Positions 1 to 64,000 of a DNA stretch of 64,000 nt are shown here, one piece after another; the first letter of the stretch is position 1, and every line of letters begins with the position of its first letter. This DNA comes from TPA_inf: Saccharomyces (taxonomy: Eukaryota). The notes beneath the pieces are model-generated. The model searched no databases, had not been told where the DNA came from, and saw only the letters and a list, made by a program, of their open reading frames with translations. The stretch spans positions 864,001-928,000 of the forward strand of contig BK006949.2 in the NCBI GenBank assembly GCA_000146045.2. The letters run 5' to 3'. A program made the translations under genes and the position numbers.

Positions 1-448
1 AACCAGTGACTTAGCTGGGAGTTTTTTTTATCTCTTTGGCACCCTTCTCCCCATTTCTAGTAAGCGCTTTTTTCTCTTTACTTCTTCTCTTATATAAAAC
101 GCCTTTAAAATAATCGTTATCGGTTTTTTGGCACTCTTTTAAATGGTATATATGATGTTACAGGAAAACTTAGTTGTTTTCATATTGAAAATCCGCGCAG
201 GATAACGCTTGTGTAAAACCGAGTGTCCTGAAGGTGGGTAAGGCGGTCCTTATTATCACTTACTCGAACGTTGACATTGGTACAGTCCCTATCAGGTAGG
301 ATGTACTGACGTTTTGACAATAGTTTCGATTTTATGGATTGTTTGAAAAGAGCGAGACAGTGACAAAACGTGATAGATTACATAGTAGTCAGTATACAAC
401 TTTCCGTAATTAGCCACGAGGCCAGAAAGGAAGAGAGAATAGTATAAC

Positions 449-2422
449 CTAATATAGATCTGCAATATCACTATTTTGGAACTCCTTAGACTCATCTGGT
501 TTCGCTCTTTCATCCTTAAAGCTTCCATTTTTTTTCTCTATTGGTTTACTCGTAAGCTGATGCTGCCCCTGTGAGGGCGAGATTGGGAATTGTGGATGAG
601 AAGGTCTCGAGCCTTGATGATGATCACCAGCCATATTGCGAGAACCGTTTGAAGGATTATAATTTTTATTGATTGGCGCATTGGATTCTTGGCGACTATA
701 TTTCTGTGGTTGCCTATTGAAGTTGGTTTCCGGCTTGTTCACGTACCTAGGGTTATGATATCTAGAGTCATTTGGCGAGTTTTTGTACCGGGACTCATTT
801 GAATTACCCTGGTATCTTGACTGAGGCCCCAATGGCAAAGGTACTTTATTATATTTAGAGCTGACATTTGTCTCAGGATGAAATCGATTTACGGGATTCC
901 TGCTGTTGTTGGGTGCAGTGCTGTTGCCGCTGAAGCGATTATTTCTGGAACTATTGTTGGGTCCGTATCTATTAACTCCTGCAGGGGCTGCTGGCGGTGG
1001 AATCGCAGTTTTAGCATATCCGCTGTTCACATGATACGGTCTAGGATTTTGATGTAGTTCTCTTATTTTCGAAGGAGGCGGCTTAGCCAATACGTTCTTT
1101 GATGGAGGCAAAAAACTTGCGTCATCTTTCTTGGGGCCTCTTGGGATCGCCCCAAGATTTTTCACGACAGGTGATTCACCCTTTTCAACTATATGACCTC
1201 TTGGCGCAGTAGGTACTCTTTGGGACAATGATTGGTGCATTTCTTCCTTGTACCTCTTAATATCAGCTTCATGACTTTCTTCCGTCGGTAATGTTATCTT
1301 CTCTGATGGTAAAGGGTCCTCTTTAAACCAAGGATGGTGTTTAGCAGACATAGCGGTCAACCTCTTGTAAGGATCTAACGCTAACAACTGTCCTAAAAAA
1401 TCTAGACCTGTTTCACTTAGATATTTACCAAATCTTTCCCTCAACGTTGGCTTGTAATTAGTTGTTGTTAGTTCAGCACCTGGCAAATATCTAGCCACGG
1501 CCCAATCTTCTTCTGTCGGTGTACCAAGTAGTTTGAAAATAACATGTCCCTGATCAATATCCGTTTTTCCCTGTAAAATAGGTTTTTTCTCAAAAAATTC
1601 TGCGAAAACGCATCCGACACCCCATATATCAACAGCTGTTGTATACTGTTTATCACCAAGCACCAACTCAGGTGCTCTATACCATCTCGTTACGACTACT
1701 GATGTATATTTGGCGCCGGAACCTGCACCACCAGGATACTTTAAGTTTGGAGGACAGCCATAATATAATCTTGCTAAACCAAAATCAGCAAGCTTTAAAA
1801 CACCGTTGTGGTCAATCAAAATATTTGCTGTCTTTATATCCCTATGCATGAATTTTGCACAATGAATATAATTTAGGCCTTCTAATATTTGTAGCATCAT
1901 ATTCTTTATATCGCACATCTCTAAGTTGATTCTCGGATTATGCAAAACGCCCGACAGATCTGCTACCATATACGGCAGGATCATGTAGAATGACTTATGT
2001 AGGTTGCTGGATGCCGCATTTGTAATATCCGGTGAATGGTCATACACCATTTCGATTAGTTTAATAATATTTTTGTGGTTTAAACGCTTTAAAATAGTAA
2101 TTTCTCGTTGTGCAGTTATAGGAAACAGATCTTTTTCAACGCTAACTATAATTTTTTTCATTGCCACTTGTCTTTGAGTCTCTAAATGAATTCCCTTATA
2201 AACCTCACCAAATGTTCCTTGTCCTAATTTTTCATCCTCACGATAATGATTCTGGAAAACTGTACACCCGTAAACTTTCTCACTACTTCTTTTTCTTAGT
2301 TTGATGTATGTTAAGTTAGTCTTCGCATCTCGCTGGATGGCTGGTGTACTCTTCACTTTGCCGATTTTGTATTTATTAAATTCGGTTTTTGGAAGAACCG
2401 CGGGGGAACCATTATCACTCAT
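449..2422 (-). CDS. BUR1: Cyclin-dependent Ser/Thr protein kinase (Bur1/Sgv1, CDK9-like), 657 aa
   Basis: Kinase motifs [26 protein letters not shown] and APE are present. A long Pro/Asn/Ser-rich C-terminal tail follows. The ATG (cat at 2420-2422 on the + strand) was confirmed, and the 657 aa length matches Bur1/Sgv1. Confidence 0.9.
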
Positions 2423-2714
2423 ATTATTTTACTGTTATTCTGCTTGACCACGAATGTACTGCTAATACTATACAATTTCTTTTGCTGGTGTTTGGTAATA
2501 TTTCTTTTCACCATTGTTAATTTCTCTCTCTACATTGCCTATGCTCTATTAAATGCATATGTGAATTTTTCAAATTCACAGAGGTTTGGTGTATGGGTGT
2601 ATTTCCGTTCGACGCGATGACCACATAATCTTGAACTTACTTATTAGGAAAGCTGAACAGTGGAATATCAGAGTTGCTACCGCCAATAAAATGTCTGTAT
2701 ATTGTTCCCAAGAT

Positions 2715-4304
2715 TCACAGTTGTGTCCAGGAGTAGTACATATTAGATTTGGGGATAATTCTTCTTAATTCCTGAAGAATGATCTGCATCTGGTAACTTC
2801 TCAAGTCAAACGGGATCATGGTGCCCTGAAATTGATAATTGCTAGCGTAAAATGCTGCGGTCGCATTATCTCTCAAACCAACGGCTGATTTCTCGGTAAA
2901 AAAATCCAGTTGCACTAAATTTTCCCAAACGTTCTTGACGTCCTTTTTCAACCATAGTTTGATAGTATTGTCGATAGAAAAAGTACTTTGACCTGTTCCC
3001 ACATTTGTAGTAGGAGCCACGGTGGGAATTCTGGAGTTGATAGCTTTAATCATCTTTTCATACTCTGCATAAGCTAAATTAAAATTAAAAGATCCGTCTT
3101 TCGCCCTTAAGGCAACCCTAGCGGCTGAGATCAAAATGGCTAACTCTAAATCGGATAAAGATTGGAGCCTTCCTGTTAAATTATTAGATAGTTGGTTCTT
3201 ATTGTATATGTCAAGAAAAGAACACGATTTTATGGCAGTGCAGAGTGAACCAAAATTTTTGGATGTCGCTACTAATGGAATTATGCTATTTTTCAATGTA
3301 GGTAATGACCTAAAGGTTTCGAAATTCATCCTAATATGTCTATTCAAATTCGATCGAGGGTCGGATAGTTCTTTTTCCAACGTTTCATTCCATTGTGAAA
3401 CCCAGGGGGAGATTTCAGAGCGAACTGTAAGTAAATTTCTGACGGCGTCAACCATATCGTCTAGATTCTGTATTTGCGGCATATAAATCACTCTTTGAGA
3501 AAATCTACTCTTTACCCTCTTTTCTAAATATTCCAAGATATTTAATTTCGTTGTGCAGCCAAAAATGCAAACAGGTACCCGAGAATGTTCTACCATGTCA
3601 AAAAGATTGTATAATAAAGTTTGCCTCACAGGCCCAGCAAATGTATCAATTTCATCGAATATAAAAACAACTGTTATCTTTGTTATACTCTCTCTGTCAA
3701 CCTCACCACTATCTTCATTTCTTGTCTTCGTGGTCGAATCTAAGAGTAAAAGAATTTTCTCAAACACTTCTGTCAAAGAACCACTGCTAATAGTCTCTAA
3801 TGAAGTATCGTCAATTTTTTCTTCACTGCCATGAATTTTCTGCAACTGCTGTTCCAATTGAGTTGCTATACCGTTAATAGCTGTTTGTTCGGAGTGAATA
3901 AACCCATTCAACCTGATAGTTATAAACTGCTCTTTATAAGATTGTTGCAACAAAGACAGTTCATAGTCTAATAAGTATGTTTTGTAACTTTGTCTGGGCC
4001 CCACGAGAATTACTGAATGACTCTCTTTCTGAATAATGGATTGTTTAATGATTCTATCGATCTCTTGTTGACAATCTTGTAAATATGTGAAGATTATCTT
4101 TTCGTCCGTAGGAAGTGTGCCATAAAGTTGCTGCAGTAACCTTCTTTGAAGGGAACCAAAACCAGGGTCGCTGTCTTTACACTTTTCATTATCTATAGTA
4201 CGCTTTTTTAGAATCGCTGCAGTCTCCTCTACCTCTTCGTTTGAGTGCCTCTTTATTGGGAGAAGATTGACTTGCGGTGATAGACGAGCTTCGCTTATAG
4301 TCAT
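2715..4304 (-). CDS. ORC4: Origin recognition complex subunit 4, 529 aa
   Basis: The 529 aa ORF has a Walker-A-like GPRQSYKT motif and AAA+-like architecture. I recognise the sequence as yeast Orc4. It lies between BUR1 and TIF3 as on the chromosome XVI map. Confidence 0.85.
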   Translation of the reverse strand: MTISEARLSPQVNLLPIKRHSNEEVEETAAILKKRTIDNEKCKDSDPGFGSLQRRLLQQLYGTLPTDEKIIFTYLQDCQQEIDRIIKQSIIQKESHSVILVGPRQSYKTYLLDYELSLLQQSYKEQFITIRLNGFIHSEQTAINGIATQLEQQLQKIHGSEEKIDDTSLETISSGSLTEVFEKILLLLDSTTKTRNEDSGEVDRESITKITVVFIFDEIDTFAGPVRQTLLYNLFDMVEHSRVPVCIFGCTTKLNILEYLEKRVKSRFSQRVIYMPQIQNLDDMVDAVRNLLTVRSEISPWVSQWNETLEKELSDPRSNLNRHIRMNFETFRSLPTLKNSIIPLVATSKNFGSLCTAIKSCSFLDIYNKNQLSNNLTGRLQSLSDLELAILISAARVALRAKDGSFNFNLAYAEYEKMIKAINSRIPTVAPTTNVGTGQSTFSIDNTIKLWLKKDVKNVWENLVQLDFFTEKSAVGLRDNATAAFYASNYQFQGTMIPFDLRSYQMQIILQELRRIIPKSNMYYSWTQL

Positions 4305-4644
4305 GCTTCTTCTTTTGAATATTACCGATATTAGTAGTTTATATTTGATATTTCTATCAGTATTATTTAGATTTTTTTTTTTTTTTTAATTGTTAATGCT
4401 TTTTCTTAGAACTTTCCAAAAACGAAAGGAAAATGGGACATTCAAAAACTTACCTCACATAGAAAAATGATAAATCCAAAAATACACTTGAACACATGTA
4501 TGAAACTTAATACAAAATATATGGTTATTTTTTTTTTAATTATATAATAGAGTTAGAATACCTGGTAGAAAGGAGAGTAGAAAAACAAGAAAGAAAAAAA
4601 GCAAACAGTAAATACAAATGTACATTTTATCATCATACAACACT

Positions 4645-5955
4645 CTATTTCTTACCAACAACTTCCCAATTGTCACCATCTTCAACAGTCAATTGAGCAG
4701 TTTTATCCTGTAGCTTTTCAACTGCCGCATCAACTTTGTTTTCTTTTGCGTCTCCATTTTGCTTTTCAGCCTCTTCATCTTCATCATCATCTTCAGTACG
4801 TAAAACATCATAAACAGACTTCTGGATTTTTGGTTGCTCATCAGTAGTCTTTTTGTTAGTTAGAGACCTATCCTTGTAGGTATTTTTGGTTTGTTGAGGC
4901 TTACCAAACTGAGCACCTCTGGCAGCACCCCAATCCAAAGCTGGTTCTTCCTTTTCTCTTTCTCTTCTTGGTGGTCTTGAGGAGCTTTGGAAGTTGGAAC
5001 CTCTGGCTGCACTCCAGTCAATATCTGGCTCTTCTCTTTCTCTTCTTGGTGGCCTCGAGGAGCTTTGAAAGTTAGAGCCTCTAGCTGCACTCCAGTCAAT
5101 ATCTGGCTCTTCTCTTTCTCTTCTTGGTGGTCTGGAAGAGCCTTGGAAATTGGAGCCTCTTGCAGCGCTCCAGTCGATATCAACTTCTTCTCTTTCTCTT
5201 CTTGGTGGTCTGGAAGAGCCTTGGAAATTGGAACCTCTTGCAGCAGTCCAGTCAATATCAACTTCTTCTCTTTCTCTTCTTGGACCTCTGAAGTTAGAAC
5301 CTCTAGCGGCACCCCAATCAAGATCTGGTGCATCTTCTCTTCCATCACCTTGGAAATTGGAGCCTCTAGCACTACTCCAATCAACATCTGCACCTCCCCC
5401 TCTTCTTGGAGCCGCAACAGAAACGTAAACAGTTCTCTCATTCAATTTAGTACCGTTGAACTTCAGAACGGCGACCAAATCTGCTCTTTCTTTCAAAGTA
5501 ACGAAAGCATTACCCTTTAATCTTGTTGGGTCTCTTAGATTCTTTGGCAAAACAACTTCTTCAACCGCTTCAGGCTTAACTAAACCATCTTCAACCCAGG
5601 CTTGAACACCCTCTGGGGTAATATCCCATGGAATGTTGTTTATGACAGCCCTATATGGTGGAGCATCTGGAACAGGGTATTCCTCTCTTCTATCGGAAGA
5701 ACCGCCCCCCAAAGCAGGGTCTAATCTAGATCTACCTCCAAAACTGCCACCAAAGCCGCCTGAACGCGTGTTATTGCTGTTGTTTTTAGCATGAGCCAAT
5801 TCGGACAATGGAATAGTGTTTGCATTAGCGGTTTCAATAGGAATTGTGATCTTATTCAAATCGACATCTTCTTCAGCCCAAGATGAACCAAAGGTGTCAT
5901 CATTTAAAAATGACGTAAGGTCCATCTTCTTTACGGTTTTCTTTGGTGGAGCCAT
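4645..5955 (-). CDS. TIF3: Translation initiation factor eIF4B, 436 aa
   Basis: An N-terminal RRM-like region is followed by about seven tandem 26-aa repeats of the form DIDWSAARGSNFQ..SRPPRREREE. A basic and acidic C-terminal tail ends the protein. The ATG is confirmed. Confidence 0.9.
   Translation of the reverse strand: MAPPKKTVKKMDLTSFLNDDTFGSSWAEEDVDLNKITIPIETANANTIPLSELAHAKNNSNNTRSGGFGGSFGGRSRLDPALGGGSSDRREEYPVPDAPPYRAVINNIPWDITPEGVQAWVEDGLVKPEAVEEVVLPKNLRDPTRLKGNAFVTLKERADLVAVLKFNGTKLNERTVYVSVAAPRRGGGADVDWSSARGSNFQGDGREDAPDLDWGAARGSNFRGPRREREEVDIDWTAARGSNFQGSSRPPRREREEVDIDWSAARGSNFQGSSRPPRREREEPDIDWSAARGSNFQSSSRPPRREREEPDIDWSAARGSNFQSSSRPPRREREKEEPALDWGAARGAQFGKPQQTKNTYKDRSLTNKKTTDEQPKIQKSVYDVLRTEDDDEDEEAEKQNGDAKENKVDAAVEKLQDKTAQLTVEDGDNWEVVGKK
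4900..5400 (-). repeat. Tandem 78-bp coding repeats (about 7 copies) inside TIF3
   Basis: Near-identical DNA units (ggtggtct[tg]ga[ga]gagc[ct]ttggaa[ag]ttgga[ag]cctct[ta]gc[at]gc...ccagtc[ag]atatc...) encode the DIDWSAARGSNFQ repeats. Confidence 0.85.
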
Positions 5956-6702
5956 GATGTGTCCTTTTTATTATGGTATTATTTTCCTAAAGACAGATGA
6001 AAGCTAATATAAACTCGAGTTTTATGATAATCCCGCTTATTGGTCTACTGATCTTCTCTAACTCTGTAGTTATATCTATCTCTTCTGCTTCTATTTCTGC
6101 TTTTCTTTAGCGATGCTGATTTCCGCAAAAAAATTTTCATTCCGTGGTGCGTGATCTGATGAGAAATAAAGCCAAAAAGAAAAAAAGACAAGAAGACAAA
6201 AAGGTTGGGCGGCTAAGTAGCGCCAGGATATAAAAAGCAACATAGATTTCAGTACCCTATTATCCTGCCAAAATTTACTTTAAGAAGTCTCTATGAATAT
6301 ACAGGCTAAATTTGGAAACATGAGAAAGGAAAGATGAAGATACAAAGATTGCAAGCAGTCAAGAAGATTTAGGAAAAAAGGAAAAAGCAAAAAATATCGA
6401 TTTTTATGACTTACAAACTAAATTGATATGTTCGAAATAATTTTGAGAAGCTGAGCTCAATCTGGTACTAATCACTTCAAGTTAGATGTGCAAAGAAAGA
6501 GAATAGCATAAATTCAAAACCAAAGGAAGTGCGAGGCATTACCCGCATATTATCGGGAAACAGAAGCCATGTTAGAGTGATTTCCAACAAATGGCCCTTT
6601 GCCAGAGATGGGCTCTGCAAAAGAATTGGAAGAAGAGAAGAAATCGCTTCACATTCCGTTTCGTTTCTGGGTCTAATTAAAGTAGTACGGTGTCAATTAG
6701 GT

Positions 6703-9700
6703 ATGCTAGGTTTGCGAACTCATGGTTTAGACAGGTATGAACATTATATTCGTCGCCCGTCGGATTTTGGCAAACTTGAGCTGCAAGATTGGTTGAATCA
6801 TAAGTCATTCCGAGTTTCCCCCAATTTATTAATTGATTCAAGCACCACACGTGAGTGGAATGAACCTGAGCTTTTTTATCAAAATACCGAGGATGAAACT
6901 TGGGTGAGACCTTGTGTAGGGCCAAAGCTAGAACCATCAATGATGATGCTCAGATATCACGATTCGAATATTGGTCAAATGCCTCAATTTTGTTATCCAA
7001 TCTCAAGTCCGATAAATTTTAAACCAGTATTAAAATACATTTTGCAAGAACGTTCTGAACTGTCAGACGGCTTCCCTCAAAAGTATAACACACTAATAGG
7101 TAGTCTTTTTGACATTGATAAAAACCCAGAAACCTTAGATGATTCAGATATAGAAGCATTGGATGACATAGAAATGAGCAGTGACAGCGGTAATGTTAAA
7201 GAACCAAAAATTGAATTGCAGGCGCTGGAAGAAATCCAACAAAAGCATTTCAGTTTAATAGTATCCAACAATGGAATCTTTCAAACAGGTAGCACTTCAA
7301 TAACATACATACAGTCTGGCATATCTGGCAGCATAGCTATAAAACCCAACAACGTTGCAATTTTAATATTACTCACTCAACCAAGTGGTCACTTATTGTC
7401 TATTTTACCGCTTGATGACGGTAAAGAGACATATTTGCTACAATATTGGAACCTGGGACAAAAAGGTCAGTGGAACATAATCAAGCACCAAAACGAGAAG
7501 CAGTTTGTTCTTATACATAAGGAACTAGGCATTTGCAAATTTTTTGAATTCCATTTACCATTTACTTTTCAATTAGTAAACAATTTAACATTGACCGATT
7601 CCGTGATTATGAACGGATCCTTTTTCCCAACAAATTACACTGATTTAGATCCCTATTTCATTATATTTATAACAGCCATAAGATATGAAAGGATAGTCTA
7701 CTTTGTCATAGAATGGAACAACAACGAAATAAAGAAAAAAGAGGTATATCAATTGACAGTATTTGATGGTGAGAAGACTAATATGACAATACCCATTGGA
7801 CTAAATGCATGTTTAGTCGAAACACCCCTAAAGTTCTCTTTAGTTTCTGCAAATCAAATTATGTCAGGAGAGACTGAATTCCACTCATTCCAATTGAAGG
7901 CTCTCAAGGGAATCAAGTCATTTTTTCCAGCTCCTTTATTGTTATTAAAATTACAAGAACTACACCCACATACATTTAAAAAATTCCAATATTGTACCAT
8001 AATATCCTCCTCGACAGGAAATATTTGTTTTTGCGTCACCGAACGATCGACAATAGTAAATGGTAATTTAAAATTTTACGAGCTAACTAGGTTCAAAGGA
8101 TTGAAATCCATTTCACCACTACCTTCAAATCCGATAAATTTAGACTCCAGATCCTCAAGTTATGTACTGGTGGTCATAAGTTTTAGTAGAACATTAGAGC
8201 TAACATTATCTCTAGAAGATTTGAGATGTTTAGATAAAAAAGACGTTATTAAGCCTTTGAAAAATATCACCTTCAAGCACACAATTGATAGTTCCACAGA
8301 GGAGAACTCTCAAATTTTAGCATTTACGTCTTCTAAATTTTATAACACACACACAGGCTCTAACATCAATGACACGAGAAATTCTCAAGTTTGGCTTACC
8401 TCACCAAATGCAATAACTCAACCTTGCATTGATTATAAACTCAGGAAAACTCATCAACTTATCCACTTAAAGCAATTTCAAATTTTTAGACATCTTAGGA
8501 TATGGAAATGTAAGAACCTTGATATTGCTCTGTTACAGAGACTTGGAATAAACCAGTCAAATACCGAAAGTTCGTTAATTTTTGCGACCGACGCTGTTTC
8601 TAACAACAGAATATTTTTATTAGATTTAACTATGACAACGACAATCGATAATGATGATCCCGTTCAAGGACTGATAAATATAGAAGATTTACTATGTGAT
8701 ACTGAAAACGAAACTATCCTTCTAAATTTTACGAAAAATAACTTGATTCAAGTAACTAGGGATACGATATACATCGATCCCATTGGTGGGGACAAAGAGT
8801 TGCGTAAGATTTCTCCAGGTTGGGAATTCGAAAACGTTACATACAATGATGGTATTTTAATAGTTTGGAATGCTGGGCTTGGCTGTGTCTCTTATATTGA
8901 AAATATAGACGCTGTTGATGAGTCTGGCGCCTTAGTTTCAAACTTAAGCAGCAGCAAAGGCATGAGCAAGTTCTTCAAGCAGTTAGGAACTGTCACGAGT
9001 GTCAATTTTCAAATCAAAGAGTCTACAGATGATCCAACCAAGTATGACATTTGGATCCTTTTACCAGACTGTGTCATTCGTACACCCTTTTCTGACTGGA
9101 TTAGTGATTCACTTGATTTTTCTGATGTGTATATTTTGAGTGTTCAGCAGGCGTTAATAAACGGCCCTTATTTTTGCTCTCTCGATTATGAATCATATTT
9201 TGAGGTGCACACTTTACAGAACAACTGCTTCAAAAAAGGATCCAGATGTACAAGCAGAGTTAATTTTCAAGGGAAAGATATTAAATTTAGAAGCTTTGGT
9301 GTGAATCAATGTTTGGCATTTAGTGCATTTGAAATTTTTGTCATCAATTTAACGCCAATTCACGACAGTAGAGAATTGGATTTTTACAAGCTAAAATTAC
9401 CGCACCTAGGTAATAACAATTCAATTCTTGAAGTCTGTCCGGACATAGAAAACAACCAATTATTCATACTCTACTCTGATGGCTTAAGAATCCTCGAACT
9501 ATCATACCTAACATCAAATAATGGAAATTTCTTATTAAAATCTACAAGAAGCAAAAATAAGAAATTTTTATATCTAGACAAAATAAATCGAATGCTGGTA
9601 TTGAATCAGGACTTGAGGGAATGGGAGTGTATTAGACTATCAGATGGTAAGGCAGTTGGTTTAGATTCTCAACTTCTTAAGGATGATTCTGAAGAAATCC

Positions 9701-10926
9701 TAGAAATAAAGGAATTACCAATAGCAACAGAGGACAATCCTTTAGAAAAGAAAACTGTATTATTGATCTCTTTTACTAGCTCATTAAAACTAGTTTTATT
9801 AACTGCTGCAAAAAACAAAATTTCCAATCAAATAATAGATTCGTATAAACTTGACAATTCAAGACTCCTCAATCATTTGGTCATTACTCCCAGAGGTGAA
9901 ATATTCTTTCTGGATTATAAAGTTATGGGCACCGATAACGAAATGTCCTTTAACAAGTTGAAAGTCACAAAACATTGCATTGACCAGGAGGAGAGAAATA
10001 ATACGACTTTGCGGCTCACTTTGGAAACCCGGTTTACATTTAAGAGTTGGAGTACAGTTAAGACGTTTACTGTAGTAGGCGATAATATCATTGCTACCAC
10101 AAATATGGGCGAAAAGCTCTACTTGATTAAGGATTTCTCTTCATCATCTGACGAATCGAGAAGGGTGTATCCCTTGGAAATGTATCCTGATTCAAAAGTT
10201 CAAAAGATAATACCATTAAATGAATGCTGCTTTGTTGTTGCCGCTTACTGTGGAAATAGGAACGATTTAGATTCAAGATTAATTTTTTACTCTTTACCCA
10301 CCATCAAAGTTGGGCTTAATAACGAAACAGGCAGCCTACCAGATGAATATGGGAATGGGAGAGTCGACGACATATTCGAGGTTGACTTTCCTGAAGGATT
10401 TCAATTTGGCACTATGGCTTTGTATGATGTTTTACATGGTGAGAGGCACGTAAATCGTTACAGCGAAGGCATACGGTCGGAGAATGACGAAGCAGAGGTT
10501 GCCCTAAGGCAGCGTAGAAATTTACTACTCTTTTGGCGAAACCACTCTTCTACACCAAAACCTTCACTACGCCGAGCCGCCACTATAGTATATGAGGATC
10601 ATGTATCATCCCGTTATTTTGAGGATATAAGTTCTATATTAGGAAGCACTGCAATGAGAACTAAAAGACTATCTCCCTATAATGCGGTAGCATTGGACAA
10701 GCCTATTCAAGATATTAGTTACGATCCCGCAGTACAAACTTTATATGTGCTAATGGCAGATCAAACAATTCACAAATTCGGCAAGGACAGGTTGCCTTGC
10801 CAGGACGAATACGAACCAAGATGGAATTCTGGCTATTTGGTTTCAAGAAGGTCAATAGTTAAATCTGACCTCATCTGTGAGGTTGGGTTATGGAACCTTA
10901 GCGATAACTGCAAGAACACAGTATAA
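6703..10926 (+). CDS. MMS1: Large (1407 aa) protein, Mms1 (Rtt101 cullin-ligase adaptor, DDB1-like)
   Basis: The open frame runs from 6529, but it begins at GTG and the first in-frame ATG is at 6703. From that ATG the product is 1407 aa, the size I recall for Mms1. The position between TIF3 and RHO1 also fits. Confidence 0.75.
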   Translation: MLGLRTHGLDRYEHYIRRPSDFGKLELQDWLNHKSFRVSPNLLIDSSTTREWNEPELFYQNTEDETWVRPCVGPKLEPSMMMLRYHDSNIGQMPQFCYPISSPINFKPVLKYILQERSELSDGFPQKYNTLIGSLFDIDKNPETLDDSDIEALDDIEMSSDSGNVKEPKIELQALEEIQQKHFSLIVSNNGIFQTGSTSITYIQSGISGSIAIKPNNVAILILLTQPSGHLLSILPLDDGKETYLLQYWNLGQKGQWNIIKHQNEKQFVLIHKELGICKFFEFHLPFTFQLVNNLTLTDSVIMNGSFFPTNYTDLDPYFIIFITAIRYERIVYFVIEWNNNEIKKKEVYQLTVFDGEKTNMTIPIGLNACLVETPLKFSLVSANQIMSGETEFHSFQLKALKGIKSFFPAPLLLLKLQELHPHTFKKFQYCTIISSSTGNICFCVTERSTIVNGNLKFYELTRFKGLKSISPLPSNPINLDSRSSSYVLVVISFSRTLELTLSLEDLRCLDKKDVIKPLKNITFKHTIDSSTEENSQILAFTSSKFYNTHTGSNINDTRNSQVWLTSPNAITQPCIDYKLRKTHQLIHLKQFQIFRHLRIWKCKNLDIALLQRLGINQSNTESSLIFATDAVSNNRIFLLDLTMTTTIDNDDPVQGLINIEDLLCDTENETILLNFTKNNLIQVTRDTIYIDPIGGDKELRKISPGWEFENVTYNDGILIVWNAGLGCVSYIENIDAVDESGALVSNLSSSKGMSKFFKQLGTVTSVNFQIKESTDDPTKYDIWILLPDCVIRTPFSDWISDSLDFSDVYILSVQQALINGPYFCSLDYESYFEVHTLQNNCFKKGSRCTSRVNFQGKDIKFRSFGVNQCLAFSAFEIFVINLTPIHDSRELDFYKLKLPHLGNNNSILEVCPDIENNQLFILYSDGLRILELSYLTSNNGNFLLKSTRSKNKKFLYLDKINRMLVLNQDLREWECIRLSDGKAVGLDSQLLKDDSEEILEIKELPIATEDNPLEKKTVLLISFTSSLKLVLLTAAKNKISNQIIDSYKLDNSRLLNHLVITPRGEIFFLDYKVMGTDNEMSFNKLKVTKHCIDQEERNNTTLRLTLETRFTFKSWSTVKTFTVVGDNIIATTNMGEKLYLIKDFSSSSDESRRVYPLEMYPDSKVQKIIPLNECCFVVAAYCGNRNDLDSRLIFYSLPTIKVGLNNETGSLPDEYGNGRVDDIFEVDFPEGFQFGTMALYDVLHGERHVNRYSEGIRSENDEAEVALRQRRNLLLFWRNHSSTPKPSLRRAATIVYEDHVSSRYFEDISSILGSTAMRTKRLSPYNAVALDKPIQDISYDPAVQTLYVLMADQTIHKFGKDRLPCQDEYEPRWNSGYLVSRRSIVKSDLICEVGLWNLSDNCKNTV

Positions 10927-11367
10927 TTCCCTCATTTCCAATAACATTGTCGCTGATAAAATCGTGATTCTCGATCAATGTGCTACGCGTCGTGCAGCGT
11001 GACAAGGGGCTAAAAAAAGATACAAGAATTCTTGTTGTTTCCAATTTGCTTCGCCTCAGAAAAAAAAATAAACAGATTATACAATTTTTGTTTGATTTGT
11101 ATTGGGTACTACATGTTTTAGTAGTTGATACAAATACTTCTTTATCCTAATCGTATATATTTATTTTACCAGCAGGAATTCGTCTTTAATATCGTTTCGA
11201 CCATCGATCATTCCTCTGAGTATTGCAAAAACATTTTTGGAACAACCCAAACTTAAAGTTACAAAACTCAAAAAAGGAACAAAATTAATAAAACAAAAGA
11301 ATCGCTGTTAGAGGTTTATTGTTGCACTAATAGAAAATCATAGAACTTTAAAAATTATACTAGAAAG

Positions 11368-11997
11368 ATGTCACAACAAGTTGGTAACAGTATCAGAAGA
11401 AAGCTGGTAATCGTTGGTGATGGTGCCTGTGGTAAGACATGTTTATTAATCGTCTTTTCCAAGGGCCAATTTCCAGAAGTCTACGTACCAACTGTCTTTG
11501 AAAACTATGTAGCAGATGTTGAAGTTGATGGGCGTCGTGTAGAGCTAGCGCTATGGGATACCGCTGGTCAAGAAGATTATGATAGACTAAGACCATTGTC
11601 ATACCCAGACTCCAATGTCGTATTAATTTGTTTCTCTATCGATCTTCCAGATTCTTTAGAGAATGTACAAGAAAAATGGATTGCCGAAGTATTACATTTC
11701 TGTCAAGGTGTGCCAATTATTCTTGTTGGTTGTAAAGTGGATTTGAGAAACGACCCACAAACCATTGAACAATTAAGACAAGAAGGTCAACAACCCGTTA
11801 CATCACAGGAGGGACAATCTGTAGCAGACCAGATTGGCGCAACCGGATACTACGAATGTTCGGCCAAGACTGGTTATGGTGTCAGAGAAGTGTTTGAGGC
11901 CGCCACTAGAGCTTCATTGATGGGTAAATCTAAAACGAATGGTAAAGCTAAGAAGAACACTACTGAAAAGAAGAAGAAGAAGTGTGTCTTGTTATAG
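11368..11997 (+). CDS. RHO1: Rho-family small GTPase Rho1, 209 aa, C-terminal CVLL prenylation box
   Basis: GTPase motifs GDGACGKT and DTAGQE are present. The C-terminal polybasic stretch plus CVLL (CaaL) motif is typical of a geranylgeranylated Rho protein. The sequence is recognisable as yeast Rho1. Confidence 0.95.
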
Positions 11998-12281
11998 GAG
12001 TGTCTCGATCTCTCAGTCGTTAACTTAGTGGCAGATACTGCCCTTTTTCAATCCCATTCCTTTTCTCATTGTATGTACGTATGCCTTTTTTTGTTATTTT
12101 AGCTCTAACTATAGCTACTTGTTTTTCTCCCAGTATGTGTATAATCTTATTCTTCTCTACATATAAGTGTATTGCTCAGTAAGTATTATCATCTATTAAA
12201 GAAGAATAAAAATTATCATGTATTTATTTACAAGTGCGTATCCTATATATATATATATATATACTTTCGCGATAAAATTTT

Positions 12282-12632
<351 letters not shown>

Positions 12633-12846
12633 TTAATGTATATATTTGTCAGTTTACCTTTTCTTTCGTTTTTCCTTTCAATCCTCTTTATCGCAGTTTG
12701 GTTCTTAGTTTGAATATTCCTCTGTTTTCGCTCTTTTCTCGTACAGCGCGAATTCTCCGCCAGCTTTAGAAAGTTGTAATCATTGGTGTTATTAAGGAAT
12801 AAATAATTAGTCACATACATATGGTTATATATCGTACTCTATCTAT

Positions 12847-13632
12847 CTAGGCATCTTGCTTTAAAAATTGCGCGAATCGGCTGGCTTCATGAATTCCACA
12901 CTCGGTCTTGGCCTTGCCCTTCCATCTTCCTGCTCTCTCATCTTCACCTTCCTTGACGGGTTGTGTGGAATGGTAATCACCAATGGATCTATATCCAAGG
13001 TCCAAAAGTTCGTTGTATGGTACATTGTTTGCATCTATATACTGTTTAACCTGCTCGAACGTCCAATTGATCAATGGATTTATTTTTAAGATTCCATTAA
13101 GTTCGTCTATTTCAATAATCGACAGTTGGGAGCGGGCAGAACCTTGTGATTTTCTTCTACCAGTAAACACAGCACTTATATGTAGCTCTTTGTAGGCACG
13201 ATGTGCAGGTTCCACTTTGGCCAGATAATCGTACTTGTCATCATCTTTCTCCCATAAGAAATCCCCGTATTTCGAGGCAAAATCTGCCTCCGATTCACAT
13301 CCATCCGGCTTATATACGTGAATGGTTTGATTTTTAGGCTGGTAGTATTTTTTCTCAATCTCGTTTTTTAGTGTTAAAGTTTGTGGGAAATGGTGCAAAG
13401 TGTCTATAAATAATAGTTCTGGCATGTAGTATTTTTCAGATAGCTTTGACAACATATCGATAGTAACCAAGCCAGTCAAACCAAATGCAGTGGTTTGGAA
13501 AAGGTGAGGAAACGTTACGATAGACCATGCAATAATCTCCTGTGGCGTTTCCAGCTTGATTAGTTGTTCATTCCAATGATCCAACTGTTCTTGTGTGACA
13601 ATTATATCATTATTCAAATGATAGGTCTTCAT
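12847..13632 (-). CDS. MET16: 3'-phosphoadenylylsulfate (PAPS) reductase, 261 aa
   Basis: The product has a PAPS reductase fold. The ATG is confirmed. Upstream Gcn4 and Cbf1 sites fit a MET-regulon gene. Confidence 0.9.
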   Translation of the reverse strand: MKTYHLNNDIIVTQEQLDHWNEQLIKLETPQEIIAWSIVTFPHLFQTTAFGLTGLVTIDMLSKLSEKYYMPELLFIDTLHHFPQTLTLKNEIEKKYYQPKNQTIHVYKPDGCESEADFASKYGDFLWEKDDDKYDYLAKVEPAHRAYKELHISAVFTGRRKSQGSARSQLSIIEIDELNGILKINPLINWTFEQVKQYIDANNVPYNELLDLGYRSIGDYHSTQPVKEGEDERAGRWKGKAKTECGIHEASRFAQFLKQDA

Positions 13633-13773
13633 TTTATGAGTTGCTATGGGTTGATACCTTTGCTGGCCTTAGTTTTGATCTTAAAGCATTGAAAAGGTTA
13701 CAAACAGTACAGTATACTTTTTTTATATCAATATAATACTATCTCTATGAGCTTTTACTTTGTCGAGATTTGC

Positions 13774-13810
13774 TGAGTCATGTTGTGGCTTTTCTTTTAC
13801 TAGCCACGTG
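13774..13810. promoter_or_regulatory. Gcn4 site TGAGTCA (13774-13780) and Cbf1 E-box CACGTGA (13805-13811 core) upstream of MET16
   Basis: Both consensus motifs are exact matches. They sit 140-180 bp upstream of the MET16 ATG on the minus strand, in the MET16/NUT2 divergent intergenic region. MET genes are classically Cbf1/Met4 and Gcn4 targets. Confidence 0.45.
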
Positions 13811-14075
13811 AAATGATGATAAAAATAAAAAGAATAACGACGGAATAAAGAACAGTATGATAAACCGTAAAGATATTTAGAATCAATAGGTGATGTCCAC
13901 CCGGTAACAAGATGCCATTCATGTTAAACTAGGACAAATTTCCTTCTTGTCCCCCCACCATTCTCTTTTATCCAATTCTTTTGTCAGCGCGCATTAAAGA
14001 ACAAGAACTTCGTACTTTTAACTACTAACTCCTGTTTGAGAAAGAGGCAAATATATAGAAAAATAAACCGATAAG

Positions 14076-14549
14076 ATGAATGGAAACAGCACTAACAATG
14101 AACAATTGCAGCAAGAACTGGCCACTACTCAAGACCAAGTGGCTTCGATTATTGAGTCCTTCGTTGAATTAGGTGTCTCGATATATGATTTTCCTGGTAC
14201 TCCAGAAGCCACCAAGGGAATGATCACCAACTTGCAAAGAAATGTGGATCGCTTGTACAAGCTGAACGTGAGAAGCAACGATCCTCAATCCAGCTTGTCT
14301 AAGGTGGACATTCCCTTGGAAGTTGTTCAATACATTGAGGACGGTAGAAATCCAGATATTTACACAAGAGAGTTCGTGGAAGCCATAAGAAGATCCAACC
14401 AATATCAAAGAGGCAAGATGCATGGATTGAAGCAATTAAGAGATTCACTTGCTGACAAGATTGTGGATGAATTTCCAGAGTTGAAAGAACCTGTTGAAGA
14501 TATTATAAAGAGAACATCTCCCATTGACAATGTCTCCAATACTCACTAA
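14076..14549 (+). CDS. NUT2: Mediator subunit Med10/Nut2, 157 aa
   Basis: The 157 aa ORF is recognisable as Nut2/Med10. It is transcribed divergently from MET16. Confidence 0.85.
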
Positions 14550-14689
14550 TAGTAATTTTTCTGATTTTTTTTCTCGCTAGAAAAAAAAAATTTCATGGTT
14601 AGAAAAATTTTAACATAGAAATCATGGCATCATCGCCACAATTGGAAGAGGAAGCAGCTGGGAAATTAGAAACAATCCACGCATCAGCT

Positions 14690-16168
14690 ATGGCAAAGAG
14701 CAAAAAAAAAACAGATGTTGTCGATTCAACAAACCTGCCCATTCTAGAATTACTATCATTAAAAGCTCCCATTTTCCAGTCTCTTTTACATCCTGAACTG
14801 CCCATTATAATAACTGGCTTTGGTACAGGACATATTGTGTGCCATCGTTATGACCCCGCTAAGTTGCAATCGCACCTAGATCGTAGACGTAGAATTGACA
14901 CTGCAACTACAGGCAAGGATGCAAAGAAAGGTGTATGCCCTTGGATTAGATTAGATATAGACCTAGAAACTGGAGATTTGAAATTTGTTGATATTGAAGA
15001 ACAACAGCAACAAAAGCAAACAGGAAAAGATGAAGACTTGGGCGTAAAAACACTTTGGAAGACTAAAAGACATAAAGGTAGTGTCCGTGCCATGTGCTTT
15101 GATTCTAAAGGTGACAATATTTTTTCTGTTGGATCGGATAATGTTTTAAAAAAGGCCAATACTATGACCGGCAAAGTCGTCAAAAAGGTAAACTTAAGCT
15201 CACTGTTTAATTCTGAAGAGAAAAAAAATGATAAATTTACGAAATTATGCGCCTCTCAAACTCACCCATTCATTTTAATAGGCGATGAATCCGGTAATAT
15301 ACACGTAATAAACTCGGAAAACTTGGCATTATCAAATTCCATTCGTTCGATACATTTTGGCGACTCTATCAACGATATTTTCCACTTTGATAAAAGATCT
15401 GCATATAAATTCATTTCTTTGGGCCAGACAACGTTAGCTTATTTTGACGTTCGCGACAAAGATGCCAAACCGAACGTAGCTGGAAACGAGGATGGTAAAA
15501 TTTTGATCAGCGATGATCAGGAGGACGAAGTTCTTTGTGGTTGTTTCGTCGATCCCGAAGTAGCAGATACCCTTTTGTGTGGGATGGGCGAGGGTATTGT
15601 TACCGTCTGGAAACCGAATAAGAATGATTTGGAAGATCAAATGAGCCGTATTAAAATTAGCAAAGATGAAAGTATCGATTGCATTGTTCCTACTTTACAA
15701 GATGATAACTGTGTATGGTGTGGTTGTTCCAATGGTAACATTTATAAAGTAAATGCCAAATTGGGAAAAGTCGTCGAGATAAGAAACCACAGTGAATTGG
15801 ATGAAGTCAGTTTTGTTGATCTAGATTTTGAATACCGTGTTGTTTCTGGTGGTTTGGAAAACATCAAGATATGGGAATTATCGAGTGATGATGTAGAGGA
15901 AAATGCATCGGTAGAGTCCGATAGCGACGAACCCCTCTCCCACTCTGATGAGGATCTAAGTGATGACACTAGTTCTGATGATGAAACGACGCTTGTCGGG
16001 CTCTCAAAGGAAGAGCTATTAGACGAATTAGATAAGGACCTCAAGGAAGATCATCAAGAGGAAAAAGAATCCAACTCAAAATCTGTCAAAAAAAGAAAAA
16101 TAATGAAGGAGAACAACAAAAAAAAGGACCTGTATGAGCATGGGATCAAGAAGTTTGATGATTTATAG
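14690..16168 (+). CDS. JIP5: WD-repeat nucleolar protein Jip5, 492 aa from this ATG
   Basis: WD40-like repeats are followed by an acidic, Ser-rich C-terminal tail and a KKRK basic end. An in-frame ATG also exists at 14624 (see findings). I chose 14690 because it gives the 492-aa product I recall for JIP5. Confidence 0.75.
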   Translation: MAKSKKKTDVVDSTNLPILELLSLKAPIFQSLLHPELPIIITGFGTGHIVCHRYDPAKLQSHLDRRRRIDTATTGKDAKKGVCPWIRLDIDLETGDLKFVDIEEQQQQKQTGKDEDLGVKTLWKTKRHKGSVRAMCFDSKGDNIFSVGSDNVLKKANTMTGKVVKKVNLSSLFNSEEKKNDKFTKLCASQTHPFILIGDESGNIHVINSENLALSNSIRSIHFGDSINDIFHFDKRSAYKFISLGQTTLAYFDVRDKDAKPNVAGNEDGKILISDDQEDEVLCGCFVDPEVADTLLCGMGEGIVTVWKPNKNDLEDQMSRIKISKDESIDCIVPTLQDDNCVWCGCSNGNIYKVNAKLGKVVEIRNHSELDEVSFVDLDFEYRVVSGGLENIKIWELSSDDVEENASVESDSDEPLSHSDEDLSDDTSSDDETTLVGLSKEELLDELDKDLKEDHQEEKESNSKSVKKRKIMKENNKKKDLYEHGIKKFDDL

Positions 16169-16295
16169 ATTATTTCTTTTTTACTAAGAAAAACATATAT
16201 CATTTATATTCAGAAATAAATAGGATTATTAACCTAGTGCTCCCAAAAAAAATAAGTTGAACTGTCTCTTTCGAGAAAAAGAAAGAGAAAAGAAA

Positions 16296-16369
16296 TGGTC
16301 TCTAGCGGGATCGAACCGCTGATCCCCGCGTTATTAGCACGGTGCCTTAACCAACTGGGCCAAGAGACC
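16296..16369 (-). tRNA. tI(AAU): tRNA-Ile, anticodon AAU, 74 nt, no intron
   Basis: The reverse complement folds as a cloverleaf: acceptor GGTCTCT/AGAGACC, anticodon loop CTAATAA (anticodon AAT) and T-arm GGTTCGATCC. An A-box-like TGGCCCAGTTGG and a B-box GGTTCGATCC are present. Confidence 0.9.
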
Positions 16370-16385
16370 ATTATATTGTTAAAGA

Positions 16386-16726
16386 TGTTGTATCTCAAAA
16401 TGGGATACGTCAGTATGACAATACTTCATCCTAAACGTTCATAAAACACATATGAAACAACTTTATAACAAAACGAACAACATGAGGTAAAACCCGGCCT
16501 CCCCTAGCTGAACAACTCAAACGTATAAATGCCTGAACAATTAGTTTAGATCCGAGTTTCCGCGCTTCCACCATTTAGTATGATTCATATTTTATATAAT
16601 ATATAGGATAAGTAACATCCCGTGAATCAAGCTGATAAACAGTTTTGACAACTGGTTACTTCCCTAAGACTGTTTATATTAGGATTGTCAAGACACTCCG
16701 GTATTACTCGAGCCCGTAATACAACA
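16386..16726 (+). mobile_element. Solo sigma element (Ty3 LTR), about 340 bp
   Basis: The element starts TGTTGTATCTCAAAATG and ends with the inverted terminus ...TACAACA. Its internal sequence matches the sigma LTR as I remember it. Its end lies 16 bp from the 5' end of the tRNA gene, the canonical Ty3 target position. Confidence 0.8.
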
Positions 16727-16990
16727 GTGAGCTATTAAAAGAGCTTAAGTATTACAGAGTAATATCAATCATCAATCTTGGATCTAAAGTAATCGTCGAG
16801 ACATTTATACACTTAAGTGATTCCTCTTTACAAGCGGAGCTTACTCTATATATTCATTCTTGTCAGTTTCATAACAGTTGTTTCATACGATTTCCACATG
16901 TGTCTCATATATATTTTATGTTTAGGTTAATAACTTTGGTAATGCTAAATTATCTTAATTTGACGTACACAAATTCTTCCTACTGTTATA
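16727..16990. repeat. Probable second solo-LTR fragment abutting sigma, possibly tau/Ty4-like, boundaries uncertain
   Basis: The segment is AT-rich and ORF-free with an LTR-like composition, sitting immediately next to sigma at a tRNA gene. I cannot align it to a consensus from memory, so the family is not established. Confidence 0.3.
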
Positions 16991-19200
16991 TATGTTCGAA
17001 TTATCTTTTAAATTGTTGCTAAAAAAGTTAGAGTTATCACCAAATCAGTTGAGCAGATCACCATTATTCTTATGTAAATACTTGTTAAAAGAAGTAGCTT
17101 TCGCAAATACACCAATGCATTCGTTGATAATTTACGCAGTAACCTCTTACAGAACGCCTACATACAACTTAAACTCGTAATGTTCAGGCTTATAATGTCA
17201 GTATGCATTGTTACGCTTAGTATAGTTATTAAACTACGGACCAAATTATACTTTAAGCAGTAGTTAAAGAAAGAGATTAAATAAAGAATGATTTACAATC
17301 TAGTCGCAAAAACAAGTACAGTGCTGACGTCCCATCTTTTAATGCCTACTCTTTTGATGTTCACTTACATGTTACAATGAAGCCAAATCACAAACATTCA
17401 AATATATTCCATGGCCTCTTAGTTTGGCAACCCAAGACTCGGCATACCATATTGGTAACGCTGTATTGGAGAGATATATTCTAAAATATTGATAATTAAT
17501 GGCAAAAAGGCAGTATTAATGAAGGTTGAATATGGATCTTAATATAATCGTATAAGAGGGGCATAAAATATACGCCGATTGGTTCAACATTAATTATGAT
17601 CAATATAACAATGCGTCTGGTAATTACCATAACACTTAATGTAGCAACTCGTATAACAAACGTATCATGCTCAATTAATATAACCTTATCTCTGCTTCAG
17701 CACTGTCTGAGCTACTCTTTTAACGTTTCCTTTTGCAATAGGTACCTTCACACTAAAACATATACAATGGGTGCATTTAAATTGTTACCATAGCAACTCA
17801 TATTACGATTCATTACCACTCATTTCAACACAACAACCTCTTGCTATCAAACTTACTTTTGCTTTTATTGCAGATATCTCGTTATTTCTGCAAAAACAGC
17901 ATTCATTGGTAATGACAAGGTCAATTTTGGCTTTTATACATTTCACATGTACAGGATAGTGGAACACATTCCAAGGAGGTGAAGAACGTCCCCTTTGATA
18001 CTTCCATACAAGGACGATTAAAAATACATAAGAGAACAGATCTGCAAAAATGCGTTTTACTTCCTTTACAATCTCAATGCCGATAAATAAGCGCAATGAA
18101 GATTACTCAGCAACTGTATGTTGGCTCATGCGAAATATGAATGTTTCATTCGAGATTACTTATCTTGTTTAACGCTTGAACAGCGTACTGTAACTTCTTG
18201 CTACAGAATGATGGACCCCATTATAATACTACCGCCTTGCGAATGCGCAATTTATTATGATCATGAACCCTGAGAAATCAAATGAATATTTAAAGTGTAT
18301 GCAAAATGGACAAGAACATTATGGTAACATTGTCTACGACAGAATTTATTTTCTGACTTTAATAGTGACGGTTATACGAAATTAATGATTCTTCGAGAGG
18401 CAACTCACTTTACTGCAAATGGACCTGCAGAGTTTGCATCTAGAGGACAATATGCTGCACAAAAACGACCAATATTTACCTTCAACGAAAACAACCTTAA
18501 GAAACCCCTTCAACAACAACGCAGCTATCGTATCGTAGTGGTCTCCATAATGCGTGCACCTCCTTTAGCACTTATCGAGTAATAACATACGCTAGATAAG
18601 TAAAGTGTCCAGGATATTATAATTATATGATATTTCGGGAATGGTTTCTATATCTAGTTTTTTAACTTAGCCTAGACATTCGCCTCGTATTATAAAATAC
18701 ATGAAAGTGACTTGACTGCTTCATGAGAGTTATACTAAGAGCATTCATAACTAGAAGACACATTTTAGTTTTTATTACTGAGTAAGGGTTTAGTTTGTAC
18801 ATACAAGGCAACATGAAATTCAAGGTGCTGATGTTCAGTAAAGCCGCCTAGCTTTACGTGCCGAAATATTGATAATATGTCTCAGCCACTTCCTGGCTTA
18901 ACTATTTAAATGATATTTCTGCATCCATCGGTATGGCGCACAATAAACGGTATCTGAGAATATCGAAAAGAACACCACAATACTACTGAGTGCAAACACA
19001 GAAGAGCGTAGGTGATTCAACTAATTGAGTTAGAAACTGCATCAACGCTGCATAATAAAGATGCTGCTGTTCAGGATCATTTTTTTTAAAGACTGAAAAA
19101 AATTGCTTATCGCTTTGCACGCGACTCTTTTTTCTATTATTTGAAAAATAGCTTAAGGGAAAAGAAAAGAATAGGTAGCTTTCAAAGCAAGAACCTCTAC
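16991..19200. repeat. ORF-poor, AT-rich region with degenerate retrotransposon or LTR-like fragments
   Basis: No ORF longer than about 110 aa occurs over roughly 2.2 kb in an otherwise gene-dense window. Stretches at about 17440-17560 weakly resemble delta sequence in reverse orientation. The call is tentative. Confidence 0.3.
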
Positions 19201-19238
19201 GATAAAGGACAAAGCTAGAAGCAAACACCGCAAAAAAA

Positions 19239-19387
19239 ATGAGACCCGTTGTATCCACTGGTAAGGCATGGTGTTGTACCGTCCTATCGGCATTTGGTGT
19301 AGTAATTCTTTCCGTCATTGCTCATCTCTTCAACACAAACCATGAATCCTTTGTAGGATCAATAAACGATCCTGAAGATGGACCTGC
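19239..19387 (+). CDS. YPR170W-B: Exon 1 of a small intron-containing ORF encoding a predicted 85-aa membrane protein (YPR170W-B)
   Basis: The ATG is at 19239 and exon 1 ends in phase 2. A GTATGT 5' splice site lies at 19388-19393 and a TACTAAC branch point at 19452-19458. The intron is 99 nt. Confidence 0.8.
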
Positions 19388-19486
19388 GTATGTTATATTT
19401 TCTTATTTATTTCGCCGTTACCCATTTACCATCTCTTATATCTCTCCTCCTTACTAACAATTATATTTTAACCCTATTGTTTATAG

Positions 19487-19595
19487 TGTTGCACATACTG
19501 TTTATTTGGCTGCCTTGGTATACCTCGTGTTTTTCGTATTCTGTGGGTTCCAAGTTTACCTAGCCAGAAGAAAACCTTCGATCGAGTTGCGTTAG
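19487..19595 (+). CDS. YPR170W-B: Exon 2 of YPR170W-B
   Basis: The 3' splice site is the TTATAG ending at 19486. The spliced frame reads ...DGP-A-VAHTVYLAALVYLVFFVFCGFQVYLARRKPSIELR* and stops at TAG 19593-19595. Both exons encode hydrophobic helices. Confidence 0.8.
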
Positions 19596-19827
19596 TCTTG
19601 AAGCCAATAGGATAATACCAAATGCATTAATATCGTCCAACTGTTCTATATACTTATCGTAACCTCGTTCCATGTGACATTCTTTTTTATTACACTTTTC
19701 GACAATAGCGAATTGAGTGAAATATTATGAAAGAATATATAGTATAAATATATACATTTATATATGAATTCTAATCAATAAAAGTCACAGTAACCAGCTT
19801 TTCCTAGCTTTTCGAAGTTTCGGAAGT

Positions 19828-21558
19828 ATGACAAAATATGAGCGTGACCCTGAATTGGTGAACTTTCTATCGAAAGTGGAGGATTTGAACTCTAAGAGAT
19901 ACAGTAATATTCCTAGTTCAAAACCAGCGGGGGAAGCGCTTTCACCAGTTAGAAGTCACAACTCTGGGGAATACAGAAGGGCTGATATGATGACAGGGAA
20001 AAATGTGGAAGGTTGCGACAATTTGGCCTACCGATCTGCGTACAATTATGAAATGACGTTTTCTCCAAAGAAGACTCATTACTCATTAAGTGAGCTGAAT
20101 CTCGAACGAATAACGCCAAGGCCGGATTTGGAGGGAAGTGCCTCTCAAAAAGAAAAAAAATTTTTAATTTCTGAAGAAGATTATTTATTATTGCAGAAAT
20201 TGAAAGCCTCTCAAACATATAATGATTCCAATGCTGACAAAAATTTGCCTTCCTTTGAAAAAGGTCCTCGTATGCCCAGTCGGGGTCGACCCAGACCGAG
20301 AGAGAAGGAAATAATCACCATCCAATATGATTTTGAATTACCAGGAAGAGCCGATATACCCTCCTCCTCCTCTTCTTCATCACCACCGCCTTTGCCCACA
20401 AGGCGTGATCATATCAAAATCACAGATGGGAATGAAGAGAAACCGCTTCTTCCAACAAGGCCTAACAAAGCAGAAGTTACAGAAAGTCCGTCATCAAGGT
20501 CAATAAAACCGGATGCTGTGGTACCTGAGCGCGTTAAGCCTGCTCCACCTGTCTCACGCTCTACAAAACCGGCGAGCTTTTTAAGTTCTTTGGAAGATAA
20601 CAAATTGACAAAGGCGAAGAGTTATAATTCGGAAATGGAAACTCCCAAAACAACTGTAAAAAGTTCTCATATCGATTACTTGGATTCCATACAACTAAAA
20701 CCAACCACCTTATCTCCTACAATGAAAAATAAACCTAAACCAACCCCTCCTTCTCCACCTGCGAAAAGAATTCCAAGATCTGAAAGTTTTATCAAGTCTA
20801 TGCTAAACTCGAATCTCACGACAACTTCCAAGCCTTCTTTGCCTGAAAAACCTCAAAAGCTACGGAATGCAAATTTGGCCGCCCATAAGACCAAACCAAG
20901 CATACCGCCAAAGAAAGTGGAGTTGAATATAGTATTACCTGAGCTACGTCCCGTAGAAACTTCTCCAACAAAGCAGAACTTCGAAAACTCAATCGATTTG
21001 CCCAAGTTACGATCCAGCAACCGTAACATTAAAAAAGAAGAGGAGGACAGTATTCCAGAAGCAATAAAAGGTATACAAAATCTGAAGAAAACCAAACAGC
21101 AGAAGCCTGCAATCCCTCAGAAAAAATCATTTCTAACAAATAATTCGAAAAATACTACACTCAAAAATGGTGATGATATTAACAAGTTAAATGACGAAAT
21201 TGAAGCTCTATCATTGCGGAATAACCTGAAGAAACGGCCACCAACGGCGCCACAACGTAAAATTTCTTTGCCAGAGGCATTGCGAAAAGTCGAATTGATG
21301 AAAAAATCTAAAACCGAGCCTGTTTTAGAGTCCTCAAACGAACTGAGCATAAACGCAAAATTAGACGCAATAATTGCCTCTAGAAACTTAAGAGCATCTA
21401 ATACTCTACCAGAACTTAGCGGTGTTAACACTAATATTGCAACTTCTGACAAGTATACTACTTCTAGAGATGAAACAGTGAAGGAAACTAAACCATTAGT
21501 TCACCCGAATAAAAATAGGACTCGTGGTCCCAGAAGAAAACTTCCAACACGCGTGTAA
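19828..21558 (+). CDS. BSP1: Low-complexity Pro/Ser/Lys-rich adaptor protein Bsp1, 576 aa
   Basis: The 576 aa ORF is predicted to be disordered, with PxxP and polybasic stretches. Its size and position match BSP1. Confidence 0.8.
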   Translation: MTKYERDPELVNFLSKVEDLNSKRYSNIPSSKPAGEALSPVRSHNSGEYRRADMMTGKNVEGCDNLAYRSAYNYEMTFSPKKTHYSLSELNLERITPRPDLEGSASQKEKKFLISEEDYLLLQKLKASQTYNDSNADKNLPSFEKGPRMPSRGRPRPREKEIITIQYDFELPGRADIPSSSSSSSPPPLPTRRDHIKITDGNEEKPLLPTRPNKAEVTESPSSRSIKPDAVVPERVKPAPPVSRSTKPASFLSSLEDNKLTKAKSYNSEMETPKTTVKSSHIDYLDSIQLKPTTLSPTMKNKPKPTPPSPPAKRIPRSESFIKSMLNSNLTTTSKPSLPEKPQKLRNANLAAHKTKPSIPPKKVELNIVLPELRPVETSPTKQNFENSIDLPKLRSSNRNIKKEEEDSIPEAIKGIQNLKKTKQQKPAIPQKKSFLTNNSKNTTLKNGDDINKLNDEIEALSLRNNLKKRPPTAPQRKISLPEALRKVELMKKSKTEPVLESSNELSINAKLDAIIASRNLRASNTLPELSGVNTNIATSDKYTTSRDETVKETKPLVHPNKNRTRGPRRKLPTRV

Positions 21559-21795
21559 CTACAGAGTAGACCTCCGTATTTTACACATGTATGTACGTAC
21601 ATATGATGTAACAATAATATGATAATTTAATGGGATACATGTATTATCGTCACTTCCCACGTTTGCGCTTTGACATTTGCTCCCCTTATGAACCTGAAGG
21701 AATATAAATCATCGATCTTTTTGCTACACTTTTCCTCCCTTATTAGAAAATAGCAGTAAAATTACAGGCTATTCAAACCCTGAAACATCTCAATT

Positions 21796-22398
21796 ATGGC
21801 TTGGACTAGTACATTACCAGCGCATCTACTGAACCTGATCAAAAACTCCAAATATGTTCACGTGGCCACCTGTTCTAAAGACTGCATCCCTTCAGTGGCA
21901 TTGATGAACTATATCTATGTGCCAGGTGAAAAACTGTTCGGTCAAACAGATAATAAGAATGACTACATTATATTTGTTTCTCCTCAGGACACACAAAAGT
22001 TTTACAACATCAAGGAGAACCCTAAGGTCGCCCTGTTGTTTCACGATTGGATCATCGCGAATAATTTGTCAGTGGGCAAGGAAAGCATCTCTGGGACTCC
22101 GACGCCGACTTCTATTCCTCATGAAGAGCAACGTCAAAGCGAGCTTTTAAATTTGTTACAGGAGTTAAATCAAGCCGAATTGAACCAAATGAGCGCATCT
22201 ATTGGTGGCGAAACCGAAATTGTCAATCCTGAAAGTGAAGAATCCAAGTACTATAAAGATTTAATACTAAAGGCTAATCCTGATGCGAAAGCTTTTATAT
22301 TTGAAAAGAACACCGCCGTTGTTAAAGTTAGAATTGATAATGCTAGGGTATCCAATAATGAGAACAGAACAATGTTTCTAAGTAAAGGGAAGAGTTAA
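21796..22398 (+). CDS. YPR172W: Pyridoxamine-5'-phosphate-oxidase-like FMN-binding protein, 200 aa
   Basis: The 200 aa ORF has a split-barrel PNPOx-like N-terminal region. Its position matches YPR172W. Confidence 0.8.
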   Translation: MAWTSTLPAHLLNLIKNSKYVHVATCSKDCIPSVALMNYIYVPGEKLFGQTDNKNDYIIFVSPQDTQKFYNIKENPKVALLFHDWIIANNLSVGKESISGTPTPTSIPHEEQRQSELLNLLQELNQAELNQMSASIGGETEIVNPESEESKYYKDLILKANPDAKAFIFEKNTAVVKVRIDNARVSNNENRTMFLSKGKS

Positions 22399-22523
22399 CT
22401 GTCCTCTGCTTTTCTTTATCTATTTTGCATACGATTCTGTATTTAATTATTCTGTTTTTTTTTTTTTTTTATTTTTTATTTTCATGTACACAAGAAATCT
22501 ACATTAGCACGTTAATCAATTGA

Positions 22524-23837
22524 CTAGTTACCTTCTTGACCAAAATCTCTAGTGAACTGTTCTTGCTTCAGCAAGTCATCCTCATTCACGGTAGGTCTCG
22601 TCGATTTGATAGCCTTTAAGAAATCCTTTATGGTGAGATCTGGTTCTTTTAATTCATCAGCTTCAATATCCGTCCAACTCATCTCGATGGCGCCATCATC
22701 ACCTGGAGAGCATGGTGTTAGTTTTCTTGTTTCGTCGTCCTCCGTAGAGACATCTTTGAAATGTGTCGCGCTTTGAATTTTTCTTATCGGTTGCATTAGC
22801 GCATCTTTCACCACTACAGCAATATCACTCCCGGAATAACCTTCAGTCATTGCACCTAAAGTTCTATAATCTTCCTTGGTCAATACGCATGGAGTGTCGC
22901 CGACGTTAATCTCGAACATGGTGGTTCTTGCCGCCAAATCTGGTAATGGTATATATATTCTTCTTTCAAATCTTCTCCTGATGGCACTGTCCAGTTGCCA
23001 TGGGATATTTGTTGCGCCAAGGACCAAAACACCTTGGGAGTCATTCCCAACACCATTCATTTGTACCAATAATTCTGTTTTAATTCTTCTACTTGCTTCG
23101 CTCTCTCCTTCTCCTCTGGTACCTGTTAGCGCATCCACTTCATCTATAAAAATAATAGAAGGTTTATTTTCTCTTGCCATCGCAAATAACTGTTTGACAA
23201 GTTTTTCAGATTCACCCATCCACTTAGAAACCAAATCACTGGAACTAACACTGAAAAAGGTAGAATTGGCCTCGGTGGCCACTGCTTTTGCCAAATATGA
23301 TTTACCTGTACCTGGTGGTCCGTACAATAAGATTCCCGAAGTGGGCTTACGGTTACCTTTGAACAAATGTGGGAACTTGACAGGTAAAATAACGGCTTCT
23401 TTAAGGGCCTCTTTGGCTCCTTCCAGTCCAGCCACGTCTTCCCACTTAACATTGGGCTTCTCAGACAAAATAGCACTCGATAAGGCACCTCTTAGCTTTT
23501 TGTTGTCTTCTCCACCATTATCCTCACCCTCTTCCTGAGAGATTTTCTTATTACCACCGTTGGAACCACTACCAGCGCTAGGAGATTTCTTTGCCGCGTT
23601 TGCCTCTTCACTTTCCAAGTGCTTTTTCAACTGCTCTGCACGGTTTAGATACTCTGTAAACTTCGCTCTTATCAAATCCTTCGACTTAGGGTTTTTCTCG
23701 TATTTCAAAGCCAACATCAAATAATCTAATCCGTTATAGTATGCTGTATACGCCTCCTCATACTGCGTGGCTGTGTCCAGGTCAATGGCCTTTTGAACCA
23801 GTTCTATTCCCTTAGTTAAAAAATCTCCCGTGCTCAT
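22524..23837 (-). CDS. VPS4: AAA-ATPase Vps4 (ESCRT-III disassembly), 437 aa
   Basis: An MIT domain at the N-terminus ([21 protein letters not shown]) is followed by Walker A GPPGTGKS, Walker B IIFIDEVD and the AAA second region of homology. The ORF track begins 20 codons upstream at a TTG. The first ATG (cat at 23835-23837) gives 437 aa. Confidence 0.9.
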
Positions 23838-24042
23838 TTGTACCCCATCTACTATAGGCACTCTATGCTGCTTTATTTTTGTCTTCCATGTCCTCAACCC
23901 ACGATTAAATCGTTCGATATCATGAAGTTCTTATTTTTTTTTTTTTTTCACCCAGCGGGGGTACCCGTAAAGCAATACAATAAATATCATCAAGCAAGAA
24001 TAAATAGATGTACAGAAAGAACAACCATGACGTGTTGTGTTT

Positions 24043-24708
24043 CTATTCAGCGTGCGGAACCGAATCCTCAGTCGGAGATTCTCTGAGAATGTTCGTTTGA
24101 GGAAGCTTAGGATACTTGGCGTAGAAGTTGGGGCCCTTTGGGGGCTGTAGGGAAGAAACTGGTCGTTGGCGCGACTGGAGTGGCGACATGTGAATCGGAC
24201 TTGAAGTCACTAACGGGTTTACTGCTCTTACTGGCGAAGGTGGTAAATTTTCTGTCGGTTTGAGGTTGTCTCGCTCAATATTTTTCATGTCTCGACGAGA
24301 CTCCAGGTATCTTTGATCGATGTTTGCGTCGTCCAACACCGACTGCAACAGATGACACTTTTCCTTGACAAATTGTAGTTCCTTTTGTGTAGAGTGCAGC
24401 TGCTGCCGCAATTGCGCAAACTTTGCTTGCCATTGTAGAGGCACACAATCCTGAGAATTTTTAGACAATGGGACAACGCTTTCTTCTTCCTCATCTGCGG
24501 GAGACCCCCATACAAACGCTTGGATCTTGGCAAGAGTCTTAGCAATATTGAATCCAAACGCGTGTTGTTGAGCCCTCTTTTTGGAGATATTCTTGTAGTT
24601 TTTAGAACGTGTCCTTTGTGAAGCGTGTCTAACATGATTTCTTTCGCGAGGCACAACCACCAATTTGCGCTCTTTTCGTATCCCCAATGTCTTTTCCTGA
24701 ATTCCCAT
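24043..24708 (-). CDS. YPR174C: Protein of 221 aa, basic and coiled-coil, recalled as a nuclear-envelope/SPB protein paralogous to Nbp1
   Basis: The first ATG is confirmed at 24706-24708. The ORF track starts at a TTG six codons upstream. Size and position match YPR174C. Confidence 0.7.
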   Translation of the reverse strand: MGIQEKTLGIRKERKLVVVPRERNHVRHASQRTRSKNYKNISKKRAQQHAFGFNIAKTLAKIQAFVWGSPADEEEESVVPLSKNSQDCVPLQWQAKFAQLRQQLHSTQKELQFVKEKCHLLQSVLDDANIDQRYLESRRDMKNIERDNLKPTENLPPSPVRAVNPLVTSSPIHMSPLQSRQRPVSSLQPPKGPNFYAKYPKLPQTNILRESPTEDSVPHAE

Positions 24709-24973
24709 TGTGATCTTCAATGCCAACCCAACCTTCTTTTTACTTTGTTGGGTCTAAATTATGTTACTTTGTCCATTTCATCTCTTTTCAAGATGGAATC
24801 TAAAAGAAGAAAAACGACAAAAGGAACAAAAGTGATGTGACGCGTTATTTTTCGCGTGACATAATAGAAAAATATTTCAACTGGGCATCTTTAACACATG
24901 TTACAATAAAGTTGAGATGACTTGTTTATGCCTTTAAAGTTTGTAAGTGGAACTAGAAGCGTCTATGTGTGAA

Positions 24974-27043
24974 ATGTTTGGCTCTGGGAATGTTCTGCCT
25001 GTTAAAATTCAGCCTCCGCTGCTTAGGCCACTGGCGTATAGAGTTTTATCAAGAAAATATGGTTTATCAATTAAATCTGATGGACTGTCTGCTCTTGCAG
25101 AATTCGTTGGCACTAATATAGGTGCTAACTGGAGACAAGGGCCTGCTACAATAAAATTTCTCGAGCAATTTGCTGCAGTATGGAAACAACAAGAAAGAGG
25201 CCTTTTCATCGACCAGAGCGGGGTTAAAGAAGTTATACAGGAGATGAAAGAACGTGAGAAAGTCGAATGGAGTCATGAACACCCTATTCAACATGAGGAG
25301 AATATCTTGGGACGGACAGATGACGATGAGAACAACAGTGACGATGAAATGCCGATCGCTGCTGATTCATCCTTACAAAATGTTTCATTATCTTCACCCA
25401 TGCGACAGCCCACCGAAAGAGATGAATATAAACAGCCTTTCAAGCCAGAAAGCTCCAAGGCGTTGGACTGGAGGGACTACTTCAAAGTTATCAATGCTTC
25501 TCAGCAACAAAGATTCTCATACAATCCGCACAAAATGCAATTTATTTTCGTCCCCAATAAAAAGCAGAATGGGCTAGGAGGCATTGCGGGTTTTCTACCA
25601 GATATAGAGGACAAAGTTCAAATGTTCTTGACAAGATATTACCTCACGAACGACAGAGTCATGAGAAATGAAAACTTCCAAAACAGTGACATGTTTAATC
25701 CATTATCATCTATGGTGTCTTTACAAAATGAACTGTCCAATACTAACCGACAGCAGCAATCCAGCAGTATGAGTATCACCCCAATAAAAAACCTACTAGG
25801 TAGGGATGCTCAAAACTTTCTACTATTGGGGCTCTTAAATAAGAACTTTAAGGGCAATTGGTCACTGGAAGATCCGTCTGGATCTGTCGAAATTGACATT
25901 TCCCAAACTATCCCTACACAAGGCCATTACTACGTGCCAGGTTGCATGGTTCTTGTGGAAGGAATATACTATTCTGTAGGAAATAAATTCCATGTTACCT
26001 CCATGACTTTACCCCCTGGTGAGAGAAGAGAAATTACATTAGAAACGATAGGTAATCTCGATCTCTTAGGAATACATGGCATTTCTAATAACAATTTCAT
26101 TGCTCGTTTGGATAAAGATTTGAAGATTAGATTACACCTTTTGGAGAAAGAATTAACAGATCATAAATTTGTAATTCTCGGCGCAAATTTGTTCCTAGAT
26201 GATTTGAAAATTATGACTGCACTCAGCAAAATTTTGCAAAAATTAAATGATGACCCACCGACCCTATTAATTTGGCAAGGTTCTTTCACTTCAGTTCCCG
26301 TTTTCGCATCAATGAGTAGCCGGAATATAAGTAGTTCCACTCAATTTAAGAATAATTTCGATGCCTTGGCGACGCTTCTGTCAAGATTTGACAATTTGAC
26401 CGAAAATACCACAATGATATTTATTCCAGGTCCTAACGATTTATGGGGGTCGATGGTGTCATTGGGGGCAAGTGGGACATTACCGCAAGATCCAATTCCT
26501 AGTGCGTTTACCAAAAAAATCAACAAGGTCTGTAAAAACGTTGTATGGAGCTCAAATCCAACTAGAATAGCATACTTATCCCAAGAAATAGTCATTTTCA
26601 GGGACGATTTATCCGGAAGATTCAAAAGACACCGTTTGGAATTCCCATTCAACGAGAGCGAAGATGTTTATACTGAAAACGATAACATGATGTCTAAAGA
26701 CACCGATATTGTACCAATCGATGAATTAGTTAAAGAACCAGACCAGTTACCACAAAAGGTTCAAGAAACAAGAAAACTCGTTAAAACAATACTAGACCAG
26801 GGTCATTTATCGCCATTTCTTGATTCCTTGCGCCCAATTTCATGGGATTTGGACCACACTTTGACACTTTGCCCAATACCATCGACAATGGTTCTTTGCG
26901 ACACTACTTCTGCACAATTTGATTTGACATACAACGGTTGTAAAGTAATTAACCCTGGAAGTTTCATTCATAATAGACGTGCTAGGTATATGGAGTACGT
27001 TCCATCCTCAAAGAAAACTATACAAGAAGAGATATATATCTAA
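24974..27043 (+). CDS. DPB2: DNA polymerase epsilon subunit B, 689 aa
   Basis: The product has a Pol-epsilon B-subunit calcineurin-like phosphoesterase fold. From the ATG at 24974 (MFGSGNVLPVK...) it is 689 aa. An in-frame ATG three codons upstream at 24965 is also possible. Confidence 0.85.
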   Translation: MFGSGNVLPVKIQPPLLRPLAYRVLSRKYGLSIKSDGLSALAEFVGTNIGANWRQGPATIKFLEQFAAVWKQQERGLFIDQSGVKEVIQEMKEREKVEWSHEHPIQHEENILGRTDDDENNSDDEMPIAADSSLQNVSLSSPMRQPTERDEYKQPFKPESSKALDWRDYFKVINASQQQRFSYNPHKMQFIFVPNKKQNGLGGIAGFLPDIEDKVQMFLTRYYLTNDRVMRNENFQNSDMFNPLSSMVSLQNELSNTNRQQQSSSMSITPIKNLLGRDAQNFLLLGLLNKNFKGNWSLEDPSGSVEIDISQTIPTQGHYYVPGCMVLVEGIYYSVGNKFHVTSMTLPPGERREITLETIGNLDLLGIHGISNNNFIARLDKDLKIRLHLLEKELTDHKFVILGANLFLDDLKIMTALSKILQKLNDDPPTLLIWQGSFTSVPVFASMSSRNISSSTQFKNNFDALATLLSRFDNLTENTTMIFIPGPNDLWGSMVSLGASGTLPQDPIPSAFTKKINKVCKNVVWSSNPTRIAYLSQEIVIFRDDLSGRFKRHRLEFPFNESEDVYTENDNMMSKDTDIVPIDELVKEPDQLPQKVQETRKLVKTILDQGHLSPFLDSLRPISWDLDHTLTLCPIPSTMVLCDTTSAQFDLTYNGCKVINPGSFIHNRRARYMEYVPSSKKTIQEEIYI

Positions 27044-27100
27044 ATAATGCATCAAAATAAGAACACTTAAACAAGCACGGTAGTGTTGGTACTCTGCCAT

Positions 27101-28078
27101 CTATTTGTATGGATACTTTTTGAATTTTGATGTAACGGATTTCGGCATACAATATATGGGATCTATGGGGACTAAATTGTCGTATCCCATTAAACTTAAA
27201 CCAGCAACACCAAAAACTGTATGGAAGACATCCACTTCATTTTCAGGCCTGTCGCTTATTCCACCCTTCTTCTCATCTTGACATTTGAGTATAAACTCAG
27301 TTAGCTTCTCATAATTTATCCAATCTAGTCTACCAATAATAGCTAATGAAGATAAAACCCACCAACTATAGCAAACATCGGGCAGTTTACTTGGCCTACC
27401 GTTTAGTCCACCTTCTGGTAATTGTCGTTCGCAAAGCCACCACCCAATTTCTTCTAGTTGGTCGTCACTAAGCATATCCAATTTGTTAGCAATTGCCAAA
27501 GCGCCAAGACAGGTAAAAGCTTGAGCTGCATGGGATTCAGCATTAGGACATAATCCAAAGCCACCATCAAAATTATAACACTTGAGTACAAAGTCTACAG
27601 CAGGGTCAACAACTTCAGACGTTAATTCACCCAAAATTGATAGTGCACTCAAGGCTGTATAAACAAACCTTGTATCTACCTCCCCAAACCTGTCACCCTG
27701 GAACGAACCATCTTCCAATTGATTCCCACGGATGAAGGAAATCAAGCGAACCTTACGATCTTTTCCAAGAACATCCAAAGCATCATAAGTGGCCAAGATC
27801 TGTACGGCGGACAATGTAGTTAATAAATGTGCATCATGTCTTGGAAATGGTGCGAAAGCGCCGTATTTGTCGTCCCAACAGCTCAGAACAAATGATATAA
27901 CCTCTTCTTTCACAAATGTCTCTGGAGAATCAAGCACACACAAGGCAGTAAGTCCCCAATATATCCCATTCAAACGAAGATGCTCGGTAAGCCAGTATTC
28001 AAAATTATGCTTCTTTGTATCCAATGATTCAATATAACGTATATGCTTTTCCTTAAGTAGCGTAAGAGATCCTGACAT
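27101..28078 (-). CDS. BET2: Rab geranylgeranyltransferase beta subunit, 325 aa
   Basis: Prenyltransferase alpha-alpha toroid repeats are present (GGFGG, repeated Trp/Gly-rich segments). The first ATG is confirmed at 28076-28078. Confidence 0.9.
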   Translation of the reverse strand: MSGSLTLLKEKHIRYIESLDTKKHNFEYWLTEHLRLNGIYWGLTALCVLDSPETFVKEEVISFVLSCWDDKYGAFAPFPRHDAHLLTTLSAVQILATYDALDVLGKDRKVRLISFIRGNQLEDGSFQGDRFGEVDTRFVYTALSALSILGELTSEVVDPAVDFVLKCYNFDGGFGLCPNAESHAAQAFTCLGALAIANKLDMLSDDQLEEIGWWLCERQLPEGGLNGRPSKLPDVCYSWWVLSSLAIIGRLDWINYEKLTEFILKCQDEKKGGISDRPENEVDVFHTVFGVAGLSLMGYDNLVPIDPIYCMPKSVTSKFKKYPYK

Positions 28079-28331
28079 GTTCACAATTTTCTAGTGGAGA
28101 AAACAGAATCATTAGTAACAGTAGTGGTATCTGAAATATATATATACACAGTTTCTTAAATTGTTGTCTTTACTACTGGTATTACTATCGCTATTACAAG
28201 CGAAGTCATTAAGTACGGAAATGTTTAAACGTAGAGAGCTAGTAAAGGAAAGGCTGTTACATGATCACTAATCGTAACTTTGCAACGAGCCTGAGGGAAA
28301 TGACTAGTACTATTACCTTGTTGAACGGAAT

Positions 28332-29729
28332 ATGAGTAAATATATTGCACTTGAAAATCTTCCGGTAGATTTGCAACATAAAGGAGCTACACAAAATGAA
28401 AGCACCGCTGATATACTGAAACAGTTGCCACATGAACGATTACAAGCTGTCCTGGAGAAGATACCAGAAGAAGATCTTGAGGTGAGACGATTGCTTTCAA
28501 TTTTAAAGAAGCCGGAAGTAGTGGAGAATGAAGATGTACAACAAAGAAGAATACGGTTGGCTGAAATTTTAATGGTTGATGAAATTGATCTTGAGAACAT
28601 TAATAACATGGAAAACATAAATGGGGAAGAAGTAGACGAAGAGGACGATGAGGACTTCTTCACTCCAGCAACATCTGAGCTCATTTTTGCGAGAAGATTT
28701 TTGATAAATTATTCACTTGAAAGATCTCGAAAGAGGCTACAGAAAGAGATGGAAAGACATCAAAAGTTCAATACAAGACAGGAATTACTCAGTCGGCGTA
28801 CAGAATTACAGCGTATGGCTAATTTAGAGCTTGCTGGCTCTCAATTAGTATCTACGAAGCCTATTTCCGCAGTTTCTTTATCTACCGATGACATGGTTGT
28901 CGCAACGGGAAGCTGGGCAGGTGATCTTCAGGTATTAAATTCTCAAACACTGCAGCCATTGACACAAAAACTCGACTCTCATGTAGGGAAAATCGGAGCT
29001 ATAGATTGGCATCCTGATTCAAACAATCAAATGATTTCATGCGCAGAAGACGGGCTCATCAAAAACTTTCAATACTCAAACGAAGAGGGCGGCCTTCGAT
29101 TATTGGGAGATCTTGTGGGACATGAAAGACGTATTTCTGATGTGAAATACCACCCTAGTGGCAAATTTATAGGTAGTGCCTCTCATGATATGACTTGGAG
29201 ACTTTGGGATGCGTCAACACATCAAGAACTGCTGCTACAAGAAGGCCATGATAAGGGAGTGTTTAGTCTGTCTTTTCAATGCGATGGATCTCTTGTTTGT
29301 AGCGGTGGCATGGACTCGCTTTCAATGCTATGGGATATAAGATCCGGAAGTAAGGTGATGACACTCGCAGGACACTCAAAGCCTATTTACACCGTAGCTT
29401 GGTCACCAAACGGGTATCAAGTAGCCACTGGTGGTGGTGATGGAATCATTAATGTTTGGGACATCAGAAAACGGGATGAAGGCCAACTAAATCAAATATT
29501 GGCGCATCGTAACATCGTTACGCAGGTAAGGTTTTCAAAGGAAGACGGCGGAAAGAAACTTGTCTCTTGTGGCTATGATAATTTGATCAATGTGTATAGT
29601 AGTGATACGTGGTTAAAAATGGGAAGTTTAGCAGGCCACACTGATAAAATTATTAGCTTGGATATTTCGAATAATTCTCATTTTTTAGTGAGCGGCGGAT
29701 GGGATAGGTCTATCAAGCTCTGGAATTGA
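28332..29729 (+). CDS. PRP4: U4/U6 snRNP WD-repeat splicing factor Prp4, 465 aa
   Basis: A C-terminal WD40 beta-propeller carries repeated WD/WDI motifs. The 465 aa length matches Prp4. Confidence 0.9.
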   Translation: MSKYIALENLPVDLQHKGATQNESTADILKQLPHERLQAVLEKIPEEDLEVRRLLSILKKPEVVENEDVQQRRIRLAEILMVDEIDLENINNMENINGEEVDEEDDEDFFTPATSELIFARRFLINYSLERSRKRLQKEMERHQKFNTRQELLSRRTELQRMANLELAGSQLVSTKPISAVSLSTDDMVVATGSWAGDLQVLNSQTLQPLTQKLDSHVGKIGAIDWHPDSNNQMISCAEDGLIKNFQYSNEEGGLRLLGDLVGHERRISDVKYHPSGKFIGSASHDMTWRLWDASTHQELLLQEGHDKGVFSLSFQCDGSLVCSGGMDSLSMLWDIRSGSKVMTLAGHSKPIYTVAWSPNGYQVATGGGDGIINVWDIRKRDEGQLNQILAHRNIVTQVRFSKEDGGKKLVSCGYDNLINVYSSDTWLKMGSLAGHTDKIISLDISNNSHFLVSGGWDRSIKLWN

Positions 29730-29796
29730 TTGTGTAAAGAAATGTATTTAGTATTTTTGAAACTAACGTTTTATTAACACTGCATTATTTATTTAA

Positions 29797-31764
29797 TTAT
29801 ACATTTCCTGGTTTTTTTGCCCTGGATTTTTTTTTTGTGTTACCATTTTGAGTACGAACTCGTGGAATTGTTAAGTTTTCCAAGTTGTCCATCGTCTTCG
29901 ATAACTGTCCCACTAACTCCTCGTTTAGATCATTCTCAAGCTTTAATTCCTTTTTCAAAAAGCCAATTTTCTCATTCAATTCTTTTGTAGAGATTTCAGA
30001 CTTTTCGAATTTCAATTTCAACTCACTTTCTAATCCATTTTGTTTCTCATTAAGTTTGTGTGTCTCCTCCTCATTTTCCCTTATAGCATCAACGGCTCTT
30101 TTGATTTCTTGTTCCATATATTTCTTCTCAGTATCCCTTGATACACTTACCCTTTCTTCTTTCTCGATCTCGTCTTGTACATTGTCTGTTTTAACGAAAG
30201 CGTCTTTTAACTTTGATAATGTTTCACCTTGGGCCATCAAACTTCCCTTTAAAGTTTCAATGTCTTTTTCCAGTGTTTCGATTTGGGAAAACTTCAAATT
30301 GTTTTCAACTTCTAGTTCATGCGACCTATTTAAGTTTTCATTATTGGTTCGCAATACGGTTTCATATTCTTTTATAATTTTCTCATCTTCATTTGAGAAA
30401 AATTTCAGATGATCATTTTGCAAATCATCAAGGCAAGAATAATCATCCAGCTCCTGTTTCTGAACGCAAATATCCATATACACTTCTCCCATTGATTGAA
30501 TCAGTTTGTGTGTTATGATTCCACTTGATAAGTGGTAATTTACATTCGAGGAGTTGTCAGCTGTAGTAATACCTGTTAGTTGTGTCATGTCTTGTTTTAA
30601 AGGATTTGTATAATAATCGTTCTTTAATCTTTTGGTAGAGTAAAAACTTGGAGTAATATTATCCTCAATTCCGGCAACAGTTGAAGATGCTGCCTTATTA
30701 GCACCATGGCGTCCTCTTTTTTTGGAACAGTTGGAAAAAGCATCCTCTAGTTGATCATCTGACTTTTTGAAATGTACTTCCGTTAACAAAGACCTTTCTA
30801 CATCCATGGAAGTATATTGTTTTAAAGGGTAAATATCTGGTAATGGCCACGGTACTGTTGGGTTTTCCAACCATTCTACTAAATAATGCAGCTTTTGTGA
30901 ATAAATGGGCCTCAAATCAGGTGGAAGTGTGCCCAGTCGATCTCTTAAAATTACCATAGCTGCGGTAACGTTCTCCAAGTATTCTCTACTGTTCTTGTCA
31001 AATTTTTTACCAAAGAATAACCTACAATGATCAATTGAATTAATGGCCACTAGCCTAACAATTGGAGCATATCTTTCTAAACCCTTCCTCTCCCTCTTAT
31101 ATTGCAACAAATATTGAATATCTTTTTGACTTGTATCCACTGTAGTATCTAAGCAGATCAGCATGTCGAATCGAGCCTTGGATTTTATCGGATATTTTGT
31201 GAAATTAATTCCTTCAGAAGAAAACAAATGAACTGTACACGAGAAGTCATTTGCCTTTTGTTTTGACTTGATAGAATGACCGTCATATCTTTTGATATGC
31301 ACCTTATTTCCCAATAGTAAGGCTTCCAGTAAGTCCATTGTTCTCCCAGGTCTACAAACAATGGCCGTTTCAGTTTCATATTCTTGAACAAGATTTATGA
31401 GATCTCTCAAAACGCTGAACTTTCCACTATTTTCCGCTAAATGTGCAGGAACATCACGAGTTATTAACGATTTAGGCATATAATGATCTATTAGTAGGTA
31501 TGGATGGGTTGCTACCAGTGAACCATTTAAACACATGGTCTTCATAGATTCGAGAATGACGTCCTCTTTGTAGTGTGACGTTTCGAAGTATCTCAAGATA
31601 TCTGAGTAGTGTAATGATACTATTTGATCCGTGAGTTCTTTTTGATAAAGCGACATTGTAGTTGGCAGCCAATAATCACCGGAAGTATTTCCTGAGATTC
31701 CCAGAGTAGTAGCATCAACAATTGTAGGTATTGGTTTCGTGTCTAAAATGCGTAGTAAATCCAT
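29797..31764 (-). CDS. HDA3: HDA1 histone deacetylase complex subunit Hda3, 655 aa
   Basis: A helicase-like N-terminal region is followed by a long C-terminal coiled coil. The first ATG (MDLLRILDTKPIP) is confirmed at 31762-31764. Confidence 0.85.
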   Translation of the reverse strand: MDLLRILDTKPIPTIVDATTLGISGNTSGDYWLPTTMSLYQKELTDQIVSLHYSDILRYFETSHYKEDVILESMKTMCLNGSLVATHPYLLIDHYMPKSLITRDVPAHLAENSGKFSVLRDLINLVQEYETETAIVCRPGRTMDLLEALLLGNKVHIKRYDGHSIKSKQKANDFSCTVHLFSSEGINFTKYPIKSKARFDMLICLDTTVDTSQKDIQYLLQYKRERKGLERYAPIVRLVAINSIDHCRLFFGKKFDKNSREYLENVTAAMVILRDRLGTLPPDLRPIYSQKLHYLVEWLENPTVPWPLPDIYPLKQYTSMDVERSLLTEVHFKKSDDQLEDAFSNCSKKRGRHGANKAASSTVAGIEDNITPSFYSTKRLKNDYYTNPLKQDMTQLTGITTADNSSNVNYHLSSGIITHKLIQSMGEVYMDICVQKQELDDYSCLDDLQNDHLKFFSNEDEKIIKEYETVLRTNNENLNRSHELEVENNLKFSQIETLEKDIETLKGSLMAQGETLSKLKDAFVKTDNVQDEIEKEERVSVSRDTEKKYMEQEIKRAVDAIRENEEETHKLNEKQNGLESELKLKFEKSEISTKELNEKIGFLKKELKLENDLNEELVGQLSKTMDNLENLTIPRVRTQNGNTKKKSRAKKPGNV

Positions 31765-31960
31765 ACTAAAGGGCAATTAGTTTGTGCTTCTAACTTTCCT
31801 TTTTATCATTTTTATAGTCTAAAGTATTTCTTCTCTCTATTGTCTTTAATTGAAACTTTGGAAAACCGCGGTGTTATGGATACTAGAACACTAATGTTAT
31901 TTTTTGCAGTTATCAATTAAAGTAAAAGAAGAACAAACTGAGTGGATTAAATCAGTAACT

Positions 31961-33004
31961 ATGGATATGAAAGTAGAAAAATTAAGTGAAGATGAAATTG
32001 CACTGTATGATAGACAGATTCGTCTATGGGGAATGACAGCACAGGCCAATATGAGATCAGCAAAAGTATTGCTGATCAATCTTGGAGCAATTGGTTCTGA
32101 AATTACCAAAAGTATCGTCCTTAGTGGTATAGGGCATTTAACCATATTGGATGGACACATGGTGACTGAAGAAGATTTAGGATCCCAGTTCTTCATAGGC
32201 TCTGAAGATGTTGGCCAATGGAAGATTGATGCAACAAAAGAGAGAATTCAAGACTTGAACCCCCGTATAGAGTTGAACTTTGATAAGCAGGATTTGCAAG
32301 AAAAGGACGAAGAGTTCTTTCAGCAGTTTGATTTAGTCGTGGCTACAGAAATGCAGATTGATGAAGCAATCAAAATTAACACATTAACTCGAAAACTAAA
32401 CATTCCATTATATGTTGCTGGTTCTAATGGATTGTTCGCTTATGTTTTTATTGATTTGATTGAATTCATTTCAGAGGATGAAAAATTGCAAAGTGTAAGA
32501 CCTACCACCGTTGGTCCCATTTCAAGCAATAGGAGCATTATAGAAGTTACTACTAGAAAAGATGAAGAAGATGAAAAAAAAACATATGAACGAATCAAGA
32601 CCAAGAACTGCTATAGGCCACTGAACGAAGTTTTAAGCACAGCAACATTAAAGGAAAAAATGACGCAAAGACAGTTAAAAAGAGTCACTAGTATCTTGCC
32701 GTTAACCCTGTCCTTATTGCAATATGGTCTCAACCAAAAGGGCAAGGCCATAAGCTTTGAACAAATGAAAAGAGATGCGGCCGTATGGTGTGAAAATCTG
32801 GGTGTACCAGCAACAGTGGTAAAGGACGATTACATACAACAGTTTATCAAACAGAAAGGTATCGAGTTTGCTCCTGTCGCGGCCATTATAGGGGGTGCTG
32901 TAGCGCAGGATGTCATTAACATTCTAGGTAAAAGGCTATCTCCATTAAATAATTTCATTGTTTTTGATGGTATTACATTAGACATGCCACTTTTTGAGTT
33001 TTAG
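31961..33004 (+). CDS. AOS1: SUMO-activating enzyme E1 subunit Aos1, 347 aa
   Basis: The ThiF/E1 adenylation fold is present (LYDRQIRLWG, GAIGSE). The first ATG is at 31961. The ORF track starts upstream at a TTG. Confidence 0.85.
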   Translation: MDMKVEKLSEDEIALYDRQIRLWGMTAQANMRSAKVLLINLGAIGSEITKSIVLSGIGHLTILDGHMVTEEDLGSQFFIGSEDVGQWKIDATKERIQDLNPRIELNFDKQDLQEKDEEFFQQFDLVVATEMQIDEAIKINTLTRKLNIPLYVAGSNGLFAYVFIDLIEFISEDEKLQSVRPTTVGPISSNRSIIEVTTRKDEEDEKKTYERIKTKNCYRPLNEVLSTATLKEKMTQRQLKRVTSILPLTLSLLQYGLNQKGKAISFEQMKRDAAVWCENLGVPATVVKDDYIQQFIKQKGIEFAPVAAIIGGAVAQDVINILGKRLSPLNNFIVFDGITLDMPLFEF

Positions 33005-33094
33005 ATATATACATACCTACTATACTGTAGTTTCAGCCAAAAAAAATAATAAAAAAAGCATAATTGGAGGCAGTAAAGCATTATAGTCATACAC

Positions 33095-33134
<40 letters not shown>

Positions 33135-33148
33135 GTAGTAGTAGTAAT
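33095..33148. repeat. Microsatellite (AAT)13(AGT)4
   Basis: A perfect trinucleotide run lies in the convergent AOS1/SEC23 3' intergenic region. Confidence 0.9.
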
Positions 33149-33360
33149 GGTAATAAAAAAGTTAGAAAAGAAATTAGATACAGATATTCGTAGTAAAGGC
33201 CACGCAGTACAAAAAAGACGGAGAATATATTATATAAAATCCTCTACTCTTTTCGTTCAGGTCCAAAGGAAAATTCTTGCACGCGCAATGGACTGAACAG
33301 GCCTTATATTATACAAAAAGCCTAATAACGATCAAATAAAACAAAAGAAAGCCGTTGCTC

Positions 33361-35667
33361 CTATGCCTGACCAGAGACGGCTACTTGTTGTAAGTGAGTC
33401 ATGAAATTTTGTAAGGAAACATCATCTGTTAAGACAATTGTAGATCCTCCGCGCGCCATGTCTTGATAGTTATCGGAAGGATTCAATTTAGATAACAAGA
33501 ATCTGGCTTGAGAACCACCGGCTTCAGTATCAATGAATCTTGGTAGCGGGAACCTATCTACTAACAATTCTGCGGCTTCTAATTTTGGCTCTTCAAGAAG
33601 AGCTTTGAAATCTGCGTACTGTGGATCGTCTTGGTAACCGGCTTTTCTCCATTGAGCGATTTGCTCACCGTGGTATATTAAGATGAAGAAAAATGTATCT
33701 AATAATAGAATGGTATTGGGTTTGACGGAGATAGAGTCTAATAATACCGGTTGTGGATCGTCCTCCATTGAGAAAGAAGTTAGAGTTGGTTGAATCATGA
33801 TTAAAGAATTAGTCGTATCCTCTCTTGTGAAAATATGTCTATAAAATGCAGTTTCATCCGGAGAATTGTTAAAGACACTTAAGAATTGGGATCTTCTTAA
33901 ATAATAGGTAAATTGAGGATACAGTGAGAAATTTGGAGCCAACCTGAAAGATTGAGGATCATCTTTATTATAGTCGGCGTACTTTTGACATAGCTTAATC
34001 AAAGTTCTGTCTAACCATCTAATAACATCTGCACCATCATCGGTTTCAGCCTTGTGAACAGCAATACGAGCCATCAAAACGGCAGCAGCTTCTTGATCGA
34101 AAGAAGCTGCAATGGCAGGAGTACCGAAGGGCAAAAGCTGGTTTGCGACCGTGGTGACTCTGATACGGTTGGTACCAGAGGAGTGTTGATAAGTAGTGAT
34201 GAATTGAGTATATGCTAGATGAGGTCTATCTGCTGAACCAGGGGCAGACATCATTGGGTTAGAATTAGCCGCAGTGTTTGCAATTTCAAAGAAAATCGCA
34301 TACGAGTGATAAGGCGATAAGGAAGCCATCTTCCAGGTGGACGTTGCACCTATACCGATTTCAGATTCACTGATGTTGTTAGCGTCTGTCTTCTTTACAG
34401 CAGAAGCATGCCCAATCAAACCTTGTACCTTCAAGTCTTTACTTGTCTTGACTGCCATATTACCATTGAAAGCCATCTTCAAATACCCTTCTTCATCCTT
34501 GGCAAACAATCTCAAGTATGATTGCTTAAAAATCGCGGTAGAGAAGGCATCGGTTAGCAACAACACACCTCCAGTAGAGTCGGTCAACTGTTTCATTTCA
34601 GACATACCGATTTGATCGTAACAACCGGCAAAAATATCAACAGTGTGTCCATTGGCGGCAACTCTTTGTGCAATCTGGTTGTAAAACTTACAGGCCTTCT
34701 TGTAATGTTGCGCGTGATCAGAATCGATGTCGTGGTGGGATCTTAAGGGATCTTTTAACTCTGAGTTAACAATCAAACCTGGGGCCACGGTGCCTGGACC
34801 GGAGGCGAAAAGAATGATTCTTGCTGGGATGTTCTTATAGCAGCCCTGTAAAAGCAAAGATGCAATGTTCAAAGCGGAACCTGTGGCCCTTAATGGCCTA
34901 TGACCCGCTGGAACAGACCATTGGTCTGGAGACAGATTTTCCAGTAATTGATTCAGTTTGAACTCGACCTGTTCCAAGGGCAGGAAGAACCTATTCAAAG
35001 AGAAGGGCGTAACTTTGTTCATGGCGTTCGGTAGATGAGATGCAGCACCGCCGGGGCCGGTAGGCTTTTGGCCGGTCAACATTTCCGTCAACGCTTCGAG
35101 CTGGTACTCCCTGTCTCCTCTGAACACGTTGCACCTGTCAATAGTTTCGCTGGACAGATCGTGCAATTGAACAACGTTTCCGTAAGTGATCAACCCAATC
35201 AGCGCGTTGGGAGGTAATAGAGACAAAGAAGTGATGATAGACTCCTTTAGCGAATCGAGGTTCTCGGTTTCCGAAGTCAAATCCACAACAAAGAAGAAAA
35301 TGGGAGGAACGGTAACGGGCTTATTGGTGATGTACTCAATGGTGGTGGACTGTAACTCTAGCGGCATATTCTCCTGTGACAAGTTGGTGTACTGTGGAGG
35401 TAAATGGTTCCTGGAGTTACAGATGGGACAACTCCAGGACGAATTGCGCGGATCAATCACACAGTAAGGATTTAGAATCGACTTACAGTGTGGACCGGAA
35501 CACACAACTGGATTGTATGGGGCAACGTTCAATTCGTCATACTCCTTCAAAGGTGTGTACAAACAGCCCACAGGGACGACGTTGCTGTTAGCGTCGCTTC
35601 TAGTAGAGGGAAACACGTTCCAGGTGAAACGGACCCCGTTGATGTCTTCATTAGTCTCGAAGTCCAT
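33361..35667 (-). CDS. SEC23: COPII coat GTPase-activating subunit Sec23, 768 aa
   Basis: A zinc-finger CxxC...CxxC motif near the N-terminus is followed by trunk, beta-sandwich, helical and gelsolin regions. The first ATG ([17 protein letters not shown]) is confirmed at 35665-35667. Confidence 0.9.
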
Positions 35668-36032
35668 GGCTAGAAAAGAGGAAGGGGAGGCAGGCGACAG
35701 ACAGATAAACACTGGCTTCAGTTAATTGTGTGTCTTGCTGAACGTGGAAAGATCACAACAAGTATCTTTTTTTCTTTTTTCAAACGTGTTTTTCTTTTAT
35801 TCTTGCTAGAACTTTCCTCCTTTGTAACAAACGAGAGGCGGCGGGCTAGTCGTCGCAAGCGACAAATCTCAACTGACAGTAAATAACGGTGATAAAACAA
35901 AATTAGCGCAATCTCTCAAACTACTGAGGACAACCAACTTGAATTGCACTCTTCCAAGTTGTAGCATGGCTTGGGGGGTGTGTGATCCCATCCTGTATTA
36001 TGGCAAAGCAGGCAAAACAACCGCTCTGCCGT

Positions 36033-36040
36033 CCGGGTAA
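36033..36040. promoter_or_regulatory. Reb1 site (CCGGGTAA, i.e. TTACCCGG) in the SEC23/SMX3 divergent promoter
   Basis: The octamer is an exact match. It lies about 155 bp upstream of the SMX3 ATG and about 365 bp upstream of the SEC23 ATG. Confidence 0.4.
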
Positions 36041-36193
36041 CTTTTCTTGTTCCACCTCTTTTCCCCAACATATATGAACATGAGATGGTAAGAGCAAGAA
36101 ACAACGGTTCTATGAGCAACGCAAAAACAGCACAGCACACACAGCACCGCGTACTATACCACACCACACACTACGTCACAACACAACAAGACA

Positions 36194-36454
36194 ATGAGCG
36201 AGAGCAGTGATATCAGCGCGATGCAGCCGGTGAACCCGAAGCCGTTCCTCAAAGGCCTGGTCAACCATCGTGTAGGCGTCAAGCTTAAGTTCAACAGCAC
36301 CGAATATAGAGGTACGCTCGTGTCCACGGACAACTACTTTAACCTGCAGCTGAACGAAGCAGAAGAGTTTGTTGCGGGTGTCTCGCACGGCACCCTGGGC
36401 GAGATATTCATCCGCTGCAATAACGTGCTGTACATCAGGGAGCTGCCGAACTAA
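36194..36454 (+). CDS. SMX3: Sm core protein F (SmF), 86 aa
   Basis: The Sm1 and Sm2 motifs are present ([14 protein letters not shown]...[15 protein letters not shown]). The 86 aa length fits SmF. Confidence 0.9.
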
Positions 36455-36754
36455 GACGACTGTGCTCATCTCCCTTACATACCAGTATATTTACATACGC
36501 CCTCTACTGTAATACAATATCATTCTATAGCACTCGCATCGCGTATTTTTTTTTTATTTTCTTGCTTTATATTGTTCTATTTTTCTTCCTTATTCCTGCC
36601 TCTGGATTTCCCTCGCATGACAAATAGCGTGGAAAAATAAAGGATTTCCAGTATTTGAAAAATTTTCAGTATTCTTACGTGTTCCTAACTCATATAGACC
36701 GCTATTGTAATAACGCTATCGCTTCAATTACACACAAACATACACGCACCCACA

Positions 36755-37558
36755 ATGAGCATCGAATACTCTGTTATCGTTCCCGCTTACCATGAAAAGC
36801 TGAACATCAAACCCTTAACAACCAGATTGTTTGCCGGCATGAGCCCTGAAATGGCCAAGAAGACCGAGTTGATCTTTGTCGATGACAACTCACAGGATGG
36901 CTCCGTTGAGGAGGTGGACGCCCTAGCTCACCAAGGCTACAACGTCCGCATCATCGTCAGGACAAATGAACGTGGTCTATCCTCCGCCGTGCTTAAGGGT
37001 TTCTACGAGGCCAAGGGTCAGTACCTGGTATGCATGGACGCAGACCTACAACACCCTCCAGAGACCGTGCCCAAGTTGTTCGAGTCTTTGCACGATCACG
37101 CCTTTACTCTGGGCACCAGATATGCCCCAGGTGTCGGCATTGACAAGGACTGGCCTATGTACAGACGCGTCATTTCCTCCACTGCTAGAATGATGGCCAG
37201 ACCTTTGACCATCGCCTCCGACCCCATGAGCGGGTTCTTCGGTCTACAAAAGAAGTACCTCGAAAACTGCAACCCTAGGGACATCAACTCGCAAGGTTTC
37301 AAGATTGCCCTCGAGCTTCTCGCCAAGCTTCCTCTTCCAAGAGACCCTAGAGTGGCGATCGGCGAAGTGCCATTCACTTTCGGCGTGAGAACGGAAGGTG
37401 AATCCAAACTGTCAGGTAAAGTCATTATCCAATACTTGCAACAACTTAAGGAGCTCTACGTCTTCAAGTTTGGCGCCAATAACCTTATCCTTTTCATTAC
37501 TTTCTGGTCCATTCTGTTCTTCTACGTTTGCTACCAGCTATACCATTTGGTCTTTTAA
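36755..37558 (+). CDS. DPM1: Dolichol-phosphate mannosyltransferase, 267 aa, GT2 family with a C-terminal transmembrane anchor
   Basis: The GT2 DxD motif (CMDADLQHPP) is present. The hydrophobic C-terminal tail matches yeast Dpm1. Confidence 0.9.
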   Translation: MSIEYSVIVPAYHEKLNIKPLTTRLFAGMSPEMAKKTELIFVDDNSQDGSVEEVDALAHQGYNVRIIVRTNERGLSSAVLKGFYEAKGQYLVCMDADLQHPPETVPKLFESLHDHAFTLGTRYAPGVGIDKDWPMYRRVISSTARMMARPLTIASDPMSGFFGLQKKYLENCNPRDINSQGFKIALELLAKLPLPRDPRVAIGEVPFTFGVRTEGESKLSGKVIIQYLQQLKELYVFKFGANNLILFITFWSILFFYVCYQLYHLVF

Positions 37559-38043
37559 AGGAAGTGAATGGTAACGAAAAAAAAAAATCTTTCTTTATAT
37601 GTCTCTTTAAGTACTCCCTTTCAGTTATATGCCTTTTATTGTCTGTCCCTATTCTAATCCTCTACTCGGGCCATCATTGTTAACGTAATATTTGCCCTAG
37701 GGTAAAAACATTAGGTTGATTAGGCCATAACTCATTCTGCCCCACCCCCACACATAGGGTTCAGGAACTTGGTTTTCAACCCTACTGCATTGTTTCCCAC
37801 GCGGCGCTACCAAAATATATCCAATTTTCTTTTTTGTCACAACAGCAGCAACCCCTTGAAATGGCCAATTCTTCTCGAGACTTTGCTCCCTTAATCTTTT
37901 CTTCCCCCCCGGTTTCTTGATGATTATATATACTAACCTCGTATATTACACACTGTACTTGAAGTCACTCATATCCGAATACTACTTCTCTTAACTTCCA
38001 GTCAACCCGACACCCACAATCGTCCTTAGTATATAACTGCTTT

Positions 38044-41000
38044 ATGAATAGATCATTACTGCTACGTTTGTCGGATACCGGTGAACCCATTACAAGCTGC
38101 TCTTACGGAAAAGGTGTCTTGACGCTACCACCAATTCCGCTCCCTAAGGACGCCCCAAAGGACCAACCGCTCTATACGGTCAAGCTACTGGTATCTGCAG
38201 GTTCCCCTGTCGCTAGGGATGGGCTAGTTTGGACTAATTGCCCACCAGATCACAACACGCCCTTCAAGAGGGACAAATTTTACAAAAAAATCATTCATTC
38301 CAGCTTTCACGAGGATGACTGCATTGACCTGAATGTCTACGCTCCAGGCTCGTACTGCTTTTATCTATCTTTCAGGAACGATAACGAAAAACTTGAGACA
38401 ACAAGGAAATACTACTTTGTTGCCTTGCCCATGCTTTATATAAACGATCAGTTCCTACCTTTGAATTCCATCGCTTTACAAAGTGTTGTATCGAAATGGC
38501 TGGGCTCTGACTGGGAGCCCATCCTATCGAAAATTGCCGCTAAAAACTACAATATGGTACATTTCACCCCTCTACAGGAAAGAGGCGAGTCTAACTCGCC
38601 TTACTCTATATACGACCAATTGCAGTTCGACCAGGAACACTTTAAGTCTCCTGAAGACGTGAAAAATTTAGTTGAGCATATACATCGCGATTTAAACATG
38701 CTTTCATTAACAGATATTGTTTTTAACCACACAGCTAATAATTCTCCTTGGTTAGTTGAGCACCCGGAGGCTGGGTATAACCACATCACTGCGCCACATC
38801 TAATCAGCGCCATAGAGCTCGACCAAGAATTGCTCAATTTTAGTAGGAATTTGAAATCCTGGGGCTATCCTACCGAACTGAAAAATATAGAAGATCTCTT
38901 CAAGATCATGGACGGTATTAAAGTGCATGTTTTAGGGTCGTTGAAACTGTGGGAATATTATGCGGTAAACGTGCAAACAGCTCTTCGGGATATCAAAGCC
39001 CATTGGAATGACGAATCTAACGAAAGTTACAGTTTTCCCGAGAATATTAAAGACATCTCGTCCGATTTCGTAAAACTAGCTTCCTTTGTGAAGGACAACG
39101 TCACTGAGCCTAACTTCGGCACTCTTGGTGAAAGAAACTCAAACAGGATTAACGTGCCAAAATTTATTCAACTACTGAAGCTCATTAACGATGGTGGTAG
39201 TGATGACAGTGAATCTTCGTTGGCCACGGCTCAAAACATCTTGAACGAGGTCAACTTACCCTTATATAGAGAATACGACGATGATGTCAGTGAGATACTC
39301 GAGCAACTGTTCAATCGTATCAAATATTTGAGATTAGATGACGGTGGGCCCAAGCAAGGTCCAGTGACCGTTGACGTGCCCTTAACAGAGCCTTATTTTA
39401 CGAGGTTCAAAGGAAAAGATGGTACTGATTATGCCCTCGCCAACAATGGCTGGATATGGAATGGTAACCCACTAGTGGATTTTGCATCGCAGAATTCAAG
39501 AGCTTATTTACGTAGAGAAGTTATCGTGTGGGGGGACTGTGTCAAGTTAAGATACGGTAAAAGCCCTGAAGACTCTCCGTATCTGTGGGAAAGAATGTCC
39601 AAGTATATAGAAATGAACGCCAAGATATTTGACGGGTTCAGAATTGACAACTGCCATTCTACTCCAATACATGTTGGCGAATATTTCCTAGATTTGGCAA
39701 GAAAATACAACCCGAACCTATATGTCGTTGCAGAGCTGTTTTCTGGTTCCGAAACACTAGATTGTCTGTTTGTTGAACGGTTGGGTATCTCCTCTTTAAT
39801 CAGAGAGGCAATGCAAGCCTGGTCCGAAGAAGAGTTGTCTAGATTAGTCCATAAGCATGGCGGGAGGCCCATTGGCTCCTATAAGTTTGTTCCTATGGAT
39901 GACTTCTCATATCCTGCGGATATTAATTTAAACGAGGAGCATTGTTTCAACGACTCCAACGATAACTCCATAAGATGTGTATCAGAGATCATGATTCCAA
40001 AGATTTTAACCGCCACTCCGCCACACGCTTTATTCATGGACTGTACCCATGATAATGAAACTCCCTTTGAAAAAAGAACAGTGGAGGATACTTTGCCCAA
40101 TGCTGCATTGGTGGCTCTTTGCTCGTCCGCCATTGGATCTGTTTATGGCTACGACGAAATTTTTCCACATTTACTGAATTTGGTCACTGAAAAAAGACAT
40201 TATGACATTTCTACGCCTACTGGTAGCCCCTCGATAGGAATAACCAAAGTCAAGGCCACTTTGAATTCGATTAGAACGAGTATAGGAGAAAAGGCGTATG
40301 ACATTGAAGACTCAGAAATGCATGTGCATCACCAGGGCCAGTACATTACTTTTCATCGTATGGATGTTAAATCCGGAAAAGGTTGGTACTTGATAGCAAG
40401 GATGAAATTTTCTGACAATGATGACCCTAACGAGACTTTACCACCAGTGGTGTTAAACCAATCCACCTGTTCTCTCAGGTTTTCGTATGCTTTGGAAAGA
40501 GTTGGCGATGAAATTCCCAACGACGATAAATTCATTAAAGGTATTCCCACGAAATTAAAGGAGCTTGAAGGGTTTGACATTTCTTATGATGATTCTAAGA
40601 AGATTTCAACGATAAAACTGCCCAATGAATTCCCTCAAGGATCTATTGCCATTTTTGAGACCCAACAGAATGGTGTGGACGAATCCTTAGATCATTTTAT
40701 AAGGTCAGGTGCTTTAAAGGCCACTTCAAGTTTGACTCTAGAGTCAATAAATTCCGTCTTGTATCGTAGTGAGCCGGAAGAATACGATGTTAGCGCCGGC
40801 GAAGGTGGTGCTTATATTATTCCTAATTTTGGAAAGCCTGTGTATTGTGGTCTGCAAGGTTGGGTTTCCGTATTAAGAAAAATTGTGTTTTACAATGATT
40901 TAGCACATCCCCTCAGTGCAAATTTAAGAAATGGACATTGGGCTTTAGACTACACTATCAGTAGACTTAATTACTATAGCGATGAAGCAGGAATCAATGA

Positions 41001-42654
41001 AGTGCAGAACTGGCTGCGTTCAAGGTTTGATAGAGTGAAAAAGTTACCGAGCTACTTAGTGCCCAGTTATTTCGCCTTAATTATCGGCATCCTCTATGGT
41101 TGTTGTCGCTTAAAAGCAATACAGCTAATGTCCCGTAATATTGGTAAATCTACATTGTTTGTACAAAGCTTATCTATGACATCAATCCAGATGGTTTCCA
41201 GAATGAAGTCAACCTCTATTTTACCAGGCGAAAATGTTCCATCTATGGCTGCAGGGTTGCCACACTTTAGCGTAAACTACATGAGATGTTGGGGGAGAGA
41301 TGTATTCATATCGCTAAGAGGTATGCTATTAACAACAGGTAGATTTGATGAAGCTAAAGCTCATATACTAGCCTTTGCAAAGACTTTGAAGCATGGTTTA
41401 ATTCCAAACTTGCTGGATGCCGGTAGAAACCCGAGATATAATGCTCGTGATGCTGCCTGGTTCTTCTTGCAAGCTGTACAGGATTATGTTTATATTGTTC
41501 CTGATGGCGAAAAAATATTACAAGAGCAAGTAACAAGGAGATTCCCACTGGATGATACTTACATTCCTGTAGATGATCCAAGGGCATTTAGTTACTCTAG
41601 TACCTTGGAGGAGATCATTTATGAAATTTTGAGTAGGCATGCCAAGGGAATTAAATTCAGAGAGGCTAATGCAGGTCCAAATTTAGATCGTGTTATGACT
41701 GATAAAGGGTTTAATGTTGAAATTCATGTCGATTGGTCGACTGGCTTAATTCATGGTGGATCTCAGTATAACTGTGGTACTTGGATGGATAAGATGGGTG
41801 AAAGTGAAAAAGCAGGGTCTGTTGGTATTCCTGGAACACCCAGAGATGGAGCCGCAATAGAAATCAATGGGCTTTTAAAAAGTGCTTTAAGGTTTGTTAT
41901 TGAACTAAAAAACAAGGGATTGTTTAAGTTTTCCGATGTGGAGACGCAGGACGGCGGGAGGATCGATTTCACTGAATGGAATCAATTACTTCAAGACAAT
42001 TTCGAAAAAAGATATTATGTTCCGGAGGATCCATCACAGGATGCAGATTATGACGTGAGCGCTAAATTGGGTGTTAATAGACGGGGGATATACAGAGATT
42101 TGTACAAATCAGGAAAGCCTTATGAAGATTATCAGTTAAGACCAAATTTTGCTATTGCCATGACTGTGGCACCAGAGTTATTTGTGCCTGAGCATGCCAT
42201 AAAAGCAATCACCATTGCAGATGAAGTCTTAAGAGGTCCAGTAGGTATGCGTACTTTAGACCCAAGCGATTACAATTACCGTCCGTACTACAACAACGGA
42301 GAAGATTCGGATGATTTTGCCACCTCAAAGGGTAGAAACTATCACCAAGGCCCTGAGTGGGTCTGGCTTTACGGCTACTTTTTAAGAGCGTTCCATCATT
42401 TCCACTTTAAAACCAGTCCACGTTGTCAGAATGCTGCCAAAGAGAAACCATCCTCTTATTTGTATCAACAATTATACTACAGATTAAAAGGCCATAGAAA
42501 ATGGATTTTTGAAAGTGTGTGGGCAGGATTGACAGAGCTAACCAATAAAGATGGTGAAGTATGCAATGACTCAAGCCCCACGCAAGCCTGGAGTTCTGCT
42601 TGTTTGTTAGATCTATTTTATGATTTATGGGATGCCTACGAAGATGATTCCTGA
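38044..42654 (+). CDS. GDB1: Glycogen debranching enzyme (4-alpha-glucanotransferase plus amylo-1,6-glucosidase), 1536 aa
   Basis: The 1536 aa ORF has GH13-like transferase and GDE C-terminal regions. The size matches Gdb1. Confidence 0.9.
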   Translation: MNRSLLLRLSDTGEPITSCSYGKGVLTLPPIPLPKDAPKDQPLYTVKLLVSAGSPVARDGLVWTNCPPDHNTPFKRDKFYKKIIHSSFHEDDCIDLNVYAPGSYCFYLSFRNDNEKLETTRKYYFVALPMLYINDQFLPLNSIALQSVVSKWLGSDWEPILSKIAAKNYNMVHFTPLQERGESNSPYSIYDQLQFDQEHFKSPEDVKNLVEHIHRDLNMLSLTDIVFNHTANNSPWLVEHPEAGYNHITAPHLISAIELDQELLNFSRNLKSWGYPTELKNIEDLFKIMDGIKVHVLGSLKLWEYYAVNVQTALRDIKAHWNDESNESYSFPENIKDISSDFVKLASFVKDNVTEPNFGTLGERNSNRINVPKFIQLLKLINDGGSDDSESSLATAQNILNEVNLPLYREYDDDVSEILEQLFNRIKYLRLDDGGPKQGPVTVDVPLTEPYFTRFKGKDGTDYALANNGWIWNGNPLVDFASQNSRAYLRREVIVWGDCVKLRYGKSPEDSPYLWERMSKYIEMNAKIFDGFRIDNCHSTPIHVGEYFLDLARKYNPNLYVVAELFSGSETLDCLFVERLGISSLIREAMQAWSEEELSRLVHKHGGRPIGSYKFVPMDDFSYPADINLNEEHCFNDSNDNSIRCVSEIMIPKILTATPPHALFMDCTHDNETPFEKRTVEDTLPNAALVALCSSAIGSVYGYDEIFPHLLNLVTEKRHYDISTPTGSPSIGITKVKATLNSIRTSIGEKAYDIEDSEMHVHHQGQYITFHRMDVKSGKGWYLIARMKFSDNDDPNETLPPVVLNQSTCSLRFSYALERVGDEIPNDDKFIKGIPTKLKELEGFDISYDDSKKISTIKLPNEFPQGSIAIFETQQNGVDESLDHFIRSGALKATSSLTLESINSVLYRSEPEEYDVSAGEGGAYIIPNFGKPVYCGLQGWVSVLRKIVFYNDLAHPLSANLRNGHWALDYTISRLNYYSDEAGINEVQNWLRSRFDRVKKLPSYLVPSYFALIIGILYGCCRLKAIQLMSRNIGKSTLFVQSLSMTSIQMVSRMKSTSILPGENVPSMAAGLPHFSVNYMRCWGRDVFISLRGMLLTTGRFDEAKAHILAFAKTLKHGLIPNLLDAGRNPRYNARDAAWFFLQAVQDYVYIVPDGEKILQEQVTRRFPLDDTYIPVDDPRAFSYSSTLEEIIYEILSRHAKGIKFREANAGPNLDRVMTDKGFNVEIHVDWSTGLIHGGSQYNCGTWMDKMGESEKAGSVGIPGTPRDGAAIEINGLLKSALRFVIELKNKGLFKFSDVETQDGGRIDFTEWNQLLQDNFEKRYYVPEDPSQDADYDVSAKLGVNRRGIYRDLYKSGKPYEDYQLRPNFAIAMTVAPELFVPEHAIKAITIADEVLRGPVGMRTLDPSDYNYRPYYNNGEDSDDFATSKGRNYHQGPEWVWLYGYFLRAFHHFHFKTSPRCQNAAKEKPSSYLYQQLYYRLKGHRKWIFESVWAGLTELTNKDGEVCNDSSPTQAWSSACLLDLFYDLWDAYEDDS

Positions 42655-43217
42655 AAATAGCTAAAGCATAAATTAATTGAACGGTCCCTTTTTGCCACCC
42701 GCTAATACTTTTATTTCTGTTCAACTATATATACATATATATATATTTACATATTTTTACCTCCCTATCTCTATTGATAATAAAACAAATAAAAATCGTA
42801 TATTTTTGTATATGTATTATCGTTTTGAGGAGCGAGAGCGAAAACGAAAATAAAAGAAATAAAGGGAACACACGTGAAAGTGAAGGACAGCACCAACCAA
42901 GGGGGACAAAACGCGTCAGAGCAAGAGGTGAAAGGGTTGCCACGTACGTATTTGAACCGGAGTGAGCCGTTTGCGTGTTACAATCAATTCGATATCTTTG
43001 TTGTTTTGTTTAATTCGCTAAGATCTAAGTTTTTAACTAAGTGAGCAGCGGCAGTTACAGAAAGAGGCGAGAAGTAGAAACAAGGGTGTATAGATTTTCG
43101 TTACCTCACATAGATATAGAACGAATTCATAGGTACCAAATACATTCCACTTACACCTTCCAGGCTCAAGTCTTGAAAAGAAAGCAGAACATACAGCCCG
43201 GTTGAATAGCATGAGTC

Positions 43218-45434
43218 ATGGTTGCCGAAGAGGACATCGAGAAGCAAGTCCTTCAATTGATAGACAGCTTTTTTCTGAAGACTACACTACTAATATGCTC
43301 CACCGAATCAAGTCGATACCAGTCTTCTACAGAAAATATATTCCTATTTGACGACACATGGTTTGAAGATCACTCAGAATTAGTGAGTGAGCTACCCGAG
43401 ATAATATCAAAATGGTCTCACTACGATGGTCGAAAAGAGTTGCCACCCTTAGTGGTAGAGACATATTTGGATTTAAGACAGTTAAACTCGTCTCATTTAG
43501 TTAGATTAAAGGACCACGAAGGCCATTTGTGGAACGTTTGCAAAGGAACTAAGAAGCAGGAAATCGTGATGGAACGTTGGCTTATCGAATTAGATAATTC
43601 ATCCCCAACTTTCAAATCATACAGTGAAGATGAGACTGATGTTAATGAACTTTCTAAACAGCTAGTCCTTCTCTTCCGTTATTTGTTGACTTTAATACAG
43701 TTACTACCCACAACAGAATTATACCAATTATTAATAAAGTCTTATAACGGCCCGCAAAATGAAGGAAGTTCCAATCCAATAACTTCCACGGGCCCACTAG
43801 TAAGTATCCGGACGTGTGTCCTTGACGGATCTAAACCAATTTTATCGAAGGGGAGAATAGGGTTGAGCAAACCGATTATTAATACATATTCCAATGCGCT
43901 TAACGAATCAAACCTGCCAGCCCATTTAGATCAAAAGAAGATCACACCTGTATGGACAAAGTTTGGACTCTTAAGAGTCTCGGTATCATACAGACGTGAT
44001 TGGAAGTTTGAAATTAACAATACAAACGACGAATTATTTTCAGCTCGACATGCATCTGTCTCACATAACTCACAAGGACCCCAGAATCAGCCAGAACAAG
44101 AAGGACAAAGTGATCAAGACATAGGGAAACGCCAACCACAATTTCAACAGCAGCAGCAGCCCCAACAGCAGCAGCAGCAGCAGCAACAGCAACAGAGACA
44201 ACACCAGGTCCAGACACAACAACAAAGACAGATACCTGATAGGAGATCTCTTTCACTTTCTCCTTGTACAAGAGCCAATTCTTTTGAACCACAATCTTGG
44301 CAGAAGAAAGTCTATCCAATATCGAGACCTGTTCAACCATTTAAAGTTGGTTCAATTGGAAGTCAAAGTGCGAGCAGAAATCCCTCTAATTCATCGTTTT
44401 TCAACCAACCACCTGTTCATAGGCCAAGTATGAGCTCCAACTACGGGCCACAAATGAATATTGAAGGTACCAGTGTTGGAAGCACCTCAAAGTATTCCTC
44501 CTCCTTTGGGAACATTCGTCGTCACTCAAGTGTAAAGACGACAGAGAATGCTGAAAAAGTATCAAAAGCTGTAAAGAGCCCACTACAACCTCAAGAATCA
44601 CAAGAAGATTTAATGGATTTTGTTAAATTACTCGAAGAAAAACCCGATCTAACTATAAAGAAGACAAGTGGAAATAATCCACCCAATATCAATATTTCTG
44701 ATTCTCTAATCAGATATCAGAATTTGAAGCCAAGTAATGACTTATTAAGTGAAGATTTATCCGTAAGTTTATCCATGGATCCAAATCATACATATCACAG
44801 AGGCAGATCAGATTCCCACTCACCATTGCCTTCAATATCCCCTTCGATGCATTATGGATCGTTGAACTCGAGAATGTCTCAAGGCGCCAATGCAAGCCAT
44901 TTGATTGCAAGAGGCGGTGGGAATTCATCTACTAGTGCCTTGAATAGTAGAAGGAATTCTTTAGATAAGAGCTCAAACAAGCAGGGTATGTCAGGCTTAC
45001 CTCCTATTTTTGGTGGAGAGAGTACTTCATATCACCACGACAACAAAATACAAAAGTACAACCAATTAGGAGTAGAAGAAGATGATGATGACGAGAATGA
45101 CCGTTTGCTCAACCAAATGGGAAACAGTGCTACAAAATTCAAAAGTTCAATATCTCCAAGATCAATTGATAGCATTTCAAGTTCTTTCATAAAAAGTAGG
45201 ATACCTATCAGACAACCATACCATTACTCTCAACCAACTACTGCGCCCTTTCAAGCTCAGGCGAAATTTCATAAACCTGCAAATAAGTTAATCGATAATG
45301 GTAATAGGAGTAATAGTAACAATAACAATCATAATGGGAATGATGCAGTTGGTGTGATGCATAATGACGAGGATGATCAAGATGATGATCTAGTATTTTT
45401 CATGAGTGATATGAACCTTTCTAAAGAAGGTTAA
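43218..45434 (+). CDS. ATG13: Autophagy protein Atg13, 738 aa
   Basis: An N-terminal HORMA-like region is followed by a long Ser-rich disordered region containing a polyQ tract. The 738 aa length matches Atg13. Confidence 0.85.
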   Translation: MVAEEDIEKQVLQLIDSFFLKTTLLICSTESSRYQSSTENIFLFDDTWFEDHSELVSELPEIISKWSHYDGRKELPPLVVETYLDLRQLNSSHLVRLKDHEGHLWNVCKGTKKQEIVMERWLIELDNSSPTFKSYSEDETDVNELSKQLVLLFRYLLTLIQLLPTTELYQLLIKSYNGPQNEGSSNPITSTGPLVSIRTCVLDGSKPILSKGRIGLSKPIINTYSNALNESNLPAHLDQKKITPVWTKFGLLRVSVSYRRDWKFEINNTNDELFSARHASVSHNSQGPQNQPEQEGQSDQDIGKRQPQFQQQQQPQQQQQQQQQQQRQHQVQTQQQRQIPDRRSLSLSPCTRANSFEPQSWQKKVYPISRPVQPFKVGSIGSQSASRNPSNSSFFNQPPVHRPSMSSNYGPQMNIEGTSVGSTSKYSSSFGNIRRHSSVKTTENAEKVSKAVKSPLQPQESQEDLMDFVKLLEEKPDLTIKKTSGNNPPNINISDSLIRYQNLKPSNDLLSEDLSVSLSMDPNHTYHRGRSDSHSPLPSISPSMHYGSLNSRMSQGANASHLIARGGGNSSTSALNSRRNSLDKSSNKQGMSGLPPIFGGESTSYHHDNKIQKYNQLGVEEDDDDENDRLLNQMGNSATKFKSSISPRSIDSISSSFIKSRIPIRQPYHYSQPTTAPFQAQAKFHKPANKLIDNGNRSNSNNNNHNGNDAVGVMHNDEDDQDDDLVFFMSDMNLSKEG
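44146..44196 (+). repeat. CAG/CAA (polyglutamine) tract inside ATG13
   Basis: The run caacagcagcagcagccccaacagcagcagcagcagcagcaacagcaacag encodes QQQQQPQQQQQQQQQQQ. Confidence 0.85.
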
Positions 45435-45732
45435 AAATGGTAAAGTTTTATTTTAAAGGGCACAACTAAAGAAAAATAATCAAAAAAAAGGTGAAATAGA
45501 TATGCAAGAAAAGAAAAAAAAATACAATACTAGTAAACTGAAATAAAAAAGATTAGCCATAATGGATTTGTTTCTCTTTGTTATCGATATTCTTACCTCT
45601 TGAAGATCCATGTGTCTATCATTTGAATTGAATATATAATTATATACAGTGAGATATACCAATTGCAGTAACAAAATGGCAAATATGTATATCAGTAATA
45701 TAATTAGCATATAAAATAAAAAAAAAAAATGC

Positions 45733-47022
45733 TTATTTGTCACCCGCTGACTGCGTTTCCTTTTGAATTATAAAAGGTTCCTTATGGTTCTGGTCCACTA
45801 GCGTTTTATTTTCTTCCTTTTCCTGTAATATTTTTAACTTTAGCTCATGTACTTTGTGCTTGTCTATATGTTTCTCGTATTTTTCCTTTGTCTTGAAAGT
45901 CCTAGAACAATTATTGTAAAAGCATCTGTATTTTCTTCCAACGGTATTCAATAAAAGGTTTAGCCCATTTTCACCAGACTCAAGTCGCTTTTCTAAATCC
46001 ACTTCATTCTGTAAAAACTCTACATTATTGTTTTCGGTAAGTTTTCTCCTTTTCCTCAACCTATTGGAAATCTTCTCTTCATCCTGCTCATTCGAGTGTT
46101 TGCTATTCCCCAGTTGAACTCCGTGGTCTTGGACAAGTTGTTGAATATCAGAAATTTTATATTTTAGTTCCAGTGGGATATCTTCTTCCGTATGAATAGA
46201 CCCATAATGCGTGAGAAGATCATGTTTTCTAGAAAAAGACATATCAGGACATATATGACACTTCCAATTTTTGGTTACTAGTGAGTCGTCATGAATAATC
46301 ATGTGCATTTGTAAACCATTTTCCCCCACACATGGTTTGCTACAAATAGGACATTTTAATTTAGGATGATCATTTTTTATATGCGATTGCAATTGTGACC
46401 ATATCCGAAACTCTTTGCAACAACCAGCAAAAGTACATTGGTAAGGATTTTCTACCTCAGGATCGTGATGTTTAGAAATGTGATTTCTTAGCCTATATGG
46501 CCTCTGAAAGCTTTTATTGCAGTGTGGACAGGTTAGTTTATGTAAATGAACAGATAAAATATGTGCCCTTAATTGTGGATGCTTGTAGAATCGGAGGTTG
46601 CATCCTTCCTCTGGACAAATGAAAGATTTGGTATGCGTTACTTCGTGTCGCTTCAGTTGCTGGCGAGTCGTCACTCCTTTTCCACAATAAGAACATTGGA
46701 ATGGTTTCGTATCAGAATGCGTATACAAGTGTCTCTCTAAGTGACTCTTTTTAACGAAGGATTTTGCACACTTATCACACTGAAATGCTCTTAAACCCTG
46801 ATGTACGCTTAATTGGTGTTCAGTCAAAATTGAAGGTCTTGTAAATGCCTTATCACAGCCATCATAGTCACAGAAATATGTCTTTGGCCTATTGCTCGAT
46901 GAGCTTCTAGTTGATGTTAAACTGTTCAATGATTCTGAACTCTCTGATCGTGATATGGGAATGGTCTCCTGTTTAAGTTCGGCCAGTGGCATTCCTTCAT
47001 TATTTAGAACCTCTCCTCCCAT
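45733..47022 (-). CDS. PZF1: TFIIIA, a C2H2 multi-zinc-finger protein, 429 aa
   Basis: About nine C2H2 fingers are present (C..C...H...H spacing throughout). The ATG is confirmed. Confidence 0.85.
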   Translation of the reverse strand: MGGEVLNNEGMPLAELKQETIPISRSESSESLNSLTSTRSSSSNRPKTYFCDYDGCDKAFTRPSILTEHQLSVHQGLRAFQCDKCAKSFVKKSHLERHLYTHSDTKPFQCSYCGKGVTTRQQLKRHEVTHTKSFICPEEGCNLRFYKHPQLRAHILSVHLHKLTCPHCNKSFQRPYRLRNHISKHHDPEVENPYQCTFAGCCKEFRIWSQLQSHIKNDHPKLKCPICSKPCVGENGLQMHMIIHDDSLVTKNWKCHICPDMSFSRKHDLLTHYGSIHTEEDIPLELKYKISDIQQLVQDHGVQLGNSKHSNEQDEEKISNRLRKRRKLTENNNVEFLQNEVDLEKRLESGENGLNLLLNTVGRKYRCFYNNCSRTFKTKEKYEKHIDKHKVHELKLKILQEKEENKTLVDQNHKEPFIIQKETQSAGDK

Positions 47023-47115
47023 TTGACAGCGATTTCAACAGTTACTACTGTGCTTAATGCCCTTATTTGATAGTTAGTTCTTCTTATAATAAATAATCAT
47101 TGTATATTGATTATT

Positions 47116-47159
47116 CGTATAGTATGATATTTAATTGAAAAAAAAATTTTTTTTTTTTT
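47116..47159. promoter_or_regulatory. Abf1 consensus (RTCRYNNNNNACG on the minus strand, ATCATACTATACG) followed by an A9T12 poly(dA:dT) tract in the PZF1/RPO26 divergent promoter
   Basis: CGTATAGTATGAT at 47116-47128 is the reverse complement of ATCATACTATACG. The A9T12 tract lies at 47138-47159, about 100 bp upstream of the RPO26 ATG. An Abf1 site plus a T-rich element is a classic yeast housekeeping promoter arrangement. Confidence 0.45.
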
Positions 47160-47256
47160 AAGAATATCATTCAAAGGCATCAATCACAACCTTGAAGAAA
47201 GGCTAAAAAGACACATTTTGCAGGTAACAGTGTAAAGATTAAGGCTACAAGTGATC

Positions 47257-47276
47257 ATGTCAGACTACGAGGAGGC
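47257..47276 (+). CDS. RPO26: Exon 1 (20 nt) of the shared RNA polymerase subunit Rpb6/ABC23
   Basis: The exon reads ATG TCA GAC TAC GAG GAG GC and is followed by a GTATGT 5' splice site at 47277-47282. A TACTAAC branch point lies at 47327-47333. Confidence 0.85.
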
Positions 47277-47352
47277 GTATGTGCATTCATATTGGAGAAA
47301 TTGCGTGCTTTAGTTTTAATTATATTTACTAACTTCTATCATTGTGATACAG

Positions 47353-47800
47353 GTTTAACGACGGTAATGAGAACTTCGAAGATTTTGATGTAGAGCATTT
47401 TTCTGATGAGGAGACTTATGAGGAAAAACCTCAATTCAAGGATGGTGAAACAACCGATGCCAACGGTAAGACCATCGTTACTGGTGGTAATGGCCCAGAA
47501 GATTTTCAACAGCATGAGCAAATAAGAAGAAAGACACTTAAGGAAAAGGCCATCCCAAAAGACCAAAGAGCAACTACTCCATACATGACCAAATATGAAA
47601 GGGCAAGAATTTTAGGTACAAGAGCCCTACAAATTTCCATGAATGCGCCAGTTTTTGTAGATTTAGAAGGTGAAACTGATCCATTGCGTATTGCCATGAA
47701 GGAGTTGGCTGAAAAGAAAATTCCTTTGGTTATTAGAAGATATTTACCAGATGGTTCCTTTGAGGACTGGAGTGTGGAGGAACTCATTGTGGATTTGTGA
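47353..47800 (+). CDS. RPO26: Exon 2 of RPO26, giving a spliced product of 155 aa
   Basis: The 3' splice site is the ATACAG ending at 47352. The spliced frame gives MSDYEEA|[16 protein letters not shown]...ELIVDL, with an acidic N-terminus and the conserved Rpb6 C-terminal domain. Confidence 0.85.
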
Positions 47801-47987
47801 TTACACCTGCATTTTCCTTTATGTGTATTTGCTTTGTTTGTATATTATTATAACTATAAAGAACGATTTATTTTGTAATGCAAATAACTGGACGAGAGAA
47901 CCACGCTATAACCTATTTGGTAATAAAAATGTTTGTATGAATAAAAAAGCTGCTGACTGCTTTCTTTGATATGTGTATATAGAATAT

Positions 47988-48479
47988 TTAATCGGTGATT
48001 GAATCTAAGAAAAGCTTACCTCTGAAAGTTCTCTCTTCGGTCGCTTGCTGATTTGTAGTAAACAATTTGAAAAGTTTAGCAAATTCTTCCTCAGGATTTT
48101 CAAAACCGGCTTCCTTTAAAGAATCAATGACCTCATTCAAGGGAACGTTTAAATCGTGTCCTCTTCCAATGGCTTTTAAACTTTCTTCCAATTCTTCACG
48201 CTCGGGAAACTGCGATAAGTTCTTCCCCATGATAGATAAGAATATGGGAAAGCTTACACCTTCTTCTCCAACTTCCGCGGTACTGGTGTCATTGTCAGGT
48301 ACCATTTTGGACCATTCCTCATCTGTCAATGTCTTCCCCAATGTTGCATATATCTTGGTAAGATCTCCCCTACTAATCAGACCATCCTCATCCTCATCCA
48401 GCATTTGGAAAGCATCTTTGAGTTTATTTATGTAGTCCTGCGTAAGTTGGTTAAACGTTAGCGATTCACTATGGTCCAT
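47988..48479 (-). CDS. MLC2: Myosin regulatory light chain, EF-hand protein, 163 aa
   Basis: An EF-hand DEDEDGLISRGDL loop is present. The first ATG is confirmed at 48477-48479. The ORF track starts at a TTG. Confidence 0.8.
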   Translation of the reverse strand: MDHSESLTFNQLTQDYINKLKDAFQMLDEDEDGLISRGDLTKIYATLGKTLTDEEWSKMVPDNDTSTAEVGEEGVSFPIFLSIMGKNLSQFPEREELEESLKAIGRGHDLNVPLNEVIDSLKEAGFENPEEEFAKLFKLFTTNQQATEERTFRGKLFLDSITD

Positions 48480-48663
48480 ATCTACTTCAAGTTTGCTCAA
48501 TAAACGATTCGAAATTACTCTTTTCTTAGCTGTGCATTGTATAGTTTAGAAATACGAGAAATGTAAAAAAAAAAATAAAGTTGGAAAACAACTAACTAAT
48601 AAAACTTTCTTGTCAAGAAAGACACTAAGAACACAGAAAAGAAACACGAAGAGCAGAGGAAAT

Positions 48664-51600
48664 ATGTCGGATATTAAACAGCTATTGAAGGAAGCCAAAC
48701 AAGAATTGACAAATCGTGACTATGAAGAGACCATCGAAATATCGGAAAAGGTTCTTAAACTAGATCCCGATAATTATTTCGCACATATTTTTCTAGGGAA
48801 AGCACTTTCGAGTCTTCCAGCTAGTAATAATGTCAGTTCAAATCGGAACCTGGAGAGAGCTACTAATCATTACGTGTCCGCTGCCAAATTAGTTCCTGAT
48901 AACCTTTTAGCGTGGAAAGGACTTTTTCTCTTATTTAGAACCACTGAGGTTGTCCCAGACATACTTTCGTATGATGAATATTTTGACCTGTGTGGCCAAT
49001 ATGCAGACGCACTTTTAAAGCAGGAACAGTCTCAAGTAGAACTAATAAATGACATAAAATTACTAAAGAAAACGCATCCAGATTGTCAAAAAGCCTTTTA
49101 TCAGCATTTGAAACCTGGGTCGCTAATGGCGGAAACTATTGGTCGTCATCTATCTACACCCCAGGACGCTTTATTAAATCTTATAAAGATACTGTCTAAT
49201 ATTGAAACAACGGAAATAGGTAAGACCCTTAGTCAGAACAGGTTAAAACTAAAAGCTAGTGATCCTGATTATCAAATTAAACTAAATTCATTCTCCTGGG
49301 AAATAATTAAAAATTCAGAAATTGATCAGTTATACAACCAGTTGGTAAATATTCTCGCTGACGATCAAAAGAGAAGTGAAATTGAGAACCAGTGGTTAGA
49401 ATATAGAATCAAAGTGCTAAAATCAATGCCGCTGGATGTAAAAAAAGATTTTTTCACGAAAGTTAAGGAAATGGTCGAGGATATGGTTCTTGTGAATCAT
49501 CAATCTTTGCTTGCATGGCAAAAGTATTTCGAATGGACAGATTACGAAGATCTGGACAACATGGATGCCCCATTGATAATAAAGTACTTTAAGAAATTTC
49601 CTAAAGATCCATTGGCCATGATCCTCTATTCCTGGCTTTCCTCAAAACTATCGAAATATGATATTAAAAGTTTGGAATCGGCTAATAAACCACCTGAAGG
49701 CCATAAAAAGACGGAGAAGGAAACAGATATTAAGGATGTAGATGAGACAAATGAAGATGAAGTTAAAGATCGCGTTGAAGATGAAGTTAAAGATCGTGTT
49801 GAAGATGAAGTCAAAGATCAAGATGAGGAGGCAAAGGAAGATGAAGAAGAAGACCTTGATGATATAGAAATTGGTTTATTAGAGGAAGAGGTTGTCACTG
49901 TATTGACGGAGAATATCGTAAAATGTAAAAATAATATCTTAGCGCATCGCATTCTTTGTCAATATTACCTACTGACCAAGGAGTATGAGGCAGCTTTACC
50001 ATACATCAAAAATGGTATTTCTTTAATTGCCTATAATATAAAGGACCTGGGGGTACATTTGCCATTAACAAAAAGAGAATTTTCTCTGGATTTGGCTACC
50101 GTTTATACATATGTCGATGCCCCAAAGGACCACAATGCTGCATTAAAGTTATATGATAACATTTTATCCGGTGATTTTAGTAATATACAAGCAAAAATGG
50201 GCAAAGGTATAATTTTTATTGAAAGGAAAAATTGGAAGGATGCTATGACATTACTAACACAGGTGCATGAACAATCGCCTAATAATCTGGAAGTTTTATC
50301 TGAACTGTCATGGAGTAAAGCCCATATGGGTTATATGGACGAGGCATTAGCTGGCTTAGATACTGTCATCAAGGGTATCAAAGGTATGGATTTACGTTCG
50401 ATAGATTTCAGAGCATTAAACTTATGGAGGCAAGCCAAAGTTTACATTATGAAGCATGCTTCCATTAACGATGCTAAACAGGAAAACGTCAAGTGCGCAT
50501 TCAAATTACTCATTCAGAGTATTAAAATATTGGACACTTTTGCTCCCGGATTTTCGACACTGGGCGATATTTATTGCCACTATTATAAAGACCATTTGAG
50601 GGCCTTCAAATGTTATTTCAAAGCTTTCGATCTGGATGCGGGGGATTACACAGCAGCGAAGTATATTACCGAAACTTATGCAAGCAAGCCCAATTGGCAA
50701 GCTGCTTCTTCCATCGCTTCAAGATTAATTAAAGGTGAAAAAGCAAAGGCAGAACTGCGCTCAAATAACTGGCCCTTTAGGGTCGTAGGGATTGCTCATT
50801 TGGAAAAGCAAGAAGAAAGTGATTCTATTGAGTGGTTTCAATCTGCTTTACGTGTTGATCCAAATGATGTAGAGTCATGGGTGGGCCTGGGACAAGCATA
50901 CCACGCGTGTGGTCGTATAGAAGCATCTATCAAAGTTTTTGACAAGGCAATTCAATTAAGGCCCTCTCATACTTTTGCCCAATACTTTAAAGCTATTTCT
51001 CTATGTGACGTAGGTGAATATCTTGAAAGTTTAGACATTCTGGAAAAGGTATGTCAAGAAGCCGCTACAGAAGAGTCATTCCAAATTGGTTTAGTGGAAG
51101 TGCTTATGAGATGTTCCTTGGATTTATATTCGCAAGGGTTCTTGCTCAAATCAGTTTCAATTGCAAAGGACACTATTGAACGGATCAAGATAATTATCAG
51201 TGAATTAAAATGTGAGAACCAACAGGTTTGGATCTACCTTTCACAAGTACTGAGATTATTTATTTGGATAGAGTCAAAGGTTGATACTTTACCTGTTGAA
51301 TCACTAGTATCAATTTTTGAAAATTCTCAATTTTCTGGTAGTGAAGAAATTGATTCTGTCGACAATATCAAAATCGATACTTTACTCGATAGCACTACTG
51401 ATGATAATGTGTCCATTGCGTGCAAGTTTTTGATCTTAGCTTCAAAATATAGTGTTTCGGATCAAAAATTTACAGATATAGCAGGAACGGTCAGGGCCTC
51501 ATACTGGTATAATATAGGTATCTCAGAGCTTACTGCTTTCATAACATTGAAAGAACCGCAGTATAGAGATGCTGCTATTTTTGCTTTTAAGAAATCCATT

Positions 51601-52962
51601 CAATTACAGTCTAATACAAGTGAAACTTGGATTGGTCTAGGGATAGCCACTATGGACATCAACTTTCGTGTCTCTCAACATTGCTTTATTAAAGCAACTG
51701 CTTTGGAACCGAAGGCGACAAATACATGGTTCAACTTGGCTATGCTAGGTTTAAAGAAAAAGGATACTGAATTTGCTCAACAGGTTCTGAATAAATTACA
51801 AAGCCTTGCCCCACAAGATTCGTCACCTTGGCTAGGTATGGCCTTGATTCTTGAGGAACAAGGAGACATTATCGGAAGTTCTAAACTTTTTGCACACTCC
51901 TTCATATTATCTAATGGAAGGTCAAAGGCTGCGCAATTTATGTATGCTAAAAATGTCCTTGAGAATCACATTAATAATGGTGACGATGAAAGAGATATTG
52001 AGACAGTGGAAAAACTAACCACTGCTTCAATAGCTTTAGAGCAGTTTTTCAAAAAAAGTCCTGATAGTCAATTTGCTCTTCAATGTGCTCTTCTAACTCT
52101 TGAAAGGTTACATCACTATGAAAATGCAAACGAACTGGCTAATCGGTTGATAGGCATTTTGGAAAAAAAGTTTGAGAAAACTCAAGATGAAAGAGAACTG
52201 TTTAATTTTGCGATAATTAAAGGACAATTCGCTCGTATTCACTTAGGTTTAGGAAATTTCGAACTCTCTATTGAAAACGCTGATCTTTCTCAAGGTATTA
52301 TATCTGAATCGAGCGACGAAAAATCAATGAAAACCAAAATATCCAATCACATTTGCTTAGGATTAAGTTATTTCTTCTTAAACGACTTTGATCAGACTTT
52401 GAACCAATTCCAAGAACTGCTAAGCATTTCAAAGGATTCTAAGCACCTAGTTGTTTTAATTGCGAAGGTGCTTTATGATGTAGGTGAATCTGACACAAAG
52501 GAAATTGCTTTACAGGAACTAACAGAATATATAGCCACAAGCGGCGCAGACTTGTTAGTAACACTAACGATTGCAGCTATGTCAATTCTAGACGATAAGC
52601 GTGAAGATTTAAGCATTATTTTAGAAGAATTGAAAGCTTTGCCATTATCCAAACAAATAATAGATAAGCACAAAGACGCACCATATCTGATAGAAGAAAT
52701 TACTAAGAGACTTTATCGTAACGATACCGGTAAACAAGTATGGCAAAGGAGTGCGTACTTTTTCCCTAATAACCTCAAGGTTTGGGAGAGATTAGATAAG
52801 AATATTCAACGAAGAATAGCTTCTAATGGACAAAATAAAGTTACTGCGGAGGAGATGAGTAAACTATATTGTGAGAGTAAGAATTTGAGAAGCATACAAA
52901 GAGGTATGTTTTTGTGCCCTTGGAACGTTACTGCAGTGAAGGCGCTAAACGAATGTTTCTAA
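48664..52962 (+). CDS. SKI3: SKI complex TPR-repeat scaffold Ski3, 1432 aa
   Basis: TPR repeats run throughout the protein. The first ATG (MSDIKQLLKEAK) is at 48664. The ORF track starts upstream at a TTG. Confidence 0.85.
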   Translation: MSDIKQLLKEAKQELTNRDYEETIEISEKVLKLDPDNYFAHIFLGKALSSLPASNNVSSNRNLERATNHYVSAAKLVPDNLLAWKGLFLLFRTTEVVPDILSYDEYFDLCGQYADALLKQEQSQVELINDIKLLKKTHPDCQKAFYQHLKPGSLMAETIGRHLSTPQDALLNLIKILSNIETTEIGKTLSQNRLKLKASDPDYQIKLNSFSWEIIKNSEIDQLYNQLVNILADDQKRSEIENQWLEYRIKVLKSMPLDVKKDFFTKVKEMVEDMVLVNHQSLLAWQKYFEWTDYEDLDNMDAPLIIKYFKKFPKDPLAMILYSWLSSKLSKYDIKSLESANKPPEGHKKTEKETDIKDVDETNEDEVKDRVEDEVKDRVEDEVKDQDEEAKEDEEEDLDDIEIGLLEEEVVTVLTENIVKCKNNILAHRILCQYYLLTKEYEAALPYIKNGISLIAYNIKDLGVHLPLTKREFSLDLATVYTYVDAPKDHNAALKLYDNILSGDFSNIQAKMGKGIIFIERKNWKDAMTLLTQVHEQSPNNLEVLSELSWSKAHMGYMDEALAGLDTVIKGIKGMDLRSIDFRALNLWRQAKVYIMKHASINDAKQENVKCAFKLLIQSIKILDTFAPGFSTLGDIYCHYYKDHLRAFKCYFKAFDLDAGDYTAAKYITETYASKPNWQAASSIASRLIKGEKAKAELRSNNWPFRVVGIAHLEKQEESDSIEWFQSALRVDPNDVESWVGLGQAYHACGRIEASIKVFDKAIQLRPSHTFAQYFKAISLCDVGEYLESLDILEKVCQEAATEESFQIGLVEVLMRCSLDLYSQGFLLKSVSIAKDTIERIKIIISELKCENQQVWIYLSQVLRLFIWIESKVDTLPVESLVSIFENSQFSGSEEIDSVDNIKIDTLLDSTTDDNVSIACKFLILASKYSVSDQKFTDIAGTVRASYWYNIGISELTAFITLKEPQYRDAAIFAFKKSIQLQSNTSETWIGLGIATMDINFRVSQHCFIKATALEPKATNTWFNLAMLGLKKKDTEFAQQVLNKLQSLAPQDSSPWLGMALILEEQGDIIGSSKLFAHSFILSNGRSKAAQFMYAKNVLENHINNGDDERDIETVEKLTTASIALEQFFKKSPDSQFALQCALLTLERLHHYENANELANRLIGILEKKFEKTQDERELFNFAIIKGQFARIHLGLGNFELSIENADLSQGIISESSDEKSMKTKISNHICLGLSYFFLNDFDQTLNQFQELLSISKDSKHLVVLIAKVLYDVGESDTKEIALQELTEYIATSGADLLVTLTIAAMSILDDKREDLSIILEELKALPLSKQIIDKHKDAPYLIEEITKRLYRNDTGKQVWQRSAYFFPNNLKVWERLDKNIQRRIASNGQNKVTAEEMSKLYCESKNLRSIQRGMFLCPWNVTAVKALNECF

Positions 52963-53076
52963 AAATTTGGATTCGAGATAGTCAATCAAACCTTAATGTA
53001 ACATTAGTAATAAATTTTATCTTTTCTATAGAGTATAAAAGGTTATTAGACAGAGTTTATCAGCTGTATAGAGTAA

Positions 53077-55041
53077 TCATGCCATTTGGAAAACTTCCCA
53101 AAGCGATAGCAACCTCGATAAACGAGCGAAAACATTTAGCTCTCTTTCATTGACCATCTTTAATTGATTCAATTCGCTTGGTAATAGTAGTTCGTTCTCT
53201 CTTCCTTTAACATCATCTCTATTTGCCTTTTTTAATAATGTAGAGTTTTCTTGCTTTAATTTCTCCTTTTTAAAAAGTAAATTTGCCATATTCCATTCCA
53301 AGTTTTGTCTCATGAAATTATAGGAATGCGTTTCTTTGCATCTAAACAAAAAAACTGCCCTTGATGCTGATCTATCGGCTGTTCTTGGAACTTCCTGGAT
53401 TTCCACAGAATTGTATCTAATTAAAGATGCTAATGTAGATCTTATATCCTTTTCCTTCATTAACGCAGTTGAGTTGATAATTTTCTCAGACACCAGCTTG
53501 TTATCACGAATACAACGGCTTAAACGCATTGCTGAGGGTCCCAACGTAGACGCGATAACATACTCATAAACAGATGACTTTAATACTGGCATTAGTTTGC
53601 TATATGGAACATAGTAAACACCTGGTTTGGTTTCGTTCAAAAAGGGGAAATTTGATGATGCTAGGATTTTTAAATGACTATTTATCAAAGAAGCTGAGTG
53701 AGGATCCTCAGTGTCTGCATCCAAATCCTCCTCCTCTTCGTCTTCTTCTTGTGTATCTCCACTTTCTTGAAGAGATTTGGAAACAGCAGCAGGTAGCGCC
53801 GGGATCACAAATCCATCTTCGGTTTTTAATTTTTTACTGGGTAATGATGCAGCAGCGTTTGAGCCAGAACGCTTTTTATTGTCAGAGGGCTTTCTAGATA
53901 ATAAGCTTCCACGCAAGTCCAATTCTGCGGGGAGATGTCTTGCCAAGTCAATAGCATTAAAGGTAAGCCCTGGTGTCTTCTCCTCAACAAGTTCGGCTTC
54001 GTCTTGAAACGATTTTGCTTCCTCCAAATCTTGTAAAAGCCCAGTTTGAGTTAGTGGATCTCTAATTTTAGGAGACTTTTGCTCTGTGAGTCTTAATGCA
54101 ATTTTGTAAACTTGAGCTGTGACGGAGCCGACTCTTGTCTTGGCCAAGTTAATCAATTGTTTAGATCTTCTACCTTTCATAAATCTATCCAAATTAATCG
54201 TCAGAGAGACTGTAGGTTTAACAATCCTCAATGAGGTCTTTGGATCAACCGTTAAGATTTGTGAAAGCTCATTTGGTTTATTTATGATTTTGGCAAAATC
54301 AGTTTTCGCATTCATCTTGGCTTGGGATCTTTTCTTCAAATCGGACAACGGGGAGTTTCTGGGAATATTTTTGTAATGTTTTTCATATAAAAATTGCCAG
54401 AGATCTTCGATTGGGGTATAATGCAATTTTGATATTTGAATAAGATATCCCATTTCACACAGTTGCACGAATAGTGATGAAATGGTGTACTTCATGGAAT
54501 CTGACGTGACACTACTTAGATAATCTTCCACTGTTAAGGACCCTAATGATATAACGTTTTGTACAATTTCAGCCACCAGCTGTTTATGCTCCTCTTCGTC
54601 GTTTACACGCATTTGCGTAATAATTTCGTCAATAATCAACCCTGAGTAGAGTAAAATGTGTATCCCTTCCTCGTTATAGTAATAATAAGTCGTTTTTTTC
54701 CCGGATATTGCTGTTTCTTGCAGGTACTTAACACACCTTAATTGAGTTAATGAGACTAGTGTCGTCTTGACGCTGTCTACATCCATACCATCTATTTTCT
54801 CCACTAACTCGCGCACACTCAATCTGCCCAGCGCAACCAACATCCCAATTACAGAAGCTGCTCTTTCACCCAGATGTGCCTTCACCAACTCTTTGTAAAG
54901 AAACAAATCGGGATTCAAGGTTCTCTGTTCCAAGGATGATATGGTCATAACATCTTCGGGGGTGACCAACTTCTCAGATTCGACAGTGCTCTCACCTGTT
55001 TGGTTCTCTGCACTAAGCGCTTCTCCCAGTAACTCGTCCAT
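53077..55041 (-). CDS. RPC82: RNA polymerase III subunit C82, 654 aa
   Basis: The product has winged-helix repeats and an acidic patch (EEDEEEEDLD). The first ATG (MDELLGEAL) is confirmed at 55039-55041. The promoter carries PAC and RRPE motifs. Confidence 0.85.
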   Translation of the reverse strand: MDELLGEALSAENQTGESTVESEKLVTPEDVMTISSLEQRTLNPDLFLYKELVKAHLGERAASVIGMLVALGRLSVRELVEKIDGMDVDSVKTTLVSLTQLRCVKYLQETAISGKKTTYYYYNEEGIHILLYSGLIIDEIITQMRVNDEEEHKQLVAEIVQNVISLGSLTVEDYLSSVTSDSMKYTISSLFVQLCEMGYLIQISKLHYTPIEDLWQFLYEKHYKNIPRNSPLSDLKKRSQAKMNAKTDFAKIINKPNELSQILTVDPKTSLRIVKPTVSLTINLDRFMKGRRSKQLINLAKTRVGSVTAQVYKIALRLTEQKSPKIRDPLTQTGLLQDLEEAKSFQDEAELVEEKTPGLTFNAIDLARHLPAELDLRGSLLSRKPSDNKKRSGSNAAASLPSKKLKTEDGFVIPALPAAVSKSLQESGDTQEEDEEEEDLDADTEDPHSASLINSHLKILASSNFPFLNETKPGVYYVPYSKLMPVLKSSVYEYVIASTLGPSAMRLSRCIRDNKLVSEKIINSTALMKEKDIRSTLASLIRYNSVEIQEVPRTADRSASRAVFLFRCKETHSYNFMRQNLEWNMANLLFKKEKLKQENSTLLKKANRDDVKGRENELLLPSELNQLKMVNERELNVFARLSRLLSLWEVFQMA

Positions 55042-55155
55042 TTGGATCTTGCTCAACAAAAATTTTTCCCTATTCCTGTGTCAGCAATTCTCTATTGTTC
55101 TCAATATTTCTTCCACTATTATTATTTTGATCCAAAATTATTTTTTTCCTTCAAT

Positions 55156-55177
55156 GCGATGAGCTTTTGAAAAATTT
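55156..55177. promoter_or_regulatory. PAC motif (GCGATGAGCT) immediately followed by an RRPE-like TGAAAAATTT in the RPC82/QCR2 divergent intergenic region
   Basis: GCGATGAGCT is an exact match at 55156-55165 and TGAAAAATTT lies at 55168-55177. This pairing is the ribosome-biogenesis regulon signature. RPC82 is a Pol III subunit, which fits. Confidence 0.5.
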
Positions 55178-55380
55178 CTGATCATTCCCAACGAACCAAT
55201 AGAAGGCCCGCCCCGTCTTATATCCGTTAGCCTACCAAATATATATATAAAGAACAAGGGCCTTTCCTCAGAGCGTTTGCTGACGAAGTTTTAGAAGTTA
55301 ATAAGGTTTTTAACAGCAGTGTGCTCGAACGATTAGGACGGGAGAGTTAAAATTATTAAAAGGAAAAAAGAAGAACGTTG

Positions 55381-56487
55381 ATGTTGTCAGCAGCTAGATT
55401 GCAATTTGCCCAGGGGTCAGTTAGAAGGTTGACCGTTTCCGCTAGAGACGCACCTACTAAAATATCTACATTGGCTGTTAAGGTCCATGGAGGGTCTCGT
55501 TATGCAACCAAGGATGGTGTGGCCCATCTTTTAAACAGATTCAACTTTCAAAACACGAACACTAGATCAGCTTTGAAATTAGTCAGAGAATCCGAATTAT
55601 TAGGGGGAACTTTTAAGTCTACCTTGGATAGGGAATACATCACTTTGAAAGCTACCTTTTTGAAGGACGACCTTCCCTACTACGTCAATGCCCTAGCAGA
55701 CGTGCTATACAAGACTGCCTTCAAACCTCACGAGCTCACCGAATCTGTTTTGCCTGCTGCTAGATACGATTATGCGGTCGCTGAACAATGTCCGGTAAAG
55801 AGCGCCGAAGACCAATTGTATGCCATTACATTCAGAAAGGGTTTAGGAAACCCATTGTTATACGATGGTGTGGAAAGAGTCAGTTTGCAAGATATCAAGG
55901 ACTTTGCGGACAAAGTCTATACCAAGGAGAACCTTGAAGTTAGCGGTGAAAATGTTGTTGAGGCCGATTTGAAAAGATTTGTTGACGAGTCACTGTTAAG
56001 CACTTTGCCTGCAGGTAAGTCATTGGTGAGTAAATCCGAACCAAAATTCTTTTTGGGTGAAGAAAACAGGGTAAGGTTTATCGGTGACTCCGTTGCCGCC
56101 ATTGGTATCCCGGTAAACAAAGCCTCCCTAGCTCAATATGAAGTATTGGCCAACTATTTGACCTCTGCCCTATCCGAGCTTTCCGGTTTAATCAGCTCGG
56201 CTAAACTTGATAAATTCACTGACGGCGGCCTATTTACTCTGTTTGTAAGAGACCAGGACAGCGCCGTGGTATCTTCCAACATCAAGAAAATTGTTGCGGA
56301 TTTGAAGAAGGGCAAGGACTTATCCCCTGCAATAAATTACACAAAGTTAAAGAATGCCGTCCAAAATGAATCTGTTTCCAGCCCAATTGAACTAAATTTT
56401 GACGCCGTGAAGGACTTTAAGTTGGGAAAATTCAACTATGTAGCCGTCGGTGATGTTTCCAACTTGCCATATTTGGACGAATTGTAA
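55381..56487 (+). CDS. QCR2: Cytochrome bc1 complex core subunit 2, 368 aa
   Basis: The sequence resembles an M16 peptidase with an inactive catalytic site and has an N-terminal mitochondrial presequence-like segment ([17 protein letters not shown]). The ATG is at 55381. The ORF track starts at a TTG at 55378. Confidence 0.85.
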
Positions 56488-57859
56488 GAGGAAAGTATTT
56501 GTACAAAACGAAAAACTAAAGGCAAATATATATATAGATGTTGCCGCGCACCTTTTTTTTAATGAATATTCACACAAATATTGAAAATAAAAACAAACAA
56601 AATTCAAATAACAACATGTAAGACCAAAAAAAAATCCCTCATTATTTATTCCTTACCCTTTCCAAATTCTTACTATACTAGTAAATATATATTTAATTAT
56701 CCTTTTTTCTACTTCAGCATACAATCCTTCTTTTGCCGCAGGTTTATAGTTAGACCCCTCAATTCTGTCAAGTTTCAGTGGTACGTTATTTTATGTCTCA
56801 TCTCACGATCCTGGCAAAAAAAGAAAGGCATGTAATTTGAGGAGGCGATTCACCCTCATTTTTACGCAACAACAATGCTGTGTGGCTTACACGCCTCTGC
56901 GTACATATCTACATATTTAACGGTCCTGTATTTTCAAGCACGCAAGGCTGAAATAAACGGTTGTTTGCTTATGCGCGATGCACTCCGCCGAACATCACCG
57001 CAAAAGCACCGTAGGCGGAGATCTCCCAGCTAGTATGGGCATGACGGAACCACGATTTCCAGATATAGATACTTAAAAGCACTAAAAGGTCTATACATAA
57101 AACGCAGACTTACGTAAGATACATAGCAACTGCCGATATGGACGCCGCCATGCCGAATGACAAAGGGAGAATGTAGTACTAATTGATATCGTCTTATCCT
57201 CTCAGGAATGCAAACTTAAAACATACTTTCTCCCGTCCTAACAACGCCGGTTGTCGACGATAAATACCCCAAGAAATGCCCGCACAGAATCTCCTCCGTT
57301 AGGTGGTCATGCCCCGAGGGTGCGAGGTTGTTTCCTGCACGGTAAATCGGGATGCCATGAAAGCCGGCCCTCCCCACGCGTCCCCTAATTTTTTTCCAAG
57401 TGAATATCTGCATCGGCCACCGTTTTATATTACTTCGATAAGCTTGCCTTAAACTCATTATTGCCGTCGTTTATCCCTCAAAGCTTAATCTTACAAGAAT
57501 TAGAAAGAAGAAAAGTTTATTCGTATAGACTTCCTTATGCCTGATGTCCTTCCACCCTCTTACACAGTAGGATTAGTCTAGAAGTGGTAAATTGCAGGAT
57601 AGCATATACGCGACAAGGAAAAGAAAGAAGGAAAAATATTTTACGTCGGAAATTGTGTGATATGCCGTTTGAATTCGAGGTATATTAAGCGCAGTGCTTT
57701 TCCCTGCATCGCATTCTGTCTGTTCTTCCGAGTGTCGATTCCCACAATTCGTCTTGTCCTTTTGATATTTTGTTTTTTTTTTCCTTCTCTTTTTTTATTC
57801 TTTGTATTTGGTGCTGTCTGTCAATACGGCACATAAAGTAACATGTAATTAACTATAAC

Positions 57860-58777
57860 ATGTCTTCGAACGATTCGAACGATACCGACAAGCAACATAC
57901 ACGTCTGGATCCTACCGGTGTGGACGACGCCTACATCCCTCCGGAGCAGCCGGAAACAAAGCACCATCGCTTTAAAATCTCTAGGGACACCCTGAGAGAC
58001 CACTTTATCGCTGCGGTCGGTGAGTTCTGCGGCACATTCATGTTTTTATGGTGCGCTTACGTTATCTGCAATGTCGCTAACCATGATGTCGCACTCGTTG
58101 CAGCGCCTGACGGTTCCCATCCGGGTCAATTGATTATGATTGCCATCGGTTTCGGATTTTCCGTCATGTTTTCTATCTGGTGTTTTGCCGGTGTCTCTGG
58201 TGGGGCTTTGAATCCTGCTATGTCGCTTTCGCTGTGCTTGGCGAGAGCCGTCTCTCCTACAAGATGTGTCGTTATGTGGGTTTCGCAGATTGTTGCTGGA
58301 ATGGCCGCTGGAGGCGCTGCAAGCGCCATGACACCTGGTGAAGTCCTCTTTGCCAATTCTTTGGGCCTGGGCTGCTCTAGGACGAGGGGTCTGTTCCTGG
58401 AGATGTTCGGCACCGCTATCCTATGTTTAACAGTCTTAATGACGGCTGTGGAGAAGCGTGAAACCAACTTTATGGCTGCGCTGCCCATCGGCATCTCCCT
58501 GTTTATCGCACACGTCGCTTTGACTGCATACACAGGCACAGGTGTCAACCCTGCGAGGTCCTTGGGTGCTGCTGTCGCAGCCAGATACTTCCCTCATTAC
58601 CACTGGATTTATTGGATTGGCACGCTGTTAGGATCCATTTTAGCATGGTCTGTATGGCAATTATTGCAAATCTTAGACTACACAACCTACGTTACCGCTG
58701 AAAAGGCTGCCAGCACCAAGGAAAAAGCTCAAAAAAAAGGTGAAACCAGCAGTTCCTCTGCTGTGGCTGAAGTCTAA
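57860..58777 (+). CDS. AQY1: Aquaporin (MIP family), 305 aa, carrying M121 and T255
   Basis: Six transmembrane segments are predicted. NPA motif 1 reads GALNPAM and NPA motif 2 reads GVNPARS. The ATG is confirmed. Confidence 0.9.
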
Positions 58778-58908
58778 TTTTTCCCTCCTTTTCTTTATTT
58801 CTCGCTCACTAGCACTTAATGTTATAATACTCGGCAAAAACTAGTAAGATTAATTGTTTTTAATTTTTTTTTTTCTATACATCCATACTACTGAGGTAAT
58901 TAGTGTTT

Positions 58909-59421
<513 letters not shown>

Positions 59422-60303
59422 CTAAGAGCAATACTTAGCCCTTTTTGCTCTATTTATAGCGTTCCCTCTCTTAATGATTGCCGCTCCCCTAATATAATTG
59501 GTAGTTCTTGCCACCCGTTAGTTCCGTCCATAAAAATGTTCAACCAATAAAAGCAAATCAAGAAGTGACTGAGAAGTACAATGAACTATGACGTTAAAAG
59601 GCTAACCCAATGCAGAAATTAAATAGAAATAAATACATTGTGTAGTCGGCCTGTAACTTGTATTTCGCAAACGTCTTATAAAGGCAAGAAAATTTCAAAT
59701 GTTCGAAATCTGACATCAGCCGCATGCTATGTTGTCAATCTCTCTCAATACTCGGCTGGCTTAACCCTGAATCATCCCAAAAAACGGTGATACTGTATTT
59801 GAATATGCTTCAACCGGAGTAATTATCCAGTAGTGCAACGCATCTCATTCCAACTTGAAATATACGTTTACAAAACTATTTACCACTTGTATTTCTGCAA
59901 TAATACCAAAATTCATGCAAAATAAACACCATCATTACTTGTAGTTGGAAGCAAAAAATATTCTTGATTGATTTTCAATTGCCAGGCTCCTTATCACTTC
60001 GTCGATGAGCCAAAAAAAAATGTAGTTCCTATTCTGGTATCAAAGCATTTTTCTTTATTGATAACATCCGCATACACAGAGAAAAGGCGAGAAGCATGAA
60101 AAGTGTCAAAAATATTGAACTAGAGTGTACTGTTATAGTTTTGGCAGGTATGAAGACAAAATGATGGCTTTTTACATATCAAAGTAACTCTGTACTATAG
60201 ATAGAAGAATAAAAACTAAATACATGCAGGTGACTGATAGAAAAGACAAGTGCAGGGGAGAAAAAAAAATAAAGAAATGATAGCGTTCTAAGAAAAGTTC
60301 TAG

Positions 60304-62937
60304 TCATGGATAGTGTCCTGGAGCATAGCCGAAATAGCCATTTGCTGTATCAGTTATGTTCTTTAGAGGATAGCCAACGCCATCGGCACCAGCATACGGA
60401 ACTGTATTGCCCCACCAATTAAAAGCTGTGTCTTTATATTGGACAGCAAAGAAAATGATAATAGCTGATAAAACCAAGCCCGTTGAAAAGCCTGCCGATA
60501 AAACATAATTATATTTCTCCCACAGATTTAAATGGTGTCTTTTCATGTAGTACTGGGAAATGTAACTAACAATCATACCAGAAGTGTAATACATCAGGTT
60601 ATATGGAGGGCTCATATTAAGCATTCCACCTACAAATAACATTGGGTCAAAATATCTGGGATAAAACTTACCCCAGCGCTTCCAAACACCAAAAAATATG
60701 CCAATGCATGCGCCTATCAACCAACACCATTTAAATATTGGATAAATGTAATTGAAAATTCTTTTTGGCCCAATTGCACCCCAGACAACGGAAGCATTAT
60801 AGTAGGTCACAGCATCAGGACAGGTGAATTTTGCGTTTTGATGAGGTGTGCAAAAGTCTTTGATATTGGAGATTTGCCAATTCAGAACACCTAGATTGAC
60901 AAATATCTGAATGAAAACTATAACACATTGTCCCCTGAATAGCGCCATTGGCGGAATCTTACAATAATGCGCTATTTTTAAGTTAGAAACGTAATTATCT
61001 GCTTGGCCGTCGATGTTATAACCAAAAGCCTTCAAAATCATTATGGCGATTGGATTACCTGGTAAAGCGTACCCCATCACCATTTCAATTAGTAGATTCA
61101 AACCAAACGAATAACCAGTGGTTGCTTGAAGGATAGTAGTTGGAATCAAGAAAACAAAATTAAATCCTAAACAAACAAAAAGACCCCAAACTGGTGTATT
61201 TGTTGGGTAGTGCTCTACAACAGCTATTCCAACAACAAGTGAACCTATCAATATGGCAAAATACCACCAATCTGGAACTTCTTTATAGTTTTTCATGGCA
61301 TTAGAATGTGGGTCATCATAATCGTCGAGCGCCCTGTAATCGCTTTTGAACATTGTGACCCAAGATTTAAGTTTTCTCATGGCCCACAAATTCAAAGCCC
61401 AATCTTTGAAAGCATTGAACAATAACTTTGAGTGTACAATAAACGACCATGTAATCATCAGAGGATATGCGCAAATGAAAGCACCATATGATACCAAATT
61501 TCCAGCACTATAGTATGGTGGCGAGTAGCTTTGATATTTTTTCACATCTAGCTTATTGTCACTGTCTAATACCTCAGTAACTTTAAAGGAATGGCCAGTA
61601 TTAGTATACAAAGAATTTGTGAATATTGGCAGGTATTGGCAACTCATATAATTACTATAGTATACTGCAATAACAATTAAAGCTGCTAATATGCAACCAA
61701 GATATTGTGTTAAGTATGACCAAAATGGGTAAACTAAAGGAGAATTAAACGAAATAACATTCCAGTCAAAAGATGAGATAGGATTAATCCCAAGACCAGT
61801 GACTCCTCCCGTGATGTTTGCGAGATTAATGTTACTTGGCTTGATCCAGGTCATCCAATTGAAAGTGTTTAGAATATTAATAATGTAAGTGGGAAACCAG
61901 TTATAGATGAACATGATAAAAAAAGTCAAGAAAAAGAATTTATACCTGCTCATTCCAGATTCATGCTTTTCTTTACCCAATAGTGCCTTGTTGATAGCAA
62001 TAGTTGGCATGACTGTTGGCCATAGTGCACGGGCTGGATAAACAACGAATTTTCTAAGGATGCCAGCAAATCCAAATCCAATAAATTGTACGGATAACGA
62101 AAGTAAAAATTGGTAGCCAAACGAGAAAGCAGAATGGTAAAAGAGTTTTTGCGTTAGAATATTGTAATGAGTATAGAACGCGCCTTGACAAATTGCATAT
62201 AACAAGGTTGAAAACATTTGCTCTTTTTGGGTCCATGGTTTATCGATATTGATACCATACTTTCTGCCCCTGATGGTTATAGTCCAACAGGGGATAGTTT
62301 TAGCCCAAGCCTTACCACAGATATATAAAAACATTTGGATAATTGGAGTATTCAGTGAAATTGAAACCACCCTGTGTGAAAAAAACTCATTAAATCCTGA
62401 ACCGATGACAGACCAAATTATTGCCAGAAAATATGCTCGGAATGTCTCCACTGGAATGGTGGGATCATCTTCTGGATCAACAACAGCTCTAACCTCTTGG
62501 TAAGGCGAATGAAATTTAATAGCAGAAGCAAATGCTCTAATGTCAAAGCTATCATATTCATCTATCCCCTCTTTTGAATCCAAGTCCTCCAAGTCAACCA
62601 ATCTCTTCCACTCCTCATATTGATCGTGTGGAATGTTCTCATCATCCTTGAAATAGATGATAGAGTCTTTTAGTATTTTGAAGGAATCCTCAAGTGTCAA
62701 TTCAGGCATTTTTTTGAGGATATACGCAACGTCTTCCGGAATATCATAAAGAGTGCGATTTTCATAACCCAGCTTCTTCATAAAGTGCAGTATCTGTTCA
62801 TCCGTATACCACTGAGAAAAGTCTGATGAATGATTTGAAAGCCTCTCAGAATACTCAGCACCCTCGGCGTAATCAACAGTACCTTTTGTGGATACCTTCT
62901 CATCAATTATAACTTTATCTTTGACTGTTTCACTCAT
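60304..62937 (-). CDS. OPT2: OPT-family oligopeptide transporter, 877 aa
   Basis: The product is a multi-pass membrane protein of the OPT superfamily. The ATG is confirmed at 62935-62937. The 877 aa length matches Opt2. Confidence 0.85.
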   Translation of the reverse strand: MSETVKDKVIIDEKVSTKGTVDYAEGAEYSERLSNHSSDFSQWYTDEQILHFMKKLGYENRTLYDIPEDVAYILKKMPELTLEDSFKILKDSIIYFKDDENIPHDQYEEWKRLVDLEDLDSKEGIDEYDSFDIRAFASAIKFHSPYQEVRAVVDPEDDPTIPVETFRAYFLAIIWSVIGSGFNEFFSHRVVSISLNTPIIQMFLYICGKAWAKTIPCWTITIRGRKYGINIDKPWTQKEQMFSTLLYAICQGAFYTHYNILTQKLFYHSAFSFGYQFLLSLSVQFIGFGFAGILRKFVVYPARALWPTVMPTIAINKALLGKEKHESGMSRYKFFFLTFFIMFIYNWFPTYIINILNTFNWMTWIKPSNINLANITGGVTGLGINPISSFDWNVISFNSPLVYPFWSYLTQYLGCILAALIVIAVYYSNYMSCQYLPIFTNSLYTNTGHSFKVTEVLDSDNKLDVKKYQSYSPPYYSAGNLVSYGAFICAYPLMITWSFIVHSKLLFNAFKDWALNLWAMRKLKSWVTMFKSDYRALDDYDDPHSNAMKNYKEVPDWWYFAILIGSLVVGIAVVEHYPTNTPVWGLFVCLGFNFVFLIPTTILQATTGYSFGLNLLIEMVMGYALPGNPIAIMILKAFGYNIDGQADNYVSNLKIAHYCKIPPMALFRGQCVIVFIQIFVNLGVLNWQISNIKDFCTPHQNAKFTCPDAVTYYNASVVWGAIGPKRIFNYIYPIFKWCWLIGACIGIFFGVWKRWGKFYPRYFDPMLFVGGMLNMSPPYNLMYYTSGMIVSYISQYYMKRHHLNLWEKYNYVLSAGFSTGLVLSAIIIFFAVQYKDTAFNWWGNTVPYAGADGVGYPLKNITDTANGYFGYAPGHYP

Positions 62938-64000
62938 AATTTCTAATAATTCAACAGCAATATTGCGTATAACAAACCCTACTAGTTGTAGAATAAGCTA
63001 ATATGTTCGTTTCTGCTATTAAAAAAATGCCGCCGTTGTTTAGACGTTCAATGTATGATTGTAAGTGTTTCAAATATTATTTTTTGGGATGTTTCGATAG
63101 GAATGAATATAAGTAACAACTGACTTGAGACATGACTTAAGTTTACACAGGATAGTGTTCCATTCCCATTTATAAATTTTTTTGAAGCGAGAAGAAACCT
63201 AGCAAGTTGATATCAATATTTTTTTTAATGTTACTTATCTTCATTGCTAATAATTCGTGAAATGATTGAAAATTTCCAATCCATGAACATTCAGAAGTAA
63301 GATAACAGCGTCCAATTGTAAAAGAACGCTATTATTATTGTAGATAAGAGAATAAACTTAAATAATCGAAGGTGTTACGAATCTTCATAAAACCCAATGG
63401 GCTGATATTGACAACCGCAATGGCGATTCACGTGTTCGGTAACCACAACAGGGGCCAAGAGGAAAACAAACTACATCAATTTTTGCAAAAGGTTAACAAC
63501 GAAATGTGGGATTATTGAAAATTATAACGAAGAAACTACGTCGGACAGCAACCCCCCGATTTTTGTCGGTTGCTTTTACTGACACCATGATGTGAACCAA
63601 ATTTTCTTTTGGTATTCCTCGCATAGTGTTGACTTCTTTTACCATGATAAAAATAATGAGATAAGAAGTGTTGCAGTAATATTATGTGTCACACCAGCGT
63701 GGCTGCCATATTTGAGACGGATTCGTCCGGTGGATGTGATGGATCCGTTTAATGCTGATCTCTCCTGCATTTTTTGTGAAAAATCAGATATCAATTATTG
63801 GTCTATCTGCTTTTGCCTGTTTGTTTTTTTTTCATTATAGAGTTCCTCAGTGAGTGGGATTGATGATGCGCACGGCACAATTGAAGCATTTGCTTATCAA
63901 AACATAAATATCTCCGTACCCAAATAGGAAAAACGCGTTAATGCAAAGTTGACACGTTCAGTTACTATTTCCTGAAATAATAATACAGCCCACAAAAACC

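Follow-up and report, generated by a model that had tools for sequence, protein, structure and literature searches.

YPR170W-B in a window of Saccharomyces DNA: an already catalogued, intron-split gene that almost certainly encodes the two-helix Vo subunit f of the vacuolar H+-ATPase

The window, that is, the whole stretch of 64,000 nucleotides of Saccharomyces DNA that was analysed, carries at positions 19239 to 19595 a small gene split by a single intron. Upstream of it lie genes for a Ras-family GTPase, Med10 and a WDR55-like WD40 protein; on the downstream side there is a 576-aa ORF that matches no Pfam family, together with a PNPOx-like gene and one for a Vps4-type AAA ATPase. We take this neighbourhood to be that of chromosome XVI, with the genes RHO1, NUT2, JIP5, YPR170W-B, BSP1, YPR172W and VPS4. 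The six-frame ORF list contains three ORFs at the locus, of 72, 61 and (antisense) 111 aa. The parts of the gene and the ORFs that overlap it are as follows:

19239..19387 (+), exon 1, 149 nt: codons 1-49, starting with the ATG, plus positions 1 and 2 of codon 50
19388..19486 (+), spliceosomal intron, 99 nt, in phase 2: it interrupts codon 50 between positions 2 and 3
19388..19393 (+), 5' splice site GTATGT, read from the sequence
19452..19458 (+), branch-point box TACTAAC, which contains a TAA at 19455-19457
19484..19486 (+), 3' splice site TAG, 28 nt past the end of the TACTAAC box
19487..19595 (+), exon 2, 109 nt: position 3 of codon 50, then codons 51-85 and a TAG stop at 19593-19595
19239-19457 (+), 72-aa read-through ORF, which ends at the TAA within the TACTAAC box
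19378..19563 (+), 61-aa ORF in a different frame, starting at the end of exon 1, crossing the intron and stopping within exon 2; rejected as a gene
18983..19318 (-), antisense 111-aa ORF overlapping exon 1; rejected as a gene

Joining 19239-19387 to 19487-19595 yields 258 nt that encode 85 aa followed by a TAG stop, which reproduces the 85-aa spliced product of the original prediction. The positions it gave for GTATGT (19388), TACTAAC (19452) and the YAG (19484-19486) are all correct in the sequence, and both ORFs that it listed at the locus, the 72-aa read-through (19239-19457) and the antisense 111-aa ORF (18983-19318), are indeed present. The spliced product is MRPVVSTGKAWCCTVLSAFGVVILSVIAHLFNTNHESFVGSINDPEDGPAVAHTVYLAALVYLVFFVFCGFQVYLARRKPSIELR, and the peptide encoded across the exon 1/exon 2 junction is …INDPEDGPAVAHTVYL…, with the splice point between DGPA and VAHT. 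All three signals canonical for S. cerevisiae introns were found, namely GTATGT, TACTAAC and a YAG 10-60 nt downstream of the branch point. One detail of the prediction needs correction: exon 2 had been placed in a different frame, but it lies in the same genomic frame as exon 1, because an intron of 99 nt equals 33 codons. The product is unaffected by this change. The unspliced frame is nevertheless interrupted, because the TAA of the TACTAAC box (19455-19457) falls in frame.

Elsewhere in the window, the following features were recorded:

47277-47352 (+), second canonical intron, 76 nt, GTATGT..TACTAAC..CAG, with exon 1 at 47257-47276 and exon 2 at 47353-47800
52519-53563 (-), third GTATGT...TACTAAC...YAG arrangement, 1045 nt
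16295-16370 (-), tRNA-Ile (anticodon AAT)
16386-16413, sequence resembling the start of a Ty3 LTR (sigma), TGTTGTATCTCAAAATGGGATACGTCAG, 16 nt upstream of the tRNA-Ile 5' end

Splicing of 47257-47800 (+) gives a 155-aa product identical to RPABC2 (Rpb6), a subunit of RNA polymerases I, II and III (PDB 1i3q_F); the 5' end of this gene is invisible to the six-frame ORF track because exon 1 is only 20 nt long. When a compact intron pattern (GTATGT, 20-300 nt, TACTAAC, 5-60 nt, YAG) was counted on both strands, two occurrences were found in the window, whereas 200 first-order Markov simulations averaged 0.3 and four of them contained at least two. The two compact patterns of the window exceed chance, and both introns, once removed, restore proteins identical to solved yeast chains. 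The third, much longer arrangement (52519-53563, minus strand) extends over the ends of a pair of large convergent ORFs, 48610-52962 (+) and 53077-55059 (-), and is probably a chance occurrence. The sigma-like sequence shows two mismatches to the sigma consensus, and no such match is expected by chance. Ty3 targets Pol III start sites, and the position of this sequence beside tRNA-Ile fits such targeting. In the 3 kb between the sigma-like sequence and the subunit-f gene there is no ORF of at least 150 aa; a search for the start of the Ty1 delta LTR gave no match.

The identity of the spliced product was established by comparison with solved structures and with protein families. The product matches PDB 6c6l_O at 85 of 85 residues (100% identity) and shows the same full-length identity to 22 further PDB entries (6o7t-x, 6pe4/5 and others), 23 in total, where the chain sequences compared are database sequences rather than the outcome of de novo protein sequencing. 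In these 23 entries the chain is deposited under the name 'V-type proton ATPase subunit f / Putative protein YPR170W-B', which bears out the YPR170W-B identity that the original prediction had given. The 69-residue modelled chain 6m0r_O (residues 7-75) is likewise contained in the product and crosses the splice junction at residue 50. Against Pfam, the product scored 136.3 bits with PF23489 (V-ATPase_su_f), for which the cut-off is 27, and covered profile positions 1-78 of 78; exon 1 accounts for positions 1-50 and exon 2 is needed for positions 51-78. PF23489 was the sole significant match in a scan of the product at E values up to 1, ABC_membrane and FixQ both falling under their cut-offs. 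No SND or TMEM family was matched in that scan, so the earlier guess of an SND/TMEM-like ER protein did not hold.

The Kyte-Doolittle profile of the product (19-residue mean above 1.6) contains two hydrophobic segments, at about residues 10-31 and 50-76, in agreement with the two helices previously proposed. Both termini are basic (MRPVVSTGK and ARRKPSIELR) and the 19-residue loop between the hydrophobic segments is acidic. By the positive-inside rule, this distribution of charge suggests that both termini are cytosolic and the loop luminal, an arrangement that has likewise been predicted for RNAseK (PMC11374810). Exon 1 would then encode the N-terminus on the cytosolic side, TM helix 1 and the acidic loop on the luminal side, and exon 2 TM helix 2 together with the basic cytosolic C-terminus. 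A full-length family score, identity to solved chains and a predicted two-helix hairpin, three marks of the V-ATPase subunit f/RNAseK family (PF23489), are thus all found in this protein; a fourth, presence in Vo on subunit a, is drawn from the PDB molecule names and the literature. We regard it as almost certain that the locus is S. cerevisiae YPR170W-B, a gene with one 99-nt intron that encodes the 85-residue, two-helix Vo subunit f of the vacuolar H+-ATPase. The gene, its intron and its product are already known and catalogued.

The original prediction had pointed to fungal orthologues as a check, and these were found: a database search returned 64 homologues of the spliced product. Orthologues of 85 aa, with 74-96% identity, occur across the Saccharomycetaceae (Saccharomyces, Naumovozyma, Nakaseomyces, Torulaspora, Kluyveromyces, Lachancea, Eremothecium and other genera), and remoter homologues in Wickerhamomyces, Cyberlindnera and CUG-clade yeasts. 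Some of the homologues are named at source 'V-type proton ATPase subunit f', 'YPR170W-B' or 'ribonuclease kappa'. In an alignment of 25 sequences, V51 and A52 are invariant and A50, whose codon is split by the junction, is nearly so. Gene order is conserved as well, since Med10, the WDR55-like WD40 gene and the long ORF that follows flank the gene both in the window and in the orthologous loci.

Intron positions were compared at nine orthologous loci, for each of which the GT..AG intron or introns were solved so as to reproduce the annotated protein. An intron after codon 49, in phase 2, is present at eight of the nine: those of S. cerevisiae strain BDN, S. kudriavzevii, N. glabratus, K. lactis, T. 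delbrueckii, E. gossypii, L. fermentati and W. anomalus. Its length ranges from 56 to 165 nt. The 5' splice site is GTATGT except in W. anomalus, which has GTAAGT, the 3' ends are YAG, and a TACTAAC box lies within the intron in all eight orthologues that possess it. The N. castellii locus is the one of the nine without it. A second intron, after codon 6 and in phase 0, occurs in most of the species outside Saccharomyces among the loci solved, and is absent from the window and from S. kudriavzevii; in T. delbrueckii this first intron holds no exact TACTAAC. On these comparisons, the codon-6 intron has been lost by Saccharomyces and the codon-49 intron by N. castellii. This pattern agrees exactly with Table S1 of PMC4202332, in which YPR170W-B is entered as 'intron' for S. 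cerevisiae and as 'cDNA' for N. castellii, and the row YPR170W-B_add has 'cDNA' for the four Saccharomyces species and 'intron' for the others. That catalogue, which marks the YPR170W-B intron as 'intron' for S. cerevisiae, took as its input the annotated S. cerevisiae gene set plus introns predicted from RNA-seq (Hooks et al. 2014, PMC4202332). Splicing in this strain is implied by three indirect lines: the comparison between species, the solved chains of the protein and the intron catalogue in the literature.

Alignment of the window with S. kudriavzevii separates the parts of the locus by how strongly they are conserved. Exon 1 is 91.9% identical and exon 2 89.9%, both with 0 gap columns, whereas the intron is 76.8% identical with 9 gap columns and the 5' flank about 72% identical with 24 gap columns. 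When the substitutions are read in the spliced frame, 19 of the 23 fall at codon position 3 (11 of 12 in exon 1 and 8 of 11 in exon 2); at the level of codons, 19 changes are synonymous and 3 non-synonymous. The identity by region and the position-3 bias together indicate that purifying selection acts on the spliced product and the splice signals, not on the body of the intron. Within the 5' flank, a 36-nt block, AAAAATTGCTTATCGCTTTGCACGCGACTCTTTTTT, at 19098-19133 (+), about 105-140 nt upstream of the ATG, is identical to S. kudriavzevii at 35 of 36 positions; this conserved block is a candidate promoter element.

The same comparisons bear on whether the real product could instead be that of the unspliced 72-aa ORF (19239-19457), a protein with one helix and a tail encoded by the intron region. 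This ORF has an entry in public databases, where it is called a hypothetical protein (P0048), and S. kudriavzevii also has a read-through ORF, of 73 aa. Nonetheless, the 72-aa ORF covers only positions 1-50 of the 78 in the PF23489 profile, its stop is merely the TAA of the conserved TACTAAC box, and the region of its tail shows 77% identity with indels when the window is compared with S. kudriavzevii, while the exons reach about 90-92%. Depending on the species, the 5' splice site and the branch point lie 38 to 114 nt apart, a distance that takes all three residues modulo 3, so that no read-through tail is conserved. Exon 2, which lies downstream of this ORF, shows position-3-biased purifying selection and holds invariant residues, and its residues are present in the solved chains. 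We consider it extremely improbable that the 72-aa ORF is the real product in place of spliced YPR170W-B. A 67-aa variant of the read-through ORF (P0047) has also been deposited as a hypothetical protein in annotations of S. cerevisiae strains.

A milder form of the idea is that the spliced subunit f is accompanied by a second, one-helix product of 72 aa, made through regulated intron retention and consisting of exon 1 plus 22 intron-encoded residues. Such a product, if real, could tune Vo assembly under stress or contend with full-length subunit f for the place on subunit a. The tail it would carry is conserved across species in neither sequence nor frame, and we judge its existence very unlikely.

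The two remaining ORFs, the antisense 111-aa ORF (18983-19318, minus strand) and the 61-aa sense ORF (19378-19563), are both open in the window and could be read as genuine overlapping genes. For the antisense ORF, five of the six codons that differ within the overlap with exon 1 are synonymous, but this bias is explained by the coincidence of its third positions with those of the sense frame. It is absent from S. kudriavzevii, where no minus-strand ATG ORF of at least 30 aa lies at that place, and in S. cerevisiae strain BDN it has only 77 aa; it also runs through the 5' flank, with its 24 gap columns and identity of about 72%, and has no Pfam match above cut-off. The original prediction had already called it probably spurious, a view that these results uphold. 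The 61-aa ORF crosses the intron, only 2 of the 11 exon-2 substitutions fall on its third codon positions, and its counterpart in S. kudriavzevii has a different start and a different end. There is next to no chance that either is a genuine overlapping gene. All three listed ORFs, of 72, 61 and 111 aa, are on these comparisons spurious by-products of YPR170W-B, the intron-split gene for subunit f.

What subunit f may do in the V-ATPase can be approached from the literature. bioRxiv 10.1101/2022.05.01.490144 and PMC10003446 identify the yeast Vo subunit f as YPR170W-B, describe its interaction with subunit a, and give no known function for it beyond anchoring. Subunit f is described as binding the membrane domain of subunit a along with subunit e. 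During assembly in the ER, a Vo intermediate without a, e and f (VoΔaef) is bound by Vma12-22p before those three join (PMC9963935). Knockout of subunit f in yeast leaves V-ATPase function unaffected (PMC7414150), and plants are without the subunit, as described for the V-ATPases of Citrus and Arabidopsis. In one paper (PMC11374810) the yeast subunit f is called 'Vma7', a name that belongs to the V1 subunit F, and this slip may mislead readers.

From this, the following course may be proposed. Splicing would remove the in-frame stop and so allow synthesis of an 85-residue hairpin membrane protein with two TM helices. In the ER, once the c-ring, subunit d and Vma12-22p are together, this protein would join the nascent Vo along with a and e, and would come to sit on the non-rotating side of the Vo motor, on the membrane domain of subunit a beside subunit e. 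There it would help to hold the stator part of Vo in the bilayer or to stabilise it there, while being dispensable for proton pumping as such. The published position, assembly and knockout data thus make a passive structural mechanism the most likely one, and we infer that anchoring or stabilising is the likely role of subunit f.

As a discovery the locus carries little weight, the protein being already visible in over twenty cryo-EM structures. The locus is useful as an example of how small, intron-split yeast genes escape six-frame ORF tracks and are prone to mis-annotation. This is illustrated here by the read-through ORF deposited as a hypothetical protein and by the spurious ORFs that overlap the gene on both strands.

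Set beside known systems, the gene in the window and S. cerevisiae YPR170W-B (Vo subunit f; PDB 6c6l chain O, PF23489) are the same gene, with no difference between them. Subunit e, the yeast Vma9p, resembles subunit f: it too is a small, stator-side hairpin membrane protein that binds subunit a, and it enters Vo along with a and f (PMC9963935). Vma9p nevertheless belongs to a different protein family, and gave no sequence match to subunit f in PDB, Pfam and profile searches. We know of no endoribonuclease, endocytosis or hydrolase-delivery role for subunit f in yeast. Metazoan RNAseK was originally reported to act as an endoribonuclease in vitro, and animal cells need it for endocytosis and hydrolase delivery (PMC11374810). 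The mammalian protein occupies the same place in Vo, beside subunit a (PMC7414150; bioRxiv 10.1101/2022.05.01.490144). RNAseK is longer than yeast subunit f, at 89-137 aa in solved chains and with a luminal loop about 12 residues longer, and the sequence similarity between the two is weak. The two-helix hairpin and the Pfam family are nonetheless shared between yeast subunit f and metazoan RNAseK (PDB 6vq6_f, 6xbw_f, 6wlw_T). A profile built from the yeast orthologues matches the mammalian RNAseK 'f' chains over residues 10-80 with E values of 3.6e-4 to 2e-3, which lends independent support to the homology of RNAseK with yeast subunit f.

What the first reader, a model, noticed from the sequence alone, without database searches (positions are those of the whole stretch)
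57860..58777. AQY1 allele carries the two substitutions associated with an inactive water channel in laboratory strains (M121, T255)
Counting residues from the ATG, the first NPA motif is followed by Met (NPA-M121, where a functional MIP channel normally has NPA-V). The conserved WIGP motif in TM6 reads WIG-T255. From the literature I recall that V121M and P255T are exactly the changes that make Aqy1 of S288C-type lab strains non-functional, whereas wild and Sigma1278b alleles (V121, P255) transport water and confer freeze tolerance. The window therefore appears to come from an S288C-like genome with a cryptically inactive aquaporin.
Basis: partly seen in the sequence, partly recalled or inferred. 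Interest (0 to 1): 0.55.

Follow-up and report, generated by a model that had tools for sequence, protein, structure and literature searches.

The report
Known inactive AQY1 aquaporin allele of S288C
This is the ordinary laboratory-yeast (S288C) copy of the water-channel gene AQY1, whose open reading frame is intact but which carries the two already published amino-acid changes (M121, T255) reported to make the channel non-functional.

Summary
Window 57860-58777 (+) is an intact 305-aa MIP/aquaporin ORF. The first NPA (118-120) is followed by Met121 (ATG, 58220-58222), and W-I-G (252-254) by Thr255 (ACG, 58622-58624). The protein is identical to NP_015518.1, Aqy1p of S. cerevisiae S288C, and lies in the expected order QCR2-AQY1-HPA2-OPT2. 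Among about 110 fungal homologs, position 121 is Val in 111/111 and position 255 is Pro in 107/110. S. paradoxus and S. kudriavzevii have V and P, so both changes are derived single-base substitutions (G361A, C763A). Published work (Bonhivers 1998 as cited by SGD 2016; Will 2010) states that M121/T255 inactivate Aqy1p in S288C-type strains and that the S288C ORF gives no freeze-thaw tolerance.

Four refinements:
- V121M is widespread in natural and industrial strains and occurs without P255T.
- The identical coding sequence also sits in chromosomes with diverged flanks, so it is not confined to S288C.
- The Sigma1278b allele has V/P but a frameshifted 327-aa C-terminus, and that allele class gave no function in vivo in Will 2010.
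- S288C carries a third derived change, N47D, at a conserved position. I found no mention of it in the searchable literature.

The parts
57860..58777 (+). AQY1 (YPR192W) coding sequence, S288C allele, 305 codons plus TAA stop
   Evidence: ORF. Pfam MIP PF00230, E = 4.8e-41. Exact identity to NP_015518.1 Aqy1p S288C. 59% identical to P. pastoris Aqy1 with rmsd 1.6-1.7 A between the model and 2w1p/5bn2.
58211..58219 (+). First NPA motif (N118-P119-A120), intact
   Evidence: N118 and P119 are invariant in 54 sequences.
58220..58222 (+). Codon 121, ATG = Met. Derived from GTG = Val by G361A at window 58220.
   Evidence: G in S. paradoxus and in V121 S. cerevisiae alleles, A in the window and in M121 alleles L010/L011. 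V in 111/111 distant homologs. In the AF2 model it is the third residue of half-helix HB, 119-127.
58622..58624 (+). Codon 255, ACG = Thr. Derived from CCG = Pro by C763A at window 58622.
   Evidence: A only in the window, C in all five comparison loci including S. paradoxus. P in 107/110 distant homologs and T in none. It lies in the first two turns of TM6, helix 250-271 in the model.
57998..58000 (+). Codon 47, GAC = Asp. Derived from AAC = Asn by A139G.
   Evidence: every other allele and ortholog compared has N/A here. N in 89/110 distant homologs and D in 2. Third residue of TM1 in the model. P. pastoris Aqy1 has N at the aligned position.
58547..58558 (+). Second NPA motif plus Arg233 (N230-P231-A232-R233), intact
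   Evidence: All four residues are invariant in 54 sequences.
58731..58738 (+). A8 run near the 3' end, at the ancestral length. It is the site of the 'A881 deletion' (327-aa allele) and 'A882 insertion' (294-aa allele) found in other strains.
   Evidence: L012 lacks one A here and encodes the 327-aa product P0003. One search shows the C-termini of P0002/P0003 (327 aa) and P0123 (294 aa, R294). Allele descriptions are in PMC9593892. The window reads through to the same 305-aa length as S. paradoxus.

Best explanation
The window is from the right arm of S. cerevisiae chromosome XVI of an S288C-type genome, and 57860-58777 is AQY1. The gene looks intact: a full-length 305-aa ORF, both NPA motifs, and the residues that align with the aromatic/arginine filter (F98, H218, R233). 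It is nevertheless the published loss-of-function allele.

Shown here:
- Three single-base, derived, non-synonymous changes separate it from the ancestral sequence: N47D, V121M and P255T.
- V121M and P255T hit the two most conserved positions at which this protein deviates from its family.
- V121M is the older change, since it is found with P255. P255T and N47D were added on that background.

From the literature: M121/T255 Aqy1p gives low water permeability, and the S288C ORF gives neither freeze-thaw tolerance nor sporulation complementation.

Inferred mechanism: Met in place of the invariant Val directly after NPA1 puts a longer side chain at the start of half-helix HB, where the two NPA half-helices meet in the middle of the pore. 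This would disturb the packing or geometry of the constriction. Thr in place of the near-invariant Pro of the W-x-G-P motif near the start of TM6 would disturb helix initiation and packing, and so folding or stability. Together they would give a protein that is poorly accumulated and poorly conducting. Loss of function is tolerated, and probably favoured, on high-sugar substrates (Will 2010).
For: Residues and codons. Identity to S288C Aqy1p. Gene order MLC2-like/SKI3-like/RPC82/QCR2-like peptidase M16/MIP/GNAT/OPT in all loci carrying the protein. Ten other window proteins are exact S. cerevisiae matches, five with S288C or S288C-reference names. Conservation (V 111/111, P 107/110); 54-sequence alignment. 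Polarity from S. paradoxus and other alleles. M121 with P255 in P0123, P0125, P0130 and P0133, and T255 only together with M121. Position in secondary structure and aquaporin fold: (mean pLDDT 83.5; 95-96 for the 10-residue blocks holding residues 121 and 255). Functional statements: PMC4888754 and PMC2848549 with its Tables S1/S2. On the lineage to the window allele there are 3 non-synonymous and 1 synonymous changes, against 16:64 for the rest of the divergence from S. paradoxus (Fisher p = 0.035). This fits relaxed or positive selection, but the counts are small.
Against: No functional measurement can be made here. The primary paper (Bonhivers et al. 1998, JBC 273:27565) is not in the held library, so I rely on how two later papers cite it and on my own recollection that it reported low Pf and reduced protein level. 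The separate contributions of M121, T255 and D47 are not resolved by anything I could read. The structural mechanism is inference from position and conservation; the AF2 model still predicts a confident aquaporin fold for the mutant sequence, though such a model is not expected to register the effect of single substitutions.
Confidence: 0.93

Rival explanations
1. V121M alone is the inactivating change. P255T (and N47D) are later passenger mutations that accumulated in an already dead gene.
For: Will 2010 names only V121M as the inactivating polymorphism and scores strains with the 'V121M mutation' (K1, Y12, Y1, Y10, DY9, YJM436, BY4741, W303) as lacking a functional AQY1. Alleles with M121 but P255 exist (P0125 from YJM1400, P0130, P0133, P0123), while T255 never occurs without M121. 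V121 is the more strictly conserved position (111/111 against 107/110).
Against: PMC4888754, citing Bonhivers 1998 and Sidoux-Walter 2004, attributes inactivity to both residues. P255 is near-invariant across the family, so P255T is unlikely to be neutral in a working channel. I could not confirm from Will 2010's table whether its natural 'V121M' strains also carry T255.
Confidence: 0.3
2. The allele is not dead. It is a hypomorph, or a channel with altered regulation or localisation, that keeps a role such as in spores or under particular membrane tension.
For: The ORF is fully open after three derived substitutions. Both NPA motifs and F98/H218/R233 are intact, and the model folds confidently. 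The related A881 allele conducts water in vitro yet is inactive in vivo, which shows that 'non-functional' depends on the assay.
Against: The BY4741 ORF under YPS163 flanking sequences did not complement the sporulation defect and gave no freeze-thaw tolerance (Figure S5 legend). Adding a functional AQY1 to S288C changes its phenotype (better freeze-thaw survival, worse sorbitol survival), so the resident allele does not supply that function.
Confidence: 0.06
3. The M121/T255 reading is a miscount or a sequencing artefact of this window.
For: None found.
Against: The count was made by script. The same protein is on record in 129 blocks of the assembly collection, including independent assemblies and 98 contigs. 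The CDS is identical in eight fetched loci.
Confidence: 0.01

Closest known systems
Aqy1p of S. cerevisiae S288C (YPR192W; NP_015518.1; UniProt AQY1_YEAST), the 'aqy1 V121M/P255T' laboratory allele of Bonhivers et al. 1998
   Same: Identical over all 305 residues, with the same chromosomal neighbours.
   Different: Nothing; it is this allele.
Full-length V121/P255 AQY1 alleles (the YPS163 type in Will 2010; here P0124 of S. cerevisiae and P0132 of S. paradoxus, both 305 aa)
   Same: Same length, same C-terminus frame, 95-98% identity.
   Different: They have N47, V121 and P255. The YPS163 allele gives freeze-thaw tolerance and complements sporulation. I did not verify that P0124 is the YPS163 sequence itself.
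Sigma1278b / RM11-1a / Y55-type AQY1 (A881 deletion, 327 aa; here P0002, P0003, L012)
   Same: Same gene and locus; V121 and P255 as in functional channels.
   Different: One A is missing from the A8 run at window 58731-58738, which shifts the frame after K293 and extends the product to 327 aa. This allele class is reported to transport water in vitro but to lower protein level and be inactive in vivo.
Pichia (Komagataella) pastoris Aqy1, PDB 2W2E / 2W1P / 5BN2
   Same: 59% identity, E = 3.8e-89. The model superposes at 1.6-1.7 A. It has the same dual NPA (Asn112/Asn224, which are N118/N230 here) and an extended N-terminus.
   Different: It has Val115, Pro249 and Asn43 where the window has M121, T255 and D47 (alignment, offsets -6 and -4). 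It is a functional, N-terminally gated channel.

Membership tests
MIP / aquaporin superfamily (Pfam PF00230) | Significant match to the family profile above the curated cut-off | tested here: met
   141.4 bits against a cut-off of 25, E = 4.8e-41, residues 51-262.
MIP / aquaporin superfamily (Pfam PF00230) | Two NPA motifs, one in loop B and one in loop E | tested here: met
   NPA at 118-120 and 230-232.
MIP / aquaporin superfamily (Pfam PF00230) | Six transmembrane helices plus two half-helices (hourglass fold) | tested here: met
   The AF2 model has helices 45-74, 88-113, 119-127 (HB), 133-157, 174-197, 207-225, 231-241 (HE) and 250-271. Foldseek top hits are aquaporin structures, with TM-score 0.87-0.89 normalised to the target.
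Orthodox (water-selective) aquaporin | Aromatic/arginine filter of the F / H / small residue / R type | tested here: met
   F98 and R233 are invariant and H218 nearly invariant in the 54-sequence alignment. That these are the filter residues rests on my knowledge of the homologous positions in P. pastoris Aqy1 (offset -6).
Orthodox (water-selective) aquaporin | Measured water permeability | not testable with these tools
   The literature reports that this allele lacks it.
Orthodox (water-selective) aquaporin | Conserved Val after NPA1 and Pro of the W-x-G-P motif in TM6 | tested here: not met
   M121 and T255, against V 111/111 and P 107/110 in homologs. This is the finding itself; the protein is a family member by descent carrying two deviant core residues.
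S288C-type aqy1 allele of S. cerevisiae | M121 and T255 in a 305-aa product identical to the reference protein | tested here: met
   Exact-sequence look-up returns NP_015518.1 / AQY1_YEAST.
S288C-type aqy1 allele of S. cerevisiae | Chromosome XVI right-arm context (QCR2 upstream; HPA2 and OPT2 downstream on the opposite strand) | tested here: met
   Window ORFs at 55378-56487 (+), 58909-59379 (-) and 60304-62937 (-). HPA2 and OPT2 are exact matches to S288C proteins. All loci carrying the protein show the same order.
S288C-type aqy1 allele of S. cerevisiae | No A881 deletion, A882 insertion or 5' 955-bp deletion (the other known loss-of-function alleles) | tested here: met
   The A8 run is intact and the ORF starts and ends as in S. 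paradoxus.

The most novel reading that the evidence does not exclude
N47D (A139G, window 57998) is a third derived substitution of the S288C AQY1 haplotype. It lies at the cytoplasmic start of TM1, just after the long N-terminus, which acts as a gate in the P. pastoris homolog. The position is Asn in all other Saccharomyces alleles examined and in 81% of distant homologs. N47D might contribute to the loss of function, or alter gating, independently of V121M and P255T. If so, the textbook 'two substitutions' account would be incomplete. No paper in the searchable library mentions it together with Aqy1.
Probability: 0.12. Interest if true: 0.2.

Novelty: already known. Interest (0 to 1): 0.08.

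Why it matters
It matters little as a discovery. The allele, its two substitutions and their consequence were published in 1998, are used as a worked example by SGD, and were placed in an evolutionary framework (adaptive aquaporin loss, balancing selection) in 2010. The practical point is that an intact-looking ORF in the yeast reference genome encodes a non-working channel. Users of S288C-derived strains therefore cannot study Aqy1 water transport, freeze tolerance or its sporulation role without importing a V121/P255 full-length allele. As a check on the scan, it shows that the first-stage reader can recognise a cryptic loss-of-function allele from residue-level deviations at conserved motifs.

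Tried and rejected
- I tried to read the primary papers: Bonhivers 1998 by DOI, Carbrey 2001 (PMC14698), Sidoux-Walter 2004 (PMC536013) and Tanghe 2002 (PMC134395). None is held. The functional claim therefore rests on two later open-access papers that cite them.
- I searched for a middle sporulation element (GNCRCAAAW) upstream of AQY1. There is none in 57000-57860, and the window-wide count equals chance: 11 found against 10.6 expected.
- An Rfam scan of the whole window found only the tRNA at 16296-16369 and nothing near AQY1.
- I considered whether the 'YER187W-like' proteins that share the Aqy1 cluster in the protein collection point to a fusion or rearrangement. BLASTP shows no similarity to Aqy1 (best E = 0.66), so I rejected this as a clustering artefact.
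- A search for 'Aqy1' plus 'N47D' in the paper library returned nothing.
- I considered using AF2 confidence to judge the damage done by M121/T255. I rejected this because the model is confident (10-residue-block pLDDT 95-96 around both sites) and such models do not register the effect of single substitutions.

Full report
**What is in the sequence**

Window 57860-58777 (+) is a single ATG-initiated ORF of 305 codons. Counting by script from the ATG:
- The first NPA motif is residues 118-120 and is followed by Met121 (codon ATG, window 58220-58222).
- W-I-G is residues 252-254 and is followed by Thr255 (codon ACG, window 58622-58624).
- The second NPA is residues 230-232 and is followed by Arg233.

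**What the gene is**

- The product matches Pfam MIP (PF00230) at 141 bits, E = 4.8e-41.
- Its closest solved structure is Pichia pastoris Aqy1 (2W1P/2W2E/5BN2), E = 3.8e-89.
- An exact-sequence look-up shows it is residue-for-residue NP_015518.1, Aqy1p of S. cerevisiae S288C (UniProt AQY1_YEAST).
- Every assembly that carries this exact protein has the same neighbours: an EF-hand protein, a 1432-aa TPR protein, RPC82, a peptidase-M16 protein (QCR2), the MIP gene, then a GNAT acetyltransferase and an OPT transporter on the opposite strand.
- Ten other proteins of the window are exact matches to S. cerevisiae proteins. BSP1, ATG13 (NP_015511.1), PZF1, HPA2 and OPT2 (NP_015520.1) carry S288C names, and GDB1 and DPM1 carry the reference UniProt names.
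- The last 16,141 bases of the window are 100% identical to two public assemblies and 99.99% identical to a third.

**Are M121 and T255 unusual?**

I aligned the query with 134 proteins returned. I removed six unrelated sequences and then looked for positions where the query differs from a consensus of 80% or more among the 112 homologs below 93% identity. Only five of 305 positions qualify:

| Position | Window residue | Homolog consensus | Note |
|---|---|---|---|
| 47 | D | N, 81% | D in 2 homologs |
| 70 | C | A, 83% | C in 19 homologs |
| 121 | M | V, 111/111 | M never seen |
| 219 | V | L, 83% | V in 2 homologs |
| 255 | T | P, 107/110 | T never seen |

M121 and T255 are thus the two most deviant residues of the whole protein. 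P. pastoris Aqy1 and spinach PIP2;1 also read NPA-V and G-P at these positions.

**Polarity and order of the changes**

I fetched the DNA of four other S. cerevisiae loci and of S. paradoxus AQY1 and aligned the coding sequences.

- ORF position 361 (window 58220) is G in S. paradoxus and in V121 alleles. It is A in the window and in two M121/P255 loci (L010, L011).
- ORF position 763 (window 58622) is A only in the window and C everywhere else.
- Both are therefore derived single-base substitutions: GTG to ATG and CCG to ACG.
- S. kudriavzevii also has V and P.
- M121 occurs together with P255 in several alleles (P0123, P0125 from YJM1400, P0130, P0133). T255 occurs only with M121 (the query, S288C, and P0001 from YJM1549). 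V121M is therefore the older change.

This is N47D (A139G, window 57998), which is absent from every other allele and ortholog compared.

On the lineage to the window allele I count 3 non-synonymous changes and 1 synonymous change. The rest of the divergence from S. paradoxus gives 16:64 (Fisher p = 0.035). This is suggestive only, because the counts are small.

**What else is intact**

- Both NPA motifs are present.
- F98, H218 and R233 are invariant or nearly invariant in the family. From my knowledge of the P. pastoris structure, these correspond to the aromatic/arginine filter.
- The A8 run at 58731-58738 has its ancestral length. Losing one A from this run gives the 327-aa 'A881 deletion' allele (L012/P0003). 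Gaining one A gives the 294-aa allele (P0123; described in PMC9593892).
- An AlphaFold2 model built on a 54-sequence alignment has mean pLDDT 83.5 and the full aquaporin helix set. It superposes on P. pastoris Aqy1 at 1.6-1.7 A.
- In that model M121 is the third residue of half-helix HB (119-127), T255 lies in the first two turns of TM6 (250-271), and D47 is the third residue of TM1 (45-74).

**What the literature says**

PMC4888754, the 2016 SGD paper, uses AQY1 as its worked example. It reports that:
- V121 and P255 occur in Sigma1278b, RM11-1a, SK1 and Y55.
[quoted passage not shown] 1998).
- Sigma1278b, RM11-1a and Y55 have a longer C-terminus that reduces expression.

PMC2848549 (Will et al. 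2010) reports the following:
- Freeze-thaw tolerance maps to AQY1 and AQY2.
- V121M is 'known to inactivate water transport'.
- The BY4741 ORF, placed under YPS163 flanking sequences, neither complements the sporulation defect of a YPS163 aqy1 deletion nor confers freeze-thaw tolerance.
- Loss of aquaporins is advantageous at high osmolarity.
- Table S1 lists the 'V121M mutation' in BY4741 and W303, and also in sake K1, Y12 (palm wine), Y10 (coconut), Y1, DY9 (Wisconsin oak soil) and the clinical isolate YJM436.

My recollection is that Bonhivers 1998 reported low Pf and reduced protein level in oocytes. I could not check this because the paper is not held.

**Mechanism**

Three things are shown here: the deviant residues are present, they are derived, and they fall at family-invariant positions in the core of the channel. 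One thing comes from the literature: the allele does not supply aquaporin function. The structural explanation is inferred.
- Met after NPA1 puts a longer side chain at the start of half-helix HB, where the two NPA half-helices meet at the pore centre.
- Thr replaces the helix-initiating Pro of the W-x-G-P motif of TM6.
- Together these would plausibly impair pore geometry and folding or stability.

Nothing I could read resolves which of the substitutions is sufficient. The variant reading 'V121M alone is causal, the others are passengers' remains open at about 0.3.

1. The allele is not a laboratory artefact. V121M is common in natural and industrial strains. The exact S288C coding sequence also occurs in chromosomes whose flanks differ from the window by 0.3-0.6% (L005, L007, L008).
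2. The Sigma1278b allele has V121/P255 but is frameshifted at the C-terminus. In Will 2010 that allele class was inactive in vivo, although it is reported to conduct water in vitro.
3. S288C also carries N47D. I found no mention of it in the searchable library.

**Verdict**

The finding is a correct recognition of a long-published allele. Novelty: already known. Interest: low.

Noticed in passing
window 57998-58000: Codon 47 is GAC (Asp). This is a third derived non-synonymous change of the S288C AQY1 haplotype (N47D, A139G). Every other S. cerevisiae allele fetched, S. paradoxus, S. kudriavzevii and P. pastoris Aqy1 have Asn. Among 110 distant homologs, N occurs in 89 and D in 2. No paper in the library mentions it together with Aqy1.
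   Followed up: partly
L005, L007, L008 (positions 10001-10918 of each) against window 47860-64000: The AQY1 coding sequence of these loci is base-for-base identical to the window, but their flanks differ by 0.3-0.6% (76-250 differing alignment columns in 16 kb). The M121/T255/D47 haplotype is therefore present in genomes that are not S288C copies. L007 appears to be the YJM1326 chromosome XVI.
   Followed up: partly
window 58477: A synonymous T (ORF position 618) is specific to the window allele; it is C in all five comparison loci, including S. paradoxus. With the three non-synonymous changes, this gives 3:1 on the S288C lineage, against 16:64 for the rest of the divergence from S. paradoxus (Fisher p = 0.035).
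   Followed up: partly
protein collection cluster (P0122, P0127, P0128, P0129, P0131, P0135): The 90%-identity cluster that holds Aqy1 also holds 318-372-aa 'YER187W-like' proteins, including the cluster representative. They have no detectable similarity to Aqy1 (best BLASTP E = 0.66). This looks like a clustering artefact of the database and is not a feature of the window.
   Followed up: yes
window 16295-16370 (-) and 16400-19800: A tRNA-Ile gene (anticodon AAT; ARAGORN, and Rfam at 58 bits) is followed by about 3.4 kb without any ORF of 150 aa or more. This is the only long ORF-poor stretch of the window. I did not examine it for LTRs or other repeats.
   Followed up: no
L005 12447-14381, and about window 62.9-63.9 kb: In one strain that carries the same AQY1 allele, the neighbouring OPT2 gene model is cut to 644 aa (877 aa in the window). 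About 180 differing alignment columns are concentrated just beyond OPT2, which suggests an indel or rearrangement there in that strain.
   Followed up: no
window 57000-57860: There is no match to the middle sporulation element consensus GNCRCAAAW upstream of AQY1, although the gene has a reported role in sporulation. The window-wide count (11) equals the chance expectation (10.6).
   Followed up: yes
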